Shown: in pieces, positions 1-64,000 of the stretch
Layout of the letters: every line of letters begins with the position of its first letter
How positions within the stretch are numbered: position 1 is the stretch's first letter
From: an uncultured Bifidobacteriaceae bacterium
GTDB taxonomy: Bacteria > Actinomycetota > Thermoleophilia > Miltoncostaeales > Miltoncostaeaceae
Direction of reading: 5' to 3'
NCBI GenBank assembly: GCA_964406645.1
Contig: CAYOSM010000001.1
Coordinates: forward strand, 5,564 to 69,563
Length of the DNA stretch: 64,000 nt
Position numbers and translations under genes: made by a program
Notes under the pieces: generated by a model
Databases searched by the model: none
What the model was told of the DNA's origin: nothing
Seen by the model: the letters and a program-made list of their open reading frames with translations, nothing else

Positions 1-177
1 GATCTCGGGGTGACCGGTGACCTGGTCCACACTGATGACCTCGAGGCCGGCGTCGCGAAGCGCGGCCGCGGTGCCCCCGGTGGACACGAGCGTGATGCCG
101 AGCGCGGCGAGCCCCTGGGCGAACGGGACGAGGCCGTCCTTGTCCGACACCGACAACAGAGCGCGCTTGACCTTCAT
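1..177 (-). CDS. purH: Bifunctional AICAR transformylase / IMP cyclohydrolase PurH, N-terminal 59 codons only (gene runs off the window start)
   Basis: Minus-strand ATG at 177 immediately after the purN stop (TAA, 178-180). My translation is [59 protein letters not shown], which has the PurH MGS-like N-terminus (SVSDK, STGGTA, TGxPE). Absent from the ORF track because it is truncated. Confidence 0.8.
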
Positions 178-822
178 TTAGGAACCCCCATCTTGGATCA
201 CGACTCGACGCCTCTTCGCGGGATCACGCGAAACCCGCCCCGCGGCGAACAGTGCAACGGCCTGAGGGAGGATCCGATGCTCCACCTCGCGGATCCGCTC
301 TCGCAGCGACTCTACGGAATCGTCGGTGGAGACGAGCACCGGTTCCTGCAGGATCGGCGGTCCGCCGTCCACAACCGGGTCGGCGTAGTGCACGGTCACG
401 CCGGTGTAGCGGACGCCCCACTCCAGGGCCTCGTCGATGGCGTGCATCCCGGGGAACGCCGGGAGCATGGACGGGTGCAGGTTGATGACCCGGTCCGGGA
501 AACGGTCGAGGAAGTCGGGTGTGAGGATGCTCATCCAGCCCGCCAGGACCACGAGCTCGGGACCGGCGGCCGCGACCACGTCGGCCAGCGCGCGGTCGCG
601 CTCCTCGCGGCTCGCGTAGCGCTCACGGTCGACGACCTCGGTGGCGATGCCCGCCGACCGGGCTGCCTCCACCGCCGGAGCGTCGGCCGCCGAGACCACC
701 ACGCGGGTGATGGTCACGGGCGATGACGCGTCCCTGTGGAGCTTGTCGATGAGGGCGATGAGGTTGGTGCCCCGGCCGCTCGCGAGCACGACGACCGGGA
801 AGGACCCGTCAGGCTGAGACAC
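178..822 (-). CDS. purN: Phosphoribosylglycinamide formyltransferase (GAR transformylase)
   Basis: 214-aa ORF with VVVLASGRGTNLIALID and INLHPSMLPAFPGMHA motifs; sits in the pur operon; 14-nt overlap with purM. Confidence 0.9.
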   Translation of the reverse strand: MSQPDGSFPVVVLASGRGTNLIALIDKLHRDASSPVTITRVVVSAADAPAVEAARSAGIATEVVDRERYASREERDRALADVVAAAGPELVVLAGWMSILTPDFLDRFPDRVINLHPSMLPAFPGMHAIDEALEWGVRYTGVTVHYADPVVDGGPPILQEPVLVSTDDSVESLRERIREVEHRILPQAVALFAAGRVSRDPAKRRRVVIQDGGS

Positions 823-1768
823 GGCGGAACCCCTCTCCCCTCTCGATGTGCCCGATGACGGACGCGCCCTCGACGAGGTCCACGACCCGCTCGGCGTCGG
901 CCCGCGGCAGGATCACGCAGAGGCCGATGCCCATGTTGAACGTGTCCCAGGCGTCGTCCTCCGGGACCGCCCCGGTCGCGAGCACGGCCTCGACGGCCGG
1001 GTTGCGCGTCCACGCGGTCGGGTCCACGACGGGACGCAGCCCCTCGGGAAGGACGCGCGGGAGGTTCTCGGGCATGCCGCCGCCGGTGATGTGGGCGATG
1101 GCGTGGAGATCGAGACCGGCCTCCTGGAGGCGCCGGACGTCCTCCGTGTAGAGACGCGTCGGAGTGACGAGGACATCGGGATCGGCCACGAGCGCGCCGT
1201 CGGCGACGAGCCGGCGGACGAGGCTGAAGCCGTTGGAGTGGAGACCGCTCGAGGTGACGCCGACGATGACGTCGCCGTCCACGACGCGGTGGGGTCCCAG
1301 CATGTCGGCGCGATCCACGATGCCGCAGGCGAAACCGGCCGCGTCGAGGTGGTCGTCGGCGACGACGCCGGGGTGCTCGGCCGTCTCGCCCCCCAGGAGG
1401 AGGTAGCCCGTCTCGCGGCAGGCCTGGGCGACGCCCTCCACGAAGGCGCCCGCGATCTCGGGATCGAGCCGGCCGACGGCGAGGTAGTCGAGGAAGAAGA
1501 GCGGGCGCGCTCCGGTGCAGGCCAGGTCGTTGACGCACATGGCGACCAGGTCCTGGCCGAGACCGTCCACCCGGCCGACCGACTGGGCGAGGGCGATCTT
1601 GGTGCCGACGCCGTCGGTGCATCCGACGATCAGGCGGTCGGGGTCACCGGGAAGCTCCATGGCACCGGCGAATCCGAGTCCGCCGGAGACGAGTGACGCG
1701 ATGTTGGCGGTGTGCGCACGGGCGGCCTCGAGGCTGACACCGGAGTCCTCGTAGGTGACGCGCGTCAT
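809..1768 (-). CDS. purM: Phosphoribosylformylglycinamidine cyclo-ligase (AIR synthetase)
   Basis: C-terminal 319 aa of the 595-aa track ORF, starting MTRVTYEDSGVSLEAA; motifs CTDGVGTK and LLGGETAEHPG. The ATG at 1768 overlaps the purF stop (ATGA). The upstream part of the track ORF is an out-of-frame shadow over purF. Confidence 0.88.
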   Translation of the reverse strand: MTRVTYEDSGVSLEAARAHTANIASLVSGGLGFAGAMELPGDPDRLIVGCTDGVGTKIALAQSVGRVDGLGQDLVAMCVNDLACTGARPLFFLDYLAVGRLDPEIAGAFVEGVAQACRETGYLLLGGETAEHPGVVADDHLDAAGFACGIVDRADMLGPHRVVDGDVIVGVTSSGLHSNGFSLVRRLVADGALVADPDVLVTPTRLYTEDVRRLQEAGLDLHAIAHITGGGMPENLPRVLPEGLRPVVDPTAWTRNPAVEAVLATGAVPEDDAWDTFNMGIGLCVILPRADAERVVDLVEGASVIGHIERGEGFRRVSA

Positions 1769-3213
1769 GCGCCGCTCGCCACGCTCTGCGGCGCGTCCTC
1801 GAAGCTGAGCTTGAGCGCCTGACCGGGGACGGGGATCGGGTAGTCGCCGGTGAAGCAGGCGCGGCAGTAGCGCTCGGCGGGAAGGCCCAGCGCGGTCTGC
1901 AGGCCGTCCAGGGAGATGTAGGCGAGGCTGGTGGCGCCCACCTCCTCGCGGATGTTCTCGACCTCGTTGTCGGCGGCGATCAGCTCGTCGCGGGTGGCCA
2001 TGTCGATGCCGTAGAAGCAGGGCCAGCGGACCGGCGGGCTCGAGATCCGCAGGTGCACCTCGATGGCGCCGGCGTCCTCGAACATGCGGATGACCTGCTG
2101 GATGGTCGTGCCGCGCACGATGGAGTCGTCGACGATGACGACGCGCTTGCCGGCGAGGATGCTGGGCAGCGGGTTGAACTTGCGGCGCACGCTGTTGCGG
2201 CGGAGCTGCTGCTCGGGCTGGATGAAGGTGCGGCCGACGTAGCGGCTGCGGACGACGCCCTCCCCGAACGGGATGCCGGACTCGTTCGAGAAGCCGATGG
2301 CCGCGGGCGTGCCGGAGTCGGGCAGACCCACCACCAGATCGGCGTCGACCGGTGCCTCGATCGCGAGCTGACGCCCCATGCGACTGCGCAGGTCCCAGAC
2401 GGCCTGGTTGTCGATGATGCTGTCGGGCCGCGCGAAGTAGATGGTCTCGAAGACGCAGAGCTTGGAGTCGGCCTTGGGCATCGCCTGGATGCTCTCGATA
2501 CCGTCCGGGGTGAGGCGGATGGCCTCGCCGGGGACGACGTCGCGGACGTAGGTGGCGCCGATCTGGTCGAAGGCGCACGTCTCGCTGGCCACGCACCAGC
2601 CGCCGTCCGGAAGCTGCCCGATGGCGAGCGGCCGGACCCCGTACGGGTCGCGGAACGCGATGAGCTCGCTGGATGACAGGGCCACGGCCGAGAAGGCGCC
2701 GGAGAACCGGGGCATGGCCTGGCGCACGGCCTCCAGCAGGTCGCCGTCGGTGCCCGCGAGGGCGGCGACGATGAGCTCGCTGTCGGTGGTGGCGGAGAGG
2801 TCACCGTCCTGCTGCAGATCGCGTCGGAGTGACACCGTGTTGCAGAGATTGCCGTTGTGGCCGAGCGCGATCAGCTCCTGGCCGCGCGTGTGGACCACCG
2901 GCTGGGCGTTGTCCCACTTGTTGGCCCCAGTGGTGGAGTACCGCACGTGCCCGATGGCCATGTCCCCGGTCAGCGTGCGGAGGGTGTTCTCGTCGAAGAC
3001 GTCGGTCACGAGGCCGAGGTCGCGGAACACGGTGACGTGCCCCTGCTCGGCGACGGCGATCCCCGCGCTCTCCTGGCCGCGGTGCTGCATCGCCATGAGG
3101 GCGAAGAAGGTGATGCGCGCGACGTCACGTCCCGGTGCCACGACACCGAAGACGCCGCACTCCTCCTTGGGCTCGTCGTCGCGGGTCTCGTCGTGATCCA
3201 AACCGATGGTCAT
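1765..3213 (-). CDS. purF: Amidophosphoribosyltransferase
   Basis: 482 aa; short propeptide then CGVFGVV (Ntn Cys), HRGQESAG, and the PRTase loop VVIVDDSIVRGTT; a C-terminal Cys cluster (CFYGID, CRACFTGDYP) is consistent with an Fe-S type PurF. Confidence 0.93.
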   Translation of the reverse strand: MTIGLDHDETRDDEPKEECGVFGVVAPGRDVARITFFALMAMQHRGQESAGIAVAEQGHVTVFRDLGLVTDVFDENTLRTLTGDMAIGHVRYSTTGANKWDNAQPVVHTRGQELIALGHNGNLCNTVSLRRDLQQDGDLSATTDSELIVAALAGTDGDLLEAVRQAMPRFSGAFSAVALSSSELIAFRDPYGVRPLAIGQLPDGGWCVASETCAFDQIGATYVRDVVPGEAIRLTPDGIESIQAMPKADSKLCVFETIYFARPDSIIDNQAVWDLRSRMGRQLAIEAPVDADLVVGLPDSGTPAAIGFSNESGIPFGEGVVRSRYVGRTFIQPEQQLRRNSVRRKFNPLPSILAGKRVVIVDDSIVRGTTIQQVIRMFEDAGAIEVHLRISSPPVRWPCFYGIDMATRDELIAADNEVENIREEVGATSLAYISLDGLQTALGLPAERYCRACFTGDYPIPVPGQALKLSFEDAPQSVASGA

Positions 3214-5387
3214 CGAAGTGCGTCCGGGATCGCGTTTTCGTACGCCTTGCGTGCGCCTGTAACCGTAAGGATGACGGATGTCGCCCCGGCGTGCACGGTG
3301 AGCTCATCGCCGCCGACCGTTCCGATCTCGCGGACGGCCACGTCACCTGCCCGGGAGCGGATGTCGGCGACGGCGTCGGGGGCCGCCGTGAGGAGGATGC
3401 GCCCGCCGGACTCGCCGAAGAGCTGGACGTCCGCGCGGACGTCGTCGTCGAGGCTGACGGTGGCACCGAGTGAGCCGGCCACGGCCGACTCGGCGAGGCT
3501 GACGGCGAGCCCTCCCTGCGACACGTCGTGGGCGGAGCGGACGAGCCCGGAGCGGACGGCGTCGGCCACGAAGCGGCAGAGGGCGACCTCCGCGTCGATG
3601 TCCGGCGCGTCGGGGCGACCCTCGGCGCGGCCGAGGTACTCGCTGGCGTCGAGCCGCGGCTCACCGGATCCGACGAGCAGGATGACGTCGCCCTCCGCGA
3701 CGAACGCGTGACCGGTCGTGGCGGAGGCGTCATCCAGGACGCCGACCATGCCGACGACGGGGGTCGGGTAGATCATCCGCTCGGCGCTCTCGTTGTAGAG
3801 CGAGACGTTGCCCGACACGACCGGGGTGCCGAGCGCGCGGCAGGCGTCGGCCATGCCGGCGATGGCCTGCGCCAGACGCCAGCCGGTGTGGCCCTTCTCG
3901 GGGTTCGGGAAGTTGAGGCAGTTGGTGATGGCCGCCGGGGTCCCGCCGACGCAGGCGACGTTGCGGGCGGCCTCCAGCACGCCGGCCGCACCACCGGCGC
4001 GGGGGTCGACCTGGCAGTGACGCTCGGCGCAGTCGGTCGTCAGGGCGAGACCGGTCCGGGTTCCGGGGACGCGGATGACGGCCGCGTCGCCGCCGGGACG
4101 GACCACGGTGTTCGCGCCGACGAGGTGGTCGTACTGCTCGTAGACCCAGCGCTTGCTCGCGATGGTGGGCGTGGAGAGGAGGCCGGTCCAGGCCGCCGCG
4201 AGGTCGTCGGGCTGGGGCACCGTCGCCGGGTCGATCGGGTCCGGAAGCGGCGCGGGGGTCTGGGGGACCTCATAGACGGGGGCGTCGTCCGCGAGGAGGC
4301 GCGCGGGGATGTCCACCACGACCTCGCCGTCGTAGACCGCGACGAGCGCGTCGCCCTCGGTGACCTCGCCGATGTCGGTGGCGTCCAGATCGTGCTCGGT
4401 GCAGAGCGCGATCGCGGCGTCGACGTCGTCGGGGGTGACGACGGCGAGCATCCGCTCCTGGCTCTCCGACACGAGGATCTCGGCCGGGGTCATGCCCTCC
4501 TCGCGGAGCGGGACCCGGTCGAGGTCGATGCGAAGACCGACGCCGCCCTTGCTGGCCATCTCGCTGGAGCTCGACGTGAGGCCGGCGGCTCCGAGGTCCT
4601 GGAGGGCGACAAGGAGTCCGCGGTCCGCGAGGGCCTGGCAGCAGTCCATGAGCTTGCGCTCGGTGAACGGGTCGCTGACCTGCACCGAGGGGCGCTTGTC
4701 CTCGTCGTGGGAGAACTCGGCACTGGCGAGGACGCTGGCACCGCCGATGCCGTCCTTGCCGGTGCGGTTGCCGAAGAGGATCAGCCGGTTGCCGACGCCC
4801 TCGGCGGCCGCGCGCAGGATGCGGTCGGCCGGCAGGACGCCGACGCACATGGCGTTGACGAGGCATGAGTCCTCGTAGACGGGGTCGAAGCCGACCTCGC
4901 CGCCCACGGTGGGGATGCCGATGCAGTTGCCGTAGTGGCCGATGCCCTCCACCGCGCGGCGGAAGAGGTGGCGGCTGCGGTTGCTCCCGAGACTTCCGAA
5001 GCGCAGCGAGTCGAGCAGCGCGATGGGCTTGGCGCCCATGGCGAGGATGTCGCGGATGATGCCGCCGACGCCGGTGGCCGCACCCTCGAACGGCTCGACG
5101 GCGGACGGGTGGTTGTGGCTCTCGATCTTGAACGTGATCGCGAGTCCGTCGCCGATGTCGATGGCGCCGGCGTTCTCGCCCGGCCCCTGCAGCACGGCCG
5201 GTCCCTCGGTGGGGAATCCCCGCAGGAGCGGCTTGGAGTGCTTGTAGGAGCAGTGTTCGCTCCACATCAGGCTGAACATGACGAGCTCGGGGCCGGTGGG
5301 TTCACGGCCGAGGAGCTCGGGGATGCGGTCGTTCTCCCAGTCGGTGAGGCCGAGCTGGCGGTGGAGGGGCGTGGTGTCGGTGCTCAT
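3210..5387 (-). CDS. purL: Phosphoribosylformylglycinamidine synthase subunit PurL
   Basis: Track ORF 3210..5579. The likely start is M65 (MSTDTTPLHRQLGLTDWE) at 5387, overlapping the purQ stop (ATGA). Motifs EHCSYKHSK and ESHNHPSAVEPFEGAATGVGG. Confidence 0.9.
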   Translation of the reverse strand: MSTDTTPLHRQLGLTDWENDRIPELLGREPTGPELVMFSLMWSEHCSYKHSKPLLRGFPTEGPAVLQGPGENAGAIDIGDGLAITFKIESHNHPSAVEPFEGAATGVGGIIRDILAMGAKPIALLDSLRFGSLGSNRSRHLFRRAVEGIGHYGNCIGIPTVGGEVGFDPVYEDSCLVNAMCVGVLPADRILRAAAEGVGNRLILFGNRTGKDGIGGASVLASAEFSHDEDKRPSVQVSDPFTERKLMDCCQALADRGLLVALQDLGAAGLTSSSSEMASKGGVGLRIDLDRVPLREEGMTPAEILVSESQERMLAVVTPDDVDAAIALCTEHDLDATDIGEVTEGDALVAVYDGEVVVDIPARLLADDAPVYEVPQTPAPLPDPIDPATVPQPDDLAAAWTGLLSTPTIASKRWVYEQYDHLVGANTVVRPGGDAAVIRVPGTRTGLALTTDCAERHCQVDPRAGGAAGVLEAARNVACVGGTPAAITNCLNFPNPEKGHTGWRLAQAIAGMADACRALGTPVVSGNVSLYNESAERMIYPTPVVGMVGVLDDASATTGHAFVAEGDVILLVGSGEPRLDASEYLGRAEGRPDAPDIDAEVALCRFVADAVRSGLVRSAHDVSQGGLAVSLAESAVAGSLGATVSLDDDVRADVQLFGESGGRILLTAAPDAVADIRSRAGDVAVREIGTVGGDELTVHAGATSVILTVTGARKAYENAIPDALR

Positions 5388-6055
5388 GCGGCCACCGCGG
5401 ATCCGGAGATGAGGCCGCCCATGATGACGCGTCCGTCGGCCGAGCCGAGGAGGTCCTCGCAGGCCATCTCCGGGTGCGGCATGAGGCCCATCACGTTGCC
5501 CTCCACGTTGGCGATGCCGGCGACGCGGTCCTGCGAGCCGTTGGGGTTCTCGCCGCGGTACCGGAAGACGATGCGGCATGCGTCGGCGTCACCCTGCCAG
5601 GCGCCGTCGTGATGCTTGATGGGGACCGACAGCGTCTCGCCGCTCGCGTGCCCGCCCGTCCACGGCGTGGCGTCGTCCACGATCGCGAGGGTGGCCTGAC
5701 GGCAGATGAACGCCTGCGTGTCGTTGGGCCGGAGCACGCCCGGAAGGAGCCCGGACTCGCAGAGGATCTGGAAGCCGTTGCAGATGCCCAGCACCGGGCC
5801 ACCACTCTCGGCGAACGTGCGGACGGCGTCCATGATGGGGGCGCGACTGGCGATGGCCCCGCAGCGCAGGTGGTCTCCGTAGGAGAAGCCCCCCGGGAGG
5901 ACCACGGCGGCGGTGTCCTCGGGAAGCGAGGCGTCGCGGTGCGAGACGATGGTCACCCTGTGGGACTCGCGGGCGATCTCGTCCATGACGCGGGTGGCGG
6001 CCTCGTGGTCGAGGGAGCCCGGGAAGTGGATGACGGTGACGGTGGGTGTGCTCAC
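5384..6055 (-). CDS. purQ: Phosphoribosylformylglycinamidine synthase glutaminase subunit PurQ
   Basis: In-frame GTG at 6055 (VSTPTVTVIHFPGS) gives 223 aa; GGFSYGD, LGICNGFQ (catalytic Cys) and GLMPHPE motifs. The N-terminal 100 aa of the track ORF are Arg/Pro-rich shadow. Confidence 0.88.
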   Translation of the reverse strand: MSTPTVTVIHFPGSLDHEAATRVMDEIARESHRVTIVSHRDASLPEDTAAVVLPGGFSYGDHLRCGAIASRAPIMDAVRTFAESGGPVLGICNGFQILCESGLLPGVLRPNDTQAFICRQATLAIVDDATPWTGGHASGETLSVPIKHHDGAWQGDADACRIVFRYRGENPNGSQDRVAGIANVEGNVMGLMPHPEMACEDLLGSADGRVIMGGLISGSAVAA

Positions 6056-6057
6056 GG

Positions 6058-6303
6058 TCAGCCCCGCACCTCGATCTCGTAGTCCTCGACCAGCCTGTTG
6101 ACGAGGAGCCGTTCGCACATCTGGCGGGCCTCGCCCTCCGGGTCGTCGCCCGAGAGGTCGAGGACGATCTGCTTGCCGATGCGCACGTCGGTGACGTCGT
6201 CGAATCCCATGGTGTGGAGCGCGCGCACGACGGTCTGACCCTGCGGGTCCAGAATCTCCGCGCGCGGCATGACGGTGACGACGACTCGGGTCATTCGGTG
6301 CAC
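6058..6303 (-). CDS. purS: Phosphoribosylformylglycinamidine synthase subunit PurS
   Basis: 81-aa ORF (possibly starting at MTRVVV, 6294) with VMPRAEILDPQGQTVVRAL, typical of PurS; lies between purC and purQ. Confidence 0.85.
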   Translation of the reverse strand: MHRMTRVVVTVMPRAEILDPQGQTVVRALHTMGFDDVTDVRIGKQIVLDLSGDDPEGEARQMCERLLVNRLVEDYEIEVRG

Positions 6304-7166
6304 TCCTGGATCCAGCTGTCGAGTGTGCGGCCGGTGAGCCGCTCGTTGGCTTCAAGGTAACGGTTGCGGGTGCCGGTGACGACGTCCGGCGGAAGGGCGG
6401 GCGCGGGCGGCGTGTGGTCCCACCCGGACGCGTCCAGCCAGTCGCGCAGGTACTGCTTGTCGAACGAGGGCGGGCTGGTGCCGACGGCGTACTCGTCGGC
6501 CGGCCAGAACCGGGACGAGTCGGGGGTGGCGACCTCGTCCCCGATGGTGAGGACCCCGTTCTCGTCGCGACCGAGCTCGAACTTGGTGTCGGCCAGGATG
6601 ATCCCCGCCTCCTCCGCGCGCGCCGCGACGTGCTCGTAGAGGGCGATGGAGATGCGCTCGGCCTCCTCGAGCGTCTCGCGTCCCACGATGTCGGCGGCCT
6701 CGTCGCGGGTGATGTTCTCGTCGTGCCCCGTCTGGGCCTTGGTGGCGGGGGTGAAGATGGGCTCGGGCAACCGTTCGGACTGCCGCAGCCCGGCGGGGAG
6801 GACGTGGCCGCACACGGTATCTTTTGCCGTGTAGTCGCGCCAGCCGCTTCCGGAGAGGTAGCCGCGCACCACGCACTCGATGGGGAGCATGTCGAGCCTC
6901 TTCACCACCATCGACCGGCCGGCCAGGTCGTCCCCGGCCTCGGCGGGCATGTCGCGCACGTGGGTGCTGACGAGGTGGTTCGGCGCGATGTGGCCGGTCT
7001 CCGCGAACCAGTGGGCGGAGACGGCGGTGAGCACCCGGCCCTTGTCGGGTATGGGTGTCGGCATCACGACGTCGTAGGCGCTGATGCGATCGCTGGTGAC
7101 GATGAGCAGGCGGTCGCCGCCGAGGTCGTGAACGTCACGGACCTTGCCCTGGAGAAGGAGGCGCAC
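6291..7166 (-). CDS. purC: SAICAR synthetase
   Basis: LLLQGKVRDVHDLG and VTSDRISAYDVVMPT motifs. The start is uncertain: GTG at 7166 gives 291 aa, and the track ORF extends to 7322 through Arg-rich sequence. Confidence 0.85.
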   Translation of the reverse strand: MRLLLQGKVRDVHDLGGDRLLIVTSDRISAYDVVMPTPIPDKGRVLTAVSAHWFAETGHIAPNHLVSTHVRDMPAEAGDDLAGRSMVVKRLDMLPIECVVRGYLSGSGWRDYTAKDTVCGHVLPAGLRQSERLPEPIFTPATKAQTGHDENITRDEAADIVGRETLEEAERISIALYEHVAARAEEAGIILADTKFELGRDENGVLTIGDEVATPDSSRFWPADEYAVGTSPPSFDKQYLRDWLDASGWDHTPPAPALPPDVVTGTRNRYLEANERLTGRTLDSWIQECTE

Positions 7167-7411
7167 TCCCCGGAGTCTACCGGTCCCGCGTCGCCTCCAA
7201 AGTTGGTGACGATGGGAGCAAAGCCGGTGTGCGCGGCGGTGTCGACGCTCCTCGCCGCAGGTGTGGACTCCTCCCGCGCCACGTGCATGACGAGAGCTCG
7301 TTCTCGGTCTCCGGCACTCCACGGTCCTGAGGCCATCCGAGCCCGGAGCCGCGGGCTTCTTCCCCGTGCGGCGGACGCCGCCGCCACCGAATCACACCGC
7401 GACGCGAGGAG

Positions 7412-8335
7412 TCACACGGCGGAATCCTCCAGCCAGCCCTCGCTGCGGGCGAGCTCACGGATGACCGTGACGGCGTCCTCCACCACGGACGACGTGGCGT
7501 CGGCGTTCGTGACGAGGCAGATGTCGATGCGGGCGTCGGGGTCCCGGATCGGCAGGTGCGTCACCCCCTCCCATGTCAGCGAGGCCATGGAGACCGGACC
7601 GAGGAACAGCTCGCCCGGGTGCCGGCGGAGGTGGGCCAGGAGCGGCTCCCGGCTCTCCGGGCGCGACAGCACGACCTGCGTCGGGGTGAATCCCCGGGCG
7701 GTGCACAGACGGGCGGCGAGTCCGTGGAAGCCCGGGGCCAGGTCGGCGGGGACCACGAGGATGGTCTCGTCGCGCAGATCGTCGACCGCGAGGTCCCCCC
7801 GGCCCGCGAGATGGTGTCCGGTGCTCATGAACGCCGCCAGCGGTTCGCGGCGGATCACCTCGGTCACGAGGCCCGGCTCCCCCGGGAACTCGCGCATCAG
7901 CACGATGTCGGTTGCGCCGCTTCGTACATCCTCCAGAGCCTGCACGGACCAGGCGCGGCTGGTGAGCACGTCCGGCGACGGCCCGTCGGCGAGCCGGTCG
8001 AGGATGCGTGGAAGGGCGTCGTACGCGGTGCTGGCGGTGTAGGTGAGCCGGATCGGCGATGCGTCCGCACCGCGATCGCGCCGGGCGTGGGCGACGGCGC
8101 GGTCGAGCCCGTCGAGCACGGCGGTGATGTCGTCGTGAAACCGCCGACCGGTCTCGGTCAGTTCGACGGAACGGCTCGAGCGACGCAGCAGCTCGACGCC
8201 GAGGGCACGTTCGAGGGACCGGATCTGCACGCTCAGGGCGGGCTGCGAGACGTGGAGGAGCTCGGCCGCACGCGTGAAGTTGAGCTGCTCCGCGACGACC
8301 GCGAAGTAGCGCAGCTGCTTGAGCGTCACATCCAT
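7412..8335 (-). CDS. LysR-family transcriptional regulator
   Basis: N-terminal HTH LKQLRYFAVVAEQLNFTRAAELLHVSQPALSVQIRSLE; 307 aa, typical LysR length; divergent from the methyltransferase gene. Confidence 0.9.
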   Translation of the reverse strand: MDVTLKQLRYFAVVAEQLNFTRAAELLHVSQPALSVQIRSLERALGVELLRRSSRSVELTETGRRFHDDITAVLDGLDRAVAHARRDRGADASPIRLTYTASTAYDALPRILDRLADGPSPDVLTSRAWSVQALEDVRSGATDIVLMREFPGEPGLVTEVIRREPLAAFMSTGHHLAGRGDLAVDDLRDETILVVPADLAPGFHGLAARLCTARGFTPTQVVLSRPESREPLLAHLRRHPGELFLGPVSMASLTWEGVTHLPIRDPDARIDICLVTNADATSSVVEDAVTVIRELARSEGWLEDSAV

Positions 8336-8546
8336 AAGCGCACGTTATCGATCCATTCGCACTCCGTCTTGGACACCCGCACCGATGCGCCATACCGTGA
8401 GTCATGTCCCGCCAGCCGGGGGACACGCCGCCCGCGAGGCACCGTCAGGTGCGGACGGCGTCACCCGCGCGGTGCCGGCCGCCTCGCGCATCGGGCGCGG
8501 GCCCCGTCGCCGCGAATGCCACGGTCCACGCAGGAGGCCGATCACC

Positions 8547-9368
8547 ATGACGCACACACAGACGGGCGTTGACTACTCCGAGGTCCATCGGATCGACAGC
8601 CCGGCCAACCGCGTGCTTCGCGCCGACATCTGGCCGGCGGGACAGGATCTGGGTCAGCAGTCGTTCGCCACCCTGAAGTACTTCGACGACATCGCCGACC
8701 GCCTCGCCCTCGACGGGACCACCCGCGTCCTCGATCTGGGGAGCGGCACGGGCGGGCCGGCGATCTACATCTCCGAGCGCAGCGGATGCCGGATGACCGG
8801 ACTCGAGGTGAACCAGGTCGGCATCGACGTCGCTGAGCGCATGGTGGCCGCCGCGGACATCGGGGACCGCGTCGACTTCGTACTGGCCGACGGCATGGAC
8901 ATGCCCTTCGACGACGACGCGTTCGATGTCGTCATCAGCATGAACGTGCTGAACGTGTTCGCCGACAAGGTCGCCCTGCTCCGGGCGGTCCGGCGCGTGC
9001 TGCGGCCCGGAGGTGTCTTCGCGTTCCTGTCGGGCACCTTCGAATGGGGACCCGACGACGACGCGAGCCGGAAGATGATCGAGACCGGCTACGCCATCCC
9101 GCAGTACACCGACAGCCTGGCGAGCTACAAGACCAAGCTGGCCGAGGCCGGATTCGTGGTCGACGAAGTCGTCGAGTACATCAGCGACTTCGGCCGGCAG
9201 ATGCGCCGCTGGCGTGACGGCTGGACGACGCATCGGGACATCCTGGCGGAGGAGCAGGGTGCCAAGCAGACCGACCACCACATCGATTACTTCAACGTGT
9301 ACCTGGCGCTCGTGGAGTCCGGAAAGGCGTCGAACCACCTGATCATCTCGCACCGGCCGGAGGACTGA
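8547..9368 (+). CDS. Class I SAM-dependent methyltransferase
   Basis: ATG at 8547 preceded by CAGGAGG (8531-8537); motif I VLDLGSGTGGPAIYI and post-I/II DVVISMNVL, LRPGGVF. The upstream part of the track ORF (from 8319) is probably not translated. Confidence 0.85.
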   Translation: MTHTQTGVDYSEVHRIDSPANRVLRADIWPAGQDLGQQSFATLKYFDDIADRLALDGTTRVLDLGSGTGGPAIYISERSGCRMTGLEVNQVGIDVAERMVAAADIGDRVDFVLADGMDMPFDDDAFDVVISMNVLNVFADKVALLRAVRRVLRPGGVFAFLSGTFEWGPDDDASRKMIETGYAIPQYTDSLASYKTKLAEAGFVVDEVVEYISDFGRQMRRWRDGWTTHRDILAEEQGAKQTDHHIDYFNVYLALVESGKASNHLIISHRPED

Positions 9369-9657
9369 CACGAGCCGGTGCCCGGTGTCGCGTCACGTCG
9401 GGTGCGCGGTACGGGGCGGGGCCACGAGTGGCGATCGCCGCGACGGCTGCGACGTATCGCGCTGGGTGCCGGCCACCGGGCGCGACATCGCGCCCTCTTC
9501 ATCCGGTGTCACGCGAGCGGCGATGCACCCGTAAATCCGGAGCGCCCCACTACGAGCGGCGCTCCGTGTCAGGCACCCGGTGCTGCATGCCCGGCGGCGG
9601 CCCGAACCCCGAGAGACGGCTCGTCGAGATACCCGGCGCGCAAACCTGCCGACACAA

Positions 9658-9694
9658 GCCCGCGTCAAGTTAAGTGCCAGGCACCGGGCTTGAC
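9658..9694. repeat. 37-nt intergenic repeat, copy A (GCCCGCGTCAAGTTAAGTGCCAGGCACCGGGCTTGAC)
   Basis: 35 of 37 nt identical to 11799-11835, same orientation. Terminal inverted hexamers GTCAAG/CTTGAC and an inner GTGCC-A-GGCAC palindrome. Lies 3' of the minus-strand SBP gene. Confidence 0.8.
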
Positions 9695-9719
9695 GCAGCC
9701 CGGTGACGGCCCCTCGGTG

Positions 9720-10526
9720 CTACTTCAGGATCGGCAGCTTGTCGATGTCGACGGCGAGCCATTTCTTCTCGAGCTTGTTGATCGCCCCGCTCGCGGTCAT
9801 GCGACGGAGGGCCGCGTTGACCGGCGGGAGGATCGCGCTTCCCTTCGGCACCGCGATGCCGTAGGTCCCGTTGGTGCGGATGCGTCCGGCGAACGCGCCG
9901 TACCGGCTGGGGACCCGCTTGCGCAGCGTGGCCAGCGAGGGGGCGTCGTACACCACCGCCTGGCACCGGCCCGTCTGCAGCGACTGCATCATGGTGTCGA
10001 CGTCCTTGTATGCGGTCGCCGCGGTCTTCGGCTTCACGCGGGTCCGCACGATCGCGGCCCCCGTCGACGACGCGGCGACGCACAGGCGCAGGCTGCGCAG
10101 CCCAGCGATGTTCTTGGGCACCGTGGTGACCTGCCGCGTGAGCAGGACGCCCTCGTCGGCCAGCATGTACGGGATGCTGAAGTCCGTGGTCTTCCGGCGG
10201 GTCGCCACGATCGAGATCTGCCCGATCGCCACGTCCCACGGCTTGGCGCCGGCCGAGTAGAGGTTCGGGAACGGCGACTGCACGAAGCGCGGGGCGCCGA
10301 GCTGCAGCTGGGTGGCGAGCTGCTTGGCCAGATCGATCTCGAACCCACGGGCGTAGACGACCTCGTCACCGCGGACCGCGCCGGTCTGGAAACCCTCGCT
10401 GGGCATCGCGACGCCGACGGTGAGCCGGCCGGGGCTGACGGTCGCCGGTGGCGCGGCGTTCGCTGCGACGGCCGGGGCGAGGGCCGCGATGGCCAGGACT
10501 GTGAGCGGGATTCGTTTCATCATCAT
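9720..10526 (-). CDS. ABC-transporter solute-binding protein, family 3 (amino-acid type)
   Basis: Start MMMKRIPLTVLAIAALAPAVAANA (signal peptide); GFEIDLAKQLA and DVAIGQISIVATRRKTTDFSIPY resemble SBP_bac_3. The track ORF extends further upstream over the Ldt gene. Confidence 0.75.
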   Translation of the reverse strand: MMMKRIPLTVLAIAALAPAVAANAAPPATVSPGRLTVGVAMPSEGFQTGAVRGDEVVYARGFEIDLAKQLATQLQLGAPRFVQSPFPNLYSAGAKPWDVAIGQISIVATRRKTTDFSIPYMLADEGVLLTRQVTTVPKNIAGLRSLRLCVAASSTGAAIVRTRVKPKTAATAYKDVDTMMQSLQTGRCQAVVYDAPSLATLRKRVPSRYGAFAGRIRTNGTYGIAVPKGSAILPPVNAALRRMTASGAINKLEKKWLAVDIDKLPILK

Positions 10527-11638
10527 CACCTCGCCAGGACCTTGACCTGGGTGCCGACCGACGCGAAGTTGTAGAGCCACTGTGCGATGCCCGCCGTGAT
10601 GCGCACACATCCGTGTGACGCCGGCTGCGTCGGCACCGGTGCGTACTCGTGGAAGGCGATTCCGCCGTCGAACGCCAGCGCGTAGGGCAGCCAGGTTCGG
10701 AACGGCACCGACCACCAGTTGCGCGTCTTCAGGTAGACCGAGAAGGTCCCGACCCGGGTGGGCGTCGCGGCCGTACCGGTCGAGACGTGGATCGTCCGCA
10801 CCACGCGGTTGTTTTCGATCGCGAGCGCGACCTGGCGGTCCAGGAGCACCTCAATCCGCCGGCCGGATCCCCCCTTCGTACGCGGGGTCGGACGGGTGGC
10901 CTTCGCGAGACGCGCGCGCGTGGCGGGTCCGACGACACCGTCCCTGCCCAGCCGCTCCCATTTCTGGAAGGCGATGATCGCGGCCTGGGTCTTCGGACCG
11001 GTCCGCCCGTCCACGTCGGCGGTGGTCAGGTAGCCGAGCGCCGCGAGACGCTGCTGGATCTGCCTGGTGGAGGCCGTTGCGCTTCCGGTGGATCCGGACG
11101 GATACGTGGGCTTGGCCGTGGCCGGTGTCTCGAGAGTCGCGGAGGTGATCGGCTGGTCCGTGCGGATCCCAGGGAAGAGTCCCAGCGGGACGCCGCCCTG
11201 GATGAGGAGCTGCATGCGCTTCACCGGTGTGGTGGAACCAGCAGTGCCGACCGTCCCGGTGACCGTCGACATCAGCTGGGCGAGCCGGGCGTTCTGGCTC
11301 TCGGCGCCCTGATCGCCGAGCACGAACTGGAGACCGAGGTCGACGGTGACGAGGTCGCCGTCGACGGTGACGGACCGCACCGGGGTCCCGGCCGGGATCT
11401 GGGTGCGCACGCCCTTCTTGCGCTCAGCTGCGGTGGGACCGGCAAGGAGCTGACGGACGGCGTCCTCGGTCGTGGTGCCCGGACGGGCCACCTTTCCGAG
11501 CTGCTCGCCGTTGACGAACCAGACCTGCACGTCCGCATTGGCCACCGCGGGTACTCCGAGGAGCATCACGGATAGGACGAGGATCACAAGGGACGGGATG
11601 CGCCGACGATGGGCGGAGGAACGTGTCACGGGCGACAC
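10526..11638 (-). CDS. L,D-transpeptidase with GerMN-like and peptidoglycan-binding domains
   Basis: N-terminal TM/signal; PG_binding_1-like IQQRLAALGYLTTADVDGRTGPKTQAAIIAFQ; YkuD catalytic block GIAFHEY...SHGCVRI. Confidence 0.85.
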   Translation of the reverse strand: MSPVTRSSAHRRRIPSLVILVLSVMLLGVPAVANADVQVWFVNGEQLGKVARPGTTTEDAVRQLLAGPTAAERKKGVRTQIPAGTPVRSVTVDGDLVTVDLGLQFVLGDQGAESQNARLAQLMSTVTGTVGTAGSTTPVKRMQLLIQGGVPLGLFPGIRTDQPITSATLETPATAKPTYPSGSTGSATASTRQIQQRLAALGYLTTADVDGRTGPKTQAAIIAFQKWERLGRDGVVGPATRARLAKATRPTPRTKGGSGRRIEVLLDRQVALAIENNRVVRTIHVSTGTAATPTRVGTFSVYLKTRNWWSVPFRTWLPYALAFDGGIAFHEYAPVPTQPASHGCVRITAGIAQWLYNFASVGTQVKVLAR

Positions 11639-11798
11639 CTCTGAGCGTGGTCGGGAACGTGCGTGGCTCGCGCGCGTTCCGCGACCCTACAGGCCGATCC
11701 GTATCGCGTCGACTCGGGGCCGCGACCGGCCGAGGATGTCGCGCGACATCACGCGTGGCCGGAGAACGAATGACATGACGCGCCGCGGCTCGCTCAGG

Positions 11799-11835
11799 CC
11801 CCGCGTCAAGTTAAGTGCCAGACACCAGGCTTGAC
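11799..11835. repeat. 37-nt intergenic repeat, copy B (GCCCGCGTCAAGTTAAGTGCCAGACACCAGGCTTGAC)
   Basis: See copy A. Lies between the DJ-1/PfpI stop (11870) and the Ldt start (11638). Confidence 0.8.
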
Positions 11836-11869
11836 ACCTGCGGCGCCGAGCCGGACGTGCGGCGCGCCG

Positions 11870-12397
11870 TCAGCCGACGCTGTCGACGAAGAGCGCGATC
11901 AGTTCGCGCTCGAAGTCCGGGATGTCGGCGACCACCCGCCCCCAGACCTGGTTCCCGTCCCGGAACGCGGGCTCGTCCACCCAGGTGCCACCGGCGTTGA
12001 CGAGGTCGTCCTTGATCCCAAGCGAGCCGGTGACCCGGCGGCCGGAGACGATGTCCGCCGAGATGGCGACCGAGCCGCCGTGGCAGATGATCCCGATCGG
12101 CTTGCCCTGCGCGTTGACGGTGCGGACGAGGTCGACGATCGCCGGGGAGCGGCGCATCTTGTCGGGTGCCCAGCCTCCCGGGATGACGATTCCGTCGAAC
12201 GCGTCTGCGCTCACGTCGGAGGCGAGCGCGTCCGCCCGCACGGCGAGGCCGTTCTTCCCGCGGTGCGCGTCGAGATCGCTGCCGACCGACACCACGGTGG
12301 CGCCCTCCTCCTGGATGCGCATGACGGTGACCCAGTACTCGAGGTCCTCGACCCCGTCGGCCACCAGCACCGCGTACGTACGTCCCGTCAGCCGCAT
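11870..12397 (-). CDS. DJ-1/PfpI family protein (type 1 glutamine amidotransferase-like)
   Basis: 175 aa; IVIPGGWAPD and nucleophile elbow PIGIICHGGSV. Confidence 0.88.
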   Translation of the reverse strand: MRLTGRTYAVLVADGVEDLEYWVTVMRIQEEGATVVSVGSDLDAHRGKNGLAVRADALASDVSADAFDGIVIPGGWAPDKMRRSPAIVDLVRTVNAQGKPIGIICHGGSVAISADIVSGRRVTGSLGIKDDLVNAGGTWVDEPAFRDGNQVWGRVVADIPDFERELIALFVDSVG

Positions 12398-12581
12398 CGT
12401 CCACTCCTTGTCGCCGTCTGCCTGCCGCGGACCACTCGTCGCTCACGCTACTCCGGGGCGGGCCCTCCGGTGTCCGTCGTCGGTCCTCCCGCCCACCCGG
12501 ATCCGGGCGATCCCGCCGAGGCTGCGTCTACCATGCGCGCACCCAGGACGCGCGACGGACCCCCGAAGGAGCCCGCCCCAC

Positions 12582-13193
12582 GTGACAGACCCCTCTGCCG
12601 CACCCCAAGTCCCGCCGAAGAAGCGCTCGGCCACGACCCGCGCGCTCGCCGGATTCCTCTTCGCGTCGCGATGGCTGCAGGCGCCGCTCTACGTCGGCCT
12701 GATCGTCGCCCAGCTCTTCTACGTGTTCACGTTCATGAAGGAGCTGTGGCACATCGCGGACGGGATCACGGATCTCTCCGAGGCGGAGATGATGCTGATG
12801 GTCCTCGGGCTCGTCGACGTGGTCATGGTCGCGAACCTTCTGATCATGGTGATCATCGGCGGCTACGAGACCTTCGTGTCGCGCATCGACCTGGACGACC
12901 ATCCGGATCAGCCGGAGTGGCTCAGCCACGTGAACGCCAACGTGCTCAAGGTCAAGCTGGCGATGGCCATCATCGGCATCTCCTCCGTGCACCTCCTGAA
13001 GTCCTTCGTGGGTGCCGCGGACATGTTCAACAACAGCGATCCCCAGATCGCAGACAACGCGGGTGAGATCCTCATGTGGCAGACCATCATCCACATGGCG
13101 TTCATCTTCTCGGCGATGGGTCTGGCGTGGATCGACAAGATCGGCGACCGCCGGCACCAGGAGGGACGCGAACTGGAGAGCGCCGCGCACTGA
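12582..13193 (+). CDS. YqhA / UPF0114 family membrane protein
   Basis: C-terminal ~200 aa of the track ORF: FASRWLQAPLYVGLIVAQ..., VMVANLLIMVIIGGYETFVS, KVKLAMAIIGISSVHLL. The start (GTG 12582) is uncertain. Confidence 0.75.
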   Translation: MTDPSAAPQVPPKKRSATTRALAGFLFASRWLQAPLYVGLIVAQLFYVFTFMKELWHIADGITDLSEAEMMLMVLGLVDVVMVANLLIMVIIGGYETFVSRIDLDDHPDQPEWLSHVNANVLKVKLAMAIIGISSVHLLKSFVGAADMFNNSDPQIADNAGEILMWQTIIHMAFIFSAMGLAWIDKIGDRRHQEGRELESAAH

Positions 13194-13512
13194 GACCGGT
13201 CACACGAGGCGGCTCCGCACCGATCTCATAGACCGGACGCGTCGTGCCCGGGTCCGAACCGGTCCTGACTGCGCCGACTGATTATGCCTGCAACGGCGCA
13301 CCTTACGACGAGGTGAATGCGGGCCGATCAGCCGTCGCACTACCCGTGAGCTAGGGCAGTCGGGGAACGCTCCTGAAATCGCGGTCGCCTCACGCCGGAA
13401 TTCCGTCCCGCACGGTGCGGCGTCCCGGCCATCATTCACATGCCGGAAGCAGCGTATGGCCAGCGTCCGCATGGTGTCTCGTCGACACGTACTCCACCAG
13501 AGCGACTGCCGG

Positions 13513-13539
13513 CGATCGGATGCGGACCGCATCCGATCG
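13513..13539. promoter_or_regulatory. Perfect 13+1+13 palindrome CGATCGGATGCGG-A-CCGCATCCGATCG upstream of the CAP-domain gene
   Basis: Read directly from the sequence; 79 nt upstream of the ATG at 13618. A one-nt spacer favours a dimeric protein operator over an RNA hairpin. Confidence 0.35.
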
Positions 13540-13617
13540 GAATGACAGCCGAGATTGACGACGCTGACGAATCCAACCACAGACACCGATAGGCAAGTGA
13601 CCATCTTCGAGGAGCGC

Positions 13618-15111
13618 ATGAACACGAGACTCACATCACGAGTGGCCCGCCGGCTCACGTTGGCGGCGATCGCGGTGACCCTGATCCCAGCGAGCGCGCA
13701 CGCGGTCGCGGTGGACCCCTGGAATCGAGACTCGGTGAAGGAGGCCTACACGGTCGCCGTCGCCGACGGGGAGCGCATCGATCCCGGATGGACCGGCAGC
13801 ACCGCCGCCTGCACAGTCGGGAGTGAGTCGTCCGCTTCGCAGAACGCGGCCGTTGAGGCAGTCAACTACGTGCGCGGCATGAATGCCCTCCCTCCCGTGG
13901 TGCTCGACGCGGACATGAGCCGGACGGCACTCGCGGCGGCACTCATCATGAGCGCCAACGGCAGCCTGTCGCACTACCCTCCTCCGTCCTGGCGCTGCTG
14001 GAACCAGCTGGGTGCCGACGGCGCCATGTCGTCGAACCTCTTCCTCGGGCCCCGGACGTCCGTCTCAGCCGTCATCGGATACATCGCGGATCCCGGTTCT
14101 AACAACGTGGCCGTTGGACACCGGCGCTGGGTCCTGTACCCACCGCTCGGTGCGATCGGCACGGGAAGTACGTCCAACACCAACGCTCTCACCGTATTGG
14201 GCGGGACACCTCAGGATCGTGTGACTCCGCTCACGGTGTCTTGGCCGCCGTCCGGACACGTGCCGTGGCCGCTCATCTTCGACCGGTTCAGCATGTCGTC
14301 CGCCGCCTATCCGGACGCGGACTACTCGCACGCTCAGGTAACCGTAACGGCAAACGGCACCCCCCTCCGGCTCACCGTCAATCCGGTGCAGAACGGATAC
14401 GGCGACAACACCATCGTCGCGGAGGTCACGATCCCCGGCTCGCTTCGAACATCCGCCGCTGAAACCACCTTCGTGATGACCGTCGCGAACGTGGTGGACC
14501 CCGCGACGGGCGCATCGATGACCCTCCGATCGCAGACGCAGGCGTTCGACTTCGCGGTGCCCGAGCTGACGAGGATGACCTCCGTCGGGACGCGGGGACA
14601 GGTTCGCTGGACCACCGTCGAACACGGATCTCCGATCACCGGGTTCACCCTCTCCTACACGCCGCCTCGTGGTCGAGGGGCGCCGCAGACCTACAACCTC
14701 CCGCCGTCTGCCCGCTCCTTCACGCCGCCCCGCCTCGCGCTGAACAACGTGCCCTACACCGTGCGGCTGGTCGCCCGTTCGCGCCTGGGCGAGACCGATT
14801 CGACCACCTACCTGGTCACCCGCCCGCCGCAGATCACACTGGGTATCCCGCGGATCGCCGTGGTCAAGAAGGCGCGGGCCGTGCAGATCACGCTCAATAC
14901 CCCGGCTGCGGTCAGCGCAACGGTCTACCGTCGCAACCCACGTCTCGGCCGATATGTGCCGTACCGCGTTCTGAAGGCCCGGACGCTGGCGACCGGGAAG
15001 CGCCGGGTGATGATGGGCGTCCTTCCGAAGGGCACCTACCGCGTCGTGACCACCGCGAAGCGACGCGACTGGACAACGGCGAAGACAACCACCGGGTTCA
15101 CCGTCCGTTGA
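13618..15111 (+). CDS. Secreted CAP/SCP (PR-1-like) domain protein with C-terminal beta-rich region
   Basis: ATG 13618 after GAGGAG; signal peptide MNTRLTSRVARRLTLAAIAVTLIPASAHA; CAP-like AVNYVRGMNALPP, HYPPPSWRCW, NVAVGHRRWVLYPPLG. Confidence 0.65.
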   Translation: MNTRLTSRVARRLTLAAIAVTLIPASAHAVAVDPWNRDSVKEAYTVAVADGERIDPGWTGSTAACTVGSESSASQNAAVEAVNYVRGMNALPPVVLDADMSRTALAAALIMSANGSLSHYPPPSWRCWNQLGADGAMSSNLFLGPRTSVSAVIGYIADPGSNNVAVGHRRWVLYPPLGAIGTGSTSNTNALTVLGGTPQDRVTPLTVSWPPSGHVPWPLIFDRFSMSSAAYPDADYSHAQVTVTANGTPLRLTVNPVQNGYGDNTIVAEVTIPGSLRTSAAETTFVMTVANVVDPATGASMTLRSQTQAFDFAVPELTRMTSVGTRGQVRWTTVEHGSPITGFTLSYTPPRGRGAPQTYNLPPSARSFTPPRLALNNVPYTVRLVARSRLGETDSTTYLVTRPPQITLGIPRIAVVKKARAVQITLNTPAAVSATVYRRNPRLGRYVPYRVLKARTLATGKRRVMMGVLPKGTYRVVTTAKRRDWTTAKTTTGFTVR

Positions 15112-15257
15112 CGGGCAACGAACCCAGAATCGCTGATGCAGGCGAAGCGGATCGCGACGTCGCTCGAGCGTCCGTCCCGAGAGAGTCCGGTCCTACGAGA
15201 GAGACCGTTCGCCACTAGGCACCGGACGACGATCCCAATGCCTTCCACCGGAGACAC

Positions 15258-15983
15258 ATGACCGACGACAATCACGACGACGGGGATAAGCGGCCGCTCG
15301 ACGGTGAAGAGTTCGACTTCGTGTTCGACTTCGACGAGCACTTCGAGTTCGAACTGGCACACGAGCGTGTCGTCGATGACCGATTCGACGGGCAGGTGTG
15401 TGACTTGATCCGACGCGTCATCCGATATGCAGATCCGCCGGCACAGCCTTCGTCACCATCGGTGCTCACCGACGAACTGGCCGGCGCTACCGCGCGTGTG
15501 TGGTTTCTGGCCTCCGAGAGCTCCGACGCCGATCAGTTCGTCATCTCCGACGCGTTCGTCGCCGTAGCTCGGCAGGCTCTGAAAGCGGCCACGGAGTATG
15601 GATACACCTTCGAGCCTCTCGACATCGAGGGGCCGTTCGACGACACCATCGCGAACGGGTACTACAACCTGATCTGTTGGGAGACCCAGGTGGAACACCC
15701 TCTCGACAAGACGACGCCATCTGATCTGTTGGAAGGCCTACTGATGATGGTCTGCCGTATCGCAGGGCTGCGCCGGATGATCGATCCAAGGCCCGAGGAC
15801 GAGGAATGGTCCACCACCGCACTACGCGACCTCACTGACCATGCGGAGAGGGACGGGGTAACCCCTCATGCATGGGCGACATCACGATTTCGCCGGGTGA
15901 GCGACTCCGTGGCGGCCCTCGCCATCTATGCGGCGGTGGCGTTCCGCGGCTCGGCAAACACCGACGCACCCGGGGAGCTGTGA
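15258..15983 (+). CDS. Hypothetical protein (acidic N-terminus)
   Basis: 241-aa ORF with G/C-rich third codon positions; no motif recognised. Confidence 0.55.
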   Translation: MTDDNHDDGDKRPLDGEEFDFVFDFDEHFEFELAHERVVDDRFDGQVCDLIRRVIRYADPPAQPSSPSVLTDELAGATARVWFLASESSDADQFVISDAFVAVARQALKAATEYGYTFEPLDIEGPFDDTIANGYYNLICWETQVEHPLDKTTPSDLLEGLLMMVCRIAGLRRMIDPRPEDEEWSTTALRDLTDHAERDGVTPHAWATSRFRRVSDSVAALAIYAAVAFRGSANTDAPGEL

Positions 15984-16144
15984 CCGTCCCACCAGGAATG
16001 CTTACTCCGACGACACCCCCGGCCCCGCTCGTTCCGGATGTGTCAACCGCACGCTGGACGACCACTGCAGTCCGTACGGCTCGTCTCCCATACGCTGCCG
16101 GAATCCCGGCCACAGGCCATGGCATCCGTACGCATCATGCGTGT

Positions 16145-17167
16145 ATGCCGAACATTCCCAGCCTCACCATTCACACCACACCGCGGGACATATCGAACAC
16201 GTGGGCCGATCCACGCGACACACACCAGCACGTCACGGCGTTCAGCATCCGGGCGGAGGACGACGCGATGGATCACGCCGGCTTCCTCGACCGGCTCGAA
16301 CCCCATCTGGGCGTTGTGCTCGACGCGGGATGTGTCCCCGGTCGCGTGGCGCTCGCCATCGATCTCGAGATCGTATCCGGACCCCCGCAGGCACTTGAGG
16401 CCGTGATGCTGGTGGGGATGACCGGCGATGAAGACCCCCGACCCCTTCGCCAGCTTGCGGGGCTTCTGGCGGGAATCCTCCACGACTCAGAGCTGTTCAC
16501 CGTTCGGCGTGTCGACGCCCGACGACTCCGGTCGCTCCTTGCGGTGGAGTTCACCACTCAGATCGTCCAACGAACGTGCCTGGATGACGAGGACTCGCCG
16601 ATCGTGAGGCACTGGGACGCCCCCGACCGCGTTCCCATGTGGACCGAAGCCGCCATCTACGTCTGCTCGATGCAGACCGATGTCCGCATCCGCACCGTCC
16701 TTACCCCGGCACCGATCGATCCCGCACGCGGACAGACGACCCTGGAGGACGACCCCGACGAGGACCCGGGTCCGTCAGACATACCGTGGGTGATCCCGGA
16801 GGCGGACCCGGTCTCCCGCACGATCGGCAATCTGTGGATTGCGCGCATCGGCGTCAGCACCGGGGTGGATGAGCCGGTCACGCGGCTGGTCGGCGGACGG
16901 ATCTCGCAGCGCGCGGGCTTCACCACCTGGCCCGTCCGCCGTGGAGCGATGTCGATGCTGACCTCCCTCACCCCTGGGGGCACGGGGCCATGTCTGCGTG
17001 ATGAGCTTGTGGACCGTGCGGTGGCGATTTGCCTGATGGTGCCCCCGCTCGTGGCGATCGGCGCAGCGGTCGACGATAAGCGACGAGCCGGATCATCGTC
17101 CACTGCTGCTTCTGCAGCGAACCCCGCCGATGCCGCACCGATGCCCGCGGCAGACGTGAGCGTGTAA
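16145..17167 (+). CDS. Hypothetical protein
   Basis: In-frame part of track ORF 15872..17167. The start is ambiguous (ATG 16145 or 16268; the track start overlaps the previous ORF). No motif recognised. Confidence 0.45.
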   Translation: MPNIPSLTIHTTPRDISNTWADPRDTHQHVTAFSIRAEDDAMDHAGFLDRLEPHLGVVLDAGCVPGRVALAIDLEIVSGPPQALEAVMLVGMTGDEDPRPLRQLAGLLAGILHDSELFTVRRVDARRLRSLLAVEFTTQIVQRTCLDDEDSPIVRHWDAPDRVPMWTEAAIYVCSMQTDVRIRTVLTPAPIDPARGQTTLEDDPDEDPGPSDIPWVIPEADPVSRTIGNLWIARIGVSTGVDEPVTRLVGGRISQRAGFTTWPVRRGAMSMLTSLTPGGTGPCLRDELVDRAVAICLMVPPLVAIGAAVDDKRRAGSSSTAASAANPADAAPMPAADVSV

Positions 17168-17219
17168 CCGCGCAGGGAGAACCGCTCGGGGACGGACCGC
17201 GGTTACGCTCCCCGAGCGG

Positions 17220-19430
17220 ATGTGTTTGAGTTCCCACGTGTCATCACCGACTGCGTTCCACGACGCCCGTTCGCGGTCGGCCACCGATGCGGCAGGAGAA
17301 ACAATCACCGAGGGTGCCCTGGCCACGGCCACCTTCCTCATCCGCCGCTGGGCGATCGTGGCACGCCTTCTGCCCGTGCTCGTCGGCGCGGCGACGGTGG
17401 CAAGCCACGAGCCACACTGGATCTGGCTTCCGCTCCTCGGCCTGGTCGCTGCATGTCTCCCTCTGGAGCCCGGCCGGGACGCCCGCCGCGATCGCGGTGC
17501 GCTCGTGGCGCAGACGGCGGTCGCCGTGGTCGCCGCCCTGGCGCCGGGACCGGCGGCGCCTCTGATCCTCCTGCCGGCGGTGAGTGTCGGTATCGAGCTG
17601 TCGATCGTGAGTCTCGGATCACGTCTCGATGCGGTTCCTCCTCTCCGGGGAGTCTGGGTGTCGCTCGGATTCCTTCCCGCGATCCTCGTGCTCGCCGATA
17701 TGGCGGACGCCAGTGCGTACTCCATCATCGTTGCCGGCCTGTCTGTCGTCTGCCTGTCACTTCCCGGCGTCTGGGCGGCAGCCGTCGAAGCGAACGATCT
17801 CGATGACCTGGTGGAATCCACGATCCGCCCCGCCGCCGCCGCACGGGCGAGCGGCCGACTGCACGATCCGATCCGGCACGCGGAGCGTGCTCTCGAGGAC
17901 TTCGCCGAACGCAGCGAAGTGATCTCCGAGGCCGCATCACGGCAACTGCTTCAGAACGCCGAAGAGATCGGCGCGATCCTTGACGAGGTGACACAGATGT
18001 GGTCGGAGTACGACCATCCCCAGATCCGAGCCGGAATCCCGGCACGTATCAGGACCACCCTCGGATCATCATTGAGGCGGATGTTCCGACCCTGGTCCAC
18101 ACAGGAGGCGGTACCGGCGTGGTGGCCACGCGCGATGCGCGCTGCCTGGCTTCGGACTGTGGCCCCCTGGCTCGACACGGTACGGATCATCCACACCCGG
18201 CAGATCGAGGCCGTCGCCCTCAACGTCACTCTGTGGTTGCGTGCCGTCACCGTCCTTTCCGTTCCGACGATCGGATCCGCACTTCTCGGTGGGGTGACCC
18301 CCGACGGCGACCCGCTGCGGACGATCGTATGGATCGCCCTCGCAGCAGCCGCATCCATCACCGCGCTCGGTGCGGTACCCCTGGTCGACCGCGTGATGGA
18401 TGCCGACCGGGCCCGGTTCCGCCGAAACCTGTTCCTCGTTGAGGAAACACTGGTGCTCACCGCCCTGATCGTCATCCCATCCTGGGCGGTGTTCGTGTTC
18501 TCCGGTGGTCCCCAGAACTGGTTGCAGCGCCCGGACTGGCGTATGCGCCGCGCCCTGACACCGCTCCTACTTCACCTGTCCGTGATGTCCGTATCACTGA
18601 ACTTTCACGGAGCGAGCGCTAGGAGCATCGCGCTTCAATGCACCGTCGGGCTGGTGGTTCTCCTGCTGACATCCAACAGCTACGGACTGATGATTCCGTT
18701 CGTCATCTACGCGGCGATCGGGAGACCGTTCATCGCACATTCGCGACGTGAACGGCTTGAGGAGACTCTGGTCGACCCCCGCGTCGACCGGGCGCTGCGG
18801 ATCATCGACGATGCCGAGAGCACCATCCGCGCCGAAGCGTTGCGGCTGGGCACGGAGGATGCGGATCACGCGACCTCAGCGATGGTTGAACAGCTGAGGG
18901 TCGCGCGGAGCGCCGTTCACGACGCGGCCGAGCCCCGTCAGCGGTCCCTCCCGGCGAGGACGCTCAGCGTCATCCTTCACGAGGCGATCCGCACGCACAT
19001 CGCCGCGACATCGACGGAGACAAGCGCGTACATCCAGGCGACTGCGGTCCATTTCGCACCACCCTCGCTCGGTGCGCGTCGGGTTCGATCGCGGGCGCTG
19101 GCACAACATCTCGGCGACGCCATGAGGACCATCAGCGCCGAAGCATCCGTGCACGGCATCGGGCTCTTCCAGGTGCGATGCACCGAGGATGACGGACGCA
19201 TCAGCATCCTCGCCGCGAACGATGTCGACTCCTCGTCAGCGCCGGATCCAGGAGGAGCCGTGGGACGTCGGGCGCTGCAGGAAGCCATCAGCGACCTACC
19301 AGGAGGAAGCATCGTCTGGCGTGGCCTCACGGACGGACGCATCGTCGGTGAGTCCGAAACGATCCCCGTATTCGCCGTCGAATTCGCATTCTCGTCATCG
19401 ATCCTGCAACCGGAAAGGGTTGCACGGTAG
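17220..19430 (+). CDS. Polytopic membrane protein, possible degenerate sensor-kinase-like partner of the adjacent response regulator
   Basis: 736 aa with many hydrophobic segments in the N-terminal and central parts. The soluble C-terminal ~220 aa only loosely resemble a HATPase fold (GIGLFQV..., DPGGAVGRRAL); no clear H-box or N-box. Ends 9 nt before the RR gene. Confidence 0.5.
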   Translation: MCLSSHVSSPTAFHDARSRSATDAAGETITEGALATATFLIRRWAIVARLLPVLVGAATVASHEPHWIWLPLLGLVAACLPLEPGRDARRDRGALVAQTAVAVVAALAPGPAAPLILLPAVSVGIELSIVSLGSRLDAVPPLRGVWVSLGFLPAILVLADMADASAYSIIVAGLSVVCLSLPGVWAAAVEANDLDDLVESTIRPAAAARASGRLHDPIRHAERALEDFAERSEVISEAASRQLLQNAEEIGAILDEVTQMWSEYDHPQIRAGIPARIRTTLGSSLRRMFRPWSTQEAVPAWWPRAMRAAWLRTVAPWLDTVRIIHTRQIEAVALNVTLWLRAVTVLSVPTIGSALLGGVTPDGDPLRTIVWIALAAAASITALGAVPLVDRVMDADRARFRRNLFLVEETLVLTALIVIPSWAVFVFSGGPQNWLQRPDWRMRRALTPLLLHLSVMSVSLNFHGASARSIALQCTVGLVVLLLTSNSYGLMIPFVIYAAIGRPFIAHSRRERLEETLVDPRVDRALRIIDDAESTIRAEALRLGTEDADHATSAMVEQLRVARSAVHDAAEPRQRSLPARTLSVILHEAIRTHIAATSTETSAYIQATAVHFAPPSLGARRVRSRALAQHLGDAMRTISAEASVHGIGLFQVRCTEDDGRISILAANDVDSSSAPDPGGAVGRRALQEAISDLPGGSIVWRGLTDGRIVGESETIPVFAVEFAFSSSILQPERVAR

Positions 19431-19439
19431 CCTGCGGCG

Positions 19440-20189
19440 GTGACCGAGCCCACGACAGAAACCAGGGAGATCAGCGTTCTCGTCTGCGAAGACGCCGAAC
19501 TCCAGATGAACACATTCAAGGAGGCCGTCGCCGGCACCTTCGAGGGTGTCACCATCAGCCAGTACGGATTCACGGCGATGTCCGTCGCCGACGCCGTGCA
19601 GCGGGCAACGCGAGCATCCGTGGACATCGTCCTCATTGACGACCACCTCCCGAGAGCACACGGTCAGAGCCCGGAGTACACGGGTGTAGAGACCGCAATG
19701 CGCATCGCGTTGACACATGACAAAAAGGGGACGAGGTGCCCGAGACTCGTCCTTTGGACCCGTGATCCTTCGCCCGTCCGCTGTTGCGGTTTCATGCTCT
19801 GCGGTGATCACGTGCTCCCCAAGGAGATGTCGGTCGAAGCAACCCGGCGCCGCCTTCTCGCCGTGATAGAGGGCGAGCGCTGGAAGCGCCCACCGCTACC
19901 CGACGGAGTCTCTCCGGCGGACACCGACCTCATCCCCTACATCCAGGCGGGGTGGACGACCTTGGAGATCGCGGATGCAACCGGCCGCACGGAAGACTCC
20001 GTGGACTCGGCGCGTAAACGTCTGGCCAATGCCCTCGGGGTGCCAGCCGGTGCAGGGCGTGCCGTACGGATTCCACAGGCAGCGACAGCTATCGGAATCG
20101 GATGGGTCTCTCTCGGGGACCGCGACCTCCTGACCAGCCTGCAGGCCGAGTACGGCCTCCCCAAACGGAGTCGTCCGGTCGCGCGCTGA
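19440..20189 (+). CDS. Response regulator, receiver + LuxR/FixJ-type HTH
   Basis: GTG start. Receiver features ISVLVCEDAEL, DIVLIDDHLP (acceptor Asp context), RLVLWT. C-terminal HTH GWTTLEIADATGRTEDSVDSARKRLANALGV. Confidence 0.75.
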   Translation: MTEPTTETREISVLVCEDAELQMNTFKEAVAGTFEGVTISQYGFTAMSVADAVQRATRASVDIVLIDDHLPRAHGQSPEYTGVETAMRIALTHDKKGTRCPRLVLWTRDPSPVRCCGFMLCGDHVLPKEMSVEATRRRLLAVIEGERWKRPPLPDGVSPADTDLIPYIQAGWTTLEIADATGRTEDSVDSARKRLANALGVPAGAGRAVRIPQAATAIGIGWVSLGDRDLLTSLQAEYGLPKRSRPVAR

Positions 20190-20271
20190 GAATAGGATCC
20201 GCCTCTGCCCGAGGGTCGTGACCTTCCCGTCCGTTGACGCCACCTACAGGTGGCGGCGCTTCCAGTGGTGG

Positions 20272-20302
20272 GGTGTGATCGGGCTTACCTCCCGATCACA
20301 CC
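20272..20302. terminator. 12-bp perfect stem hairpin GGTGTGATCGGG-cttacct-CCCGATCACACC (candidate bidirectional terminator)
   Basis: Read from the sequence. Lies 83 nt after the RR stop on the plus strand and 83 nt after the micro-ORF stop on the minus strand. No strong U-tract. Confidence 0.5.
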
Positions 20303-20384
20303 GTTCGACTTCCGAGGTTACCTCGAAAGGAGAGCGCCCCGCGTGTGAGGCCCGCCGTGCGTCATACGTCAGACGCGAGCACTG

Positions 20385-20477
20385 TCAGCCCTTGCACCAC
20401 CACGGACACGCCTTGTGGTTACCCTCTTTGCAGTGGGCACACTTGGAGCCTCTCTCAGTTTCACATGCACAAGCCAT
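20385..20477 (-). CDS. 30-aa cysteine-rich micro-protein MACACETERGSKCAHCKEGNHKACPWWCKG (metallothionein-like or zinc-binding)
   Basis: Hand-translated from the minus strand: ATG at 20477, TGA at 20387-20385. AAGGAG (complement of 20483-20488) lies 5 nt upstream of the ATG. 6 Cys + 2 His in 30 aa (CxC, CxxC, CxxxC). The 20272-20302 hairpin follows. Below the ORF-track length cutoff. Confidence 0.55.
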   Translation of the reverse strand: MACACETERGSKCAHCKEGNHKACPWWCKG

Positions 20478-20813
20478 ACCAACTCCTTCTGTCGTGTTCA
20501 CTCGTATCAATCGATTCGCACCGCAGGTACATCAGTCTATCACCCCCCCGACCCGACTACATAGACGAATCACCGCGGCACCACGAACACAGGCACGACT
20601 GGTGGTCACGAACATGCCGTCGGCGCCATTTCTCCGCGCATAACGATGCGGCGAGTGCCCACACATCGCATCTCGATTCATGCAGATACTACGTGACCTT
20701 CCTCTAACGCCAATAGCCACTATCATCGGTGCCTTGCAAGCGGCCATCCGCAACCGAACGGGTCTGAGCCACACACACCCAGCGCCTTCTGCAAGCACAA
20801 CCAAAGGACTCAC

Positions 20814-21650
20814 ATGGGTTTCTTCTTGAAACGTAAGTCAGCACCCACGTTGCCCGTGACACAGAGCGACCTGGCACGTCTCGGCTCCACCGGATTCGGG
20901 GGGGAGTCGCCCTTCCCCCCAGGACTCGCGCCGATCATGACGGAGCTCGACCAGATCGCGCTTCGCTGCATCGAACTGTACGGAGCCCACTCGATGCTAG
21001 GCACACCGGACTGGGATCGGGCATGTACATCGCTGATCGGAGAGTTGGATCAACTCGTCGACGATGACCCATGGGCGGGTATCGGAGCGCTATGCGCATC
21101 GGAGAACCTGGTCACCAACCGGGAGCTCCCGGCCTATGTGTCGCTCCTTGAAATGGGCCTGACCTTTCTTCGCACCGATGGTGTCGCGCTCGCCGCACTT
21201 CCCCAGAGTTGGGTCACCCACTACACGAAGAAGAACACGTTCACCTCGTGGCCCGGGAGTATGGACTACCTACCACCCGAGCAGGTCGGCGATCCCGGCG
21301 TGAATCTGGCTATCCCCAACGTCGGGGATTCGGTTGTCCTGGCGCGTACGCACTTCAGCGGATTCGAGCGCGAACTTTGCGCCGAACGCCGCGAGACCGA
21401 CCGCATCGTGGCCGTCTTGGAGGGCGCCACTCCCGAGAGAACCTCACAGCGGTGGGACTGGACGCTTGCCGACGGGCCCGTTCAAGGGAGCAACGACTAC
21501 ACCTTCTGCATGGCATTCGGAGACGCCGTGGGGTTCCCACCCACAATCTGGTGTGACCCGCGCATCGCATCGTTCTTCCCACGGCGTCCACGGACCCGGC
21601 AGCAGATGCGGGAGATCGCACGCGCACAACCGGCCGACGGCGGGATCTGA
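20814..21650 (+). CDS. Hypothetical protein (N-terminus MGFFLKRK)
   Basis: 278-aa ORF in an AT-richer segment; no motif recognised. Confidence 0.55.
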   Translation: MGFFLKRKSAPTLPVTQSDLARLGSTGFGGESPFPPGLAPIMTELDQIALRCIELYGAHSMLGTPDWDRACTSLIGELDQLVDDDPWAGIGALCASENLVTNRELPAYVSLLEMGLTFLRTDGVALAALPQSWVTHYTKKNTFTSWPGSMDYLPPEQVGDPGVNLAIPNVGDSVVLARTHFSGFERELCAERRETDRIVAVLEGATPERTSQRWDWTLADGPVQGSNDYTFCMAFGDAVGFPPTIWCDPRIASFFPRRPRTRQQMREIARAQPADGGI

Positions 21651-21936
21651 CAGCGTACGTCGGTATCAACGCATAGTGCGGAATCAACGGGCCATTCCAG
21701 TTCTCGTATGGCGGGCGGTTTCGGATGCGGGGGGTGACGGCTTGGCGGCTCCTCCGATTGTCTCCACCGTCTCCTCGCGCAACGGCAACCGCGGGTCCTC
21801 CAGATTGGCCTCCTGCACCAACCCCACCTGTCCGCTGCCTGGTCTCTGCGAGCAAATTCGCCCTGAAGAATGGGTGCCCTCAGCCTTTCCATGAATAGCT
21901 TCTCGACTAACCTACGGTCGCTTGATCGCGCCGAAG

Positions 21937-22845
21937 CTACATTGGACGGACTAGCGGATCCATGCGGCCGGATGTTGCCAAGCGCAGGCGCGCGATGCTG
22001 TGCCAGCACAGCATTTCCGCCGCGACGTCATCGCGGTTAAGCCAAAGATCCCAAATGTTCCCGGGGCCCTGCCATTGACTCAGCAAGACGCAGGCCGCAC
22101 CGCCGAGACTCTTGGCGGCTTCCCGCACGGCTCCACTCGCTTGTTGCGCGCCCAAGGCCTCGTCTGTCGCGCCCATCAGACGCATCGCGTCATCTGCTAC
22201 CTGTGGATCCTTGCTTTCCACGAGCAGATCGACGACGACCATAGAACCACACTGTCGGCAGTCGTCCGGGCTTTCGAGCCGATGGAATACGCACTGCATA
22301 GCTTCTTCCAGACCCGAGCCTTCTCCGAATGGCATGCCGAGCCTGTCCGGAGTTGCGAAAATACGCAGGTCGTCGATGAGATCGTGGAGACGTTGCAGTT
22401 GCGCATCTCCGGTTGGGGACGCTGCCGTTGGATCAGCGACCTCCGATCCATTGCGACTCACGTGCACGGCCTCACGAAGACCGTTCGAGAATGACTCGGC
22501 TTGCTCAGGACTTGCAAAGTACGCGGTAGCCGGACTTCCGGTGGCGGTCTCAAAGTAAGCCTCCCAAGTCGGTCCGACTCCTCGAAGGGGGCGAAACCCA
22601 GTGTTCACGACATCAGTGAGTTCAACTGTCACCGTCGGCTTTGACTTGCCGAAGATCTTGTCCTTCGCCACGAGTAGCCGTTGACTTGTAATAAGCAGCA
22701 TAGGTGCCTGAAGATCGTGCGACCTGTGTTTGAACATCAGCGACCACGCCCCTACCAAGGGTTCCTCACTATGGCGCAGCGACTGCACCAAAGCCGCGAT
22801 GACCTTCGGGCTCGGCTGCGCACCCTCGACTTCCCTGTAGGCCAT
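21937..22845 (-). CDS. Hypothetical protein with possible bacterial PH (YokE-like) N-terminal domain
   Basis: 302 aa. LLITSQRLLVAKDKIFGKSKPTVTVELTDVVNTGF resembles bPH-type domains; the rest is unassigned. Confidence 0.5.
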   Translation of the reverse strand: MAYREVEGAQPSPKVIAALVQSLRHSEEPLVGAWSLMFKHRSHDLQAPMLLITSQRLLVAKDKIFGKSKPTVTVELTDVVNTGFRPLRGVGPTWEAYFETATGSPATAYFASPEQAESFSNGLREAVHVSRNGSEVADPTAASPTGDAQLQRLHDLIDDLRIFATPDRLGMPFGEGSGLEEAMQCVFHRLESPDDCRQCGSMVVVDLLVESKDPQVADDAMRLMGATDEALGAQQASGAVREAAKSLGGAACVLLSQWQGPGNIWDLWLNRDDVAAEMLCWHSIARLRLATSGRMDPLVRPM

Positions 22846-23244
22846 ATGTGTCGTTCCTCGAAGTGCTGATTGTCGACGCCGACGCCGCCGGTTTGCGTAC
22901 GCCTCTACGGTCGCCGCCTAAGAAGGCGACCAACTAGCTTGAGGCTACTCCATCGCGAAGCGTTAGGCAATGCGATAGCCGGTACGAGCAACGCAACCAC
23001 ACATTGAGTTCTTCGTTCCCGGTGCCGTCGCACACGAAGAGAAACTGCTCGCGCGTAGCCCGCCGGTAGCAACAGCTACTCGCAGGCGTTTCGCTATTCA
23101 CACTCGACACGAACTCGACCGACAACGATGTGCCACGGTACACATGACGAGTAGCACTTCATATCGTTCGTCTGTCATAATTGGTCGTCGCTGCCGCAAA
23201 GAACGTCCGCAGGCATTCGGTCGGTGGACAACACGTAGAAACGA

Positions 23245-24531
23245 ATGCTCATGGGACTATTCCGCCGAAAGCACGCCGATCGCGCTCGGACAGAGGGCGC
23301 ATCAGCAGTTCGCGCGACTCTGACCAAAGCGGATTGCCGGTCCGCGCTGGAAGCGCTCGATGAGGTCGGCGCCGTTATGAACCAGGGCGACGCCCAGATC
23401 CGCGCCGCACTCACCCGCCTGGGACGACTCGCAAGCAGCTCAGATATTCCGGCCACGACCGGCGTCCCCTGGGCATGGCTCGCCGCCGCGTGCCGCACCA
23501 CGACAAGTGGATCACCGACCGAGCGCATCGCGCCACACTCGATCGCTCTGTGCGATTGGTGGCGCCGAATCTCTCCGAGCCTGACGCCGTTGGACTACCA
23601 CGACCTGGGCTTCTCCGGACTATCGGATGAGGCACACGGCGAGATCCTGGCCGCGGCACTGCCCGTACTGGAACACATGGGAGGCGTAGGACTCGACCAG
23701 TTTGCCGGTACCGGGCTGATGTCCACGGGCCAGCTGAAAGGCTTCGGCATCGGAGCGCTTGTCGACCTCGTCTCACGGGGCGTTCATGTCGACGACCGAG
23801 CCCGGGCCTTTGCCGCCCGGCCGAATGCCCTCATTGATCCGGCGCTGCTCTCGTCTCTTGCAGCGTACGCTCGAGGTGAGTTCGCGCCGCTCGACCCTGA
23901 CATCGTTCCCGCCCTGGAGGCGGAGCTCGAGGTCGCCAAGCGATTCGCGCACTTCGGCGACGACTTTGTCAAGGCCCTCGTCGGAGCGGCCTCGACGCCC
24001 AGTTGGCACGCGGTCGGGGCGGAGCGCGCGCTTCTCACTGTGACACCGATCGGGGGGACGAGCGAGTCCCTGCGTCCTCTTCTCGATGCGGCGGTCGCGC
24101 ACCTTCGCGCCCGGCTCATTCCGCCGATAATGCTAAGCGGGGTCGAGTGGAACCGTTGGCTCGATATCCGCGCCGAACGCGAGAGCCGGAACGAACCCAC
24201 GGATTGGTGGGTGCCCGCCGCCGAGCCGCAACCCGGCTCTCACGACCTACGCCCGCTATCCGACGGCGAGTCGCGCCATGTCCTCACGCTCGACCACAGT
24301 CCCGAGTCCAACATGTACTTCGTTCGCCGAGACGGGGACAAGTACATCTGGGAGAACGATCGGCCGTGGAGCATCGACGACCCGAGACGCGTTCGAAGCG
24401 AGACTTCTCGGTCGTCGAGCCTGTGGGCCCTCTACTTGGAGATGGGACGCAGCCTGGGAATGCGGCCAGCCTGGACAACGGAGGACTTCGCGCCGTTCGA
24501 TGGACTGCCTCGCCCGGATCTCTCGGCGTGA
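23245..24531 (+). CDS. Hypothetical protein (N-terminus MLMGLFRRK)
   Basis: 428-aa ORF upstream of the TraD-like ATPase; no motif recognised. Confidence 0.55.
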   Translation: MLMGLFRRKHADRARTEGASAVRATLTKADCRSALEALDEVGAVMNQGDAQIRAALTRLGRLASSSDIPATTGVPWAWLAAACRTTTSGSPTERIAPHSIALCDWWRRISPSLTPLDYHDLGFSGLSDEAHGEILAAALPVLEHMGGVGLDQFAGTGLMSTGQLKGFGIGALVDLVSRGVHVDDRARAFAARPNALIDPALLSSLAAYARGEFAPLDPDIVPALEAELEVAKRFAHFGDDFVKALVGAASTPSWHAVGAERALLTVTPIGGTSESLRPLLDAAVAHLRARLIPPIMLSGVEWNRWLDIRAERESRNEPTDWWVPAAEPQPGSHDLRPLSDGESRHVLTLDHSPESNMYFVRRDGDKYIWENDRPWSIDDPRRVRSETSRSSSLWALYLEMGRSLGMRPAWTTEDFAPFDGLPRPDLSA

Positions 24532-24757
24532 TGCCCAAAAAGGGCGACCCGAAGCCGCCCGCCAGCGCGTTCGCCCGAGAGAGACGGGCAACGGTGCTCG
24601 GAAGGGTGTCGTACACCACGGCATCCGCACGGTGGATCGTGCGCGCCACCGACAGCCAATCTCGGATACCTCGCGTGAGCCAACACGGAGAGAACGGTCA
24701 CCTCCGCGAATGTCGGCCGGCACCGAACACTGACGGATCAACTGTAGCCGGGAAGCA

Positions 24758-27271
24758 ATGAGACCTAACTCTCCTGAGATCAAAACCGTCACGCACGGTG
24801 GACGACGGGTGGCGGGACTGCAGCTCACGGAGCTTCGTGCGGATCGACGGCTGGAGTGGGCGTCGGTGCAGCGCGACATCGTCGCCTTCGTGATCGGGCT
24901 GGAGGGCTTCACCGATGCATCGGTCGTATTCCAGCTCGTCGGCCGGCCAGTGCCCGACGTCCCCGAAAGAGGGACCGTCGCAATCAACCTCCTGGCCGTC
25001 GTCGATGACACGCCGGATGCGACAGAACGCCTGAACATCGTCACAGAGGACCTGCTCGACCTGAGCACCGTCGCCCCGACGCGATGGACCTTCGAGCCGA
25101 TCGATGACGACGCGGGACTGAAGAACGCGGTCTCACCTGTTCCGACGACCCACACAGCCGAGATCGCGCGGAGCGAACATCCACTCTGGAATGACGATGC
25201 CTGGGCGGAAGCCGGGTTTCGTCCGCAGTCTCGCCAGATCCCCGCCCTTTGGGCGATGTGGCACCTCAGCCCACCGACGACTCCTGATCTCGCACGCCTC
25301 GCGCGAGTACTCCTTGCACAGGACCACCCGGTCGCGATCCGCACCATGGTTGCGCCCACAAAGCTCACCGATGTCGAGCGACGGACCCTGGAAGAGCTGA
25401 TTCAGGCGGAACGCCAGGGGCCACCGCGACGGGGACTCCACGCCGCCGCACTTCACTCGGTCGAACCGTTCCTGGTACAGCGCCAGCTGTTCGAGGTCCG
25501 CCTCACCGTCGCCAGTGGAGAGCCGCTCAGCGCCGCGCTCCTCTCGGCGCTGGGACACAGCGTCAGCGAGCCGCAGGACCCCGTCAAGGACGGCCAGATG
25601 TTGCGCGGCGGCTTCACCGTCGTGCGCGCGCGCGACGGCCGACACGACGACACGATCGCGGCAGCACACAACCTCGGGCGAGCCGACCCGCTCTCCGGCC
25701 TGGGGCCGGCCGGCCTCAGCCGACTTCGTCATCTGATGCCCGTGCGTGAAACGGCGGGGCTCGCTTGGTTGCCCGCCACCGAGGACGACTTCCCCGGCGT
25801 GGATGTGGTGAGAACCCCGGCCCTGCCGCCGGAGATCGATCGACTCCCGACGATGGGCACTCGGATCGGGCGATTGGTCGGCTTTGGCCGGCATGGCGTG
25901 CACCTCGACCCCGTGGAACGCTTCCGCCACATGTATGTATCGGGCCAGACGGGCACCGGAAAGAGCACGCTGCTCCTCAACTGCGCCCTCGACGATATCC
26001 GCCGCGGCGTCGGCGTCGTCGTCCTCGATCCCCACGGTGACCTGGTCGATGAGATCCTCGGCCGGGTACCGGATGATCGCATCGACGACGTGGTCCTCAT
26101 CGATCCCGCCGACCCGGATGCAGTCGTCGGTCTCAACCTCCTGGAGGCAGAGACCCCGACCCAGTCCTCATATGTACTCACCGAGTTGTCGGAGATGTTC
26201 CAGCGTCTGTTCGACCCCCAGAACCAGGGCATCGTCGGTCCCCGCTTCCAGACGATCTTCCGCCAATGCGCGATGCTGCTCCAGCAAAGCGATATGCCGT
26301 CGTCCTTCCTGGACGTCACCACGCCGCTGGCGGATCAGGCGGTGCGACAAGAGATGCTCCAACAGGTCACGGACCCAATCCTCCTCGAATTCTGGCACGG
26401 GGAGATGACGCAGAACAAGAGCAACGAACAATGGGAGGTCATCGCCTGGGTGCGGTCCAAGTTCGAGGTCTTCCGCACGTCCCCGCTACTGCGTCGGGTG
26501 CTCGGCCAGACATCGTCCACGGTCTCGTTCACTGATGCCCTCGCATCGCAACGGATCATCCTGGTGAACCTCTCGAAGGGACTCCTCGGGGAGTACAACT
26601 CCGCGATGCTCGGGTACCTCGTCTTCATGAAGCTCTGGGCTGCCGCGCTCGAGCGGGTCGCGATCCCCGCTGATGAACGACCCGAGGTCCAGGTCTACGT
26701 CGACGAGTTCCAGAACATGACGAATCGCTCGCTGCCCGACGTGCTGTCCGAAGCACGGAAGTTCCGTCTGGGCCTGACACTGGCCAATCAGTTCTTCACG
26801 CAGATCCCCGAGGACACGCGCGATTCCCTGATGGGCAACGTAGCGACGAGGATCACGCTCCGGATGGGGCCACGCGACGCGGGGGCCTTCGCAACATGGC
26901 TGGGCGAGGACGTCGGGGCGCGAGAGGTGACCTCGCTTCCCAACTACACGGCGATCGCCGCGACGAGCGCCCGTGGCGTTCCAATCGACCCGATGGTCGT
27001 CCAGTTGAGCGCTCCTGACGACGACTACGACCGTGACCGCGCGGCCGAGGTGCGGCGTCGATCCAACGCGCGCTGGGCAACACCGATCGACGGCCTCGAC
27101 CACGCCTTCTTCACGCGTTGGGCACAGGTGGACGGTTCGTTCGCACAGCGCGCCGCCGCTGCACGCGTCCCGAAGGAGCCCGAGCCCGACACCACGTTCA
27201 TCGACGACTGGCTGCAGAGTGATGAGCGACGCCACGATAGGACGCCGGCTCCGACGCCGGACCCGGAATGA
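24758..27271 (+). CDS. TraD/VirD4 (type IV coupling protein)-like P-loop ATPase with ~370-aa unknown N-terminal region
   Basis: Walker A YVSGQTGTGKSTLL; Walker B and TraM-recognition-type block VQVYVDEFQNM ... ARKFRLGLTLANQFFTQI; LVNLSKGLLGE. No TM segments noted. Confidence 0.8.
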   Translation: MRPNSPEIKTVTHGGRRVAGLQLTELRADRRLEWASVQRDIVAFVIGLEGFTDASVVFQLVGRPVPDVPERGTVAINLLAVVDDTPDATERLNIVTEDLLDLSTVAPTRWTFEPIDDDAGLKNAVSPVPTTHTAEIARSEHPLWNDDAWAEAGFRPQSRQIPALWAMWHLSPPTTPDLARLARVLLAQDHPVAIRTMVAPTKLTDVERRTLEELIQAERQGPPRRGLHAAALHSVEPFLVQRQLFEVRLTVASGEPLSAALLSALGHSVSEPQDPVKDGQMLRGGFTVVRARDGRHDDTIAAAHNLGRADPLSGLGPAGLSRLRHLMPVRETAGLAWLPATEDDFPGVDVVRTPALPPEIDRLPTMGTRIGRLVGFGRHGVHLDPVERFRHMYVSGQTGTGKSTLLLNCALDDIRRGVGVVVLDPHGDLVDEILGRVPDDRIDDVVLIDPADPDAVVGLNLLEAETPTQSSYVLTELSEMFQRLFDPQNQGIVGPRFQTIFRQCAMLLQQSDMPSSFLDVTTPLADQAVRQEMLQQVTDPILLEFWHGEMTQNKSNEQWEVIAWVRSKFEVFRTSPLLRRVLGQTSSTVSFTDALASQRIILVNLSKGLLGEYNSAMLGYLVFMKLWAAALERVAIPADERPEVQVYVDEFQNMTNRSLPDVLSEARKFRLGLTLANQFFTQIPEDTRDSLMGNVATRITLRMGPRDAGAFATWLGEDVGAREVTSLPNYTAIAATSARGVPIDPMVVQLSAPDDDYDRDRAAEVRRRSNARWATPIDGLDHAFFTRWAQVDGSFAQRAAAARVPKEPEPDTTFIDDWLQSDERRHDRTPAPTPDPE

Positions 27272-27606
27272 GCGACGACTGGTTCGACGAACAGTTCTTC
27301 CATCGGGACGTCGGGCTGGTCGGGCTGCCCGCTGAGGCCGTCGAGGAGCTTGCCACCCTCTGTCAAGAGGAACTCGAGCTACGGGTCGGGCGCGCCATCT
27401 TCGCGATGTTCACGCCCGAGCAGTTCGAGGAGTTCGAGTCACTCCAGAACGATCCGCCCGCTGCTGTCGAGTGGCTGGACCGGGTGTGCCCGCAACGACC
27501 GGAGATTGTCGCGGCTGAGATGGAGGGGATCGTCCGAGCCCTGCACAAACGTGCGCCTGAGATCCGTAAGCGGTACGGCATATGGAACCTCTTCGACGAG
27601 AGTTAA
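27268..27606 (+). CDS. Small acidic hypothetical protein translationally coupled to the TraD-like ATPase
   Basis: 112 aa; its ATG overlaps the upstream stop (ATGA at 27268-27271). Confidence 0.6.
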   Translation: MSDDWFDEQFFHRDVGLVGLPAEAVEELATLCQEELELRVGRAIFAMFTPEQFEEFESLQNDPPAAVEWLDRVCPQRPEIVAAEMEGIVRALHKRAPEIRKRYGIWNLFDES

Positions 27607-27900
27607 GCGGTGGTGAACTGGCCGGATGTTCCAAGGGTCTCCGCATACCGGTGGTGCCCGACACGCGACGCCACACAGAGTGGCTCTTCGCGGAGGATCT
27701 GTTCCCGCGTTACCTCAGTCTTCTCGTACCCATCGTGTGAACCTCCTCCACCCACCACCGTGGACTAGAAGCCAGAACCCACACAACCACAAGACCCACC
27801 CGACGGGTCACGCCACGGGAGATCGGGCGATCAGCGCCGCAACTCAGCACATGCTCTTTGTCCAGGACACGCAACCGGTGTCCGTGGGAGAATCGCACTT

Positions 27901-30813
27901 GTGAGTATCGCGGCAGACAACGGACCGTTAGGGAAGCTCCGAGTCTTCGTCAGCTACGGCCATGATGAGCATTCCGAGCTCGCCGAGAAGCTGAGGCTCG
28001 ATCTTCTCGAACGCGGACATGAGGTCTGGTTCGATCAGACTGAGCTGACGGTGGGTGAGGACTGGGAGCTTCAGATCGAGACGGGCCTCGATTGGCTCGC
28101 CGAGAAACGCGATCGCGCGCGCATGATCGTGTTGATGACGCCGCATTCGGTCCGCCGACCGGATGGCTACTGTCTCAACGAGATCGCGCGGGCGGTCTCG
28201 CGTCGCATCGGCATCATCCCAGTGATGGTCGCGCAGTGCGAGCCGCCCTTGTCCATCTGCCGTATTCAGCATCTGGACATGTCGAGGTGCACTCCGGTGT
28301 CCGAGAAGGAGTCCGAGTACGCGGAGTCACTACGGGTGCTTCTCGGCGCGATCGAAGGGAAGGGGCCGGATGTTGAGGGATTCGCTGCACGGAAGGCGAC
28401 CGTACTCAACCCGATCGACTTCTCCGTCGAGCTGGCAGCCCACAAGGACTTCGTAGGACGCGGGTGGATCCTGAAGGAACTCGATTCGTGGATTAGGGAT
28501 CCAGACGGGAAGCCCGTGTTCACATTGGTCGCCCCACCGGGGTTCGGGAAATCGGCCCTGGCAGTCGAAGTGATACATCAGAGCGGGCACGTAACAGCGT
28601 TTCATATCTGTAACCACTCGAATCAGGAAAAGAATGACTCGAAGCGTCTCGTCATGTCGCTGGCGCATCAGATCTCGACCCAGATGCCGACCTATGACGC
28701 TGTGCTGAAGACGCTGGACCTCGACTACGTGGTCAACGAGTATGACGCAGCCACCCTCTTCGACGTTCTGCTTGCGACCCCGTGCGGGCAGATCCTGCCG
28801 CCCGGTCGGACGATGGTAATCGTGATCGACGGCCTGGACGAGGCGACGAAGGACGGCCGAAACCCCGTAGCCGAATTCGTCGCCGATCGCGCGGCGACGC
28901 TGCCCAATTGGATCCGGATTCTTGTGACGACGCGGCCGGAGCCTGAAGTGCTCGGTCCACTAGAGCCGCTGGGACTGCACCGAGTAGATCCACTCGACTT
29001 GGAGAATCGTGCGGATGTCCAGGACTACTTGAGGGCAAGAATCGGGGAGATCGATGCACCTGCGGCCGCGCATGAACACGCCGTCGATGTCGTCGCAGAA
29101 CGCTCGTCAGGCGTGATGCTCTATGCGCGCTCAGCATGCGAGATGCTGCACCGTGATGGCATCTCAGAAGAGAGCCTCAACGCGCTCCCGGACGGGCTTT
29201 CCTCTCTCTACTACCGCCAGTTCTCAGCACGGTTTCCCGATGTCGACCGCTACGGCTTCTCGGTCCGACCGATCCTCAGCTTGTTGATCGCGGCGTTTCA
29301 GCCGATCGGCTTTGACCTCCTGGCCGCGAGCCAGGGCACCTCTGAAGACGAACTCTGGCAGTCGATTCTCGGGCTTGGATCACTGGTGGTCGACAACGGT
29401 GACAGTGTCACCCTTCACCACAAGACACTGCGCGACTGGCTTTCAGACCGAAGAGCTGCCCATCGCTACTTCGTCTCGGAAGATGCCGGACACCGCTTGC
29501 TGGCATCGGCCACGGCGGAGTGGAAGAAGGTCCCACGCGAGGCTCGTCAGTATCTCTTCAAGTTCGGGCCTCGCCATCTGCTCCACGAACGTGACTGGGA
29601 CGGTTTGTTCCGGGTTATCCGGGAACCGCGGTTTGCCGAGGGGAGGATGCAGCTTCTCGACGACACCATTCGCGACCCGACCAAGACGGATCTGCTCTTA
29701 GACTTGGTCGAACACCTCGTGGATTCCGACGAATCGGGGCTGCTGGATGTCCTCATCGACCGTCTTCATGTCGCTGTCGAACTCGGGTTGTGGCATTCAG
29801 TGATGCCGATCGTCGATGAGGTCATGCTTGACCTGACGTCCGGTCAGCGGAACCGGATCGGGTTTCTTCGCGCCTGGTCGCTCCAAATGTCTGGGGATCT
29901 TGAGAGGGCTGTCGCCGCCTACGAAGACCTTGGAGACGACGTGGACGACCCAGACGGTCACATCGCGTTCAGGCGAGCTGACGCAGTACGCGAGGCCGGG
30001 AACTTCGACGAGGCATTTGAGACCTATCGGGATCTCCAATCACAGGCGGAGGCTCCGGTCCGCCTGCAAATCCTCTACGGGCAACAGTACGCAGACCTTC
30101 TGTATGTGCGCGGGCAGTACCAGGATGCGCTCGATGCTCTGAATACGGCCCTCGAGCGTGGGCACCGCGGGGCACCTGAGATGTTCGCTGAGGCACTCCG
30201 GATCCGTGGCCACATCCACCGCGTCATGCTGGATTCGCAGGAAGCTCTCGCTGACTACGCGGAAGCGCGCGAGATCTTTTCCGAGATCGGCCATCGTTCG
30301 GGAATCGCGCGCATCGAGACCAATCTCGCAGAGGTCTACGCTCTTACTGACCCCGATCGAGGAATCTGGCATGCCGAACAGGCCGCCCACCTGAACGGTG
30401 AGGTCGGCGCGAACCTAGAGGTCGGTAAGGCCATCCGAGCGAAGGGACTCGCCCTCGCCGCAAGAGGTTCCTATGGCGATTCGAGGAGCGTTCTTGATGT
30501 GGCTGAGAGTCGGCTTACCGAAGTCGGCTACGCCGCCGGAGTGTGTGAGACGCAAGCGAACAGAGTCGTCCTCCATGTGCTTGAGAAATCCATTGACGAC
30601 ACCCGGGATTTGATCGTCTCACTTGCTGGTCGGCTCAAGGCACTGAACGCTTATCCGTTGCTGGTTGTCCGTTCGTGCATTCTCCTTGGACGCCACGAAG
30701 CGCTCGATTCGACACTGGCGGCGATCGAGCGCACGTCGGCGGATGCCATTCAATGGCCGATCACTCGAGACGACTACGCGAATCGCCTCCTGGCGGGGCT
30801 AGGACTTTTGTGA
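27901..30813 (+). CDS. TIR-NACHT (STAND NTPase)-TPR protein (TIR-STAND 1)
   Basis: GTG start after GGGAGA. TIR-like LRVFVSYGHDEHSELAEKL...DWELQI...RMIVLMTPHSVRRPDGYCLNEIARA. Walker A VAPPGFGKSALA. NACHT-type Walker B MVIVIDGLDEA. TPR-like helical repeats in the last ~350 aa. Confidence 0.85.
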   Translation: MSIAADNGPLGKLRVFVSYGHDEHSELAEKLRLDLLERGHEVWFDQTELTVGEDWELQIETGLDWLAEKRDRARMIVLMTPHSVRRPDGYCLNEIARAVSRRIGIIPVMVAQCEPPLSICRIQHLDMSRCTPVSEKESEYAESLRVLLGAIEGKGPDVEGFAARKATVLNPIDFSVELAAHKDFVGRGWILKELDSWIRDPDGKPVFTLVAPPGFGKSALAVEVIHQSGHVTAFHICNHSNQEKNDSKRLVMSLAHQISTQMPTYDAVLKTLDLDYVVNEYDAATLFDVLLATPCGQILPPGRTMVIVIDGLDEATKDGRNPVAEFVADRAATLPNWIRILVTTRPEPEVLGPLEPLGLHRVDPLDLENRADVQDYLRARIGEIDAPAAAHEHAVDVVAERSSGVMLYARSACEMLHRDGISEESLNALPDGLSSLYYRQFSARFPDVDRYGFSVRPILSLLIAAFQPIGFDLLAASQGTSEDELWQSILGLGSLVVDNGDSVTLHHKTLRDWLSDRRAAHRYFVSEDAGHRLLASATAEWKKVPREARQYLFKFGPRHLLHERDWDGLFRVIREPRFAEGRMQLLDDTIRDPTKTDLLLDLVEHLVDSDESGLLDVLIDRLHVAVELGLWHSVMPIVDEVMLDLTSGQRNRIGFLRAWSLQMSGDLERAVAAYEDLGDDVDDPDGHIAFRRADAVREAGNFDEAFETYRDLQSQAEAPVRLQILYGQQYADLLYVRGQYQDALDALNTALERGHRGAPEMFAEALRIRGHIHRVMLDSQEALADYAEAREIFSEIGHRSGIARIETNLAEVYALTDPDRGIWHAEQAAHLNGEVGANLEVGKAIRAKGLALAARGSYGDSRSVLDVAESRLTEVGYAAGVCETQANRVVLHVLEKSIDDTRDLIVSLAGRLKALNAYPLLVVRSCILLGRHEALDSTLAAIERTSADAIQWPITRDDYANRLLAGLGLL

Positions 30814-31775
30814 ACAACGGCCCACGGACGATTGCGCTCGTCGGTCTCGGTGCCATTTCCACTACCCATGTCGCGGCGCTGAAACTCCTACCGGATGAGT
30901 TTCACCTTGTAGCGGCTTGTGATCCCGATGTGTCGAAGCACGATCACTTAGGTTGTCGGACGTTCGCCTCCATGGAAGCGATGGCCCGCGAAACGAGACC
31001 CGACGCGATCGTCGTGGCCACGCCACCCGGCACCCACTACAAGCTAGCGCGAGAAGCGCTCGGACTCGGCGCACATGTCCTGATCGAGAAACCGGCGACT
31101 CCCACACTGGACGAGTTCGACGATCTGTGTCGAGAAGCTGACAAAGCGGACAGGGTGCTCTACTCGGCGCTACATTTCAGTTTCGGGCGTGAACTCCTTT
31201 GGTTCGTCAACCACCGTGCTTCGATCGACTCCTCATGGGGGACCGTAACCGACATCGAGTGCGGATTCTTCGATCCATACATCGAGGAGGGCGAGGTCGT
31301 CCCCCGCGCAAGGGGCTTGGAAGGCAGCTGGTCTGATAGCGGGCCGAACGCGTTGAGCGTAGTGGCAGCGTTCTGTGACCATCTGAGCATGGTCGAGTGC
31401 AGTACCGAGCGGATTGACGGCTATCCGTTGGATGTTGCGGCGAGGAGCAGAGTCTCTTTTCGAGATCGTCGAACGGGCGCACCCGGTGAGGCCCACATCG
31501 TGACCGACTGGAGGCGGGGAATCAGCCGAAAGTCCACGACACTGCACTACACGGAGTCCCGCGAACGGATCGAACTTGATCACAGTATTGAACGCGTCAT
31601 CTCTCATGCCCCGGACGGAGCTACGCGAATCCTGTTTGAGTCCGACTGCCCGAACCACCACATGCTGGCGCACTACGAAGGGGTGTATAAGGATTTCGCT
31701 CGCTTCCTCCACCGTGGGCAGGACAATAGGGTGCTCGGCCGCGCGGTGGTTGATGCGACTCAGCTGTCGCGGTAG
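30810..31775 (+). CDS. Gfo/Idh/MocA-family NAD(P)-dependent oxidoreductase
   Basis: GTG at 30810 overlaps the TIR-NACHT stop (GTGA). Rossmann start IALVGLGAISTTHVAAL, then DAIVVATPPGTHYKLAREALGLGAHVLIEKP (EKP motif). The part of the track ORF before 30810 lies inside the upstream gene. Confidence 0.8.
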   Translation: MNNGPRTIALVGLGAISTTHVAALKLLPDEFHLVAACDPDVSKHDHLGCRTFASMEAMARETRPDAIVVATPPGTHYKLAREALGLGAHVLIEKPATPTLDEFDDLCREADKADRVLYSALHFSFGRELLWFVNHRASIDSSWGTVTDIECGFFDPYIEEGEVVPRARGLEGSWSDSGPNALSVVAAFCDHLSMVECSTERIDGYPLDVAARSRVSFRDRRTGAPGEAHIVTDWRRGISRKSTTLHYTESRERIELDHSIERVISHAPDGATRILFESDCPNHHMLAHYEGVYKDFARFLHRGQDNRVLGRAVVDATQLSR

Positions 31776-31993
31776 TTAGTCGCCCCGCGACGAGTAGACC
31801 GGGCATTTTCTCGGCTCGTTGAGTCACCCGTGTGGCTTCTATCAGCTACGGGTGCGATGAGATGAAGCTCCAGCAAGAAGTCCGGGCGATCGGTCCCAGC
31901 TACGGTCGTGGCTAGAGAGGTGCGCCGCTGAGACGACGTAGGCTTGCCGCCGGGCGCCAAGACCCGAGCTACGACCGAGGGAGAGGTTGCCAG

Positions 31994-34900
31994 GTGTTCG
32001 ACATCTTCATCAGTTACGCACGCCACGATGACAGCGACGGCTGGGTCACCGGTCTGCGAGATGTGATTGTCGCGGATTTCCAGCGGTTTGAGCGGACGCC
32101 ACGGATCTTCTTGGACCGCGAGGACATCCGTGACATGGACGATTGGCGGCACCGAATTCTGGTTGGCTTACGCGAATCACGGGTACTTTTGGTGTGTCTG
32201 TCGCCCGCGTACCTGAAGAGCGAGTACTGCCGGTGGGAGTGGCAGGAGTACGCGCGCCGACAGGCCCGGCTGGCGGGCGGAGGAGACACGGTCGCCGGGA
32301 TCTACTGCGTCGAGATGAACGATCCGGACACCGACGACGTCACCCAGTGGCGACGCGAAGTCGAAACCATCCAGATGACCGACGTGCGCCCCTGGTTCCC
32401 ACAGGGACGATCCGTGCTGGAACAGGACGCCGTCAAGGAGCGACTGTCGGCACTCGGCGAGAGCCTGTCGAAACGTCTGCAGCGCGCTCGGCTGGCACAG
32501 GATTCGCCGGGCAACCTGCAGCGATTCGATCCGTACTTCGTGGGCCGCAAACGCGAGCTGCACGCGCTGCGCGACAGCCTCAGCGCCGGCCGAGTCGGCA
32601 CCGTCACCGCGCTCAGCGGCCTCGGCGGCATGGGCAAGACCGAACTCGCCGTCATCTACGCACACGGCTACCGACACGCCTACCCCGGCGGCACCTGGCA
32701 GATCGGATGCGAGGGTGCAGCCGACCTGGTCGATGTGATCGCAAGCCTCGCCTTCGAACTCAACATCAACGCACCCGACGGAACCCCAACCGACGCCCGC
32801 GCACGCATGGTACTGAGTCGCCTCAGAGAACTCGCACACACACCACGCGAGGACACCCCGGACGACAGCCCGGAACCGGCGACACTTCTCTTGCTGGACA
32901 ACGTCTCGAAACAGAGCCTGTTCTCACCGGAGAGCCTGCGGATCCTGCCAGAGGAGTCCTGGCTACACGTCATTGCAACCACCCGGCTGGGTGAAACCGA
33001 CGTGCAGGCCGTCGGTGCGAAACCCTACGTCAATCTGCTGACGATCACGGCTCTCGACGCCGGTGACGCACTGGAAGTGATTCGCGATCACCAGGAACCC
33101 CGCGACACCGACCGGCTGCACCCCGACTTCGTCGATGCGGACGCCGAGCAGGAAGCAGGGGAGTTGGTCAACGTACTGCAGGGCTTCACGATGGCAGTCA
33201 AACAGGCAGCCGTGTACCTCGGTGCCAACCCCGACCTACGCCCCAGTGATCTCCTCAACACCTTGCACGACCACAGTGTCACCCATCTGGACGACCTGAC
33301 GTCGGAAACCCAGCGGCGCTCGGTGGGAGTGATCCTCGACCAAACCCTCGCCCAACTCACCCCGCGCTGCCTCGAAGCCCTCCAACTCGCCGCCCTCATG
33401 CCACCCGACCACATCGTCTGGCAATGGCTCGAAGAGTTCACCGCACACCTCGACGAAAACCACCCCGACGGCGAACGCTGGCCCGTCGTCCAACGCACAC
33501 TCCTAGGACGCCACCTCATCACCCCCGGCGACACGCTCGAGACGGCCCGCATCCACCGTCTCATCGCCGCCCATATCACCAACAACCTCAGCCCGCCTCA
33601 GGCCGCCGACATCACCGAACGATTCGACGCCTGGGTCGTCGAAGCCGCTGATATCTGCAGTGTCCAGGGCACCCGCCTGACACAGGCGTTCGTGGAACTC
33701 CTCATTCACCGCACCCCCCACAACACGGAGCTCACGCACCAGGCCGTCTACTACGCGCAGACCCTTTCCAGCCTCATCGACCTCGACCACCAAACGCGTC
33801 TGGCAGACACCCTCCACCACCAGCTACGCGGCCTCGCCACCCGCGACGACACCAACACACAGTGGCTCCGGGACCTCGCCGTCAGCCTCAACAACGTAGG
33901 AGACATCGCCACAGCTCAAGGAGAACTGGACAGTGCACACGACGCCTACCAAGAGTCCCTCGACACCATGCGCGAACTCGTCACCCGCGACCCCACCAAC
34001 ACCACCCGGCTCCACGATCTCGCCCGCAGCCTCCTCAACGTCGGAGACGTCACCCGAGCACGCGGCGACCTCGACACCGCCCACACAACGTTCCAAGAGT
34101 CCCTCAACACCATGCGCGACCTCGTCACCCGCGACCCCACCAACACCCAGTGGCTCCGCGACCTCACCATCAGCCTGGACAGAGTCGGAGACGTCACCCG
34201 AGCACGCGGCGACCTCGACACCGCCCACACAACGTTCCAAGAGTCCCTCGACATCCGGCGCGACCTCGTCACTCGCGACCCCACCAACACCACCTGGCTC
34301 CACGGCCTCTCTATCAGCCTCGGAAAGGTCGGTGACATCGCGCACGAACGTGGCGACCTCGACACCACCCAAGACGCCTACAGAGAGTTCCTCAACATCA
34401 TGCGCGAACTCGTCACCCGTGATCGCACCAACACACAGTGGCTTCGCGACCTCACCGTCAGCCTCAACAACGTCGGAGACGTCACCCGAGCACACGGCGA
34501 CCTCGACACCGCCCAATCCATGCACGAAGAATCCCTCAACACCCGGCGCGACCTCGTCACCCGCGACCCCACCAACACAGAATGGCTCCGCGACCTCACC
34601 ATCAGCCTGGACAGAGTCGGAGACGTCACCCGAGCACGCGGCGACCTCGACACCGCCCACACAATGTTCCAAGAATCCCTCGACATCCGGCGCGACCTCG
34701 TTACCCACGACCGCACCAACACCCAGTGGCTCCGCGACCTCACCATTAGCCTCGAGAGGGTAGGAGACGTCACCCGAGCATGCGGCGACCTCGACACCGC
34801 CCAATCCATGTACGAGAAATCCCTGGACATCATGCGCGACCTCGTCACCCGCGACCCCACCAACACGGAATGGCTCGGAGATCTCACCATCAGCCTTAAC

Positions 34901-35185
34901 AACGCCGCCGATATCGCCCTAGCTCGAGGAGACCTCGACACCGCCCAAGACGCCTACCAAGAGTCCCTCGGCATCTTGCGCGACCTCGTCACCCGTGACG
35001 ACACGAACACCAACTGGCTCCACGATCTTGCGTTCAACCTCGGCCGAGTCTGGAACGTCCACCACGAGAACGCACTCCTCGCAGAGGCCCGCACAATCCT
35101 CACGGAGCTTGGCGAGCGGGGCCTATTGTCGCCCGACGGCGTCGAAGTCCTCGCACAGATCAATACCATCCTCGACGCCGACTGA
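31994..35185 (+). CDS. TIR-NB-ARC-like (STAND)-tandem helical repeat protein (TIR-STAND 2)
   Basis: GTG start after GGGAGAGG. TIR-like FDIFISYARHDDSDGW...VLLVCLSPAYLKSEYCRWEWQEY. FVGRKRELHAL; Walker A GLGGMGKTELA; Walker B TLLLLDNV. C-terminal 8.5 copies of a 48-aa repeat. Confidence 0.88.
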   Translation: MFDIFISYARHDDSDGWVTGLRDVIVADFQRFERTPRIFLDREDIRDMDDWRHRILVGLRESRVLLVCLSPAYLKSEYCRWEWQEYARRQARLAGGGDTVAGIYCVEMNDPDTDDVTQWRREVETIQMTDVRPWFPQGRSVLEQDAVKERLSALGESLSKRLQRARLAQDSPGNLQRFDPYFVGRKRELHALRDSLSAGRVGTVTALSGLGGMGKTELAVIYAHGYRHAYPGGTWQIGCEGAADLVDVIASLAFELNINAPDGTPTDARARMVLSRLRELAHTPREDTPDDSPEPATLLLLDNVSKQSLFSPESLRILPEESWLHVIATTRLGETDVQAVGAKPYVNLLTITALDAGDALEVIRDHQEPRDTDRLHPDFVDADAEQEAGELVNVLQGFTMAVKQAAVYLGANPDLRPSDLLNTLHDHSVTHLDDLTSETQRRSVGVILDQTLAQLTPRCLEALQLAALMPPDHIVWQWLEEFTAHLDENHPDGERWPVVQRTLLGRHLITPGDTLETARIHRLIAAHITNNLSPPQAADITERFDAWVVEAADICSVQGTRLTQAFVELLIHRTPHNTELTHQAVYYAQTLSSLIDLDHQTRLADTLHHQLRGLATRDDTNTQWLRDLAVSLNNVGDIATAQGELDSAHDAYQESLDTMRELVTRDPTNTTRLHDLARSLLNVGDVTRARGDLDTAHTTFQESLNTMRDLVTRDPTNTQWLRDLTISLDRVGDVTRARGDLDTAHTTFQESLDIRRDLVTRDPTNTTWLHGLSISLGKVGDIAHERGDLDTTQDAYREFLNIMRELVTRDRTNTQWLRDLTVSLNNVGDVTRAHGDLDTAQSMHEESLNTRRDLVTRDPTNTEWLRDLTISLDRVGDVTRARGDLDTAHTMFQESLDIRRDLVTHDRTNTQWLRDLTISLERVGDVTRACGDLDTAQSMYEKSLDIMRDLVTRDPTNTEWLGDLTISLNNAADIALARGDLDTAQDAYQESLGILRDLVTRDDTNTNWLHDLAFNLGRVWNVHHENALLAEARTILTELGERGLLSPDGVEVLAQINTILDAD
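33851..35070 (+). repeat. In-frame 144-bp tandem repeat array (8 full + 1 partial units) encoding TNTxWLRDLxxSLxxVGDVxRAxGDLDTAxxxxxESLxxxRDLVTRDP
   Basis: The same motif recurs at 33991 and 34135 (144-bp offset) and onward. Several 35-40-nt stretches are identical or nearly identical between units (e.g. gacctcgacaccgcccacacaa[c/t]gttccaaga[g/a]tccctc at ~34070, ~34210, ~34640). This produces the pile of shadow ORFs in all frames. Confidence 0.9.
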
Positions 35186-35193
35186 CGCGGCCG

Positions 35194-36636
35194 TCACCCC
35201 GCGCGCAGGGCTCCGACGTCGAAGGTCGTCAGTAGGTGCCGGGCCGCCGTGTGCTGGCGCTTGAAGGGTCGCACCGTCACGACGATACCGTTGGTCGGGT
35301 TGGCACCCCGCACCGCATCGACGACCACACCTTTCCCCTCTAACAGTTCCTCGAACGCGGCGGTGATCTGCTTCACCGATGTCGATGTCTTCGCGATGGT
35401 CACCACCAGGACGTAGCGATGGTCGTAGATCCGCACCTGAACCCCGGAGCGCACGAACTCCGCGTAGAGATCCACCAGCCCTGACTCTTCGTACACCCGG
35501 ACCGATGTCGGCACCGACGGTGTCGACCGCGGCCGAACGCCCGGAGGCCGCACAAGGCGCTCGAGCACCACGGGCAGAGGATCGCGCTCGAGATCCTCCG
35601 CGTCCACGACCTGGATCCCGTACTCCCAGCACAGACTGCGGAACTCCTGCGCGATCCGCTGAAGAGGACGAAGCAGGATGTACTGATCTCCTCCATCGCC
35701 GAGCTGCCGACGCGTGGCATACGCCTCCCGGATCTGAGTGCTCAGCGGAAGTGCCCGCTCCTCGTCCATCAGTTTGCAGTCGATGACGTGGAGCCGGCCT
35801 CGTGAGTTGACCACGACATCGACCTCCTGCACGCGGAGTATCCCGTCGTAGAGAACCGCGCTCACCGCGACGTCGTCGGCCGCCACCCCCATACCGCGCA
35901 TCAGCGCCATGACGAACTGCTCGAAGACATGTCCCCCCTGGATCCGGTCCTTGGTGTCCTCGACCGCTTGCGTGAAGTGCGTGTACCAGCTCGGCGGATC
36001 GGCGAGCGCCTGAGCGGCGGCAGCCTCGACCTCGGGGTCGATCTCCGTGTGCTGCGCCCGCACCGTCCGTTCCTCATCGGCCCAGGTGACGTTCAGCAAC
36101 GACGCGACCGAGAACCGCTCGATCGCACGGTCGTCGTAGCCGGCCAGTTCACGGATGGCCCCGCCCGACAACAGCTCGTACCATGGCGGCCCTTCCGCAT
36201 CGCAATAGACGACCCGTACGCGCTCCGACCGGTCCGCGAGGCGGGCCGCACCCGCGAACATCAGCCGCGTGCCACCGGAGGCGACGACCAGCCAGTCGCG
36301 CTCGGCGGCCGACGCGTTGATCGGATCGACGACAGCGGCCACGACCGCAGGAGGATCGTCATCGGGAATCGGCTCGTGCCGATGCACGGCGATCCCAGGA
36401 AAACTGTCGGTGATGAAGGCCTCGAGACGGTCCTCGGGGCCACCGGGCTCGTTGTCGCCGTACGCCGTGATCAGGTGCACATCACGGACCCCCTCACCCC
36501 ACTGGGCCAACGCGTCCAATTGACGCCACAGCCCTTCACTCGCAAACATCACCATGCCATCAGGCTGGCCCAGTTGATCCATGCTTTCCGTCTCCATGTC
36601 GGTAACCGCGCCAAGACGCCGTTGACCTCGGGCCAA
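35194..36636 (-). CDS. Card1/Can2-like CARF + PD-(D/E)xK (DUF1887-type) nuclease with extra C-terminal domain
   Basis: The N-terminal Rossmann-like block ends in WLVVASGGTRLMFAGA (CARF GGT[KR] loop). Nuclease block GHVFEQFVMALMRGMG...VQEVDVVVNSRGRLHVIDCKL...QLGDGGDQYILL...YGIQVVD. ~110 unassigned aa follow. The start is uncertain (M1, M14 or M19). Confidence 0.7.
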   Translation of the reverse strand: MARGQRRLGAVTDMETESMDQLGQPDGMVMFASEGLWRQLDALAQWGEGVRDVHLITAYGDNEPGGPEDRLEAFITDSFPGIAVHRHEPIPDDDPPAVVAAVVDPINASAAERDWLVVASGGTRLMFAGAARLADRSERVRVVYCDAEGPPWYELLSGGAIRELAGYDDRAIERFSVASLLNVTWADEERTVRAQHTEIDPEVEAAAAQALADPPSWYTHFTQAVEDTKDRIQGGHVFEQFVMALMRGMGVAADDVAVSAVLYDGILRVQEVDVVVNSRGRLHVIDCKLMDEERALPLSTQIREAYATRRQLGDGGDQYILLRPLQRIAQEFRSLCWEYGIQVVDAEDLERDPLPVVLERLVRPPGVRPRSTPSVPTSVRVYEESGLVDLYAEFVRSGVQVRIYDHRYVLVVTIAKTSTSVKQITAAFEELLEGKGVVVDAVRGANPTNGIVVTVRPFKRQHTAARHLLTTFDVGALRAG

Positions 36637-36696
36637 GATTACTCGGGCGCTGCTCTGGGCCGCGCACTCAGCAGCATGTCCCCTGACGTAGGCGAA

Positions 36697-36715
36697 GGCA
36701 TGACGGCGTCATGCC
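36697..36715. other. Short hairpin GGCATGAC-ggc-GTCATGCC in the spacer between the SLOG-RyR gene and the CARF-nuclease gene
   Basis: 8-bp perfect stem read from the sequence; located in the 354-nt minus-strand intergenic spacer. Confidence 0.3.
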
Positions 36716-36990
36716 CATCCCCCCACAAGAGCGGACGGTATCCAACTCCGTGGTCCTGTCGATGTGCATTTGACGACGACCGGTGCAATACCCGATGTCC
36801 CGAGGGTTTCATCTCGATCCAGAGCGTGTCTCGTCGGGTTATCCAGACCGGACGCATCGGAGCACACGAGGCCCGACACGGGCGCGTTGGCAAGACCTTT
36901 CGAGGCAAAGCTAAACACACTCATAGGCATCATCACGCGATCATCCTGGGAGTGAGCACCGCGTACAGGACGAATCCGAAGAACGCACGC

Positions 36991-39822
36991 TCATTCATCG
37001 CGGACGAGAACGTACCCGCATCGCTCCGCCTCGTAGAGAGCTGCGAGGACTGTCCGGCGATCCTTCACCCGCTCGTCCTCGGCGAGGACGTCCCAGGGTA
37101 TGAGCACCTGCGTCGTCATCCGGATGGGGTTCCGCACCCCGTCACTCCAACCGCTGAGCAGACGCTCGCTGCAGTAGCGACCATGCTCGAGTTCGGCCAG
37201 ACGGTCGAGCGTCTTGCCGGGAGCGGTCTCGGTTCCGAGGGCGCCGGTGGGCACCGCGTGCACCGCAGACCCATGCGTGGTGCGCTGCAGACGCAACCCC
37301 TCCCTGGCGAGTTTCAACGCCAGGTCGTCAGCGACCGCGATATTCGAATCGCGCAGGTTCTGGGGCTGCCCCTCCCAGGATCTCATGGCGATGTCGTCCG
37401 GCATCTGGGTCTCGGCTTTGACATACGCCATGTGGACGGCCCGCCCGATGCGCTGGCGCTCCTCCTCATCCGGCCAGGTCGCGAAGCGGAGAAAAGAGCG
37501 GATGGTCGCTCGATCATCGATCAGGCGGACGACACCCTGATCGCCACCCGGCAGTTCCTCGTCCCAGTCGGTCTCGTCGCCAGGAAGGGGAAGCCAGCCC
37601 ACCCGAACGTTCAGCGCGCGGGCAATCATGACTTCCCTGCGGGTGATGGGGCCCCCTGAACAGACGATGACGCGCACGTCGTTAAGGTCCACTCCGGAGC
37701 GCGCGATGTCCTCCCATCCCGCAATCGCCTGTTCGATCGAGCCTTCTGCTCCAACCTCACTGCGGCGGTCACGATGGTACCCGTCGTGAAAAGTCGCCCC
37801 TCGCCACGCATATCCGGCCGCGTCGAGGCCGAGTTCCTCGGCCACATCGCCGATAACACCGGGCAAACCACTCTCTGTTCCGCCGCTGACGACGACACCC
37901 TCGAACTGAGGCGCACCGAGGGCGAACGAGAGCGTCGCACGAAGCCAGTCCTTGATGTCCTTGGCGTCCTTCCGCTCGTCGAGCGACTTCGCGCCACCGG
38001 CGAACACAGCCACTGGGCCACGCATGGGATGACGATCCGAGGCCTTCCCGTCGCGGGGCAACAGGCATTCATCACGATCGTCGTGTGTCTCCGACAGGAA
38101 GGCGATCCGGACACCGAGGATCCTGCGGATCCACCCTGCCATCGGTACGTCCGGATTCCGCACTTCGGCCATGTCATTCCACAGATCGATCAGTGCCGCC
38201 CGATCCGTTGAACGACGAATGACCTCACACCACAGCATCAGGGCAGCCTCATCGTGCGCACCGTCGGTGAGCAGACACTGAGCAATGCGGGAACGCGCAT
38301 CCACCCGATCGATGGAGAGATCAATGGAGGCATCCTCCAAGAGGTCGGGAAGACCCGGGTTGATCGCTTCGACTACCGCTCGGGCACCGGCCCGGAAATG
38401 GACGAACTCGCGGGTAACCGCCGCCGTTCTGAGAAGGTCGATCCCCTTGAGCTCCTGGCCCTCATTCTCCTCTCGAAGGCGCTCATCAATGGGCTGCCTT
38501 CTCAACAGGTCGAGGTCCGCGGAGGTCTCCTCGATGTCGACCGGCCCCTCCGATATCCGGCCGGCGAACCCGTGGATCCGCGAGCCGACCCAGTGGAGAT
38601 CCACCGAATCGCCGAGGCACCCCTTCAGCCCACCGACGATGGTCTCGACCCCCGCGACCTCATCCCCGGCCACCACAAGGTGCATGGGTTCCCGCCAGGC
38701 GGCGATCCTCCGACGGATCGCCGACGGAAGACCATCCTGGTCGACCTCACAGGGTGCGGCCTCCACCTCCGGAATGCCCAAAGCACCCTCGTACAACGGA
38801 CGCAGCCGATCGACGAACGCTTCGGCATCCGGCGCCATCACCGTGACAATCCTCCACCCCTGTCCTTCCTCCTTCCGTCGGCGCGACCGAGTCACCCGCA
38901 GAGCCTCAAAGATCAGGGCGCGAGTGAATGGTCCGGCGCCGACGATCAGAAGACGCTTTCCGTCGCATTTGCCTACCGACGAATGGAGCTTCGCCGCCGC
39001 GATCACCTCGGCTCGACACGCGACCACGGTTCGCGACTCGCCGTTGGATGATTCGTCGTTGGATCCACACACGACGGCGGATCGCGGCTCCTCGTTCGTC
39101 ACCATCTCGGCAAGCGCACGATCCGCCAGACAGACATACACGGGGATGGCGTGCGGACCGACCGCGCGAGATCCGACATCCCGCATACACCATCCCTGAA
39201 ACGGGACGTACGCCTGGGTTCCCGGACGGGCTGCCAGTAGAGAATCCGCCACGTCGATGCTGAGTTCGTCGTCCCCGGTGGCAACCACAACGTTCTCAGC
39301 CCGGTGGGCAGCGGCGCGGGCCCGGATATCAGAGGCGAGCAACTCGACGGACACCGTCCTCACACCCTCACGACGAAGCGCGGCCAGGATCTGCGGATCA
39401 CCACCGTCATCGGCGACAACAACCTTCCGCTCAGCCACCTCATGGCGGGCGAGTGCCACAGCGAACGGACTCAATCCGATGATGAGCAGGTGACCGCGCG
39501 AGAGGCGTGTCCACAGGTTGCGTACCCGCTCGGAGAAAGTGGCGACCAATCCACCCACGAGAAGGATGGGCGCAAGAAGTCCCGCCAACAACAGGAGCCA
39601 GGGAGTCCCTACGCCGTCCGGCACCGCCATCCCCGCAAAGAACAGCGTGAACACCCGGTACAGGATTCCCCGGAACCCCGGTTCCTGCCCCGCGGGCCAG
39701 TCCACCTGGAGGTATCCGATGACGCCCACCACGGACACGACCAGTACCGCCATGAGCAGGGCCACGTACTCCGGGGAGCGGCGCCACCACGATCGAGATC
39801 GTCCTTCACCGCGAGATGTCAT
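36991..39822 (-). CDS. 2TM - tandem Rossmann (TrkA-N/RCK-like) - SLOG (LOG/DprA-like) - RyR domain protein
   Basis: Two N-terminal hydrophobic helices (YVALLMAVLVVSVVGVIGY; WLLLLAGLLAPILLVGGLVA). GxGxxG-like HLLIIGLSPFAVAL and RLLIVGAGPFTRAL. SLOG-like VAVFAGGAKS...GVVVSGGTESGLPGVIGDVAEE...VIVCSGGPITRREV. C-terminal RyR-like LAELEHGRYCSERLLSGWSDG...LIPWDVLAEDERVKDRRTV. Confidence 0.65.
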   Translation of the reverse strand: MTSRGEGRSRSWWRRSPEYVALLMAVLVVSVVGVIGYLQVDWPAGQEPGFRGILYRVFTLFFAGMAVPDGVGTPWLLLLAGLLAPILLVGGLVATFSERVRNLWTRLSRGHLLIIGLSPFAVALARHEVAERKVVVADDGGDPQILAALRREGVRTVSVELLASDIRARAAAHRAENVVVATGDDELSIDVADSLLAARPGTQAYVPFQGWCMRDVGSRAVGPHAIPVYVCLADRALAEMVTNEEPRSAVVCGSNDESSNGESRTVVACRAEVIAAAKLHSSVGKCDGKRLLIVGAGPFTRALIFEALRVTRSRRRKEEGQGWRIVTVMAPDAEAFVDRLRPLYEGALGIPEVEAAPCEVDQDGLPSAIRRRIAAWREPMHLVVAGDEVAGVETIVGGLKGCLGDSVDLHWVGSRIHGFAGRISEGPVDIEETSADLDLLRRQPIDERLREENEGQELKGIDLLRTAAVTREFVHFRAGARAVVEAINPGLPDLLEDASIDLSIDRVDARSRIAQCLLTDGAHDEAALMLWCEVIRRSTDRAALIDLWNDMAEVRNPDVPMAGWIRRILGVRIAFLSETHDDRDECLLPRDGKASDRHPMRGPVAVFAGGAKSLDERKDAKDIKDWLRATLSFALGAPQFEGVVVSGGTESGLPGVIGDVAEELGLDAAGYAWRGATFHDGYHRDRRSEVGAEGSIEQAIAGWEDIARSGVDLNDVRVIVCSGGPITRREVMIARALNVRVGWLPLPGDETDWDEELPGGDQGVVRLIDDRATIRSFLRFATWPDEEERQRIGRAVHMAYVKAETQMPDDIAMRSWEGQPQNLRDSNIAVADDLALKLAREGLRLQRTTHGSAVHAVPTGALGTETAPGKTLDRLAELEHGRYCSERLLSGWSDGVRNPIRMTTQVLIPWDVLAEDERVKDRRTVLAALYEAERCGYVLVRDE

Positions 39823-40095
39823 CAGCTATCCAGACTCCGAGCACGCACAGTTACCGATCGCCGGAGAAGATAATGGACGCGCACGACCCAGATCACCGGT
39901 GCTCAATCGATTCGTGCGTCTCCCGCACAGACGATTCCACACCGCGTGTGGGGCATCGGCACTGGGCTACTCTCGGACTATCACGATGCAGGGGGAATCC
40001 TGAACGATCATCTCCGGAGTTGCGCGGAGGCCGGGATTCCGGCAGGAACCGTCAGCGGTGGTACGTAGGGTCGAACTGACAACGCGACACCACCC

Positions 40096-41193
40096 GTGAC
40101 ATTGACACCCTTGCCGGGCGACGTCCCAGTGGTGCCACCGGAACATCAACGGATCACCAGTAGCATCACGAATGGCCGTCGCAGCGGCGGCCGCAACCCG
40201 TACTCATCACCCACAGCAAGGCTACACGTGACCATTCCCCCACCTGCCTTCGGATGTTCTCCGTCCCACGATCAGATCGTGGAGGACATATCCCGCTGGT
40301 TGGCAGCACCCGCTCTCCACGAACTCCTGACGCGGTTCGGAGGGCCGACCCCGGCTAACGTCGACGATCTCGATCACGTCGCCGAATGGGCCGCGACGCA
40401 CTGGGATTTCCGGTCCGGCAGAGAGCGGAACCTGGTCCACGCGAGTGAGGTTGCAGCCGGAGATGAGGAACTCATCGTCGCGTGCGCCGACGAACTCGGC
40501 TTGGTCACCCCGAGGAAACCCGAGCGCGACTCCTACGACGCGATCGCCATGCTGGGAGGACTGATCCGTGCGTGCGTCTGGCGACCAGAATATGCGGCCC
40601 ATCTGGTCGCCCAGGGCGTACGCGCCAATAGCGTCGCCGCCATCTCGGGCTTCCGCACCCTCAACGATGCCGAGACCGTGATGCTCCCCGCGTTCGGGCT
40701 GAACGGCGTGACGGAAGAACACCAGGTGATGGAAGGCGCGCTGCGGACGGCGTTCGGGATCGACACCATGGACGACCGGATTCCCCTGGATGAGACGCTG
40801 CCGCCGAATCTGCGGCACTACGTGCGCACCGGACAGAGTTCGTCCGGAGTGCCCGCGATGATGGTCGTCGCACCGTCGACCGATCCTTCCCGCCGCGCGA
40901 ACACTCCGGACGGATACACGTACTGGTCGACTGAGGTCGCACATCTGCGCCCCGGTGACCGCGTGCTCCTCGTCACGACCCAGATCTACCTGCCGTTCCA
41001 ACATGCCGATGCCATCCGCATTCTGGGACTCACACAGGGATGCATCATCGAAACCGTCGGTGTCGACCGCGACGCGGTGGACGACCGCGGCCACGACCAA
41101 CCGTTCACGGGGGTCAACTACCTGCAGGAGATCAACTCGACCCTGAGGTCGTACCGAGGACTCATCGCCGTCGTCGAAGGCCAGAACCTCTGA
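40096..41193 (+). CDS. DUF218 (YdcF/SanA/ElyC)-like Rossmann-fold protein
   Basis: YDAIAMLGG, ISGF, TEEHQV, RANTPDG and VLLVTTQIYLPFQHADAIRILG follow the order of conserved DUF218 blocks. The stop overlaps the TIR-STAND 3 start (TGATG). The start is uncertain (track start 40096; GTG 40228 possible). Confidence 0.5.
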   Translation: MTLTPLPGDVPVVPPEHQRITSSITNGRRSGGRNPYSSPTARLHVTIPPPAFGCSPSHDQIVEDISRWLAAPALHELLTRFGGPTPANVDDLDHVAEWAATHWDFRSGRERNLVHASEVAAGDEELIVACADELGLVTPRKPERDSYDAIAMLGGLIRACVWRPEYAAHLVAQGVRANSVAAISGFRTLNDAETVMLPAFGLNGVTEEHQVMEGALRTAFGIDTMDDRIPLDETLPPNLRHYVRTGQSSSGVPAMMVVAPSTDPSRRANTPDGYTYWSTEVAHLRPGDRVLLVTTQIYLPFQHADAIRILGLTQGCIIETVGVDRDAVDDRGHDQPFTGVNYLQEINSTLRSYRGLIAVVEGQNL

Positions 41194-44114
41194 TGCCCCT
41201 GCCGTCCTACCACGACGTCTTCATCTCGTACGCCAGCGAGGACCTCCACACGGCGACCCGGTTGCGGGATGCCCTAGACGTGCACGACTGCTCCGTGTGG
41301 CTCGACAAGGTCGAGATCAGAGATCTTGACCCCATAACCGAACGTCTGGAGAACGGCGTCAATCGCAGCCTGCTGACGGTGGTGTTGGTGTCAGCGAGCC
41401 AGATGTCCTCCCGCGTGTGCCGATGGGAGATACTCCGATCCCTTGCACTAGGCGACGCGCGCGGGTACGACCGGATCGATCTCGTCCAGATCGATGACGC
41501 GCTGGCCGACATGTCGCCATCACCGCGTCGCCGTCGATCCATCGATCTGCGCACGACAGCCGTCGATGACGCGGCAGCGGCTTTGTTCGAACGCGTCAAG
41601 GAGGCCCGCGCACTCGACACGGACGCGTGGGGTGAGGAGGACGCGATTGATACGACGGTGAAACGCGGGATTCCTGGAGGCTCTGGGCACCGCTACTTCG
41701 GCCGTCTCCCCGAGCTCCAGGCGATCTACGACAGCCTCTGCGGCCCATGGCGGCACATGGATCGAGGGCACATCTCGCGCCACGATGCCTGCGTCGTCCA
41801 GGGCATGGGAGGCGTCGGCAAGAGCATCCTGGCCACGTTCTTCGCAGAGCAGTTCGCCCGGTCCTTCTCCGGTGGCGTCGTCTGGCTGGGTGCCGGCGGC
41901 GACCAGGTCGACAACGATGCGGCCTCCCTTGAGGCGAAGGACGAGACGTTCCTCCGCCTGGGTGACGCGGTCCTGGAATGCGCATCCGAGCCACCCGTCA
42001 TCGTCATCCCGACGGAAGCGGTGCCCATCGAACCACGCAAACGATGGCGTCATCTGTGCCAGGAGGTTGTACCCGAGTTCGGCCAGGGACAACGAACACT
42101 CCTCATCATCGATGACCTGCCGAGGGGCATCGATGCGAAGGACGTCTGCCCGGACGCCGAGAACGTCGCGGTCCTGATCACCGCACGGGATGCCGTACAC
42201 GCCGCTCAGGGCATCCACCTGGTGAAACTCGAGCCGTTCGATATCGATGAGGGTGTGCTCTTCCTCGCGGACGCACTCGACCCGACGCGCTCGATCAGGC
42301 GTGCCGGCGGTGATCCATTCGATGGAGAGGCGAAGCAGGCCCGTGCTCTGGTGGAAGCCGTCGGAAGTCATCCCCTCGCGCTGGATCTCCTCGCCGTTCG
42401 CATCATCGAGCAGAGGGACCGGATCGCGGATCTGCTCCACGAGATCGAGGCCCAGGCAGAGAGGTTCCTTGACCTTCCCGCATACGCCGCCGACCTGCCG
42501 ACCCAACACACACCGAGTATCCTCGCAACGGTGAGCGGGTCGCTCCGAAGTCTTCACTCGACCGACGCTGCCGGGGTGGTCCTGCCCATGTTGCGGGCGA
42601 TGATGGTTCTGCCCGCCGGTCAGGCGATCCCGCATGACCTGATGGAGAGAGTGGCCGGACACGACGCCCGAAGTGGCGCACACGTGCTGCATGACCGGTC
42701 GGTCGCCAAACTGGATCACGATGGCATCCGATTCCACGCCCTCACCCGTGGAGTGGCGCGGATCCTTTGGGACCAGCAGAGTGAGCCCTTCGGAAGCTGC
42801 CGCGAGATGGAACCGGGTCTCTCACTCACGATCGCAACCTGGTTACATGAGACGGCAGAGGAGGAGGGCCTGACGCCCACGGCACTTCGACTCGCCCGCG
42901 AGCTCATCGACGTGATCGACGACGTCACCGTCACGTTTCCCGACGCCGTCGGGCCCGATCAGCGTCGGCAGCGCAGCGAAGCATGGTTGCGACTCGCCCG
43001 TGAACGCAACCGCACCCCCGCCCCTCTCACCGACAAGGATCCGGAGGCCGCTGAGCAATGGGCCAAGGATCTGGAGGCCGCTGAGCAATGGGCAGAGGAG
43101 GCGAAGCGCGACCTCCCCAAGGGCCGGCCGGATCTGGAGGGAATGCAGTGGTGGCGAGCGGAGGCGATGCAGGCCCTCCTCCGCTCAAAGCTCAACGAGC
43201 AACGCATCAAGAAAGGAGATGCCGAGGCACGGAAGCATGTACTGGTCATCCTCGAACGCTTGATCCGATCGGCCGAGGTGCGTGAGGAGTACGCAGAAGT
43301 GCTCCTCGCAGACCCCGCGATCGACGAAGCGTCACGGGATTGGATCGCCGTCAACCGCATGGCGGCGAAAGGGAACCTTCCCGGTCGATACCTCGACATC
43401 GCGAAACTCCACGCTGATGACGGAGCCAGCGACGACACGGTCGGGGAATATCTCGACCTCATGGAGCTGACGCATCACGAGCTGATCGTACTCCGGGAGG
43501 CGCACACGAATCCTCGGATCGCCGACCTGGCAAGCAACCACGAAGGTCTCGGGTCGGTGGCCTATCATCGCGCCGTCCTACTCACCGAGTCCGGCTCGGC
43601 CAAGACCCAGCACCTTCGATCCGCCCTTGCCCCGCTGATCGAGAGCATCCAACTGCGAACGAGCGTGAAGAACCTGCAGGACGAGGTCGACATCTCGAAG
43701 TCGCTGCGGCTGCTACTCAAGGTCACGGTCGCGATCGCGGCGCTCGACGGCGGACCGCAAGAGGCTCAATCACTCCTCACCGACCACCACGCCACCGCCG
43801 CTTCCGAGGTGAGCGCGTTGGAGCCCGGCGACTACCGCGGCGGACCGGGGTCGGCCGAACAGGCAACCCGTGACCAGACAGCGGCGGGACGCTACCGAGA
43901 CGCCCAGGCCCGGTCGATCCTGGACGCCGGCGACGTGACCGCACCGGACATCGCTGGCCTGATCGGAGCGTGCGTCAGGTGGCTTGTTGTCGCGGATGAG
44001 CGCACAGCCGATCCGGAGGGCCGACAGGCACGCCGTGTGACCGTGGACGACGTTGCCAAGGCCCTGTTCGACATCGACAACGAGATCGCGCGGATGATGG
44101 ACACGATGGCGTAG
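41193..44114 (+). CDS. TIR-NB-ARC-like (STAND)-helical sensor protein (TIR-STAND 3)
   Basis: ATG 41193 (MPLPSYHDVFISYASEDLHTA). TIR-like LLTVVLVSASQMSSRVCRWEILRSL. YFGRLPELQAIYDSL; Walker A QGMGGVGKSILA; Walker B LLIIDDLP. Helical C-terminal ~450 aa. The 51 codons before 41193 in the track ORF lie inside the upstream gene. Confidence 0.85.
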   Translation: MPLPSYHDVFISYASEDLHTATRLRDALDVHDCSVWLDKVEIRDLDPITERLENGVNRSLLTVVLVSASQMSSRVCRWEILRSLALGDARGYDRIDLVQIDDALADMSPSPRRRRSIDLRTTAVDDAAAALFERVKEARALDTDAWGEEDAIDTTVKRGIPGGSGHRYFGRLPELQAIYDSLCGPWRHMDRGHISRHDACVVQGMGGVGKSILATFFAEQFARSFSGGVVWLGAGGDQVDNDAASLEAKDETFLRLGDAVLECASEPPVIVIPTEAVPIEPRKRWRHLCQEVVPEFGQGQRTLLIIDDLPRGIDAKDVCPDAENVAVLITARDAVHAAQGIHLVKLEPFDIDEGVLFLADALDPTRSIRRAGGDPFDGEAKQARALVEAVGSHPLALDLLAVRIIEQRDRIADLLHEIEAQAERFLDLPAYAADLPTQHTPSILATVSGSLRSLHSTDAAGVVLPMLRAMMVLPAGQAIPHDLMERVAGHDARSGAHVLHDRSVAKLDHDGIRFHALTRGVARILWDQQSEPFGSCREMEPGLSLTIATWLHETAEEEGLTPTALRLARELIDVIDDVTVTFPDAVGPDQRRQRSEAWLRLARERNRTPAPLTDKDPEAAEQWAKDLEAAEQWAEEAKRDLPKGRPDLEGMQWWRAEAMQALLRSKLNEQRIKKGDAEARKHVLVILERLIRSAEVREEYAEVLLADPAIDEASRDWIAVNRMAAKGNLPGRYLDIAKLHADDGASDDTVGEYLDLMELTHHELIVLREAHTNPRIADLASNHEGLGSVAYHRAVLLTESGSAKTQHLRSALAPLIESIQLRTSVKNLQDEVDISKSLRLLLKVTVAIAALDGGPQEAQSLLTDHHATAASEVSALEPGDYRGGPGSAEQATRDQTAAGRYRDAQARSILDAGDVTAPDIAGLIGACVRWLVVADERTADPEGRQARRVTVDDVAKALFDIDNEIARMMDTMA

Positions 44115-44544
44115 GCTGGCGCTTGGAGGGCGCGGCGTCGCTGGCCAGTATCGGACGATTCAGAGCCGATCCTCACATAGGAACGGCAGAGCATCTGGGG
44201 CGGTTCACGTCCACCCAACTCAGTCAACCACGCTCACCGCCGACCGAGCGTTCCGCTCCGACGCGGCCCGTTCACCATCAGTCACCTCAAGAGGCACGGC
44301 AGATAGAAGAAGCATACCCGCACGAAGGCGAAGCCCTTTGTGCGTCACATCACTCGTTATAATCACGCTGACTGAAACCGTTAGACCTTTGACCCTTTAA
44401 TCCCCTGGAACCGGTGGTGAAGAAATGGCCTGCCCATGTGTTGCCGCTCGCGGCTCTCAGTGCAAGTGGTGTAAGGAGGCCCAGACAGCGGGTAAGCCCC
44501 CGTCGCAGCACAACTGCCAATGGGGGCGCTGCACGTAGCGCAAA

Positions 44545-44840
44545 GCCCGTTCTGGACAGGGCTTTGGGACACCGACAGCAGGATCTGGTTCGTGCGGCGC
44601 AGCTCGGCGTTCTTCCGTCGGGGCCGACGTATCTTCACATAGCATCCGACGACACACCATCGACTACTCCTGCGCTACCTCGGACCGCATATCCAGTTGT
44701 GCAACGTCGCTTCCGCGACGCCCCACCGGATCGTCCGCTCCAGAAATGACTCTGAGCACTTCCTCGGCATCATCCAATCTGCCCGTATCAAGAACTGGAA
44801 ACGAAACTCAGGACGCTTCGGTGAACCCCCTTCGCCCACC
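44545..44840 (-). pseudogene. Relic of an IS3-family transposase orfA (frameshifted, truncated; no orfB/DDE)
   Basis: Two minus-strand frames carry orfA hallmarks: PEFR...WGVAEATLHNWI (HTH region) and RRKNAELRRTNQIL (leucine-zipper region). No intact ORF. Approximate borders. Confidence 0.5.
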
Positions 44841-44972
44841 TGCGTGGGCTCTAGAACTCGCACGACCACCGGACCCACCCCTTGAAGCACGCCGACTCAG
44901 CGCACGTATTCACCCGCGACGATCGCCGACGACTTCAGTAGCACAACGAAAGTATCGCCTGCAATAAGGAGA

Positions 44973-45425
44973 ATGAGTATGGGCCTCTTCCGACGTCAGC
45001 CGAAAACACACGGATCAGAAGATCCTTCCACAGGCCACCCCGGCGCGCTCGATTCCGGACGCCGCTTCTCGAGTCTGCTCCCTCTTGGTGATGCCGTCAG
45101 CACAGTGCAGCAGTTGATCGCCTCCTACGGGTGCGGGCCCATCGCGTCGGCAGAGTTCACATGGCACGGCCCACCGGACGAAGCCCCGGTTGAGGTGTTT
45201 GTCGCCGACATCACCGGCGCGTCCCATCCAGGTGACTATCTCGTCATCAGCTTCCGGGCCGACGGGGGCAGCACCGAGATCGGAGTCTTCCCCGAAGGAT
45301 CCGGCGACGATCGGCTAGCCATCCCATTCGCCGGCAACCTCAAGATGCTCGACAGATCCCTGAGTTCAACCGGGACCGTTCCCGGTGGCCAGCTCTCAGT
45401 TGCCTCGCCGCTGCTGGGCGGCTAG
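44973..45425 (+). CDS. Hypothetical protein (N-terminus MSMGLFRRQ)
   Basis: 150 aa; AAGGAG 6-7 nt upstream of the ATG; no motif recognised. Confidence 0.55.
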   Translation: MSMGLFRRQPKTHGSEDPSTGHPGALDSGRRFSSLLPLGDAVSTVQQLIASYGCGPIASAEFTWHGPPDEAPVEVFVADITGASHPGDYLVISFRADGGSTEIGVFPEGSGDDRLAIPFAGNLKMLDRSLSSTGTVPGGQLSVASPLLGG

Positions 45426-45502
45426 GTTCGTCGGGCATCGCACACCGAGAGTCCGGATCATTCGCCTGCTGATTCGGGTCTCATCGATTTCAGCACCGTC
45501 GG

Positions 45503-48454
45503 CTACGAAGCCGCCTGGAACACCGAGCCCTGATGGCGCCACCAGTCTGCGAGCCATGGAAGCGCACCTGGCCGTTGCATCAGCACGAACCGGCGATCCG
45601 GTTCGAGGCGCCACGCCACGAATGCGATCCCCTGGCTACTCCAGCACGCGACGTCCCCAAGGATCACAGACGGATTGTCATCTCGATACCACGCCCCCAG
45701 GTGCGATCCCTTTTCGCAGGTTGTGCCACCCCAGCTACGGCGATCAGCACCCGTCACCTCACGGAACTCGGCATCCGCGAGCCTCTGCGTCCGAAACTCG
45801 GACATCACAGCGGATGTGGCCCCGTGCACGCACCGGACGCGGAGCTTCATCCAAGCGGTTGACCGCGGCGATGGCTTCGGAGCGGGCTGGCACTTCCACT
45901 CCGACCCGGTGATCCCCTGAGCAACCTCTCGTGACTGCTGGGCAAAGTCACGATGCTCGGCGGCCTTCGCCCGTGAGGCGACGATCCACCCGAAGCCGAC
46001 AGCCACCAACAGCGCCACAGCGACCGTCGCCGACATCGCATCGGAGCGCATTCTCGCCCCCGTTCGCTCCTGAGCCCGAACATCCAGCGGAAGAACCCTT
46101 CGTGCGGTGAGGCAGAGGAGGTGAGCGATGGCCGCGGCACACAGTGCCCATCCGGCGGTGGTCCCCGCCACATTTCGAATACCCCCGGCGACGATGGCGG
46201 GAGCGGCGAACGCGGCGATCGCCGCCAACGCCACGGTTCGGCGGTGCCACGGCGGAACTGGACGGGCAAACCCACGCCAGAGCCCATTCACGGAGGTAGC
46301 AATGCTGAAGATGATCTCCGATACCAGGCCAATAGCGACTGCAGCTACAAGATACGGCCAGAGGCGCAAGGCCGCGAGACCGAAAACCGATGCCGGATCA
46401 GTTGACGTCCAAAGAGGTCCGGCAACCGTCGTGATGTACGCGGCGAGTCCGCCCAGAAACCCCCAGGCGAGTATCCCTCGTAAGCTCGCGCCGAGTGCCC
46501 CTCCAAGAGCCGCCCTCGCGCGTTGACGCTCTTCACGACGCGCCCGTTCCGCCTGCTGACGTCGCTGATCCGCCTCCTGCTGGGCATCTCGGTGAAGAAG
46601 TCGGATGACGATGTCACGCGCCGGGCTTGGTGCGCTGCCCGAGGGCCGGGCAGCCGTCTGGAACCACGCGACGTCGCGCACCGCCCCATCACTTCGGGCG
46701 ATCTCCCCGTCCGCGGCGACGCGCTGACGGGCCTCGTCATCGAGCAGAAGATGAAGAATCTGCGCGCACATGGTGTTGCGTTGGGCAGCATCGAGATCAC
46801 GTGCGCCCTCAAGTCGCGTCGCGTGGCTTTGCAACTGTGCCTGTATCCAGTCCCAGTTACGCGCCCACTGCGCCTCGAGGGCGGCCCAGCCCTCGCGAGC
46901 CGCCGAACCATCGTCGTACAGGGTGAGCGCACCATGTTCGAGAATGCCCGCCGTGATCTCGGCCGCCCGGGCATCGCCGGACGCTCCGTTCGCCGCGAGT
47001 CGTCGAAGCCCACCCTCGGCGAGATCGACCCCGTCGAAGACCGGCTCCGTCTCGGGATCCATCGCGATGCGCAGACGGAGGAGCCGGTCGGTCGGTGTGC
47101 CCTCACCGGCCTGCAGAACCTCCAGCGCCCCGGGAAGACCGGCCGTTCTGAGGAAGTCGGCCAGTTGCCGATGCTGGCGACGATGCGCGGCGTCGTTGGC
47201 GACGACTCCGAGCGCCTCATCCCAGTGGTGTCCCATGACACCGGCGAGTCGCACCGGATCACGGTACTGAAGGATCTCGTCGCCGTCTGGCGCCGCAAAG
47301 CTGACGGGCATGATCGTGGTGGACGCCTCGGTCGGTGCTGTCCGACGAATACGGGGGGCGCCGCCCTCCATCCACTCGGTGACCTCATGGAGGCCCCATC
47401 GGTGCTCCGAACTACGGGTCGTCAGACCTCCACACAGGTCGCGCCAACGCCCCTCCTCGACCTCGTCGACCGGCACGTCGTTGGTCGCGAGGAACGCACC
47501 GATCACCTGCTCCTCGCGTGCCGTGCCATCGCTGGCCGACGGTGCGAGCGGATGCCGACCGGTCAACATCTCGATGATCATGATGCCCAGAGACCACCAG
47601 TCGAGCGCAGGACTGACCGCCCCGAATGCGGCCTCAGGCGCCGCGTAGAGGACCGTGCGCGACGCAGTCGCCGCGAAGACCTTGCTCTCAGCTCCCATTG
47701 ACCGAGAAAGACCGAAATCGGTAAGCACCAGATCGAACGTCGGTCGGAGAGAGCGAACCAAGACGTTCGCCGGTTTGAGGTCACGATGCGTGATGCGAAG
47801 TGAGTCGTCGTGGAGGTGAGCGAGGGCGGGGACGATCTCGTCCAGAATCGCGCGGACCCGCTCCTGGCTCAGCTTGGGCCCCTCGTGATCGATGAGGTCC
47901 CTCAGCGACCCATGCGCACAGAACTCGAGCACCTCGTACCAGCGGCCGTCCGACATGCCGCGGTCGATGACGTCGACGACGTGGGCACGATTCGCGGCGT
48001 CGAGCGTGTCGAGGACACCCTGCGGTGGAGGGGTGCGCTGGAAGCGATACACCTTGACGGCCACCTGGCGACCACTCGTACGGTGCTCTGCGACCAGCAC
48101 ATCGGCCTCCGCCCCCTGCGTGGGGATCTCTCTCAGGATCCGATAGTCGGCCCGCAACGCGGAGGGGAGGTTGACGATCGTGTGGAAGGCATCACCATCC
48201 ACTCCGTCACTCCCGACACCGCCGGTGGACGCATCAAGAGCGGTCGAATCAGGTGAGCGATCATCGGCGTGATCCAACCGCGTGCCGTCCGACGACGCGG
48301 CTGTCGTCCCCGGATCCAGCGTCGTCGAATCGGAGCCATCGGCCGAGCTCGTCGATCCGGCGGAGGGATCGAGAGTGGTCGAATCACCACCCGCGTCTCC
48401 ACCGTCGCCATCCAACCGGGTCAGATCCGGGTCACGCCGATCGTCGTCACTCAC
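45503..48454 (-). CDS. Membrane-anchored Ser/Thr protein kinase (Hanks type) with long helical middle, ~5 TM segments and Cys-containing C-terminal domain
   Basis: VAVKVY, HRDLKPANVLV, TDFGLS, YAAPE and WSLG motifs. N-terminal D/S/T-rich repeats (DSTTLDP x2, DSTALDA). TM-rich region ~670-830. Confidence 0.88.
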   Translation of the reverse strand: MSDDDRRDPDLTRLDGDGGDAGGDSTTLDPSAGSTSSADGSDSTTLDPGTTAASSDGTRLDHADDRSPDSTALDASTGGVGSDGVDGDAFHTIVNLPSALRADYRILREIPTQGAEADVLVAEHRTSGRQVAVKVYRFQRTPPPQGVLDTLDAANRAHVVDVIDRGMSDGRWYEVLEFCAHGSLRDLIDHEGPKLSQERVRAILDEIVPALAHLHDDSLRITHRDLKPANVLVRSLRPTFDLVLTDFGLSRSMGAESKVFAATASRTVLYAAPEAAFGAVSPALDWWSLGIMIIEMLTGRHPLAPSASDGTAREEQVIGAFLATNDVPVDEVEEGRWRDLCGGLTTRSSEHRWGLHEVTEWMEGGAPRIRRTAPTEASTTIMPVSFAAPDGDEILQYRDPVRLAGVMGHHWDEALGVVANDAAHRRQHRQLADFLRTAGLPGALEVLQAGEGTPTDRLLRLRIAMDPETEPVFDGVDLAEGGLRRLAANGASGDARAAEITAGILEHGALTLYDDGSAAREGWAALEAQWARNWDWIQAQLQSHATRLEGARDLDAAQRNTMCAQILHLLLDDEARQRVAADGEIARSDGAVRDVAWFQTAARPSGSAPSPARDIVIRLLHRDAQQEADQRRQQAERARREERQRARAALGGALGASLRGILAWGFLGGLAAYITTVAGPLWTSTDPASVFGLAALRLWPYLVAAVAIGLVSEIIFSIATSVNGLWRGFARPVPPWHRRTVALAAIAAFAAPAIVAGGIRNVAGTTAGWALCAAAIAHLLCLTARRVLPLDVRAQERTGARMRSDAMSATVAVALLVAVGFGWIVASRAKAAEHRDFAQQSREVAQGITGSEWKCQPAPKPSPRSTAWMKLRVRCVHGATSAVMSEFRTQRLADAEFREVTGADRRSWGGTTCEKGSHLGAWYRDDNPSVILGDVACWSSQGIAFVAWRLEPDRRFVLMQRPGALPWLADWWRHQGSVFQAAS

Positions 48455-49220
48455 CAGCCGCTCCTTCGAGATGAACCATCACCACTGTCACGTTGTCCGG
48501 AGCCCCCGCGCGCAGCGCTTCGTCGACGAGGATCCGGACGGCCTGCACATCCGCACCGGCGTCACGGACGATCTGCGCGATCTGAGCGCGGGACAGCGCC
48601 GCCTCGAGCCCGTCGCTGCAGACGAGAAGGCGGAGACCAGGCTCGGTCGGGCACCGGCCGACATGAGGCTGCGGCAGCACCGCGCGATCCGCGCCGCCGA
48701 CGACCTGGGTGACGACCGACGATCGCGCCTCCGGGTCGACTCCGGGTGGGCGCGGCGGATGATCGTCGATGCTGAGCTGAAACAGTTCGTCGGAACCGAG
48801 ATCGAAGACCGCCGAATCACCCACGTTCGCGTAGAGGGTGTCCTGAGGTGTGACGACCAGTGCCGCGATCGTGGTGGCCATCCCCGACGACTCCGGTTCG
48901 ATCGTCATCTGATCATGCAGGGCGTGGTGGGCGGAGACGATCGACTCGGCCAGCGCCGCGGTCGTCGAAGTAACGGCTCCGGATGCCATCGACGCCAGCG
49001 CATCTGCACTGGCGCGTTCGCCGAACGGGTGACCACCGGCGCCGTCGGCCACGGCGATGAATACAGGGTGACCCAACAGCAGTCGCCGTCTCAGGAGCAC
49101 GCCGTCGGGCACGAGCCATCCGGCGACGAGGGCTCGGTCCTGATTGCGAACGCGCCGCGCACCCCGGTGACTGAATGCGGTGATCTCAACGGTGGGCACG
49201 CGCCTACCGAGGTTCCTCAT
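48447..49220 (-). CDS. PP2C-family Ser/Thr phosphatase
   Basis: SHRGARRVRNQDR, AVADGAGGHPFGE, GMATTIAAL, NVGDSAV, CSDGL and DNVTVVMV motifs. Confidence 0.88.
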   Translation of the reverse strand: MRNLGRRVPTVEITAFSHRGARRVRNQDRALVAGWLVPDGVLLRRRLLLGHPVFIAVADGAGGHPFGERASADALASMASGAVTSTTAALAESIVSAHHALHDQMTIEPESSGMATTIAALVVTPQDTLYANVGDSAVFDLGSDELFQLSIDDHPPRPPGVDPEARSSVVTQVVGGADRAVLPQPHVGRCPTEPGLRLLVCSDGLEAALSRAQIAQIVRDAGADVQAVRILVDEALRAGAPDNVTVVMVHLEGAAGE

Positions 49221-49806
49221 CCGCCACTCCCACGGTGATCAGCTGGGCGGTCAGTGTGACCGTGCGTCCGAGACCGATGCGGTCACCGTTTCGGACCGCG
49301 GCGACGTCTGTGACGCGGATGTCGTTGACATAGGTGCCGTTCGTGGATCCCAGATCCCGAACGACCACCCGGCCACCCTCGATCGCAAGGGATGCGTGGC
49401 GTCGCGACACGCGATCGAGTGAGGCGAGTGCGGGTGTGTCGGAGGAATGCCTCCCCAGCACCCATGGACCGATTCCCGCCAGAACGAGGGTGACCAGCGG
49501 GCTGACCAGCCGTATCGTCTCGATGACTCCGACGACGGCGCTGTCCGATCCCTGGCGTCCCCCGCAGTACGGACAGGGCGCGCCTACCGGGATGTCGCTC
49601 ACCCCGCATCCTGGTGCCGTGCACGCCCAGCCGGACACGGCCGGGACGGGTGCCCCACGCGAAGAAGTTTCCGTGGTGTCCGGCGTCGCAACCGGCGCCG
49701 GAGTGGCAATCGGTGGCGCGGCCAGCAGATCCTTCCCGCAGGACGGACACCACACCTCCGATGACAGAGTGACCTCCGTCGCGCAGTAGGGACAGCGCGC
49801 GCTCAT
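49204..49806 (-). CDS. Zinc-ribbon + FHA domain protein
   Basis: N-terminal CPYCATE...CPSCG plus a second Cys cluster CTAPGCG...CPYCGG. FHA core VLGRHS...VSRRHASLAIEGGRVVVRDLGSTNGTYVN. Confidence 0.85.
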   Translation of the reverse strand: MSARCPYCATEVTLSSEVWCPSCGKDLLAAPPIATPAPVATPDTTETSSRGAPVPAVSGWACTAPGCGVSDIPVGAPCPYCGGRQGSDSAVVGVIETIRLVSPLVTLVLAGIGPWVLGRHSSDTPALASLDRVSRRHASLAIEGGRVVVRDLGSTNGTYVNDIRVTDVAAVRNGDRIGLGRTVTLTAQLITVGVADEEPR

Positions 49807-51656
49807 CCGAGGTCCACCTCGAAGGTCCGGCCAGTCGGTCGGATCGCACGCACGGCGATGGTACCGTCCCCATAGGACTCCCGCGCGAAAAGCGCCCGTG
49901 CAAGCGGGTTGACGAGGGCGTTCTCGACCACCGACGCCACGCCGCGGCCACCGTTCTCCAAGTTCGACAGCACGTACTGCTCAAGAGACGCACGCGCTGC
50001 AGGATCGATTGTCAGATTGGCGCCCAGCTCCCGCTCCACGCGCGAAACCACGTTCCGCAGCTGAAGATCAAGGATCTGACGTCCAACCTCGTCGGAGATG
50101 AAATCGAAAACCACGATGTTGTCACCGATCCGGTTGAGGAGCTCGGGACGGCCCAGCACACGTGTGAAGTGATCCTTGATCGCCGAGAGGATACTTTCCT
50201 CCACATGCTCGGAGCTGTCACCCCGCGTCACGTTCGGCGTCCGTGTCCCGTCGCCGGATTCGACCCATATCCCCAGGTTCGACGTGAACACGATCACCGC
50301 TTCGGAGAAGAACACCGTCGCCCCACGCCCGTCGGTGAGCCGACCGTCCTCCAGGATCTGGAGGAACTTGTCCAGGATGCGGCCGTCGGCCTTCTCGATC
50401 TCATCGAACAGCACGAGGCTGAACGGTCTCTGACGAATCGCGTTGGTCAGCTCACCGCCGGCGTCATGCCCCACATAGCCGGGCGGGGCGCCGATGAGTC
50501 GTGCCGCGGTGTGCTCCTGCGAGAACTCGCTCATGTCGAAACGGATGTACGCCCGCTCGTCCCCGAAGATCATCCGTGTGAGCTGCTTCGCGAGCTCCGT
50601 CTTGCCCACACCCGTGGGTCCTGCGAAGAACAGCACACCGCGGGGTCGTGTGCCGTACGGGGACCCTTGGGCACCGGTGAGGCCTGTGGCCGACCGGACC
50701 ATGATGTCGAGTGACTTGCGGACTGCGTCTCGCTGGCCGAGCACCTGTCGGGTGAGAGTTTCCTCACCGTTGCGGAGTCTGGCCCGTAGATGATCAGTTC
50801 GCCAGGGATTGTCGAGAATCCCCACCCGATACGCGCGAGCCGCGTCGTCGATGCGATCCAGGCCGAGGTCGGCGTCGTCGGCGAGTAGAACGATCGAGAA
50901 CAGCGACGAGAGTGTCATGCCTTCCGTCTGTTGGGTGAACCTCGCCACCGCCTGACCGCGGTCACTCTCGTCGGCTTCGTTCCATCCACTGACCCGCCGC
51001 AGAAGCATCGCGACGAGCCGCTCCCGTTCGCCGTAGTCCGGGAGGGGAAGCGCGATCGAACGGACACGATCCGTGTGATCGAGCAGCCATGTGGGAATCT
51101 GACGATCGCGGTCGACCGTCCAGAACACCGGGTTGAAGAGACCCACGGATCGCCCGTCACCCGCCGGCGCCGCCGTCGCCGAGAGAGCCATCCGTTCGGC
51201 CAGGCGGAAGAAGGTGAGCGCCACCTCGTCGTAGTGCCCGTCCAGATCGGCAAGGCGACTGGTCCGTTCGACCACCACTGCGGCCCGACGCGTGGTGTTG
51301 ACGATCCGTACGAGATCCTCTCCGAAGGCCGCCAGCGTCTGCGGCATGGGCTGTGAGAGGTCACGCCCGAGGATCTCGCGCACCACACCGGGCGCCACGT
51401 CGCACTGGTCATGAACACGGAGTCCGGTGGTCGGATCGAAACAGAAGAGAACCTCGAAGCCCTGATCCACCAGGCCCATCCAAAGAGCGCACGGGAGATC
51501 GCGAACCGGCACGAACTGGTCCTCGCCGGACGGCAGCAGGTACCGGTCGAACACGTTGCCCTCGAGGACGAACTGCGACGCGATACCGAGGGATCCCATG
51601 ACCTCCCGATACCACGCTGGTGCATCGTCCGGAACCCGTGCGCGGACCGCGGTCAT
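49803..51656 (-). CDS. AAA+ ATPase, ClpA/ClpB D2-like module with ~300-aa unknown N-terminal domain
   Basis: Start MTAVRARV at 51656 (ATGA overlap). VLFFAGPTGVGKTELAK, GAPPGYVGH, SLVLFDEIEKA, LQILEDGRLTD, FTSNLG, and the D2-small-like PELLNRIGDNIVVF. Confidence 0.85.
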   Translation of the reverse strand: MTAVRARVPDDAPAWYREVMGSLGIASQFVLEGNVFDRYLLPSGEDQFVPVRDLPCALWMGLVDQGFEVLFCFDPTTGLRVHDQCDVAPGVVREILGRDLSQPMPQTLAAFGEDLVRIVNTTRRAAVVVERTSRLADLDGHYDEVALTFFRLAERMALSATAAPAGDGRSVGLFNPVFWTVDRDRQIPTWLLDHTDRVRSIALPLPDYGERERLVAMLLRRVSGWNEADESDRGQAVARFTQQTEGMTLSSLFSIVLLADDADLGLDRIDDAARAYRVGILDNPWRTDHLRARLRNGEETLTRQVLGQRDAVRKSLDIMVRSATGLTGAQGSPYGTRPRGVLFFAGPTGVGKTELAKQLTRMIFGDERAYIRFDMSEFSQEHTAARLIGAPPGYVGHDAGGELTNAIRQRPFSLVLFDEIEKADGRILDKFLQILEDGRLTDGRGATVFFSEAVIVFTSNLGIWVESGDGTRTPNVTRGDSSEHVEESILSAIKDHFTRVLGRPELLNRIGDNIVVFDFISDEVGRQILDLQLRNVVSRVERELGANLTIDPAARASLEQYVLSNLENGGRGVASVVENALVNPLARALFARESYGDGTIAVRAIRPTGRTFEVDLG

Positions 51657-52873
51657 CGCTCCTCCAGCGTTCGTGTCCGCTGTGCACGCTCGCGCCGACG
51701 TCGACCAGCGGTGGGCAGATTGTCGATGACCTGCACAGGGTGAACGCCGGCCTCGACGGAATGCGTGACTGCCGCCGAGATCCCCGCCCGCCCGAGCCCC
51801 GCCAGAATCGCGGGCATCGACTCGCACCACGCACCCTCGACCTCGCGATCCCGGAGTTCCTGCGATTCGTCCGCGACACCGCGAACCACGTTGAATCGGA
51901 CTGAACCATCACGCGCCTGGAAACGAACACGGACGGCATATCCCGACCACGCGGGACGCACGACATCCGCGAAGCCGTCCTCGGCCAGCATGGTGTCGAA
52001 CTCGGGACCGCACTCATAGCCGAGATCGGCCAGCACACCCTCCAGCGCATCGATCGTATGATCGCGCGCCGCCAGACGACAGCCCTCACGCTCGGCGTCT
52101 TCCAGAGCGGCGACCTGGGCCGGCGGCAGCGGCGTTTCCGGCGCCCATGCCGCGAGCACCGCCCGTGCGGCCTGACATGCGCTGCCCGGAAGACCGGCCA
52201 AGCGCTCCTCCCAGGCCGCGTGCTGCACCGCTGCCGCCCGCCTGCCCGCAGCCGCGTCGTTGGCCGACCGGACCCGCGACCGGATGAGGTCGACGAGAAG
52301 CGCCGCCGTGTCTCTTTCAACGGCAAGCACACGCTCCGCATCGGCGTGGATCGCGTCCACCACCTCGCCGTCCACATCCGCGTCCAATCGATCGATGATG
52401 CGTTTGACCGTTTCGGTCAGCTCCGTCCGGTGATCGTCCTCGACCGATTCTCGGACGGCCAGTCGCTCCTCCATGCGCTCAAGCGAGCGGTCCCGGAGAT
52501 CCTCGCGCCCCTCCACCGGTACCAGCGCGAGAACCGACGCGGCGAAAGCGGCGCCACGACAGCGGCGGGTGGCCGCAGCGAGATCCTCCTCGCATGCGCG
52601 GAGGTCGCCCTCGGCGCGCTGCAGCTCATCCTCGAACTCGCCGGAGTCCTTCCTGGTCGAAAGCGCACCCGGTCGACGGATATCGCCGAGTTCGCGGCCG
52701 AAGCGCGCACGGGCATCACTTAGCGCACCAGCGAAGGCCTGCATCCGGGCCTCTACGTTCGCGCGGCGGGCCACAAGCTCTGCGCGCCGCCGCTGAGCCG
52801 CCAGGACAGCGGGATCGACCGTGTAGCTCACCGACTTGGGACCGGACACGGACTCCTCCTTCAGAGTGCCCAC
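51653..52873 (-). CDS. Hypothetical coiled-coil protein
   Basis: 406 aa; Ala/Arg/Glu-rich helical N-terminal two thirds, mixed C-terminal ~130 aa; coupled at both ends. Confidence 0.6.
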   Translation of the reverse strand: MGTLKEESVSGPKSVSYTVDPAVLAAQRRRAELVARRANVEARMQAFAGALSDARARFGRELGDIRRPGALSTRKDSGEFEDELQRAEGDLRACEEDLAAATRRCRGAAFAASVLALVPVEGREDLRDRSLERMEERLAVRESVEDDHRTELTETVKRIIDRLDADVDGEVVDAIHADAERVLAVERDTAALLVDLIRSRVRSANDAAAGRRAAAVQHAAWEERLAGLPGSACQAARAVLAAWAPETPLPPAQVAALEDAEREGCRLAARDHTIDALEGVLADLGYECGPEFDTMLAEDGFADVVRPAWSGYAVRVRFQARDGSVRFNVVRGVADESQELRDREVEGAWCESMPAILAGLGRAGISAAVTHSVEAGVHPVQVIDNLPTAGRRRRERAQRTRTLEER

Positions 52874-53538
52874 GAGGGTTGTTCGAATGTCACGCCTGCC
52901 TGCCTGAGCCCTTGCTCCATCCGCTCCAGGTCACCGGGTCGAGGAATCCCGATCATCCAGAACGATTCGTCCACCGCAACCTGGAGATGAGGACGGTCGA
53001 CTTCGCGATCGATGAACGGCTCATATCGCACACGCCCCAGATCCGTGAGCGGTGTGATGACCTGATTGTCCGATCCGCACCAGATACGCCGAGTCGGGCG
53101 ACCAGCGACATACGGACCACAGACGACGGCGTCGATCATGCCAATGACACGCGCATACCGACGACGCAGACCGCTCAGTGAATGTGAGGTGAACACCAGT
53201 ACATCAAGGTCGGATCGTCCCCGACGTGACCGAAGCTCCTCGATTCCGGACAGCAACTCGTGAAGTGCATCGGGCTGCTCGAACGGTTCTCCTCCGCTGA
53301 TCGTGATCCCGGTCAGCGGGGAGACCCACATCAGTTCGTCGATCCAGCCGATGACCGTCGTAACCTCGACCATGCGGTGTTCCGCGTGACTCCATGTGTC
53401 GCGGCTGGCGCATCCGGCACAGCCGACGGTGCATCCCTGGAACCAGACGCCGGCCCGCGTGCCCGGCCCCAGAGCGGTCACCGGATGGTGCAAACGACTC
53501 AGATTGATCCGGTGCGCGCGCTCGCCTGGCACCATCAC
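52861..53538 (-). CDS. NrdG/QueE-like radical-SAM activase-type protein (4Fe-4S single-cluster domain)
   Basis: GVWFQGCTVGCAGCASRDTW (CxxxCxxC followed by W, as in anaerobic RNR activases) and ITISGGEPFEQP. No glycyl-radical enzyme or queuosine genes nearby. Confidence 0.75.
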   Translation of the reverse strand: MMVPGERAHRINLSRLHHPVTALGPGTRAGVWFQGCTVGCAGCASRDTWSHAEHRMVEVTTVIGWIDELMWVSPLTGITISGGEPFEQPDALHELLSGIEELRSRRGRSDLDVLVFTSHSLSGLRRRYARVIGMIDAVVCGPYVAGRPTRRIWCGSDNQVITPLTDLGRVRYEPFIDREVDRPHLQVAVDESFWMIGIPRPGDLERMEQGLRQAGVTFEQPSWAL

Positions 53539-53972
53539 GCCGCCCGGACAGCCACACCCGCGTCACGCTTGCGGATCGCCTTCTCAATGGCCCCGACGGC
53601 TCCTTTGGCCTTCGTGATCGCACCAACCTGTTTGATTCCCCCGCGGGACGTCCACTCGGCGTCGGTGATCGCGCACCGGAGCATCGTCTTGCCGTCGGCG
53701 ATCGAGTCCACATCCACCTGCAATCTCGCCATGCTGTCGCCTACACTCCGAAACTCTCGCGCCAACGACTGTCCTCGCTTCTGAACCACCCCTAGTCGCA
53801 CGGGGCCCTTGAGTGTCTTCTGTGCAAGGTCAAATGCTTCGCCCGCGCTCAGTGATGTCGTGATGATCGTTCCGCCCTCAGCCTCAGCGATGACCCGACG
53901 GCTCCAGGCCATGGCCCATGCATAAAGACCAATGAAACCGGCAATGACGACAACAACGATAAATCCGGCCAC
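53535..53972 (-). CDS. Small N-terminally anchored membrane protein
   Basis: 145 aa; MAGFIVVVVIAGFIGLYAWAMAW TM helix; otherwise unassigned. Confidence 0.55.
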   Translation of the reverse strand: MAGFIVVVVIAGFIGLYAWAMAWSRRVIAEAEGGTIITTSLSAGEAFDLAQKTLKGPVRLGVVQKRGQSLAREFRSVGDSMARLQVDVDSIADGKTMLRCAITDAEWTSRGGIKQVGAITKAKGAVGAIEKAIRKRDAGVAVRAA

Positions 53973-54021
53973 GAATCAGCCCCTTCTAGTTATGATGATC
54001 GCTCCAAGTATCCCATCGGGC

Positions 54022-54465
54022 TCAACGGCCAGCCGACGGAATTCCGGCCCATGTATCGTCATTGCCGTCGTTGACTGAAGTGCTTACTGCGTCCTCATGA
54101 TCGAACTCGAGGACGCCCAGGCAGTAAACGATCAGCGCCACGAGGTGTCCCGGACCCTCCCCGGCCAGCGCGGCCAGTTCCTGGCGATCACCGGATCCGA
54201 TCGACGCCATCACGGCATTGACGATGTCGAGATCCGGTACACGGTCCGATGCATGCGCCTGAACCTGGATCCAGCGGCGCTCGATCTCGTCTCGGTTGAT
54301 CTCGCGATGGCGGCGGAGGCGCGTCAACGCCGCCTCGACCACGGAATCGGCGTCGAACACCATCAAGCGGGCAATCGAGCGGAACGCGGTCTCACGGTCA
54401 CGTCGATACACGTCGAAGACGGCCGTGTCCAGCACCGGCGATAGATCCCGCGCGTCCGTGTTCAT
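54022..54465 (-). CDS. Hypothetical protein
   Basis: Start MNTDARDL at 54465 (ATGA overlap with the upstream stop). The track ORF extends further 5' through the neighbouring gene. Confidence 0.5.
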   Translation of the reverse strand: MNTDARDLSPVLDTAVFDVYRRDRETAFRSIARLMVFDADSVVEAALTRLRRHREINRDEIERRWIQVQAHASDRVPDLDIVNAVMASIGSGDRQELAALAGEGPGHLVALIVYCLGVLEFDHEDAVSTSVNDGNDDTWAGIPSAGR

Positions 54466-55139
54466 CGTCCCCTCTTCGCTCGATAGGCGACCTCGTTGAG
54501 CGCTTCGCCCACACTCCAGTGACTGAAGCGTGGCAGTCGGGCGAAGCGTCCGGCAACCGCATCGACCGCCTGGTCCAGCTTCCCCGATTCGAACGCCCAT
54601 CCGGTGACGTCCGCCACGCGCGATCCCGTCTCGAATCCCAGCATCTCGGAAGCCTGTCCCACAAGGTCGAGAGCCGGTCCCGGCCAGTCGCCGTGCTCCC
54701 GACGGATCTGGCTGGCGACCGTGACCGCTCCGACGGCCTCCCCGCACTCAGCGCCGGCCTGGCCCAGTATCTCCATGACCTCGTCCACCCTGCGGCGGAG
54801 GTCTGCGCACATGATCCGCACATCATTCGCCCGGTCGAGCGCCGTTTCCCGCTCCACCTCGGCGACACCGAGCCGCTCACGGACAGCCGCATCGGCGTCG
54901 GTCACCTCGCCCAGCGTCGACTCGACCGCAGCCCGGCGATCGTCGACCTCTTCGCTCATCGCCGTCACGAACAAAAGGCCACGATGCTGAACGGCCGCGC
55001 TCTCAAGCGCTGGTGCGATCCATCGGTTCCGTATCTCCGCCGTGGCGGTATCGCGCCAGGCGGCCGGCAGATCCTTCATCGACCCCCTGAGGGCCATGGA
55101 CCGTTGACGAAGATGGACGAGGGGCGAATCGTCGGACAT
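54462..55139 (-). CDS. Hypothetical helical protein
   Basis: 225 aa; no motif recognised; coupled to neighbours. Confidence 0.55.
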   Translation of the reverse strand: MSDDSPLVHLRQRSMALRGSMKDLPAAWRDTATAEIRNRWIAPALESAAVQHRGLLFVTAMSEEVDDRRAAVESTLGEVTDADAAVRERLGVAEVERETALDRANDVRIMCADLRRRVDEVMEILGQAGAECGEAVGAVTVASQIRREHGDWPGPALDLVGQASEMLGFETGSRVADVTGWAFESGKLDQAVDAVAGRFARLPRFSHWSVGEALNEVAYRAKRGR

Positions 55140-55145
55140 CGCAGT

Positions 55146-56096
55146 TCACACGAACCGATCGAATTCCCGAAGGGTCGCGGCACGATCGGCGCACGCGCGT
55201 GAGCCCTGCCCGGCCGCTCGTGCGACCTCGGATTGATCCTCAGTGGCACGGGACAGATGCCGCGACACCTCCGACATGGCCTCCTCGCAGTGTTCGGACA
55301 CCGCCCGCATCTCGTCCACCCGCACCGCCATCTCCTCGTGGTGCGAGTGCAGGTCGGCGACGATCCTGATTCCTCCCGTGAGCCGATCCTCGGCCTCGGA
55401 CGCGGTCCCCCTGACCGTCGTGCACATGTCGCGGAGACGGTTGGCGACATCGAGTGCCGCTTCGCACCGTGTCACCGCGGTCAGACAGCACTCGACGCGA
55501 CTAATGGCCTCCTCCAGAAGCGACTGGAGACGTTCTTGCTCTTGGCGGGCGTGAAGGAGATCCGCCTCCGCCTGCCGCAGATCGGCTTCGGCTTCGCTCA
55601 CCGCGCGAGCCTCCCGGGCACCCGCCCGTTCCTCGCGCGCCCGAGCGCGAGCGTTGTTGAGCCGCTGGCGGCACTGGTCGACACCGAACGCGCACCGGCG
55701 GATCTCGGCCTCCGCCATCTCGACCGCCCGTTGCACCTCGTCTCGCCGACGTTCGGCATCACGAAGCCGGGTGCTCCAGAGATCGACGTACTGTTTCGCC
55801 GTCGAAACCGTCTCCTGACAGAGCCGGTCCGTGGAGTGATAGTCGGTGAGCGCCTCCTGGACGACGGTCGCCGACTCCTCGAAGATCGACTGGGCGCTCC
55901 TCAGATTCTCGGCACAGTCGTCGAGGACGACGCGCGCGCGATCGGCGATCACCCGAATATGAGCGACGCCGTCCTGCACTCCTCGACCGGTCACCTCACC
56001 ATGCGACTGCGCCGTCGAGGCCGCGGAGACCAAGCGTTCGGCGTCACTCTGAACCTGGTCGAGGCGTGCAGCGAGACGACCCGGGTCGACAGCCAT
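55146..56096 (-). CDS. Hypothetical all-helical coiled-coil protein, Cys-rich
   Basis: 316 aa; long heptad-like Ala/Glu/Arg helices with at least 10 Cys; its start overlaps the upstream stop by 1 nt. Confidence 0.6.
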   Translation of the reverse strand: MAVDPGRLAARLDQVQSDAERLVSAASTAQSHGEVTGRGVQDGVAHIRVIADRARVVLDDCAENLRSAQSIFEESATVVQEALTDYHSTDRLCQETVSTAKQYVDLWSTRLRDAERRRDEVQRAVEMAEAEIRRCAFGVDQCRQRLNNARARAREERAGAREARAVSEAEADLRQAEADLLHARQEQERLQSLLEEAISRVECCLTAVTRCEAALDVANRLRDMCTTVRGTASEAEDRLTGGIRIVADLHSHHEEMAVRVDEMRAVSEHCEEAMSEVSRHLSRATEDQSEVARAAGQGSRACADRAATLREFDRFV

Positions 56097-56371
56097 CAGA
56101 ATCCGTCCCGGTCCATCTGGCGGAGCACGGTCAACCGTTCGTTGATGAAGATGATGAGGGCTCTGCTCCCCTCGGTGTGTTCAGCGAGCGCCTCCTGTGC
56201 CTGCCTCCACGCCCTCTTGAACTCGTCGGCCGCATTGCCCCCGTAGCGCGCACTGAGGTGGTCATAGCGGTCACCGACACGTCTCAATGCGTTCTCGGCC
56301 GCCGCGCGCTGCTCTTCGAGTACCGCGAGATAGCGTTCGAGGGCCCTGATGATGAACGTGACATCAGCCAC
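56096..56371 (-). CDS. Small helical protein, possibly WXG100 (ESAT-6)-like
   Basis: 91 aa; predicted helix-turn-helix with central YGGNAADEFKRAW; size and position next to the FtsK-like ATPase fit WXG100, but there is no canonical WxG. Confidence 0.4.
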   Translation of the reverse strand: MADVTFIIRALERYLAVLEEQRAAAENALRRVGDRYDHLSARYGGNAADEFKRAWRQAQEALAEHTEGSRALIIFINERLTVLRQMDRDGF

Positions 56372-56636
56372 CGTTCAGATACCTCGCCAGATGCCGCAGG
56401 CGGCTGTGGATGAACGAGTGGAACTTCGGGGCGTCGACTGTGAGATAGGTCGTCAGATTCTCTTCAAAGGGAGATCGCAACCGTTGGAACTCCTTGTACG
56501 CCCGGTCGTCCCAGACGCGCTTAACCTCGGCCTCCGCATCCTCCAGCGCCGAGTTCATCACTCGGAGCGACCTGTGGAACTCGTCCAGTGCGCGACAGAA
56601 CTCCTTCATCGAGATATCGGTCTGATCGAGGTTCAT
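56364..56636 (-). CDS. Small helical protein, possibly WXG100 (ESAT-6)-like
   Basis: 90 aa; central VWDDRAYKEF (W-x-D in place of W-x-G); immediately downstream of the FtsK-like ATPase (ATGA overlap). Confidence 0.4.
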   Translation of the reverse strand: MNLDQTDISMKEFCRALDEFHRSLRVMNSALEDAEAEVKRVWDDRAYKEFQRLRSPFEENLTTYLTVDAPKFHSFIHSRLRHLARYLNGG

Positions 56637-59506
56637 GCGAGGTCCCGGACGAACGCCGCGATCTGATCCTGAAGGAGTCCGGATCTGTCGCCGGCGGGAA
56701 GACGCTGATCCTCAACGGTGAAGGGGATGCAGATCTGGGTACGGTTGATGCCGGCATCGGCCAGCAGCGCCTTGACCGGCTCGGCGTCGGCACCCTGGAC
56801 GGTCCGCGCATCCGCGGTGCCCAGCACCGTGAACGAGTCGTCCTCACCGCATTGAAGAACCATCTTGTGATCGAAGGCACTCATGTGACGGTTGCCACCC
56901 TGCGTCTGCAAGACGCGCGTCAGTCCGACAACGCTCCTGCCCACCACGACGACATGGACACCTACGGTCGGCCCACGGTCGAGTACGTCTCCCAACTGAC
57001 GTCCCAGATCGCTGGGTTCGTCACCGTAGGCATCCCGGACGTGTTCGAGCGCGGCGATGTACTCGGGCTCCAGGATGACGAGCATCACGCTTCGGGCATC
57101 CAGCTGTGCCTGCGGATCGAGGTCACGGCGCTCATCGATGAGCCCCACCAACCTGCCGAGCGTGTCCGCAAGTCCCGAAGGTTGGACCACATGGGCATCA
57201 TGGCCCAGATCGCGCGACACCCCAGGGAGGATGTCGGTGAACAGACCGGTCCAGTCGCCCGGACGCGAAGCCACGACCGTGATCATCTCCAGTCCCCCGG
57301 CCGGCATCGAGAGCGCGACCGACGTGAGTCCGGCAGCGCAGGCACCGAAGACGATCTCGAGATCCTGACCGACGATGAGGAGGTTTCCGCCCCTCCGCCG
57401 GGAGAGGGTGGCGATCGCCTGTCCGTGGACACTCAGGCCCTTCCCGAGCAGCAGGGGAACGGGGCGGTCCGCATCGTGCCATTGGGCGATTCCGAGCCCT
57501 CCACGGTCGGGAACGCTCTCGGCCAACTCGCGACGGCTCTGCGCATCGAGCCCACGCAGCGCGGCGATCCTCGGAAGCGCGGCGTTGGCGCGGAGGAACG
57601 GTTGGCAGTCACCGACGAACACGATCGGCCGTCGGTCCTCGTAGCCTCCAGCGTCCGCCTTGGACCGAATGTCGGATATGCACGCCGACAGCTCCGCATC
57701 GTCAAGCATGGCAATTCGGCCTGCCCGGTTGGCCGCATCCGCTCCGGCACGGGAGTTGACGACGGCCTTGCCGGGTGAATCACAGTGGCGCTTGATGAGA
57801 TCGCGCCCCTGCTTTCCGAACTCGACGAGTGACGCCTGCTCAGATTGACCCAGCGCGACGAGGTTGTGCATGTTCTCCATCATCGCGCTACTCCCGACCA
57901 TTCCCTGGGCGACGAAGCGCTGCGAGACAAGGAACAGGTGAACACCGGCCGCCCGCCCCTGCGCGGCGATCTTCTTAAGAGCATTCGAGGCGCGCTCCGA
58001 CTGCTCGATGGTGGATCCGAACAGTTCGTGGTACTCGTCGACGATGATGACGAGCCGGGGAAGCCGACGATCGTCAACCGCAGCTCGAAGGGCCGAGTAC
58101 TGGCGGACGTTGTCCTCGACACCGAGATCGTCGAACAGCCCGAAGCGGCGGTCAAGCTCCTCGGCCGCGTCCAGAAGGACGCTCAGCATCATCTCGGGTT
58201 GCGTCTTCAGCGACACCAATCGGGCGTGCGGGAGATCGCGGTAGATGCGGAACTCCACTCCCTGTTTGCCGTCGATGAGGTAGAAGGCGACCTCATCCGG
58301 TCCGTATCGCGTTGCCGCGCCGGTGATGAATGAGTGCAGAGCGATCGACTTGCCCATGCCGGGCATCCCGGCCTGGATCGTGTGCGCATAGACCTGTCGG
58401 TCCATGACCCCTGCCGGCCCCGGAGCCACCACCTCGCCGTAGGTGAGTTCGAGAAGCTGCGACGGGCCCGCCTGACCGATGGGCACGGTCACCGCCTCGA
58501 GACTCGAATGCTGCCACCAGCGACTCGGTTCGGTCTGGTTGATGGACGCCCACGTGACACGCGGTTGAACGGGCGTGAACCTCGAGAGAACACCGAGCCG
58601 CTCCCGTGCCGTCGTGAGGTCGCCACCCAAGGAGTCGAGCCGGAGTTCGCAGGCGAGTCCGCCCCACTCGACGCGCGTACGATCACCGGCGATGTCGACC
58701 GTTGTCGTCTCGCCGAGGTCGAGGCCCCCGGCATCACGGGTGTCGACATCGAGATCGTGATGGACGACGACGAGCGCACCGGCGGGAGCGAACCGGACCA
58801 CACGTCGCAATGCGTCCAGCGCCCGTCTGTCACACCCATTCGGGATGTCAGCCGCGACGACGAGGTTGAACCGCTCGCTCATGCGAAGCTCGTCGGGAAG
58901 ATCCGCCAGTGGTACGTCCGGGTAGAGATCGGTGACCCGCTGGCAATACGCAGCCACCTGGGCGAGCTGCTCGGCGATGTCGCCGCTCGCCGCTACGACG
59001 CCCGGGATGTCCGCCGAGAGGGGAAAGCTCCGCCCCATGCCGATCGGATCGATGAGGTGCACGCGCACCTGATGAGGCATAGAGAGCGCCACGCGCAGGG
59101 CGATGGACTGGAGGAACTCCTTGGCCCGGGCCGCCGCGTCCCCGCCGCGCGTCCGGATGACGATCGGACGGTCGGACCCGACGAACGGCACAAGCGCGGG
59201 AGCCACGAACTCGCCCTGATCCAGGAGGTCTCCGATCCGGATCCACCGTGGTGGGGCGGCGTGATCGGGTTCCCATGTCGACCATGCGGCATGGCTCCAC
59301 GGACGCCGCGCAGCGACTTCATCGTCACCGACAGCCGCATCGATGGCCACACGGTTGCGGCTGAGTTCATCAACCACATGGCGGTCGGCGACAGTCGCGG
59401 CGGCAAGACCGGCACCGATCTGGCCGCGAAGCTCCGCCCGGGCGGCATCGAGTTGCTGACGGATCGTGTCAAGCTGTGCGCGGGCACTGTCGATGGCGGC
59501 GCTCAC
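56633..59506 (-). CDS. FtsK/SpoIIIE-family ATPase, EccC/EssC-like, soluble (no TM seen)
   Basis: Walker A QAGMPGMGKSIAL; Walker B LPRLVIIVDEYHELF; AAQGRAAGVHLFLVSQRF. Downstream ATPase-like modules lack a P-loop (degenerate). N-terminal coiled coil. Confidence 0.82.
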   Translation of the reverse strand: MSAAIDSARAQLDTIRQQLDAARAELRGQIGAGLAAATVADRHVVDELSRNRVAIDAAVGDDEVAARRPWSHAAWSTWEPDHAAPPRWIRIGDLLDQGEFVAPALVPFVGSDRPIVIRTRGGDAAARAKEFLQSIALRVALSMPHQVRVHLIDPIGMGRSFPLSADIPGVVAASGDIAEQLAQVAAYCQRVTDLYPDVPLADLPDELRMSERFNLVVAADIPNGCDRRALDALRRVVRFAPAGALVVVHHDLDVDTRDAGGLDLGETTTVDIAGDRTRVEWGGLACELRLDSLGGDLTTARERLGVLSRFTPVQPRVTWASINQTEPSRWWQHSSLEAVTVPIGQAGPSQLLELTYGEVVAPGPAGVMDRQVYAHTIQAGMPGMGKSIALHSFITGAATRYGPDEVAFYLIDGKQGVEFRIYRDLPHARLVSLKTQPEMMLSVLLDAAEELDRRFGLFDDLGVEDNVRQYSALRAAVDDRRLPRLVIIVDEYHELFGSTIEQSERASNALKKIAAQGRAAGVHLFLVSQRFVAQGMVGSSAMMENMHNLVALGQSEQASLVEFGKQGRDLIKRHCDSPGKAVVNSRAGADAANRAGRIAMLDDAELSACISDIRSKADAGGYEDRRPIVFVGDCQPFLRANAALPRIAALRGLDAQSRRELAESVPDRGGLGIAQWHDADRPVPLLLGKGLSVHGQAIATLSRRRGGNLLIVGQDLEIVFGACAAGLTSVALSMPAGGLEMITVVASRPGDWTGLFTDILPGVSRDLGHDAHVVQPSGLADTLGRLVGLIDERRDLDPQAQLDARSVMLVILEPEYIAALEHVRDAYGDEPSDLGRQLGDVLDRGPTVGVHVVVVGRSVVGLTRVLQTQGGNRHMSAFDHKMVLQCGEDDSFTVLGTADARTVQGADAEPVKALLADAGINRTQICIPFTVEDQRLPAGDRSGLLQDQIAAFVRDLA

Positions 59507-59829
59507 AGAGCCACCACGAGAATGAGGATCAGGACGATCACAGCGATGGCGATACCGACGCCGATCATCACATTGCGACGCTGAGCCTCGAGGCGGGCGA
59601 TCTCGGCTTCCTGCGCCTCCAGGCGCTGAGCGGCATCAGCGATCTGCGTGTTCGCCTCACGCGCGGACGACAGGGCACGCTCGAGCGTAACGGAGGCGGC
59701 CGCCGGCTCACCATCGAACTGACGGGTGTCCGCATCGCCGAAGCCGGCGAGTTCCGCGCGCAGATCGGCGATCCGCGCCCTGTCCAGGTGAAGGTCGGCT
59801 CTCTCTGAGAGCAGGCTGTCAATCATCAT
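59503..59829 (-). CDS. Small coiled-coil protein with C-terminal TM anchor
   Basis: 108 aa; C-terminal VMIGVGIAIAVIVLILILVVAL. Confidence 0.55.
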   Translation of the reverse strand: MMIDSLLSERADLHLDRARIADLRAELAGFGDADTRQFDGEPAAASVTLERALSSAREANTQIADAAQRLEAQEAEIARLEAQRRNVMIGVGIAIAVIVLILILVVAL

Positions 59830-59862
59830 TCGTCTCCGATCCGTCGGTGGACAGCGCAGGAA

Positions 59863-60672
59863 TCAGTCGCCGACGACATCCGTGATCTTCTTGGCATCGG
59901 TCTCCATGAACACGTCGGCTCCCGATGGCGCCAGGAGGTCCTCCCACAGCCGTTCCACCGCCGGTCCGCGGTCCGTCGTGATGCGTCGGTCGCGTCCGAC
60001 CCCGACGAGCCAGATCCGGAACCCGGAGAGGTCAGGCGGCTTGAACGTCGACCGGATCCTCTTGAGGGTCTGCTGGTAGCGCTGCTCATTCTCGATCGGG
60101 GTCCTCGTCAGCGCGATCCCCTTGTCGAGATCGACGATGAGGCCGTTAGTGACGAACACCATGCGTGCCTCGAGGTCGTTCTGCCGTGAACGTTGCACAA
60201 CGCGCTTGTGCTCGTTGGCAGTCTGCCGGAACACCCCGAGAAGGTCGGATTCACAGGGTTGTCCCGTGGGCCGCCGTGTGACGACCGGGAGCAACTCCTG
60301 GAGCGCCGCGTCCCGCGCGTCGATGGCGTTCGAGATCCGGACCGTCGCGTTGTTACCCCTGGCCGCGAAGTTGACCTCTTCGAAGTCGATGTTCTGCGAC
60401 GCCAGCGCACGCACGGTTCCGACCTCCAGGCGACCGCCGTTGACCGCCGCCGCCGTCGCCGCCATCTGAAGGCCGACCTTCAGGTCCTCCTTGTCCTTCG
60501 GCTCGTCCATGTCACAACTGACGTCCGCGACGAAGTAGACGACCTGCTTGCCGTTGCCCGTGTCGCCCGGAAGGGCGAGTCCCGTCTCGGGATCCTCCTG
60601 GCTCGCACCGGCGCAGCCCGCTCCGGCCACGAGCAAGCCCACAAACAGCAATGACACCGCGATCCGCCTCAT
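59863..60672 (-). CDS. Lipoprotein with vWA-like domain
   Basis: Lipobox LLVAGAGC; MIDAS-like VVYFVADVSCDM (DxSxD); overall alpha/beta alternation. Weak call. Confidence 0.45.
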   Translation of the reverse strand: MRRIAVSLLFVGLLVAGAGCAGASQEDPETGLALPGDTGNGKQVVYFVADVSCDMDEPKDKEDLKVGLQMAATAAAVNGGRLEVGTVRALASQNIDFEEVNFAARGNNATVRISNAIDARDAALQELLPVVTRRPTGQPCESDLLGVFRQTANEHKRVVQRSRQNDLEARMVFVTNGLIVDLDKGIALTRTPIENEQRYQQTLKRIRSTFKPPDLSGFRIWLVGVGRDRRITTDRGPAVERLWEDLLAPSGADVFMETDAKKITDVVGD

Positions 60673-61580
60673 ATCAAGACTCCCTCTCTGATTCGCGTGG
60701 CCTCCGCGGCCAGCAGTTTGTCGATCCTCTGAATACGATCGGCAGTGGATGGGTGTGTGTCGAGCAGACGCTCGGTGGACGGCACCAGATCCTCACGTGT
60801 GAGAGCCGCGCGATGCGCGAGCAGTTCGCGCAGAGGACGGCCATACCCGCACGCGACAGCAAAGGCGTCCGCCATGAACTCCCGGCGCCGGGAGGAGATC
60901 CCCCACAGGAAACGGAACGGCCCGGTGACGCTGGCGGTCAACCAGAGGATGAACCTCCCGACGAGCCTCCCGACAGCGCCCAGCCGGGCGATGGCCAGCA
61001 CGACCCGATCGACCAGATGAACGGGCATCAGGTACCAGTAGACCGCCCCGGTGAGAAACTGATCTCGGTGCACGTGGTGGCCGACCTCGTGGGCGACCAT
61101 GGCCTGGACGTATGTCGGTGGAAAGAACAGTGCTCCCCCGAGGACATCCGCTGAGACCGCGACGGTGCTGTCGCTGGAGTACGTCGCGTTGAACCACATC
61201 TTCGCGACCCGGAGACGGAATACATCGGGGCGTATACCACCGGCCGTGCACACGGGCCCGAGCGCACGCTGAAGCTGTGTGAGTTCGACGCCCGTGGGCG
61301 CCCGATTGGAGGCGACCTCCGCCTGAATGGCGTGCGCCAGGGACGGAATGAGAAAAACGAGGCCGAGCAGAACCCAGATCACCACAACCGCCCAGAGCAC
61401 CCCCCATCCGAACTGCCATTGGAGCAGAGCCCAGACGGGCAGGAGCACTGTGGCTCCGGCGGCAGCGGCGGCGGCGATGGCGAGACAGCGGCCGATCGAC
61501 GGTGTAGCGGTCAGCGGGCGACTGACGGTGTAGCCGACTCTGGGATCATCACCCTCCGCCCACGGGACGGGAGCCGTCAT
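60669..61580 (-). CDS. M48-family (HtpX/Ste24-like) membrane zinc metallopeptidase
   Basis: HExxH MVAHEVGHHVHRD; downstream EFMADAFAV and THPSTADRIQRI; N-terminal TM helices. Confidence 0.8.
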   Translation of the reverse strand: MTAPVPWAEGDDPRVGYTVSRPLTATPSIGRCLAIAAAAAAGATVLLPVWALLQWQFGWGVLWAVVVIWVLLGLVFLIPSLAHAIQAEVASNRAPTGVELTQLQRALGPVCTAGGIRPDVFRLRVAKMWFNATYSSDSTVAVSADVLGGALFFPPTYVQAMVAHEVGHHVHRDQFLTGAVYWYLMPVHLVDRVVLAIARLGAVGRLVGRFILWLTASVTGPFRFLWGISSRRREFMADAFAVACGYGRPLRELLAHRAALTREDLVPSTERLLDTHPSTADRIQRIDKLLAAEATRIREGVLI

Positions 61581-62530
61581 GCCACGTCCTTCTGGGGAAC
61601 GTTGGTCTTAATGGCGTCATCGATCTCTCGGTACTTCTCGGCGATCAACTCCCGGTCGTCGGGACCGTCGCCCGCGACCTGATTGACGGCGTGCGTGAAG
61701 TATTCACGAGCCTTCCCGAAGTAGTTCACCTCGAGCTCGTCGAGATCACGAACCAGACCATCGATCTCGGCAGTCTCCTGAGGAATGGTGATGTCGAGTT
61801 CGCTCTTCGCCGCCGCCACCGCGTTCGCCCAGGCACGTTCCCGCACGCGGAAGTCCCGTCGTGGTCCCCCGCGGATGACGCCGTCCGAGATACCAAAGAT
61901 GATCGCTGTGGCGGCCCCTGCCAGAAGCGCCCCTCCGAGTCTCTCCATCGTGGTGTGTGCGTCGTCGATCAGCGCTGCCATGAGCACAGCGGCGACGATC
62001 GCCGCCACCGCCAGCACGCCGAGCCGTCCCCTCTCACGAATCCCGAGCCCGCGCGTGGCGAACAGCCCACCGAGTCCGAATGCGATCGCGATGGCTCCAG
62101 CAACCGCACCGACACCCCAGGAGAGTCCGAGAAGTCGCGCGAAGCCGACGGTGGCTCCGACCGCTGCGCCGCACGCCAGGACCGCGACGGTTCGCCCATA
62201 TGCGGGGCCGTGGGCAGCGTCGTATTCCGTCGGGGCCTCGGGCGCCGTTCCCAGTTGTTCGATCCGTTCCTTAAGAGCGTCGGTCCGGACCTCGAGCGCG
62301 TCGGCCCGAGAGAGCAGCCGTTCACGCAGCCCGTCCACAAGATCGTCGATGACGTGGATTGTCTGGAGCGTACGCGCGGCGACACTCTGGATCGTCCGTC
62401 TATCTCCCTCCGTCGGAATACGGCGATCATCGACGATCTCGCTGCGAAGACCGGAAACCGACGCCTGTACCAGGGTCTCGACGCGAGCGCTCTGCTCGCC
62501 CAGCAGCATGCCGTGCGAATCGTCAGGCAT
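61577..62530 (-). CDS. Membrane protein (helical N-domain + Gly/Ala-rich TM bundle)
   Basis: Start MPDDSHGM at 62530 (8-nt overlap with the upstream gene); TM-rich core GRTVAVLACGAAVGATVGFA...; no motif recognised. Confidence 0.55.
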   Translation of the reverse strand: MPDDSHGMLLGEQSARVETLVQASVSGLRSEIVDDRRIPTEGDRRTIQSVAARTLQTIHVIDDLVDGLRERLLSRADALEVRTDALKERIEQLGTAPEAPTEYDAAHGPAYGRTVAVLACGAAVGATVGFARLLGLSWGVGAVAGAIAIAFGLGGLFATRGLGIRERGRLGVLAVAAIVAAVLMAALIDDAHTTMERLGGALLAGAATAIIFGISDGVIRGGPRRDFRVRERAWANAVAAAKSELDITIPQETAEIDGLVRDLDELEVNYFGKAREYFTHAVNQVAGDGPDDRELIAEKYREIDDAIKTNVPQKDVA

Positions 62531-63710
62531 CGGCCGAACCGTTCGCTGCGACCATTCCCTGAGCGCCCGGCACCTCGCCGCCCGTGCGCATGCGCTCCAG
62601 GAGAGCTTTGGCCTCGTGCTGGTGCTCCTCCACGAGCCTCTTGACGTCAGCCTCGGCGTCGGACACCTGGGCAATGAGTGCCTTGACAGACTGAGCCAAA
62701 TCGTCACGCTCGTTCACGTAGTTGTTCTGGGCGGTGTGCCCTCTTCCCTCGCTTGTCAGGCACTCGTTCGCAATCATCACGACGACGTTCGGCACCGTGG
62801 AGATGGCGCCGTGATACGCCTGCGTGATGGTGCCCAGATGCAGGAGCGCCTTGCTCCGAGCGGCCGTGGCGTCGTGGAACGCACGGTCAGCTGCAACCGC
62901 CTCCTTCTGCGCGTTCTCACACGCATGCTTGGCCTCTCGGTACTCCGCCGTTCGTGCGTGATTGATCCCGGCCACCGCCGCCGTGAGGGTGGCGAGCCCG
63001 GAGATCCCACCGAGGGCGACCAGGACCCAGAATTTGAAGCTGTCACGGTCGATGTTCAATCCGGCGACCCGAAAATCCTGAGCGCGGAGAAACGTCAGTG
63101 ACACCAAGATCAGAACGATCAGAAGACCGGCGGCCACCGCGAGGAACATGAGCGGCCGTCTCTGTCGTGCGTTCTCACCCGTCGCGATCCAGCGTTCTCC
63201 GAGCCAGCCATAGAGCCAGTGAATGACCCAGGTGAGGAGGCCCGAGATGAGCACGACCAGCCCCAGGATGGCCCACTCTGGGAAGTCAAGGTTCTGAAAA
63301 GCAATGAAAAGAAGAAAGCACTCCAGGAGGAATGAGAAGCCGAGCAGGATGATCTGCCCAAGCAGGGCCGAGTGCGGTGGCGGACCGAGCGTCCTCAGGC
63401 GATCACTCGCGCTGATCTCAATCGACCGCGCGGACTCAAGGTCGTGCTGGGTTCGAATTGCCGCTCCGGCCTCCGTGATGACCGTCGTCACGGAGTTATG
63501 AAGCGCCTCCGCTCCGTCCTGAGCCAGGTCGCGGGCATTGGCCTCACCCTCCTGGAACACGGACTGCACATACGGATGCGCGGGGAGTGCATGAACGGTC
63601 CCCTCGTCCAGCGGTCCTCGCTCCTTCGCCTCCTCCAGCCAGCCATTGATGCCAACCCGGACGATCTCCAGACTCGGCGTCACACGGACGCCGCGCTCAC
63701 CACGTGCCAT
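62523..63710 (-). CDS. Membrane protein, first gene of the long operon
   Basis: 395 aa; AGGAGG (complement of 63716-63721) 5 nt upstream of the ATG; 4-5 TM helices in the centre; helical C-terminus. The ~290 nt upstream are non-coding. Confidence 0.6.
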   Translation of the reverse strand: MARGERGVRVTPSLEIVRVGINGWLEEAKERGPLDEGTVHALPAHPYVQSVFQEGEANARDLAQDGAEALHNSVTTVITEAGAAIRTQHDLESARSIEISASDRLRTLGPPPHSALLGQIILLGFSFLLECFLLFIAFQNLDFPEWAILGLVVLISGLLTWVIHWLYGWLGERWIATGENARQRRPLMFLAVAAGLLIVLILVSLTFLRAQDFRVAGLNIDRDSFKFWVLVALGGISGLATLTAAVAGINHARTAEYREAKHACENAQKEAVAADRAFHDATAARSKALLHLGTITQAYHGAISTVPNVVVMIANECLTSEGRGHTAQNNYVNERDDLAQSVKALIAQVSDAEADVKRLVEEHQHEAKALLERMRTGGEVPGAQGMVAANGSADA

Positions 63711-64000
63711 GCCTTCCTCCTATCGTGTCCGACGACACCCTGCCATCCCGACATTCATGCCATCGACGGAATCCCGGCATCTCCGCCGCTCGTCATGTGC
63801 ACGGAAAGCGAGGGTACAGGAACAAAACACAGCCCTAGCCCCATACTTCGTGCGCGAACAGTTTCGCGTCCGTAGAACTCGATTGCAGGTACTCACGGGG
63901 CAACAGAGTCCTGCTCGCCCCTGATCGGGCTCCCCACGCTTCCCAAAGAAGCTGCGAGGCTACGGAGAACACCGGCCGCGCCTGGCACCCACTCAAACCC

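What the first reader, a model, noticed from the sequence alone, without database searches (positions are those of the whole stretch)
49803..53538. Orphan NrdG-like radical-SAM activase coupled to a coiled-coil protein and a ClpB-D2-like AAA+ ATPase
The 225-aa ORF has the activase-type cluster GCTVGCAGCASRDTW plus SGGEP. The window contains no glycyl-radical enzyme, NrdD, or queuosine/deazaguanine genes. It is overlap-coupled to a 406-aa coiled-coil protein and then to a single-ring Clp/Hsp100 D2-type ATPase that carries a ~300-aa unknown N-domain. Radical-SAM enzymes in conflict systems are known to make modified nucleotides (viperin-type), but this is a different, activase-like clade. Its substrate here is unknown and might be one of the operon proteins.
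Basis: partly seen in the sequence, partly recalled or inferred. Interest (0 to 1): 0.66.

Follow-up and report, generated by a model that had tools for sequence, protein, structure and literature searches.

The report
NrdG-like radical-SAM, Clp-ATPase, kinase cassette
A radical-generating enzyme that normally switches on anaerobic ribonucleotide reductase is here found without that partner. Instead it is locked into a widespread, undescribed six-gene cassette with a Clp-type protein unfoldase, a coiled-coil protein and a kinase/FHA/phosphatase switch, which most likely serves in microbial conflict such as phage defence.

Summary
On the minus strand lie an NrdG-type radical-SAM gene (52861-53535), a 398-aa coiled-coil protein (51653-52849) and a 617-aa Clp/Hsp100 ATPase (49803-51656). 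No glycyl-radical enzyme, NrdD or queuosine gene is in the window or in 84 related loci.

There are two corrections. The operon continues through FHA, PP2C and a membrane Ser/Thr kinase to 45503. The ATPase's "unknown N-domain" is a dead D1 AAA+ module, so the protein is ClpC/ClpB-like and two-tiered, not single-ring.

The cassette is conserved. The ATPase sits next to the rSAM in 80-81 of 84 loci, the kinase in 72 and the coiled-coil protein in 67. At least 517 species-representative genomes of Actinomycetota, Betaproteobacteria and others carry it.

On plasmids the same rSAM/ATPase/CC-type core is joined to Mokosh-like helicases, PIN or REase nucleases. In the window it lies in a TIR-STAND island.

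No match to the cassette was found in PADLOC-DB 2023 or in nine literature searches.

Best reading: a phospho-regulated conflict system in which a Clp-type unfoldase works with an NrdG-derived activase on a protein substrate. The substrate and the chemistry remain unknown.

The parts
52861..53535 (-). NrdG-like radical-SAM activase homologue, 224 aa. It has CX3CX2C, the GPGxR loop, GGEP and the NrdG-type D-x-[LV]-x-x-G-x-[FY]...W-x-G-S-x-N-Q motif, plus a ~60-aa C-terminal extension (residues ~165-225) that NrdG lacks.
   Evidence: Pfam Fer4_12 at 7.5e-21. NCBIfam NrdG scores 74 bits, below the 126.1 cut-off. Invariant motifs are. hhalign to E. coli NrdG gives 99.3% and E 7e-21 over NrdG residues 6-153; hhalign to PflA covers only the N-terminal 77 columns. 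Gene call of 224 aa is.
51653..52849 (-). CC protein, 398 aa. It has a conserved N-terminal M-S-G-P-K tag, a poorly conserved coiled coil, a conserved novel alpha/beta C-terminal domain (residues ~264-380; invariant G277, E338, C342, G356, G368; Y278, R323 and D334 >=90%) and a basic tail.
   Evidence: No Pfam hit and no PDB sequence hit. Alignment of 24 orthologues is. AF2 of residues 249-398 gives pLDDT 80.8. Foldseek against PDB and BFVD gives nothing below E 0.08. The protein is found in 67 of 84 loci. The same C-domain occurs in Rhizobium (E 2.4e-11) and Aristaeella (E 1.2e-5) partners.
49803..51656 (-). Two-tier Clp/Hsp100-type ATPase, 617 aa. D1 (residues 1-~290) is degenerate and has no Walker A. 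D2 is active, with GPTGVGKT, the pore loop GAPPGYVG, LFDEIEKA, TSNLG, the R-finger RPELLNR and a D2-small domain. It has no Clp_N, no M-domain and no IGF/IGL loop. A family-specific hairpin insertion follows sensor-1 (~461-476).
   Evidence: Pfam AAA_2 at 3.9e-46 and ClpB_D2-small. NCBIfam ClpB matches residues 350-661 only. AF2 pLDDT is 92.5. Foldseek finds ClpC1/ClpC/ClpB/ClpA at E 1e-31 to 1e-27 with ~650 aligned columns. Alignment with E. coli ClpA and ClpB is. The ATGA overlap with the CC stop is seen.
49204..49806 (-). FHA-domain protein, 200 aa, with an N-terminal double zinc ribbon. It is a putative phospho-threonine reader or adaptor.
   Evidence: Pfam FHA at 5.7e-16 and Zn_ribbon_3. 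It is present in 46 of 84 loci. In Betaproteobacteria the double Zn ribbon is instead fused to the N-terminus of the kinase. Its start overlaps the ATPase stop by 4 nt.
48447..49220 (-). PP2C-type Ser/Thr phosphatase, 257 aa.
   Evidence: Pfam PP2C_2 at 4.7e-14. tblastn detects it in 19 of 84 loci, and gene calls show it in L001, L003, L004, L097 and L098.
45503..48454 (-). Hanks-type Ser/Thr kinase, 983 aa. The catalytic motifs are intact (VAVK, HRDLKPxN, DFG, APE). Behind them lie a helical middle region, several C-terminal TM helices and a Cys-containing C-terminal domain.
   Evidence: Pfam Pkinase at 1.6e-34. The sequence was read. The kinase lies within 9 kb of the rSAM in 72 of 84 loci. 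The best PADLOC matches (mad6, PD-T4-6, MkoA) cover the kinase domain only.
53535..53972 (-). 145-aa protein with an N-terminal hydrophobic helix. It is translationally coupled to the rSAM (GTGATG overlap), but its membership in the cassette is doubtful.
   Evidence: ORF and overlap are. No Pfam, NCBIfam or PADLOC hit. No homologue in any of the 84 related loci.

Best explanation
This is a conserved, horizontally mobile, undescribed multi-gene conflict (probably anti-phage) cassette.

**Executive core (three proteins)**
- An NrdG-derived radical-SAM enzyme. It keeps everything needed to cleave SAM reductively and to bind an extended peptide loop.
- A ClpC/ClpB-like ATPase with a dead D1 tier and a live, pore-loop-bearing D2 tier. 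It has no protease-docking loop.
- A coiled-coil protein with a novel C-terminal domain, a conserved N-terminal SGPK tag and a basic tail.

**Control layer**
- A membrane-anchored Ser/Thr kinase.
- In Actinomycetota, also an FHA phospho-reader with a double Zn ribbon and a PP2C eraser.

**Inferred mechanism**
1. The kinase senses an envelope or infection cue and phosphorylates a partner.
2. The FHA/Zn-ribbon module recruits or licenses the ATPase. Comparable cases, from general knowledge, are PpkA-Fha1-ClpV in type VI secretion and McsB-ClpC.
3. The ATPase grips and unfolds a protein. This could be the CC protein, through its terminal tags, or a foreign protein held by it.
4. The ATPase presents an otherwise buried segment to the rSAM.
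5. The rSAM abstracts a hydrogen atom (activase-type chemistry) and so modifies, activates or destroys that protein.

**Shown versus inferred**
- Shown: gene content, motif integrity, fold assignments, conservation of the neighbourhood, and association with known defence modules.
- Inferred: the defence role, the flow of the signal, that the substrate is a protein, and what the radical does.
For: **Neighbourhood conservation**
- In 84 loci the ATPase, with the same N-domain, is present in 80-81, the STK in 72, CC in 67 and FHA in 46. The usual order is CC>ATPase>rSAM(>FHA>PP2C)>STK, with overlapping stop and start codons.
- At least 517 of 185,579 species-representative genomes carry the rSAM. 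The rSAM has 869 homologue clusters. The full-length ATPase has >=150 50%-identity clusters.

**The rSAM is NrdG-type**
- hhalign against E. coli NrdG gives 99.3% and E 7e-21 over the whole of NrdG.
- The cluster, GPGxR and GGE motifs are invariant.

**The ATPase is built to translocate**
- D2 keeps Walker A and B, the GYVG pore loop, sensor-1 and the Arg finger, all invariant.
- The fold is that of two-ring Clp ATPases.
- D1 lacks a P-loop.

**Defence context**
- On plasmids the same ATPase+rSAM core, with a CC-type protein, is joined to:
  - a kinase-DUF4011-SF1 helicase-REase protein (PDC-S37 9e-139, Hhe, MkoA);
  - a MkoA-like helicase (5.6e-100) with a PIN protein.
- The CC C-domain recurs in Rhizobium and in a clostridial plasmid.
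- The window region from 24 to 64 kb holds three TIR-STAND-TPR proteins and a HerA-like ATPase. Its GC is 0.61-0.67, against 0.70-0.71 in the neighbouring housekeeping DNA.
- Other loci are flanked by transposases or toxin-antitoxin genes.

**Control layer looks active**
- The kinase, PP2C and FHA catalytic or binding motifs are intact.
Against: - No experiment bears on any of this.
- No conserved glycyl-radical motif (RVxG[FYW]) exists in any partner.
  - The window's RRVSGW in the ATPase D1 lid is not conserved.
  - CC Gly368 is lost in the clostridial variant.
- Most hosts are aerobes, where a stable glycyl radical would not survive (general knowledge).
- Several loci, for example the syntenic Undibacterium genomes, sit in stable chromosomal contexts without obvious defence neighbours.
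- The rSAM could act on a small molecule, as its relative QueE does.
- No physical interaction or complex could be modelled here.
- PADLOC matches of the core ATPase (PDC-M37B, DolB) cover only the generic AAA core.
Confidence: 0.45

Rival explanations
1. The rSAM makes a small molecule. By analogy with viperin (ddh-nucleotides), QueE (a deazapurine precursor) or Ophion's OpnA, it would convert a nucleotide or metabolite into an antiviral compound or a second messenger. The ATPase, CC and kinase would act only as regulators or sensors.
For: - rSAM enzymes in known defence systems act on nucleotides. pVip is in PADLOC, and the distant Moellerella homologue hits pVip weakly at 5.6e-6. The Ophion system is described in bioRxiv 10.1101/2025.09.30.679545.
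- QueE belongs to the same Fer4_12 superfamily and gives a weak hit (E 3e-4; tblastn 3e-5).
- No conserved radical-acceptor glycine was found in the partners.
Against: - The enzyme aligns end to end with NrdG, a protein-directed activase. It keeps the GPGxR loop and the NrdG-specific C-terminal WRGSxNQ motif.
- NCBIfam hits are ranked NrdG > PflA > other GRE activases >> QueE.
- No nucleotide-handling partner (kinase of the CMK type, PRTase, PHP, queCDF) is found in the loci.
- Its tightest partner is a polypeptide translocase.
Confidence: 0.2
2. The cassette is not an immune system. It would be a housekeeping or stress-response module: a phospho-regulated protein-remodelling or quality-control machine, or a maturation machine for the CC protein, used in envelope stress or development of Actinomycetota and some Proteobacteria.
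For: - STK/FHA/PP2C triads commonly regulate cell-envelope and division functions in Actinomycetota (general knowledge; the NCBIfam FhaB/OdhI-type FHA hits are).
- Several loci lie in ordinary chromosomal neighbourhoods. The locus is syntenic across eight Undibacterium species.
Against: - Distribution is patchy, at about 0.3% of species representatives, and spans distant phyla.
- Copies are plasmid-borne.
- The core is fused or joined to MkoA-, Hhe- and PDC-S37-like helicase-nucleases and to PIN proteins.
- The window copy sits in a TIR-STAND island.
- Transposases or toxin-antitoxin genes are adjacent in other loci.
Confidence: 0.2
3. The cassette is an accessory of a secretion apparatus. The ATPase would act like ClpV (type VI) or an ESX-associated chaperone under kinase/FHA/PP2C control, serving the adjacent FtsK/SpoIIIE-WXG100 cluster.
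For: - In the window an FtsK/SpoIIIE ATPase, two WXG100-like small proteins and further genes lie directly upstream on the same strand.
- The NCBIfam ClpV1 model matches D2 at 1.7e-59.
- Type VI secretion uses a PpkA/PppA/Fha1 switch (general knowledge).
Against: - None of the upstream genes, including the coupled 145-aa ORF, recurs in the 84 related loci.
- The ClpB model scores higher than ClpV.
- No type VI or ESX core genes are present.
- This reading leaves the rSAM unexplained.
Confidence: 0.05
4. It is an ordinary NrdG whose NrdD is encoded elsewhere in the genome, and the neighbourhood is coincidental.
For: Public annotation pipelines name many homologues 'anaerobic ribonucleoside-triphosphate reductase activating protein'. 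The sequence similarity to NrdG is real.
Against: - It scores below the equivalog cut-offs of all four NrdG models.
- It has a ~60-aa extension that NrdG lacks.
- It forms a separate clade.
- Its neighbours are the same non-RNR genes in 80 of 84 loci across phyla.
- No NrdD is found within 10 kb in any locus.
- The hosts are largely aerobic genera: Streptomyces, Micromonospora, Actinomadura, Mycolicibacterium and Undibacterium (physiology from general knowledge).
Confidence: 0.03

Closest known systems
NrdG (class III ribonucleotide reductase activase) and the wider glycyl-radical-enzyme activases (PflA and relatives)
   Same: - CX3CX2C cluster motif near the N-terminus.
- G-P-G-x-R loop and GGE(P) SAM motif.
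- The NrdG-specific C-terminal D-x-L-V-D-G-x-F...W-R-G-S-x-N-Q motif.
- It aligns to NrdG residues 6-153 of 154.
   Different: - Below all curated NrdG and PflA cut-offs.
- An extra ~60-aa C-terminal extension.
- Leu replaces the Asp/Asn that precedes GPG.
- No NrdD or other GRE nearby in 84 loci.
- The conserved partner is a Clp-type ATPase.
Class I (two-ring) Clp/Hsp100 ATPases: ClpC/ClpC1, ClpB, ClpA, ClpV
   Same: - The D2 module has all catalytic and pore-loop motifs and the D2-small domain.
- The overall two-tier fold matches ClpC1/ClpC/ClpB/ClpA chains.
   Different: - D1 has lost Walker A (G-N-x-R-D) and is unrecognisable to Pfam.
- No Clp_N domain, no M-domain and no ClpP-docking IGF/IGL loop.
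- A family-specific hairpin sits at the position of that loop.
Threonine-phosphorylation switches that control AAA+ machines: PpkA-PppA-Fha1-ClpV of type VI secretion, and McsB-ClpC phospho-degron targeting (comparison from general knowledge, not tested)
   Same: A Hanks kinase, a PP2C phosphatase and an FHA reader are encoded together with a Clp-family ATPase.
   Different: - No secretion or protease genes.
- An rSAM and a CC protein are obligatory partners.
- In Betaproteobacteria FHA and PP2C are absent, and the Zn-ribbon pair is fused to the kinase.
Mokosh (MkoA helicase, with or without an STK domain), Hhe and PDC-S37 helicase-nuclease defence proteins, and PD-T4-6 defence kinases
   Same: Plasmid variants of the cassette carry MkoA-, Hhe- and PDC-S37-like proteins. 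The cassette kinases resemble defence kinases in their catalytic domain.
   Different: The window copy has no helicase or nuclease. The rSAM/ATPase/CC core is not part of any of these systems as defined in PADLOC-DB 2.0.
Radical-SAM defence enzymes: prokaryotic viperins (pVip) and Ophion OpnA
   Same: A radical-SAM enzyme sits inside a conflict-type gene cluster.
   Different: The rSAM clade is different: the activase type rather than the viperin type, with no PADLOC pVip hit for the window protein. The partners are also different. Ophion is rSAM + PHP + PRTase, and viperins pair with nucleotide kinases.
Dodola DolB and PADLOC candidate PDC-M37B (ClpB-like ATPases in defence systems)
   Same: An AAA_2-type ATPase core (98 and 60 bits).
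   Different: The matches cover only ~120-170 residues of the generic AAA core. No DolA or PDC-M37A partner is present. The dead D1 tier is not shared, as far as the match ranges show.

Membership tests
NrdG (anaerobic RNR activase) | N-terminal CX3CX2C [4Fe-4S] motif, GPGxR loop and GGE SAM-binding motif | tested here: met
   These motifs are invariant in 27 homologues and align to E. coli NrdG.
NrdG (anaerobic RNR activase) | Scores above the curated equivalog threshold of an NrdG model | tested here: not met
   - TIGR02491: 74.0 against 126.1.
- NF008335: 56.8 against 199.
- TIGR02826: 35.4 against 151.7.
- TIGR02495: 27.6 against 131.
NrdG (anaerobic RNR activase) | A cognate NrdD (glycyl-radical RNR) as the conserved genomic partner | tested here: not met
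   tblastn with the E. coli NrdD C-terminal 492 aa gives no hit in the 64-kb window (best E 8.2) and none at E<=0.01 in 84 loci of about 20 kb each. Whole genomes could not be scanned.
Glycyl-radical-enzyme activases in general (PflA type) | A substrate protein carrying a conserved RVxG[FYW] glycyl-radical loop | tested here: not met
   - No PROSITE-like motif in any six-frame translation of the window.
- The only RxxG[FYW] match, ATPase residues 221-226 (RRVSGW), has a non-conserved Gly.
- The invariant CC glycines lack the motif context.
- PflB finds nothing.
Glycyl-radical-enzyme activases in general (PflA type) | Generates a protein glycyl radical by H-abstraction using SAM | not testable with these tools
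   This needs anaerobic reconstitution, EPR and 5'-deoxyadenosine assays.
QueE (7-carboxy-7-deazaguanine synthase) | Scores above the QueE model threshold and co-occurs with queC, queD or tgt | tested here: not met
   TIGR04322 scores 20.3 against 200. QueC, QueD, QueA and Tgt are absent from the window and from 84 loci.
Viperin-type defence rSAM (pVip) | Matches viperin/pVip profiles | tested here: not met
   The window rSAM has no PADLOC hit at E<=0.01, and no viperin family appears among its NCBIfam hits.
Class I Clp/Hsp100 (ClpB/ClpC/ClpA/ClpV) | D2 AAA_2 module with Walker A/B, GYVG pore loop, sensor-1, Arg finger and D2-small domain | tested here: met
   Pfam AAA_2 at 3.9e-46 and ClpB_D2-small at 3.8e-6. 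The motifs are invariant in 49 orthologues and align with ClpA and ClpB.
Class I Clp/Hsp100 (ClpB/ClpC/ClpA/ClpV) | An ATP-binding D1 module (Walker A GxxGxGKT) | tested here: not met
   D1 has an AAA-like fold and the sensor-1/lid signature. At the P-loop position it has G-N-x-R-D. No Pfam AAA hit is found in residues 1-290.
Class I Clp/Hsp100 (ClpB/ClpC/ClpA/ClpV) | Clp_N domain, plus either an M-domain (ClpB/ClpC) or a ClpP-docking IGF/IGL loop (ClpA/ClpC) | tested here: not met
   No Clp_N hit. All ClpB, ClpA, ClpV and ClpK models match residues ~350-660 only and score far below their cut-offs. The alignment shows no M-domain or IGL; a different hairpin occupies that site.
Known anti-phage systems in PADLOC-DB 2.0 (Dodola, PDC-M37, MADS, TerY-P, Mokosh and others) | Core proteins match the system's profiles over most of their length, with the system's other genes present | tested here: not met
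   - rSAM, CC, FHA and PP2C have no hits.
- The ATPase matches only the AAA core of PDC-M37B and DolB.
- The STK matches only the kinase domain of mad6, PD-T4-6 and MkoA.
Anti-phage defence system (functional class) | Confers protection against phage or plasmid when expressed | not testable with these tools
   Only contextual evidence is available: defence-island location and Mokosh/Hhe/PIN partners.

The most novel reading that the evidence does not exclude
The cassette is a 'radical unfoldase-activase' machine.

A Clp-type translocase with a dead D1 tier threads a phospho-licensed protein: either its own CC partner or a captured phage protein. It hands the unfolded chain to an NrdG-derived radical-SAM enzyme docked at the exit of the D2 ring, in the place where ClpP docks on ClpA and ClpC.

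The enzyme abstracts a backbone or side-chain hydrogen. In aerobic hosts this would lead to irreversible modification, cross-linking or O2-dependent chain cleavage. In other words, radical chemistry would replace proteolysis as the executive step of an immune or suicide response.
Probability: 0.15. Interest if true: 0.92.

Novelty: categorically new. Interest (0 to 1): 0.72.

Why it matters
Glycyl-radical activases are textbook partners of a handful of anaerobic enzymes. Here an NrdG-derived branch is present in at least several hundred, mostly aerobic, species. It has no glycyl-radical enzyme partner and is always tied to a polypeptide translocase.

If the inferred logic holds, three things would follow:
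- The known reach of radical-SAM chemistry in immunity would extend beyond nucleotide analogues such as viperin, to protein substrates.
- A new use of Clp/Hsp100 machines would be defined: an unfoldase feeding a radical enzyme instead of a protease or the refolding pathway.
- The cassette would be a further example of kinase/FHA/PP2C control of a bacterial conflict system.

Even if the mechanism is wrong, the cassette is a well-delimited and widespread candidate defence system of four to six genes. It has clear mutational targets and is absent from PADLOC-DB 2.0, so it can be tested directly.

There is also a practical point. Hundreds of database entries named 'anaerobic ribonucleoside-triphosphate reductase activating protein' are probably mis-annotated.

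Tried and rejected
1. **Homologue searches for the CC protein.** Word-index searches failed: the full-length query found only itself, and the C-domain profile found 7 fragments. Orthologues were instead taken from the fetched loci by tblastn.
2. **Structure prediction with locus-derived sequences.** The CC C-domain model therefore rests on 8 sequences.
3. **Identity of the CC C-domain.** Pfam, PDB sequences, Foldseek against PDB and Foldseek against BFVD all gave nothing significant.
4. **Glycyl-radical motif search.**
   - The only hit, RRVSGW in ATPase D1, was rejected because the Gly varies among orthologues.
   - The invariant Y-[RK]-[VIL]-G-x-x-[DE]-N-P-W linker between D1 and D2 was considered as a radical site. 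It is a well-ordered helix end or linker in the model and lacks the motif spacing, so it is not proposed.
5. **N-domain against the protein's own D2.** hhalign found no signal. Fold-level comparison was needed.
6. **Upstream genes.** The FtsK/WXG100 cluster and the coupled 145-aa ORF were considered as parts of the system. They were rejected because they are absent from all 84 related loci.
7. **The Paenibacillus/Paenarthrobacter ATPase** next to a related rSAM is a classical AAA protein, not the Clp-like family. It is treated as a different system.
8. **IMG/VR scan.** Only NrdG-like phage genes at <=32% identity were found. The cassette was not seen on viral contigs.
9. **Literature.** Nine full-text searches found no description of the cassette. 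The nearest items are Kaur et al. 2020 (PMC7159879, other rSAM/AAA+ contexts) and Ophion.
10. **The weak SAM-domain (Shank) similarity** of the rSAM C-terminal extension (E 0.014-0.8) is regarded as chance.

Full report
**1. What is in the sequence**

The window is high-GC DNA. GC is 0.70-0.71 in the first 12 kb and 0.61-0.67 from there to the end.

Between 45503 and 53972 the minus strand carries a run of tightly packed ORFs:

| Gene | Coordinates | Length |
|---|---|---|
| 145-aa ORF | 53535-53972 | 145 aa |
| radical-SAM protein | 52861-53535 | 224 aa |
| CC protein | 51653-52849 | 398 aa |
| ATPase | 49803-51656 | 617 aa |
| FHA protein | 49204-49806 | 200 aa |
| PP2C phosphatase | 48447-49220 | 257 aa |
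| Ser/Thr kinase | 45503-48454 | 983 aa |

- Reading the DNA shows a GGAGGAG Shine-Dalgarno 8 nt before the GTG start of the CC gene.
- It also shows an ATGA stop/start overlap between the CC gene and the ATPase gene. The 675-aa and 406-aa ORFs listed mechanically therefore over-extend at their 5' ends.
- Gene calls on identical metagenome contigs give the same lengths: 224, 398, 617, 200, 257 and 983 aa.

**2. The radical-SAM protein**

- Pfam assigns Fer4_12 at 7.5e-21.
- NCBIfam ranks NrdG first at 74 bits, then PflA and other glycyl-radical activases, and QueE far behind. Every score is well below the curated cut-off.
- A profile of 27 homologues aligns to E. coli NrdG over NrdG residues 6-153 of 154 (99.3%, E 7e-21). 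This includes the NrdG-specific C-terminal motif D-x-L-V-D-G-x-F...W-R-G-S-x-N-Q.
- PflA aligns only over the N-terminal 77 columns.
- About 60 residues (165-225) follow that NrdG lacks. They are conserved within the family.
- Invariant positions include the three cluster cysteines, the P-V-T-x-L-G-P-G-x-R loop and G-G-E-P.
- In a crude NJ tree the family forms its own clade, apart from E. coli NrdG, PflA and QueE.
- The enzyme therefore looks competent for reductive SAM cleavage and is derived from protein-directed activases. It is not an equivalog of NrdG.

**3. Orphan status**

- E. coli NrdD (the C-terminal 492 aa, including the glycyl-radical domain) and PflB find nothing in the window, and nothing in 84 related loci of about 20 kb each.
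- QueC, QueD, QueA and Tgt find nothing either.
- No PROSITE-type glycyl-radical motif occurs in any frame of the window.

**4. The ATPase**

- Residues ~350-660 are a ClpB-D2-type module: AAA_2 at 3.9e-46 plus ClpB_D2-small.
- In 49 orthologues the following are invariant or nearly so:
  - Walker A (GPTGVGKT);
  - the pore loop (GAPPGYVG);
  - Walker B (LFDEIEKA);
  - sensor-1 (TSNLG);
  - the Arg-finger region (RPELLNR);
  - sensor-2 (GGRG).
- The N-terminal 290 residues have no Pfam hit, even across 32 orthologues. Their alignment nevertheless shows an AAA signature:
  - a strand ending in G-N-x-R-D where the P-loop should be;
  - hhhhDxASRL where Walker B should be;
  - the classical 'V-x-W-x-x-x-R-x-x-D-L-P...I-P-x-P-D-x3-R...T-x-G-M-T-L' sensor-1/box VII/lid pattern.
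- A profile search of PDB sequences puts Vps4 first at exactly this stretch (E 0.044).
- The AF2 model built on 49 sequences is confident (pLDDT 92.5, pTM 0.87).
- Foldseek aligns the model globally to two-ring Clp chains: M. tuberculosis ClpC1, S. aureus and B. subtilis ClpC, ClpB and ClpA. Values are E 9e-32 to 1e-27, about 650 alignment columns and TM 0.55-0.59.
- The protein is therefore a ClpC/ClpB-like two-tier ATPase with a dead D1.
- It has no Clp_N, no M-domain and no IGF/IGL ClpP loop.
- At the position of ClpA's IGL loop, right after sensor-1, the family has its own beta-hairpin insertion.

**5. The CC protein**

- It has no Pfam or PDB sequence relative.
- Twenty-four orthologues show four parts:
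  - a conserved N-terminus;
  - a barely conserved coiled coil;
  - a conserved C-terminal domain of about 120 aa;
  - a basic tail.
- In the C-terminal domain G277, E338, C342, G356 and G368 are invariant, and Y278, R323 and D334 are >=90% conserved. Numbering is for the 398-aa protein.
- AF2 of residues 249-398 gives pLDDT 80.8. The model shows a helix, a four-stranded sheet, a long helix and an extended C-terminal segment.
- Foldseek finds nothing significant in PDB or BFVD.
- The N-terminal M-S-G-P(-K) motif has Ser2 in 46 of 46, Gly3 in 37 of 46 and Pro4 in 31 of 46 sequences.
- The same motif is also present in Rhizobium and in a clostridial plasmid copy. This is striking given the variable coiled coil behind it.

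**6. Conservation of the neighbourhood**

- The rSAM has 869 homologue clusters.
- The hosts are Actinomycetota, Betaproteobacteria and Latescibacterota:
  - Actinomycetota: Streptomyces, Kitasatospora, Micromonospora, Actinomadura, Actinoplanes, Mycolicibacterium and Solirubrobacterales;
  - Betaproteobacteria: Undibacterium, Rhodocyclaceae and Gallionellaceae.
- In 84 loci, tblastn with the window's proteins gives these counts within 9 kb:

| Partner | Loci (of 84) |
|---|---|
| ATPase D2 | 81 |
| ATPase dead D1 | 80 |
| kinase | 72 |
| CC | 67 |
| FHA | 46 |
| PP2C | 19 |

- The usual order is CC>ATPase>rSAM(>FHA>PP2C)>STK or STK>CC>ATPase>rSAM>FHA. Stop and start codons overlap.
- The window's order, with the rSAM first, recurs in L008 and L098.
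- Betaproteobacteria have a four-gene form, CC-ATPase-rSAM-STK. There the kinase carries at its N-terminus the same double zinc ribbon that heads the actinobacterial FHA protein.
- The kinases share intact catalytic motifs, a helical middle region and C-terminal TM helices.

**7. Wider variants and the conflict context**

On plasmids, rSAM relatives at 30-41% identity sit beside the same ATPase family but with other partners:

- *Rhizobium leguminosarum*:
  - The order is ATPase-rSAM, a 2086-aa protein, then a 452-aa protein.
  - The 2086-aa protein is kinase-DUF4011-SF1 helicase-REase.
  - The 452-aa protein's C-terminus is the CC domain (hhalign 97%, E 2.4e-11).
- *Leisingera* and *Moellerella*: an SF1 helicase, a PIN protein, a ~380-aa protein, the ATPase and the rSAM.
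- *Aristaeella* (Clostridia):
  - The gene order is DUF4011 protein, STK, a 430-aa protein, FHA, rSAM, ATPase, PP2C and a second kinase.
  - The 430-aa protein carries the CC domain (E 1.2e-5).

PADLOC identifies the partners as defence proteins:

- The Rhizobium giant matches PDC-S37 at 9.4e-139, Hhe at 7.6e-65 and MkoA at 2.2e-46.
- The Leisingera helicase matches MkoA at 5.6e-100.

The core proteins themselves have no PADLOC family. The rSAM, CC, FHA and PP2C give nothing. The ATPase and the kinase match only through their generic catalytic cores.

In the window the cassette lies in an island with three TIR-STAND-TPR proteins and a HerA/TrwB-like ATPase. Other loci have adjacent transposases or a PhdYeFM/PIN toxin-antitoxin pair.

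IMG/VR contains only ordinary phage NrdG-like genes.

**8. Mechanism**

Shown:
- a SAM-cleaving, peptide-loop-binding activase fold;
- a translocation-competent D2 ring partner with a pseudo-D1;
- a conserved adaptor-like CC protein with terminal tags;
- an intact kinase, FHA and PP2C switch;
- modular association with defence helicase-nucleases.

Inferred:
1. The kinase senses a cue at the membrane.
2. Phospho-dependent recruitment through FHA and the Zn ribbon licenses the ATPase.
3. The ATPase unfolds and presents a protein segment to the rSAM.
4. The rSAM performs H-atom abstraction.

Candidate substrates:
- the CC protein, through its SGPK N-terminus or the extended C-terminal segment with G356;
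- a foreign protein.

No conserved RVxG-type glycine exists, and most hosts are aerobes. A classical stable glycyl radical is therefore unlikely. A catalytic or suicide modification is more plausible.

The main rivals:
- a small-molecule product (viperin- or QueE-like logic);
- a non-immune stress or maturation role.

I give about 0.45 to the overall model: a conflict cassette in which the unfoldase works with a protein-directed radical enzyme. I give much less to any specific chemistry.

**9. Comparison with the known, and novelty**

The parts belong to known superfamilies: NrdG-type activases, class I Clp/Hsp100 ATPases, Hanks kinases, FHA and PP2C. Membership in NrdG, QueE, viperin, ClpB/C/A/V, Dodola, PDC-M37, MADS or Mokosh each fails at least one defining feature that was tested (see the membership table).

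Nine literature searches found no description. The closest texts are these:
- Kaur et al. 2020 (PMC7159879) mentions a different rSAM in FtsH ternary systems.
- The Ophion system is rSAM+PHP+PRTase.

I therefore rate the cassette, as a system, as not assignable to any described kind. Two caveats apply: its function is untested, and the literature outside the searchable library was not covered.

**10. Verdict**

  - Right: an orphan activase clade in a conflict context.
  - Wrong: the ATPase architecture.
  - Incomplete: the kinase, FHA and PP2C belong to the unit.
- Interest is 0.72.

Noticed in passing
window 54022-63710 (minus strand): Directly upstream of the cassette, and co-oriented with mostly overlapping genes, lies a cluster made of:
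- an FtsK/SpoIIIE ATPase (56633-59506; its PADLOC matches are SspH and mad8 ATPase regions);
- two ~90-aa WXG100-like proteins (56096-56371 and 56364-56636);
- a coiled-coil 316-aa protein (55146-56096);
- an M48 peptidase (60669-61580);
- several proteins with no family hit.

It looks like an ESX/type VII-like or FtsK-centred conflict module. It does not co-occur with the cassette in the 84 related loci.
   Followed up: partly
window 27901-30813 (+), 31994-35185 (+), 41040-44114 (+): Three large TIR-domain proteins of the STAND NTPase type (TIR_2 plus NPHP3_N, NB-ARC or AAA_16), two of them with TPR repeats. They are NLR-like immune proteins. Their PADLOC hits are weak and cover only the TIR region.
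   Followed up: partly
window 24758-27271 (+) and 36991-39822 (-): Two further island genes: a HerA/TrwB-like ATPase (DUF87, TrwB_AAD_bind; PADLOC mad8-like) and a 943-aa protein with TrkA_N and RyR domains. Both are of unknown role.
   Followed up: no
window 1-12000 versus 12000-64000: GC falls from 0.70-0.71 in the housekeeping part (for example a PurL-like FGAM synthase at 3210-5579) to 0.61-0.67 in the rest. This fits a horizontally acquired island of about 50 kb.
   Followed up: no
window 51653-52849 (the N-terminus of the CC protein); also L085 14910-16268 and L087 6095-7387: The N-terminal M-S-G-P(-K) peptide of the CC protein is conserved across Actinomycetota, Alpha- and Betaproteobacteria, Latescibacterota and Clostridia, while the coiled coil behind it is not. 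It may be a recognition, threading or modification tag.
   Followed up: partly
L088 5763-8630 (Paenibacillus polymyxa pPPM1a) and L100 4564-8257 (Paenarthrobacter ureafaciens plasmid pC): A different cassette built around a related NrdG-like rSAM: a classical AAA ATPase, a DUF1257-like protein, DUF2997, an optional HhH protein, and the rSAM. In Paenarthrobacter it lies near HNH, SIR2 and toxin-antitoxin genes. It suggests a wider, unexplored theme of 'activase-like rSAM + AAA+'.
   Followed up: partly
L099 3424-14945 (Calothrix sp. PCC 6303 plasmid pCAL6303.02): Another context for a related rSAM: an Hsp70-family protein, a 1316-aa TPR protein, the rSAM, a 494-aa unknown protein, an 848-aa double classical-AAA ATPase and a coiled-coil protein.
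   Followed up: no
L101 1-9576 (Leisingera plasmid) and L086 1-8591 (Moellerella plasmid): A Mokosh-like MkoA helicase (PADLOC 5.6e-100) is paired with a large PIN-domain protein, rather than the PLD nuclease that I recall from the Mokosh literature as MkoA's usual partner (not checked here). A ~380-aa protein, the Clp-like ATPase and the rSAM follow. In Moellerella the cluster lies next to ArdA and an integrase.
   Followed up: partly
one search hit list (for example P0003, P0009 and many JGI entries): Many members of this rSAM family are named 'anaerobic ribonucleoside-triphosphate reductase activating protein' in public annotation, which the evidence here does not support.
   Followed up: yes

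What the first reader, a model, noticed from the sequence alone, without database searches (positions are those of the whole stretch)
55146..59829. Minimal T7SS-like core: soluble EccC-like FtsK ATPase plus two WXG100-sized helical proteins but no EccB/EccD/EccE/MycP
The 957-aa ATPase has one intact P-loop module (GMPGMGKS / IIVDEYHELF) followed by degenerate modules, as in EccC/EssC, but no TM segment or fused FHA. Directly downstream are two overlapping ~90-aa ORFs with a central W-x-D or aromatic turn (VWDDRAYKEF; AADEFKRAW), then a 316-aa Cys-rich coiled coil. Elsewhere in the operon an FHA domain and a kinase-fold membrane protein are encoded as separate genes. This recalls the FHA of EssC and the pseudokinase fold of EssB in firmicute T7SSb, but here the kinase looks catalytically intact. 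Inference: a split, phospho-regulated T7SS-like exporter, or an FtsK-type motor used for something else.
Basis: partly seen in the sequence, partly recalled or inferred. Interest (0 to 1): 0.62.

Follow-up and report, generated by a model that had tools for sequence, protein, structure and literature searches.

The report
Mobile T7SS-like ATPase–WXG100 cassette
This stretch is a new example of a six-gene cassette that comparative genomics has already called a 'mobile version of type VII secretion': a three-domain EccC-like ATPase, a small membrane-anchor protein and two ESAT-6-like hairpin proteins. It has never been tested experimentally, and the nearby kinase and FHA genes belong to a different cassette.

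Summary
On the minus strand, 54462-59829 encodes six tightly packed genes, five of them joined by overlapping start and stop codons. They are a 108-aa coiled-coil protein with a C-terminal transmembrane helix, a 957-aa ATPase, two ~90-aa paralogous helical hairpins, a 316-aa coiled coil and a 225-aa helical protein.

The ATPase has three FtsK-like domains, and only the middle one keeps Walker A/B. By fold and by profile it groups with EccC/EssC, not with FtsK or TraB. The hairpins belong to the WXG100 superfamily, of the H. pylori HP0062 type (W-x-D turn).

The same cassette, in the same order, occurs in about 30 genomes from several phyla and on a Deinococcus plasmid. Zhang et al. 2012 and Bell et al. 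2024 already described it from sequence. So this is a new member of a known but untested kind.

The ATPase is probably not free in the cytosol, because a tail-anchored membrane partner sits just upstream in 27 of 31 loci and is fused to the ATPase in other relatives. The FHA, PP2C and kinase genes belong to a separate, widespread AAA+/radical-SAM cassette, so they are not split EssC/EssB parts.

Export of the hairpins remains an inference.

The parts
59503..59829 (-). cc108: a 108-aa coiled-coil protein with a C-terminal (tail-anchor) transmembrane helix (residues 86-108, nt 59506-59574). Proposed membrane anchor of the ATPase. Its stop overlaps the ATPase start codon.
   Evidence: Translation. 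Homologous to the L001 upstream ORF at E 8e-9. A tail-anchored coiled-coil ORF lies directly upstream of the ATPase in 27 of 31 full-length loci and in the Deinococcus plasmid. A coiled coil plus transmembrane segment is fused to the ATPase N-terminus in L010, P0004, P0005, P0009 and L035.
56633..59506 (-). 957-aa EccC/EssC-like ATPase. N-terminal helix residues 2-59 (nt 59330-59503). Degenerate domain D1, residues 85-335 (58502-59254). Active domain D2, residues 336-610 (57677-58501), with Walker A at 58346-58369 and Walker B at 58031-58054. Degenerate domain D3, residues 611-957 (56636-57676).
   Evidence: Pfam FtsK_SpoIIIE 7.6e-32. NCBIfam EccCa 88.8, EssC 68.3 and FtsK 36.3 bits, all below the equivalog cut-offs. 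hhalign internal repeats. AF2 mean pLDDT 76.9. Foldseek best hits EccC 4nh0 and 4n1a, then EssC 4lya and 5fv0. The family profile aligns D2 to ATPase 1 of EccC, EccC5 and YukB.
56364..56636 (-). wxA: a 90-aa WXG100-superfamily hairpin of the HP0062 type. The W42-D43-D44 turn is at nt 56505-56513. The C-terminal tail A-R-Y-L-N-G-G is at nt 56367-56387, with Y86 invariant and L87 nearly invariant.
   Evidence: The family profile hits H. pylori HP0062 (3fx7) over its full length at E 2.6e-5, T. curvata EsxB 4lws at 7.7e-4 and S. aureus EsxA at 0.05. Y86 is invariant and L87 at least 90% conserved across 19 sequences. It is syntenic in about 30 loci.
56096..56371 (-). wxB: a 91-aa paralog of wxA. 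WXG100-like hairpin with its turn at Y43-G44-G45 (nt 56237-56245). G45 is invariant in the family.
   Evidence: Pfam WXG100 E 1.1e-3, below the gathering score. hhalign wxA versus wxB families: 93.6%, E 2e-7. AF2 from a single sequence: pLDDT 88.8, helix 2-43, turn, helix 46-88. The top ~20 Foldseek PDB hits are all WXG100 proteins (CFP-10, EsxB, HP0062), TM 0.73-0.81, but with weak E-values of 0.06-0.5.
55146..56096 (-). cc316: a 316-aa coiled-coil protein with 10 Cys. W107 is invariant, and the family shares a C-terminal L..FD motif. Candidate LXG-like carrier or effector. The cyanobacterial orthologs carry a C-terminal GNAT domain.
   Evidence: Colinear alignment with the ~320-340-aa protein at the same position in about 30 loci. 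GNAT fusions in L007 and L008. Only generic coiled-coil matches in PDB. A single-sequence search of 1.84 billion representative proteins finds only itself.
54462..55139 (-). p225: a helical protein with a W-x-D-x-A motif near its N-terminus. It corresponds to the ~150-aa protein that ends the cassette in other phyla. Here and in L001 it carries an extra ~80-aa C-terminal extension.
   Evidence: Iterative HMM search and synteny. A relation to WXG100 was tested and not supported: hhalign 4%. PDB gives only coiled-coil noise.
54022..54465 (-). p147: a small protein of unknown function that overlaps the stop of p225. Possibly a lineage-specific accessory of the cassette.
   Evidence: No family hit. 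Only weak similarity to the 102-aa protein at the same position in L001: pairwise E 0.027.
59863..63710 (-). Neighbouring cassette A, not part of the core: two membrane proteins (395 and 317 aa), an M48 peptidase (303 aa) and a lipoprotein (269 aa).
   Evidence: The same four genes in the same order occur in L046 and L047 with no FtsK/WXG genes nearby. Pfam Peptidase_M48 9e-13.
45503..53972 (-). Neighbouring cassette C, not part of the core: a 145-aa transmembrane protein, an NrdG-like radical SAM enzyme, a 398-aa protein, a ClpB-D2-like AAA+ ATPase, a zinc-ribbon-FHA protein, PP2C, and a Ser/Thr kinase with transmembrane segments.
   Evidence: Pfam. PADLOC PDC-M37B 1.2e-28. The AAA+ protein has at least 535 metagenomic relatives. 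Among 80 loci, the radical SAM gene is adjacent in 66, FHA in 27, PP2C in 28, the kinase in 27, and an FtsK-like gene in 2.

Best explanation
What it is (well supported). Window 54462-59829 (minus strand) is one copy of a conserved, horizontally mobile cassette that Zhang et al. 2012 called a 'mobile version of T7SS'. It contains:
- a tail-anchored coiled-coil membrane protein;
- a pair of paralogous WXG100-type hairpins;
- two larger helical proteins.

How it most likely works (inferred step by step):
1. The N-terminal helix of the ATPase pairs with the coiled coil of the 108-aa protein. This tethers an ATPase hexamer to the cytoplasmic membrane and gives it a ring of transmembrane helices. 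These take the place of the fused transmembrane helices of EccC.
2. wxA and wxB form an EsxA/EsxB-like four-helix bundle.
3. The conserved C-terminal Y-L tail of wxA docks on a degenerate ATPase domain, as the EsxB signal does on EccC, and switches on the single active domain.
4. ATP hydrolysis drives the hairpin dimer, together with the larger helical proteins (cc316, p225), into or across the membrane.
5. The role is in biological conflict. In cyanobacterial copies the same carrier domains are fused to a restriction-endonuclease-fold toxin and to GNAT domains.

In this window the cassette lies in one tightly packed run of genes between two unrelated cassettes, inside an island rich in TIR-NTPase genes. 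The neighbouring kinase, PP2C and FHA genes are components of the adjacent AAA+/radical-SAM cassette. They are not parts of this machine, although regulatory cross-talk is not excluded.
For: Identity:
- Three-domain architecture.
- Foldseek ranks EccC (4nh0, E 1.9e-30 over 976 columns) and EssC above FtsK.
- The family profile gives EccC 178, EccC5 150, YukB 128 and FtsK 75 bits. The active domain aligns to ATPase 1.
- wxA matches HP0062. wxA and wxB are paralogs. wxB is predicted to be a hairpin, and its top structural neighbours are all WXG100 proteins.

Conservation and mobility:
- The same six genes in the same order occur in Vibrionaceae, Pseudoalteromonas, cyanobacteria, Bacteroidota, Verrucomicrobiota and Ghiorsea.
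- They also occur next to IS elements on a Deinococcus plasmid.

Literature:
- PMC3482391, Table 1 footnote 6.
- PMC11090510, section 10.
- PMC4978471.

Membrane tether:
- A tail-anchored ORF lies upstream in 27 of 31 loci, with basic residues before the helix.
- A coiled coil plus transmembrane segment is fused to the ATPase in L010, P0004, P0005, P0009 and L035.
- The stop of cc108 overlaps the ATPase start.

Signal:
- Y86 is invariant and L87 at least 90% conserved at the wxA C-terminus.

Cargo:
- L008 carries a wxB-like domain fused to Tox-REase-2 (Pfam 1e-9, above the gathering score), followed by a small ORF.
- The cc316 orthologs in L007 and L008 carry C-terminal GNAT domains.

Context:
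- Three TIR-NTPase-TPR proteins, a TrkA_N/RyR protein and a HerA/TrwB-like ATPase lie upstream.
Against: - No experiment on any member was found in the papers searched.
- No complex could be modelled, so steps 1-3 rest on synteny, gene fusions and analogy.
- No EccB/D/E, MycP, EsaA, EssA/B or ubiquitin-like EsaB/YukD component was detected. Many hosts are diderms, and no outer-membrane conduit is evident.
- Bell et al. 2024 argue that the lack of transmembrane segments points to 'a different mechanism'.
- The Verrucomicrobial loci L021 and L022 have no recognisable tail-anchor ORF.
- The fusion in L010 has a single transmembrane helix, which does not obviously give the same topology.
- In this window neither cc316 nor p225 carries a recognisable toxin domain, and no immunity gene is evident.
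- The Foldseek E-values for the 91-aa hairpin are weak (0.06-0.5).
- No RNA data show that the genes are expressed.
Confidence: 0.55

Rival explanations
1. Intracellular conflict effector rather than an exporter. On a trigger such as phage infection, perhaps sensed by a neighbouring cassette, the membrane-tethered ATPase remodels or releases the helical proteins inside the producing cell. For example, it could drive them into the cell's own membrane to depolarise it (abortive infection). Alternatively it could cooperate with the other coiled-coil defence proteins. Nothing leaves the cell.
For: - The cassette sits in a defence-type island.
- The family is repeatedly embedded in CoCoNuT Type III-A and TerY-P defence operons, and those authors favour a mechanism other than secretion.
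- The FtsK-like domain also occurs in defence proteins: PADLOC SspH 2.5e-24 and mad8 1.8e-13.
- Many hosts are diderms with no outer-membrane component nearby.
- Soluble EccC-like ATPases of the same build, but without WXG genes, occur inside two AAA+/radical-SAM/kinase operons, L089 and L121.
Against: - The wxB-like domain fused to a polymorphic-toxin nuclease, followed by a small ORF, is the architecture typical of exported toxins.
- The conserved membrane anchor and the EsxB-like C-terminal tail fit a translocase.
- In Vibrio plantisponsor (L011), the one Vibrionaceae locus whose flanking genes were scanned, the cassette stands alone among housekeeping genes with no defence partner.
Confidence: 0.3
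2. One reading: a split, phospho-regulated T7SS. The separately encoded FHA protein, PP2C and membrane kinase would be integral parts of the exporter, standing in for the FHA domains of EssC and for EssB.
For: - All the genes lie on one strand with overlapping or very short gaps, and no terminator-like site lies in a gap between the cassettes.
- Kinases, phosphatases and FHA proteins are common in the T7SSc-j clusters, and T7SSd has a membrane kinase plus a single-transmembrane protein.
- The Verrucomicrobial locus L031 has a PP2C and a kinase-FHA protein directly upstream of the cassette.
- TerY-P triads accompany the cassette elsewhere.
- Module C contains an EccC-like ATPase in L089 and L121.
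Against: - The FHA, PP2C and kinase genes travel with the ClpB-like AAA+ and radical SAM genes in dozens of loci that lack any FtsK or WXG gene.
- The two closest relatives of the ATPase have different neighbours and no kinase, PP2C or FHA hit by window-seeded phmmer or precomputed Pfam. L001 has vWA, Tubulin_2 and an APH-fold protein. L005 shows none within its 8-kb contig.
- In about 25 other loci window-seeded searches found no kinase, PP2C or FHA homolog, and Pfam found none among the L011 neighbours scanned.
- The kinase here is catalytically intact and has its own large C-terminal membrane domain, unlike the EssB pseudokinase.
Confidence: 0.12
3. A DNA translocase of the FtsK/TraB type, for example the transfer motor of an integrative element. 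The small ORFs would be unrelated.
For: - Public annotation of the Deinococcus homolog reads 'DNA translocase FtsK'.
- The island carries a HerA/TrwB-like ATPase.
- The region has lower GC than the flanking chromosome.
Against: - The protein has three tandem domains with a single active one. No FtsK gamma/winged-helix domain was detected.
- EccC and EssC outrank FtsK and TcpA by both fold and profile.
- The linkage to WXG100 hairpins across phyla is invariant.
Confidence: 0.03

Closest known systems
'Mobile version of T7SS': solo WXG proteins with a YueA-like ATPase that has three HerA/FtsK domains, only the middle one active. Described by Zhang et al. 2012 (PMC3482391, Table 1 footnote 6). 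[quoted passage not shown] 2024 (PMC11090510) and Anantharaman et al. 2012.
   Same: - ATPase with no transmembrane segment, an N-terminal coiled coil and three domains, with only the central one active.
[quoted passage not shown]
- A coiled-coil protein, then a small helical protein.
- Mobile and associated with conflict islands.
   Different: - No flanking TerY-type vWA genes and no McrBC/CnuH core.
- The coiled-coil protein has no nuclease or GNAT domain.
- The host lineage (a high-GC wastewater bacterium) is not among those listed in 2012, and neither is Deinococcus.
- Here it is packed between an M48/lipoprotein cassette and an AAA+/radical-SAM/kinase cassette.
- The conserved tail-anchored partner is not mentioned in the texts I could read. 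Anantharaman et al. 2012 could not be read.
Canonical type VII secretion ATPases EccC (T7SSa) and EssC/YukB (T7SSb)
   Same: - Tandem FtsK-like domains; they are the best structural and profile matches.
- The active domain corresponds to ATPase 1.
- Operon linkage to a WXG100 pair that has a conserved C-terminal tail.
   Different: - No fused transmembrane helices or FHA domains.
- Three rather than four NTPase-like domains.
- The domains on either side of the active one have lost Walker A/B.
- Scores lie far below the NCBIfam equivalog cut-offs (88.8 versus 509).
- No EccB/D/E, MycP, EsaA, EssA, EssB or EsaB.
T7SSd of Actinomycetota (Garrett, Higginson and Palmer 2024, PMC11217815)
   Same: A very small component set: the ATPase, a WXG100 protein, a membrane Ser/Thr kinase and a short single-transmembrane protein.
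   Different: TsdC is membrane-bound with functional-looking FHA domains and four NTPase domains. TsdI, a large cell-envelope protein, is absent here. The kinase here belongs to another cassette.
H. pylori HP0062 (PDB 3fx7, 2gts) with the FtsK/SpoIIIE protein HP0066
   Same: An ~86-aa helical hairpin with W-R-D at the turn in place of W-x-G, next to an FtsK-like ATPase in a Gram-negative host. It is the best PDB match of wxA.
   Different: HP0062 crystallised as a homodimer, whereas here there are two diverged paralogs. The Campylobacterota ATPases match only the active domain (27-29% identity).
FtsK / SpoIIIE / TraB / TcpA DNA translocases
   Same: The RecA-like P-loop motor fold of the active domain.
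   Different: Those have a single motor domain with DNA-binding accessory domains, score lower, and have no WXG partners.

Membership tests
Mobile EssC-like ATPase / WXG100 cassette (Zhang 2012; Bell 2024) | [quoted passage not shown] | tested here: met
   hhalign gives D1 versus D2 at 90.5% and D3 versus D2 at 95%. GMPGMGKS and LVIIVDEY occur only in D2. AF2 shows three alpha/beta domains.
Mobile EssC-like ATPase / WXG100 cassette (Zhang 2012; Bell 2024) | No transmembrane segment or FHA domain on the ATPase; an N-terminal coiled coil instead | tested here: met
   AF2 predicts a helix over residues 2-59. The only hydropathy peaks (1.6-1.7) fall inside strands of D3. Pfam finds no FHA domain.
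Mobile EssC-like ATPase / WXG100 cassette (Zhang 2012; Bell 2024) | Two adjacent WXG100-type proteins, one with the W motif and one without | tested here: met
   wxA has W-D-D and wxB has Y-G-G. The two families are paralogs at 93.6%. HP0062 and WXG100 structures are the best matches.
Mobile EssC-like ATPase / WXG100 cassette (Zhang 2012; Bell 2024) | A coiled-coil protein and then a small helical protein downstream, in conserved order | tested here: met
   cc316 and p225 align with the proteins at the same positions in about 30 loci.
Mobile EssC-like ATPase / WXG100 cassette (Zhang 2012; Bell 2024) | CoCoNuT III-A form only: a nuclease domain on the coiled-coil protein, and flanking TerY-like vWA genes | tested here: not met
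   cc316 ends at the family's C-terminal FD motif with no extra domain. The upstream lipoprotein has no vWA hit and belongs to a separate cassette. This excludes the CoCoNuT-embedded form but not the stand-alone cassette.
WXG100 superfamily (PF06013) | About 100 residues folded as a helix-turn-helix hairpin | tested here: met
   wxB by AF2: pLDDT 88.8, helices 2-43 and 46-88. The wxA profile aligns over its full length to the HP0062 hairpin.
WXG100 superfamily (PF06013) | W-x-G motif at the turn | tested here: not met
   wxA has W-D-D, as HP0062 has W-R-D. wxB has Y-G-G. Each keeps half of the motif.
WXG100 superfamily (PF06013) | Pfam or NCBIfam model score above the curated cut-off | tested here: not met
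   wxB scores 19.6 bits against 27.3 (Pfam) and 17.8 against 44.85 (TIGR03930). wxA has no hit. Membership rests on profile and fold evidence instead.
WXG100 superfamily (PF06013) | Encoded next to an FtsK/SpoIIIE-family ATPase | tested here: met
   wxA overlaps the ATPase stop codon.
WXG100 superfamily (PF06013) | Forms a homo- or heterodimeric four-helix bundle and is secreted | not testable with these tools
No expression or secretion data exist.
EccC / EssC type VII secretion ATPase | Tandem FtsK-like NTPase domains, closest in fold to solved EccC/EssC | tested here: met
   Foldseek: 4nh0 E 1.9e-30, 4n1a 1.9e-23, 4lya 6e-20, 5fv0 7e-18; FtsK 3.8e-15. Profile: EccC 2.3e-51.
EccC / EssC type VII secretion ATPase | N-terminal transmembrane helices on the same polypeptide | tested here: not met
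   The 957-aa protein has none. A separate tail-anchored protein is encoded upstream.
EccC / EssC type VII secretion ATPase | Score above the NCBIfam equivalog cut-offs (TIGR03924, TIGR03925, TIGR03928) | tested here: not met
   88.8 against 509, 68.2 against 347, and 68.3 against 778 bits.
EccC / EssC type VII secretion ATPase | A C-terminal ATPase domain binds the substrate's C-terminal signal | not testable with these tools
   The only evidence is the conserved Y-L tail of wxA, with Y86 invariant. No complex could be modelled.
T7SSa / T7SSb complete systems | EccB, EccD, EccE and MycP (a), or EsaA, EssA, EssB and EsaB (b), in the locus | tested here: not met
   No such Pfam or NCBIfam family was found in any ORF scanned: 18 genes of the run and 20 other window ORFs.
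FtsK / TraB DNA translocase | A single motor domain with DNA-recognition modules; best similarity to FtsK | tested here: not met
   FtsK ranks below EccC and EssC by fold, profile and NCBIfam score (36.3 bits). No FtsK_gamma domain was found.

The most novel reading that the evidence does not exclude
A tail-anchored coiled-coil protein plus a three-domain EccC-like hexamer with one active site would be, on their own, a complete minimal protein translocon. This would be a split type VII machine that works in both monoderm and diderm bacteria. It would push WXG-type helical bundles and their fused toxins through a pore made only of the anchor helices. In this window it would act as the effector arm of a composite conflict system, triggered by the adjacent kinase/FHA/AAA+/radical-SAM cassette.
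Probability: 0.2. Interest if true: 0.8.

Novelty: new member of a known kind. Interest (0 to 1): 0.42.

Why it matters
Type VII secretion is studied almost entirely in Actinomycetota and Bacillota, where the machines have many membrane components.

This cassette keeps only the two universal parts, the EccC-type ATPase and the WXG100 hairpins, plus a one-helix membrane anchor. It has spread on mobile DNA into at least six phyla, most of them diderm. If it exports proteins, it defines the minimal requirements of the type VII mechanism. It would also give tractable hosts, such as Vibrio, Pseudoalteromonas and Deinococcus, in which to study that mechanism. If it does not export, it shows a T7SS-type motor reused inside defence islands.

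Either result would be informative, and no experiment on any member was found in the papers searched. The copy in this window adds little beyond a new host lineage and an unusual three-cassette arrangement. The observation that matters for the whole family is the conserved tail-anchored partner, because it removes the main published argument against a membrane function.

Tried and rejected
1. An apparent link between the cassette and ClpB/radical-SAM genes in cyanobacteria was rejected. Those are full-length housekeeping ClpB and NrdG-like genes among unrelated neighbours.
2. The upstream lipoprotein as a TerY-like vWA domain flanking the cassette. It has no vWA hit in Pfam or PDB. Its homologs always follow an M48 peptidase and two membrane proteins, with no FtsK gene nearby. 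Rejected.
3. p225 as a third WXG100 domain. The iterative HMM search suggested it, but hhalign gives 4%. Not supported.
4. The cc316 C-terminus as related to the wxB C-terminal helix. hhalign gives 22%. Too weak to use.
5. Fold assignment of cc316 and p225 by PDB profiles gave only tropomyosin and designed coiled-coil noise.
6. A single-sequence search with cc316 against 1.84 billion representative proteins found only itself, so it gave no measure of family size.
7. A profile search of the 5.8-billion-protein set did not return the Gram-negative relatives, because the word prefilter was saturated by ordinary EccC/FtsK proteins.
9. No RNA runs hold the region.
10. The promoter and terminator scan was no better than shuffled sequence.
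11. The organism could not be named. Cluster look-ups returned no names, and the flanking PurL gene is uninformative. 'Actinomycetota' remains a guess based on GC content and on distant Pseudonocardiales relatives.
12. Anantharaman et al. 2012 is not held and could not be read.


Full report
**What is in the sequence.** The finding lies on the minus strand, inside a run of 18 genes (63710 down to 45503). Their start and stop codons overlap or are separated by at most about 50 nt.

- a 108-aa ORF (59503-59829);
- the 957-aa ATPase (56633-59506);
- two ORFs of 90 and 91 aa (56364-56636 and 56096-56371);
- a 316-aa coiled-coil protein with 10 cysteines (55146-56096).

A 225-aa ORF (54462-55139) and a 147-aa ORF (54022-54465) follow directly. 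Identical copies of the operon occur on contigs from several wastewater and activated-sludge metagenomes. It is therefore not an assembly artefact. The scan for promoter- and terminator-like sites found no more than in shuffled sequence. No RNA run holds the region.

**The ATPase.** Pfam finds one FtsK_SpoIIIE domain, at E 7.6e-32 over residues 365-531. NCBIfam ranks EccCa (88.8 bits) above EssC (68.3), EccCb (68.2) and FtsK (36.3). All of these lie far below the equivalog cut-offs.

I cut a 17-sequence family alignment (A5) into segments and compared them by profile. Residues 85-335 and 611-957 are each homologous to the central domain, at 90.5% and 95% hhalign probability. Neither keeps a Walker A lysine or the Walker B acidic pair. 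An AlphaFold2 model (mean pLDDT 76.9) has an N-terminal helix over residues 2-59, followed by three alpha/beta domains.

Against the PDB, the best Foldseek match is the three-ATPase cytoplasmic fragment of Thermomonospora curvata EccC (4nh0, E 1.9e-30 over 976 columns). Next come EccC ATPases 2-3 (4n1a) and EssC (4lya, 5fv0). The FtsK motor appears only at 3.8e-15, over a single domain. The family profile gives 178 bits for EccC, 150 for EccC5, 128 for YukB and about 75 for FtsK. Its active domain aligns best to ATPase 1 of each T7SS protein. The degenerate first domain therefore sits where T7SS ATPases have their first, motif-less NTPase-like domain. Garrett et al. count four NTPase domains in those proteins.

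**The two small proteins.** Homologs of both follow the ATPase in about 30 loci.

- The wxA family has W-[QDR]-D at mid-length. Y86 is invariant and L87 at least 90% conserved, a few residues from the C-terminus.
- The wxB family has x-x-G at the same alignment position, with G45 invariant.
- The two families are paralogs: hhalign 93.6%, E 2e-7.

The wxA profile matches H. pylori HP0062 over its full length (3fx7, E 2.6e-5), T. curvata EsxB (4lws, 7.7e-4) and, weakly, S. aureus EsxA. HP0062 is a solved helical hairpin dimer with W-R-D at the bend, and it is encoded near an FtsK/SpoIIIE protein.

wxB has only sub-threshold WXG100 hits. A single-sequence AlphaFold2 model is nevertheless confident (pLDDT 88.8) and shows helix 2-43, a turn at G44-G45, then helix 46-88. 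Its top ~20 structural neighbours in the PDB are all WXG100 proteins: CFP-10/ESAT-6, B. anthracis EsxB, T. curvata EsxA/B and HP0062. TM-scores are 0.73-0.81, but the E-values are weak, as expected for a 90-residue hairpin.

Dimer formation and export could not be tested.

**It is a known cassette.** A scan of one genome per species with the ATPase alignment returned about 30 full-length relatives, at 27-33% identity and E 1e-76 to 1e-133. They come from Vibrio, Photobacterium, Pseudoalteromonas, Enterovibrio, cyanobacteria, Bacteroidota, Verrucomicrobiota and Ghiorsea. A plasmid search added Deinococcus actinosclerus. There the six genes lie next to IS elements and are annotated 'DNA translocase FtsK' plus hypothetical proteins.

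The gene order is the same throughout: a small coiled-coil ORF, the ATPase (~958 aa), wxA, wxB, a coiled-coil protein of ~320-340 aa, and a helical protein of ~150 aa.

The literature already describes it.

- Zhang et al. [quoted passage not shown] - Bell et al. [quoted passage not shown] They cite Anantharaman et al. 2012 for its mobility and its association with TerY-P triads (PMC11090510).

None of the papers I searched or read reports an experiment on any member.

**What I can add about the family.** The published argument against a membrane function is that these ATPases lack transmembrane helices. But the ORF directly upstream of the ATPase is a coiled-coil protein that ends in a hydrophobic helix within a few residues of its C-terminus. 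This holds in 27 of 31 loci with a full-length relative, and also in the Deinococcus plasmid. The helix is usually preceded by Arg/Lys, which suggests the coiled coil faces the cytoplasm.

In this window that ORF is the 108-aa protein, and its stop overlaps the ATPase start. It is clearly homologous to its counterpart in the closest locus (E 8e-9).

In a Bacteroidales contig (L010) the coiled coil and helix are part of the ATPase ORF. More distant relatives (P0004, P0005, P0009, L035) have one or two transmembrane helices between a long N-terminal coiled coil and the ATPase domains.

These fusions, the synteny and the start-stop overlap make it likely that the 'soluble' ATPase is held at the membrane by a partner supplied as a separate protein. 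The exceptions are the two Verrucomicrobial loci and one N-terminally short cyanobacterial ORF. I could not check whether Anantharaman et al. 2012 had already noted this partner.

**Hints about cargo.**

- In Prochloron (L008) a wxB-like domain is fused to a Tox-REase-2 nuclease (Pfam 1e-9, above the gathering score) and is followed by a 125-aa ORF.
- In Phormidium (L007) a wxB-like domain carries a C-terminal region with a D...EAK motif.
- The cc316 orthologs of both cyanobacteria end in a GNAT domain.
- In Vibrionaceae the cassette is followed by a ~480-aa and a ~790-aa gene. In V. plantisponsor these are a GDPD phosphodiesterase and a multi-transmembrane protein.

A carrier domain followed by a variable enzymatic domain is the layout of polymorphic toxins exported by type VII systems. 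This favours export. In this window, however, cc316 and p225 have no such domain.

Their folds could not be assigned, because PDB profiles return only generic coiled coils. The suspected WXG relation of p225 failed a profile-profile test at 4%.

**The rest of the operon consists of two other cassettes.** The upstream lipoprotein (59863-60672) has only four homologs. In the two that lie on contigs long enough to show neighbours, it follows two membrane proteins and an M48 peptidase, exactly as here, with no FtsK or WXG gene nearby.

Downstream, the ClpB-D2-like AAA+ protein (PADLOC PDC-M37B, 1.2e-28) has at least 535 metagenomic relatives. In 80 sampled loci, the NrdG-like radical SAM gene is adjacent in 66, an FHA protein in 27, PP2C in 28, a Ser/Thr kinase in 27, and an FtsK-like gene in only 2. 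The FHA, PP2C and kinase genes therefore belong to that cassette.

The two closest relatives of the ATPase have quite different neighbours. L001 has a vWA protein, a Tubulin_2 protein and an APH-fold protein. L005 shows nothing comparable within its short contig. A more distant relative sits among Hsp70, DnaJ and GrpE genes.

Some link cannot be dismissed, for four reasons. The Verrucomicrobial locus L031 has a PP2C and a kinase-FHA gene directly upstream of the cassette. TerY-P triads accompany the cassette elsewhere. Two AAA+/radical-SAM operons (L089, L121) contain an EccC-like ATPase of the same build but no WXG genes. And kinases, phosphatases and FHA proteins are common in the newly described T7SSc-j clusters.

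**Context.** Coordinates 1 to about 12000 have about 70% GC and encode housekeeping genes such as PurL. The remainder has 60-67% GC and carries three TIR-NTPase-TPR proteins, a TrkA_N/RyR protein and a HerA/TrwB-like ATPase. This is a typical island of conflict systems. The organism could not be named.

**Verdict.** The T7SS-like identity of the core is supported.

The most likely mechanism is an anchor-tethered EccC-type hexamer that moves its own WXG-type helical proteins into or across the cytoplasmic membrane, for a role in conflict. Its identity is well supported. Every mechanistic step is inferred from synteny, gene fusions and analogy with EccC-EsxB. The main rival is an intracellular, defence-type use of the same motor.

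The feature is a new member of a kind known from sequence analysis since 2012. Its interest lies in the family, which has not been characterised experimentally, rather than in this particular copy.

Noticed in passing
window 45503-53972 (-); loci L049-L128: A widespread five-gene cassette: a ClpB-D2-like AAA+ ATPase with a novel ~340-aa N-terminal domain, an NrdG-like radical SAM enzyme with no glycyl-radical enzyme nearby, an FHA protein, PP2C, and a Ser/Thr kinase. It has at least 535 metagenomic relatives, and its gene order varies. The AAA+ protein matches PADLOC candidate PDC-M37B. Its function is unknown.
   Followed up: partly
L121 1278-11836; L089 20-11089: Two AAA+/radical-SAM/kinase operons also encode an EccC-like ATPase with no fused transmembrane segment. 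It has a long N-terminal coiled coil, the D1 motif 'IDPxxxGxSF' and an active central P-loop, and is 25% identical to the window ATPase. There are no WXG-like genes; instead there are ~335-aa proteins ending in zinc ribbons.
   Followed up: partly
window 59863-63710 (-); L046 6896-10855; L047 6242-10201: A conserved four-gene cassette of unknown function: two multi-transmembrane proteins with coiled coils (~400 and ~330 aa), an M48 metallopeptidase and a ~270-aa lipoprotein. In L046 it lies near STAND NTPase, APH, TrwB and relaxase genes.
   Followed up: partly
window 27901-30813 (+), 31994-35185 (+), 41040-44114 (+), 36991-39822 (-): Three TIR-NTPase(STAND)-TPR proteins and a 943-aa TrkA_N plus RyR-domain protein lie next to the operon. 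Together with the drop in GC from about 70% to 60-67% near 12 kb, this suggests a horizontally acquired island of conflict systems.
   Followed up: partly
L001 12333-19698: In the closest relative's locus the cassette is followed by a signal-peptide/transmembrane vWA protein with a perfect MIDAS motif, a 1026-aa Tubulin_2 (PF13809) protein and two large proteins of unknown function. A 1125-aa APH-fold protein lies upstream.
   Followed up: no
L043 6720-16626: A distant relative of the ATPase (P0006, 27% identity) is embedded between Hsp70, DnaJ-TPR and GrpE genes and a second DnaJ-TPR gene. It is followed by proteins of 229, 86, 90, 265 and 120 aa, a different chaperone-linked variant.
   Followed up: no
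L011 14639-18509 and the same position in about 10 other Vibrionaceae loci: In Vibrionaceae the cassette is regularly followed by a ~480-aa gene and a ~790-aa gene. In L011 these are a GDPD phosphodiesterase and a protein with N- and C-terminal clusters of hydrophobic helices around a ~460-aa soluble region. The large protein has no Pfam or PDB match.
   Followed up: partly
window 55146-56096 (-) and orthologs: The cc316 family keeps cysteines at fixed positions, for example a C-C or C-x pair in 'RV.CC..AV' and Cys residues in the central loop of most orthologs. This is unusual for a cytoplasmic coiled coil and is unexplained.
   Followed up: no
L129 (Deinococcus actinosclerus plasmid CP029776.1) 8513-13752: A complete copy of the cassette lies on a 188-kb plasmid from wastewater, next to IS701 and IS4 transposases. 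It is annotated only as 'DNA translocase FtsK' plus hypothetical proteins. This is a cultivable, annotated carrier.
   Followed up: yes
window 11922-15111 (+): At the edge of the island there is a UPF0114 membrane protein with a long N-terminal extension, and a secreted CAP (cysteine-rich secretory protein) plus fibronectin-III protein.
   Followed up: no
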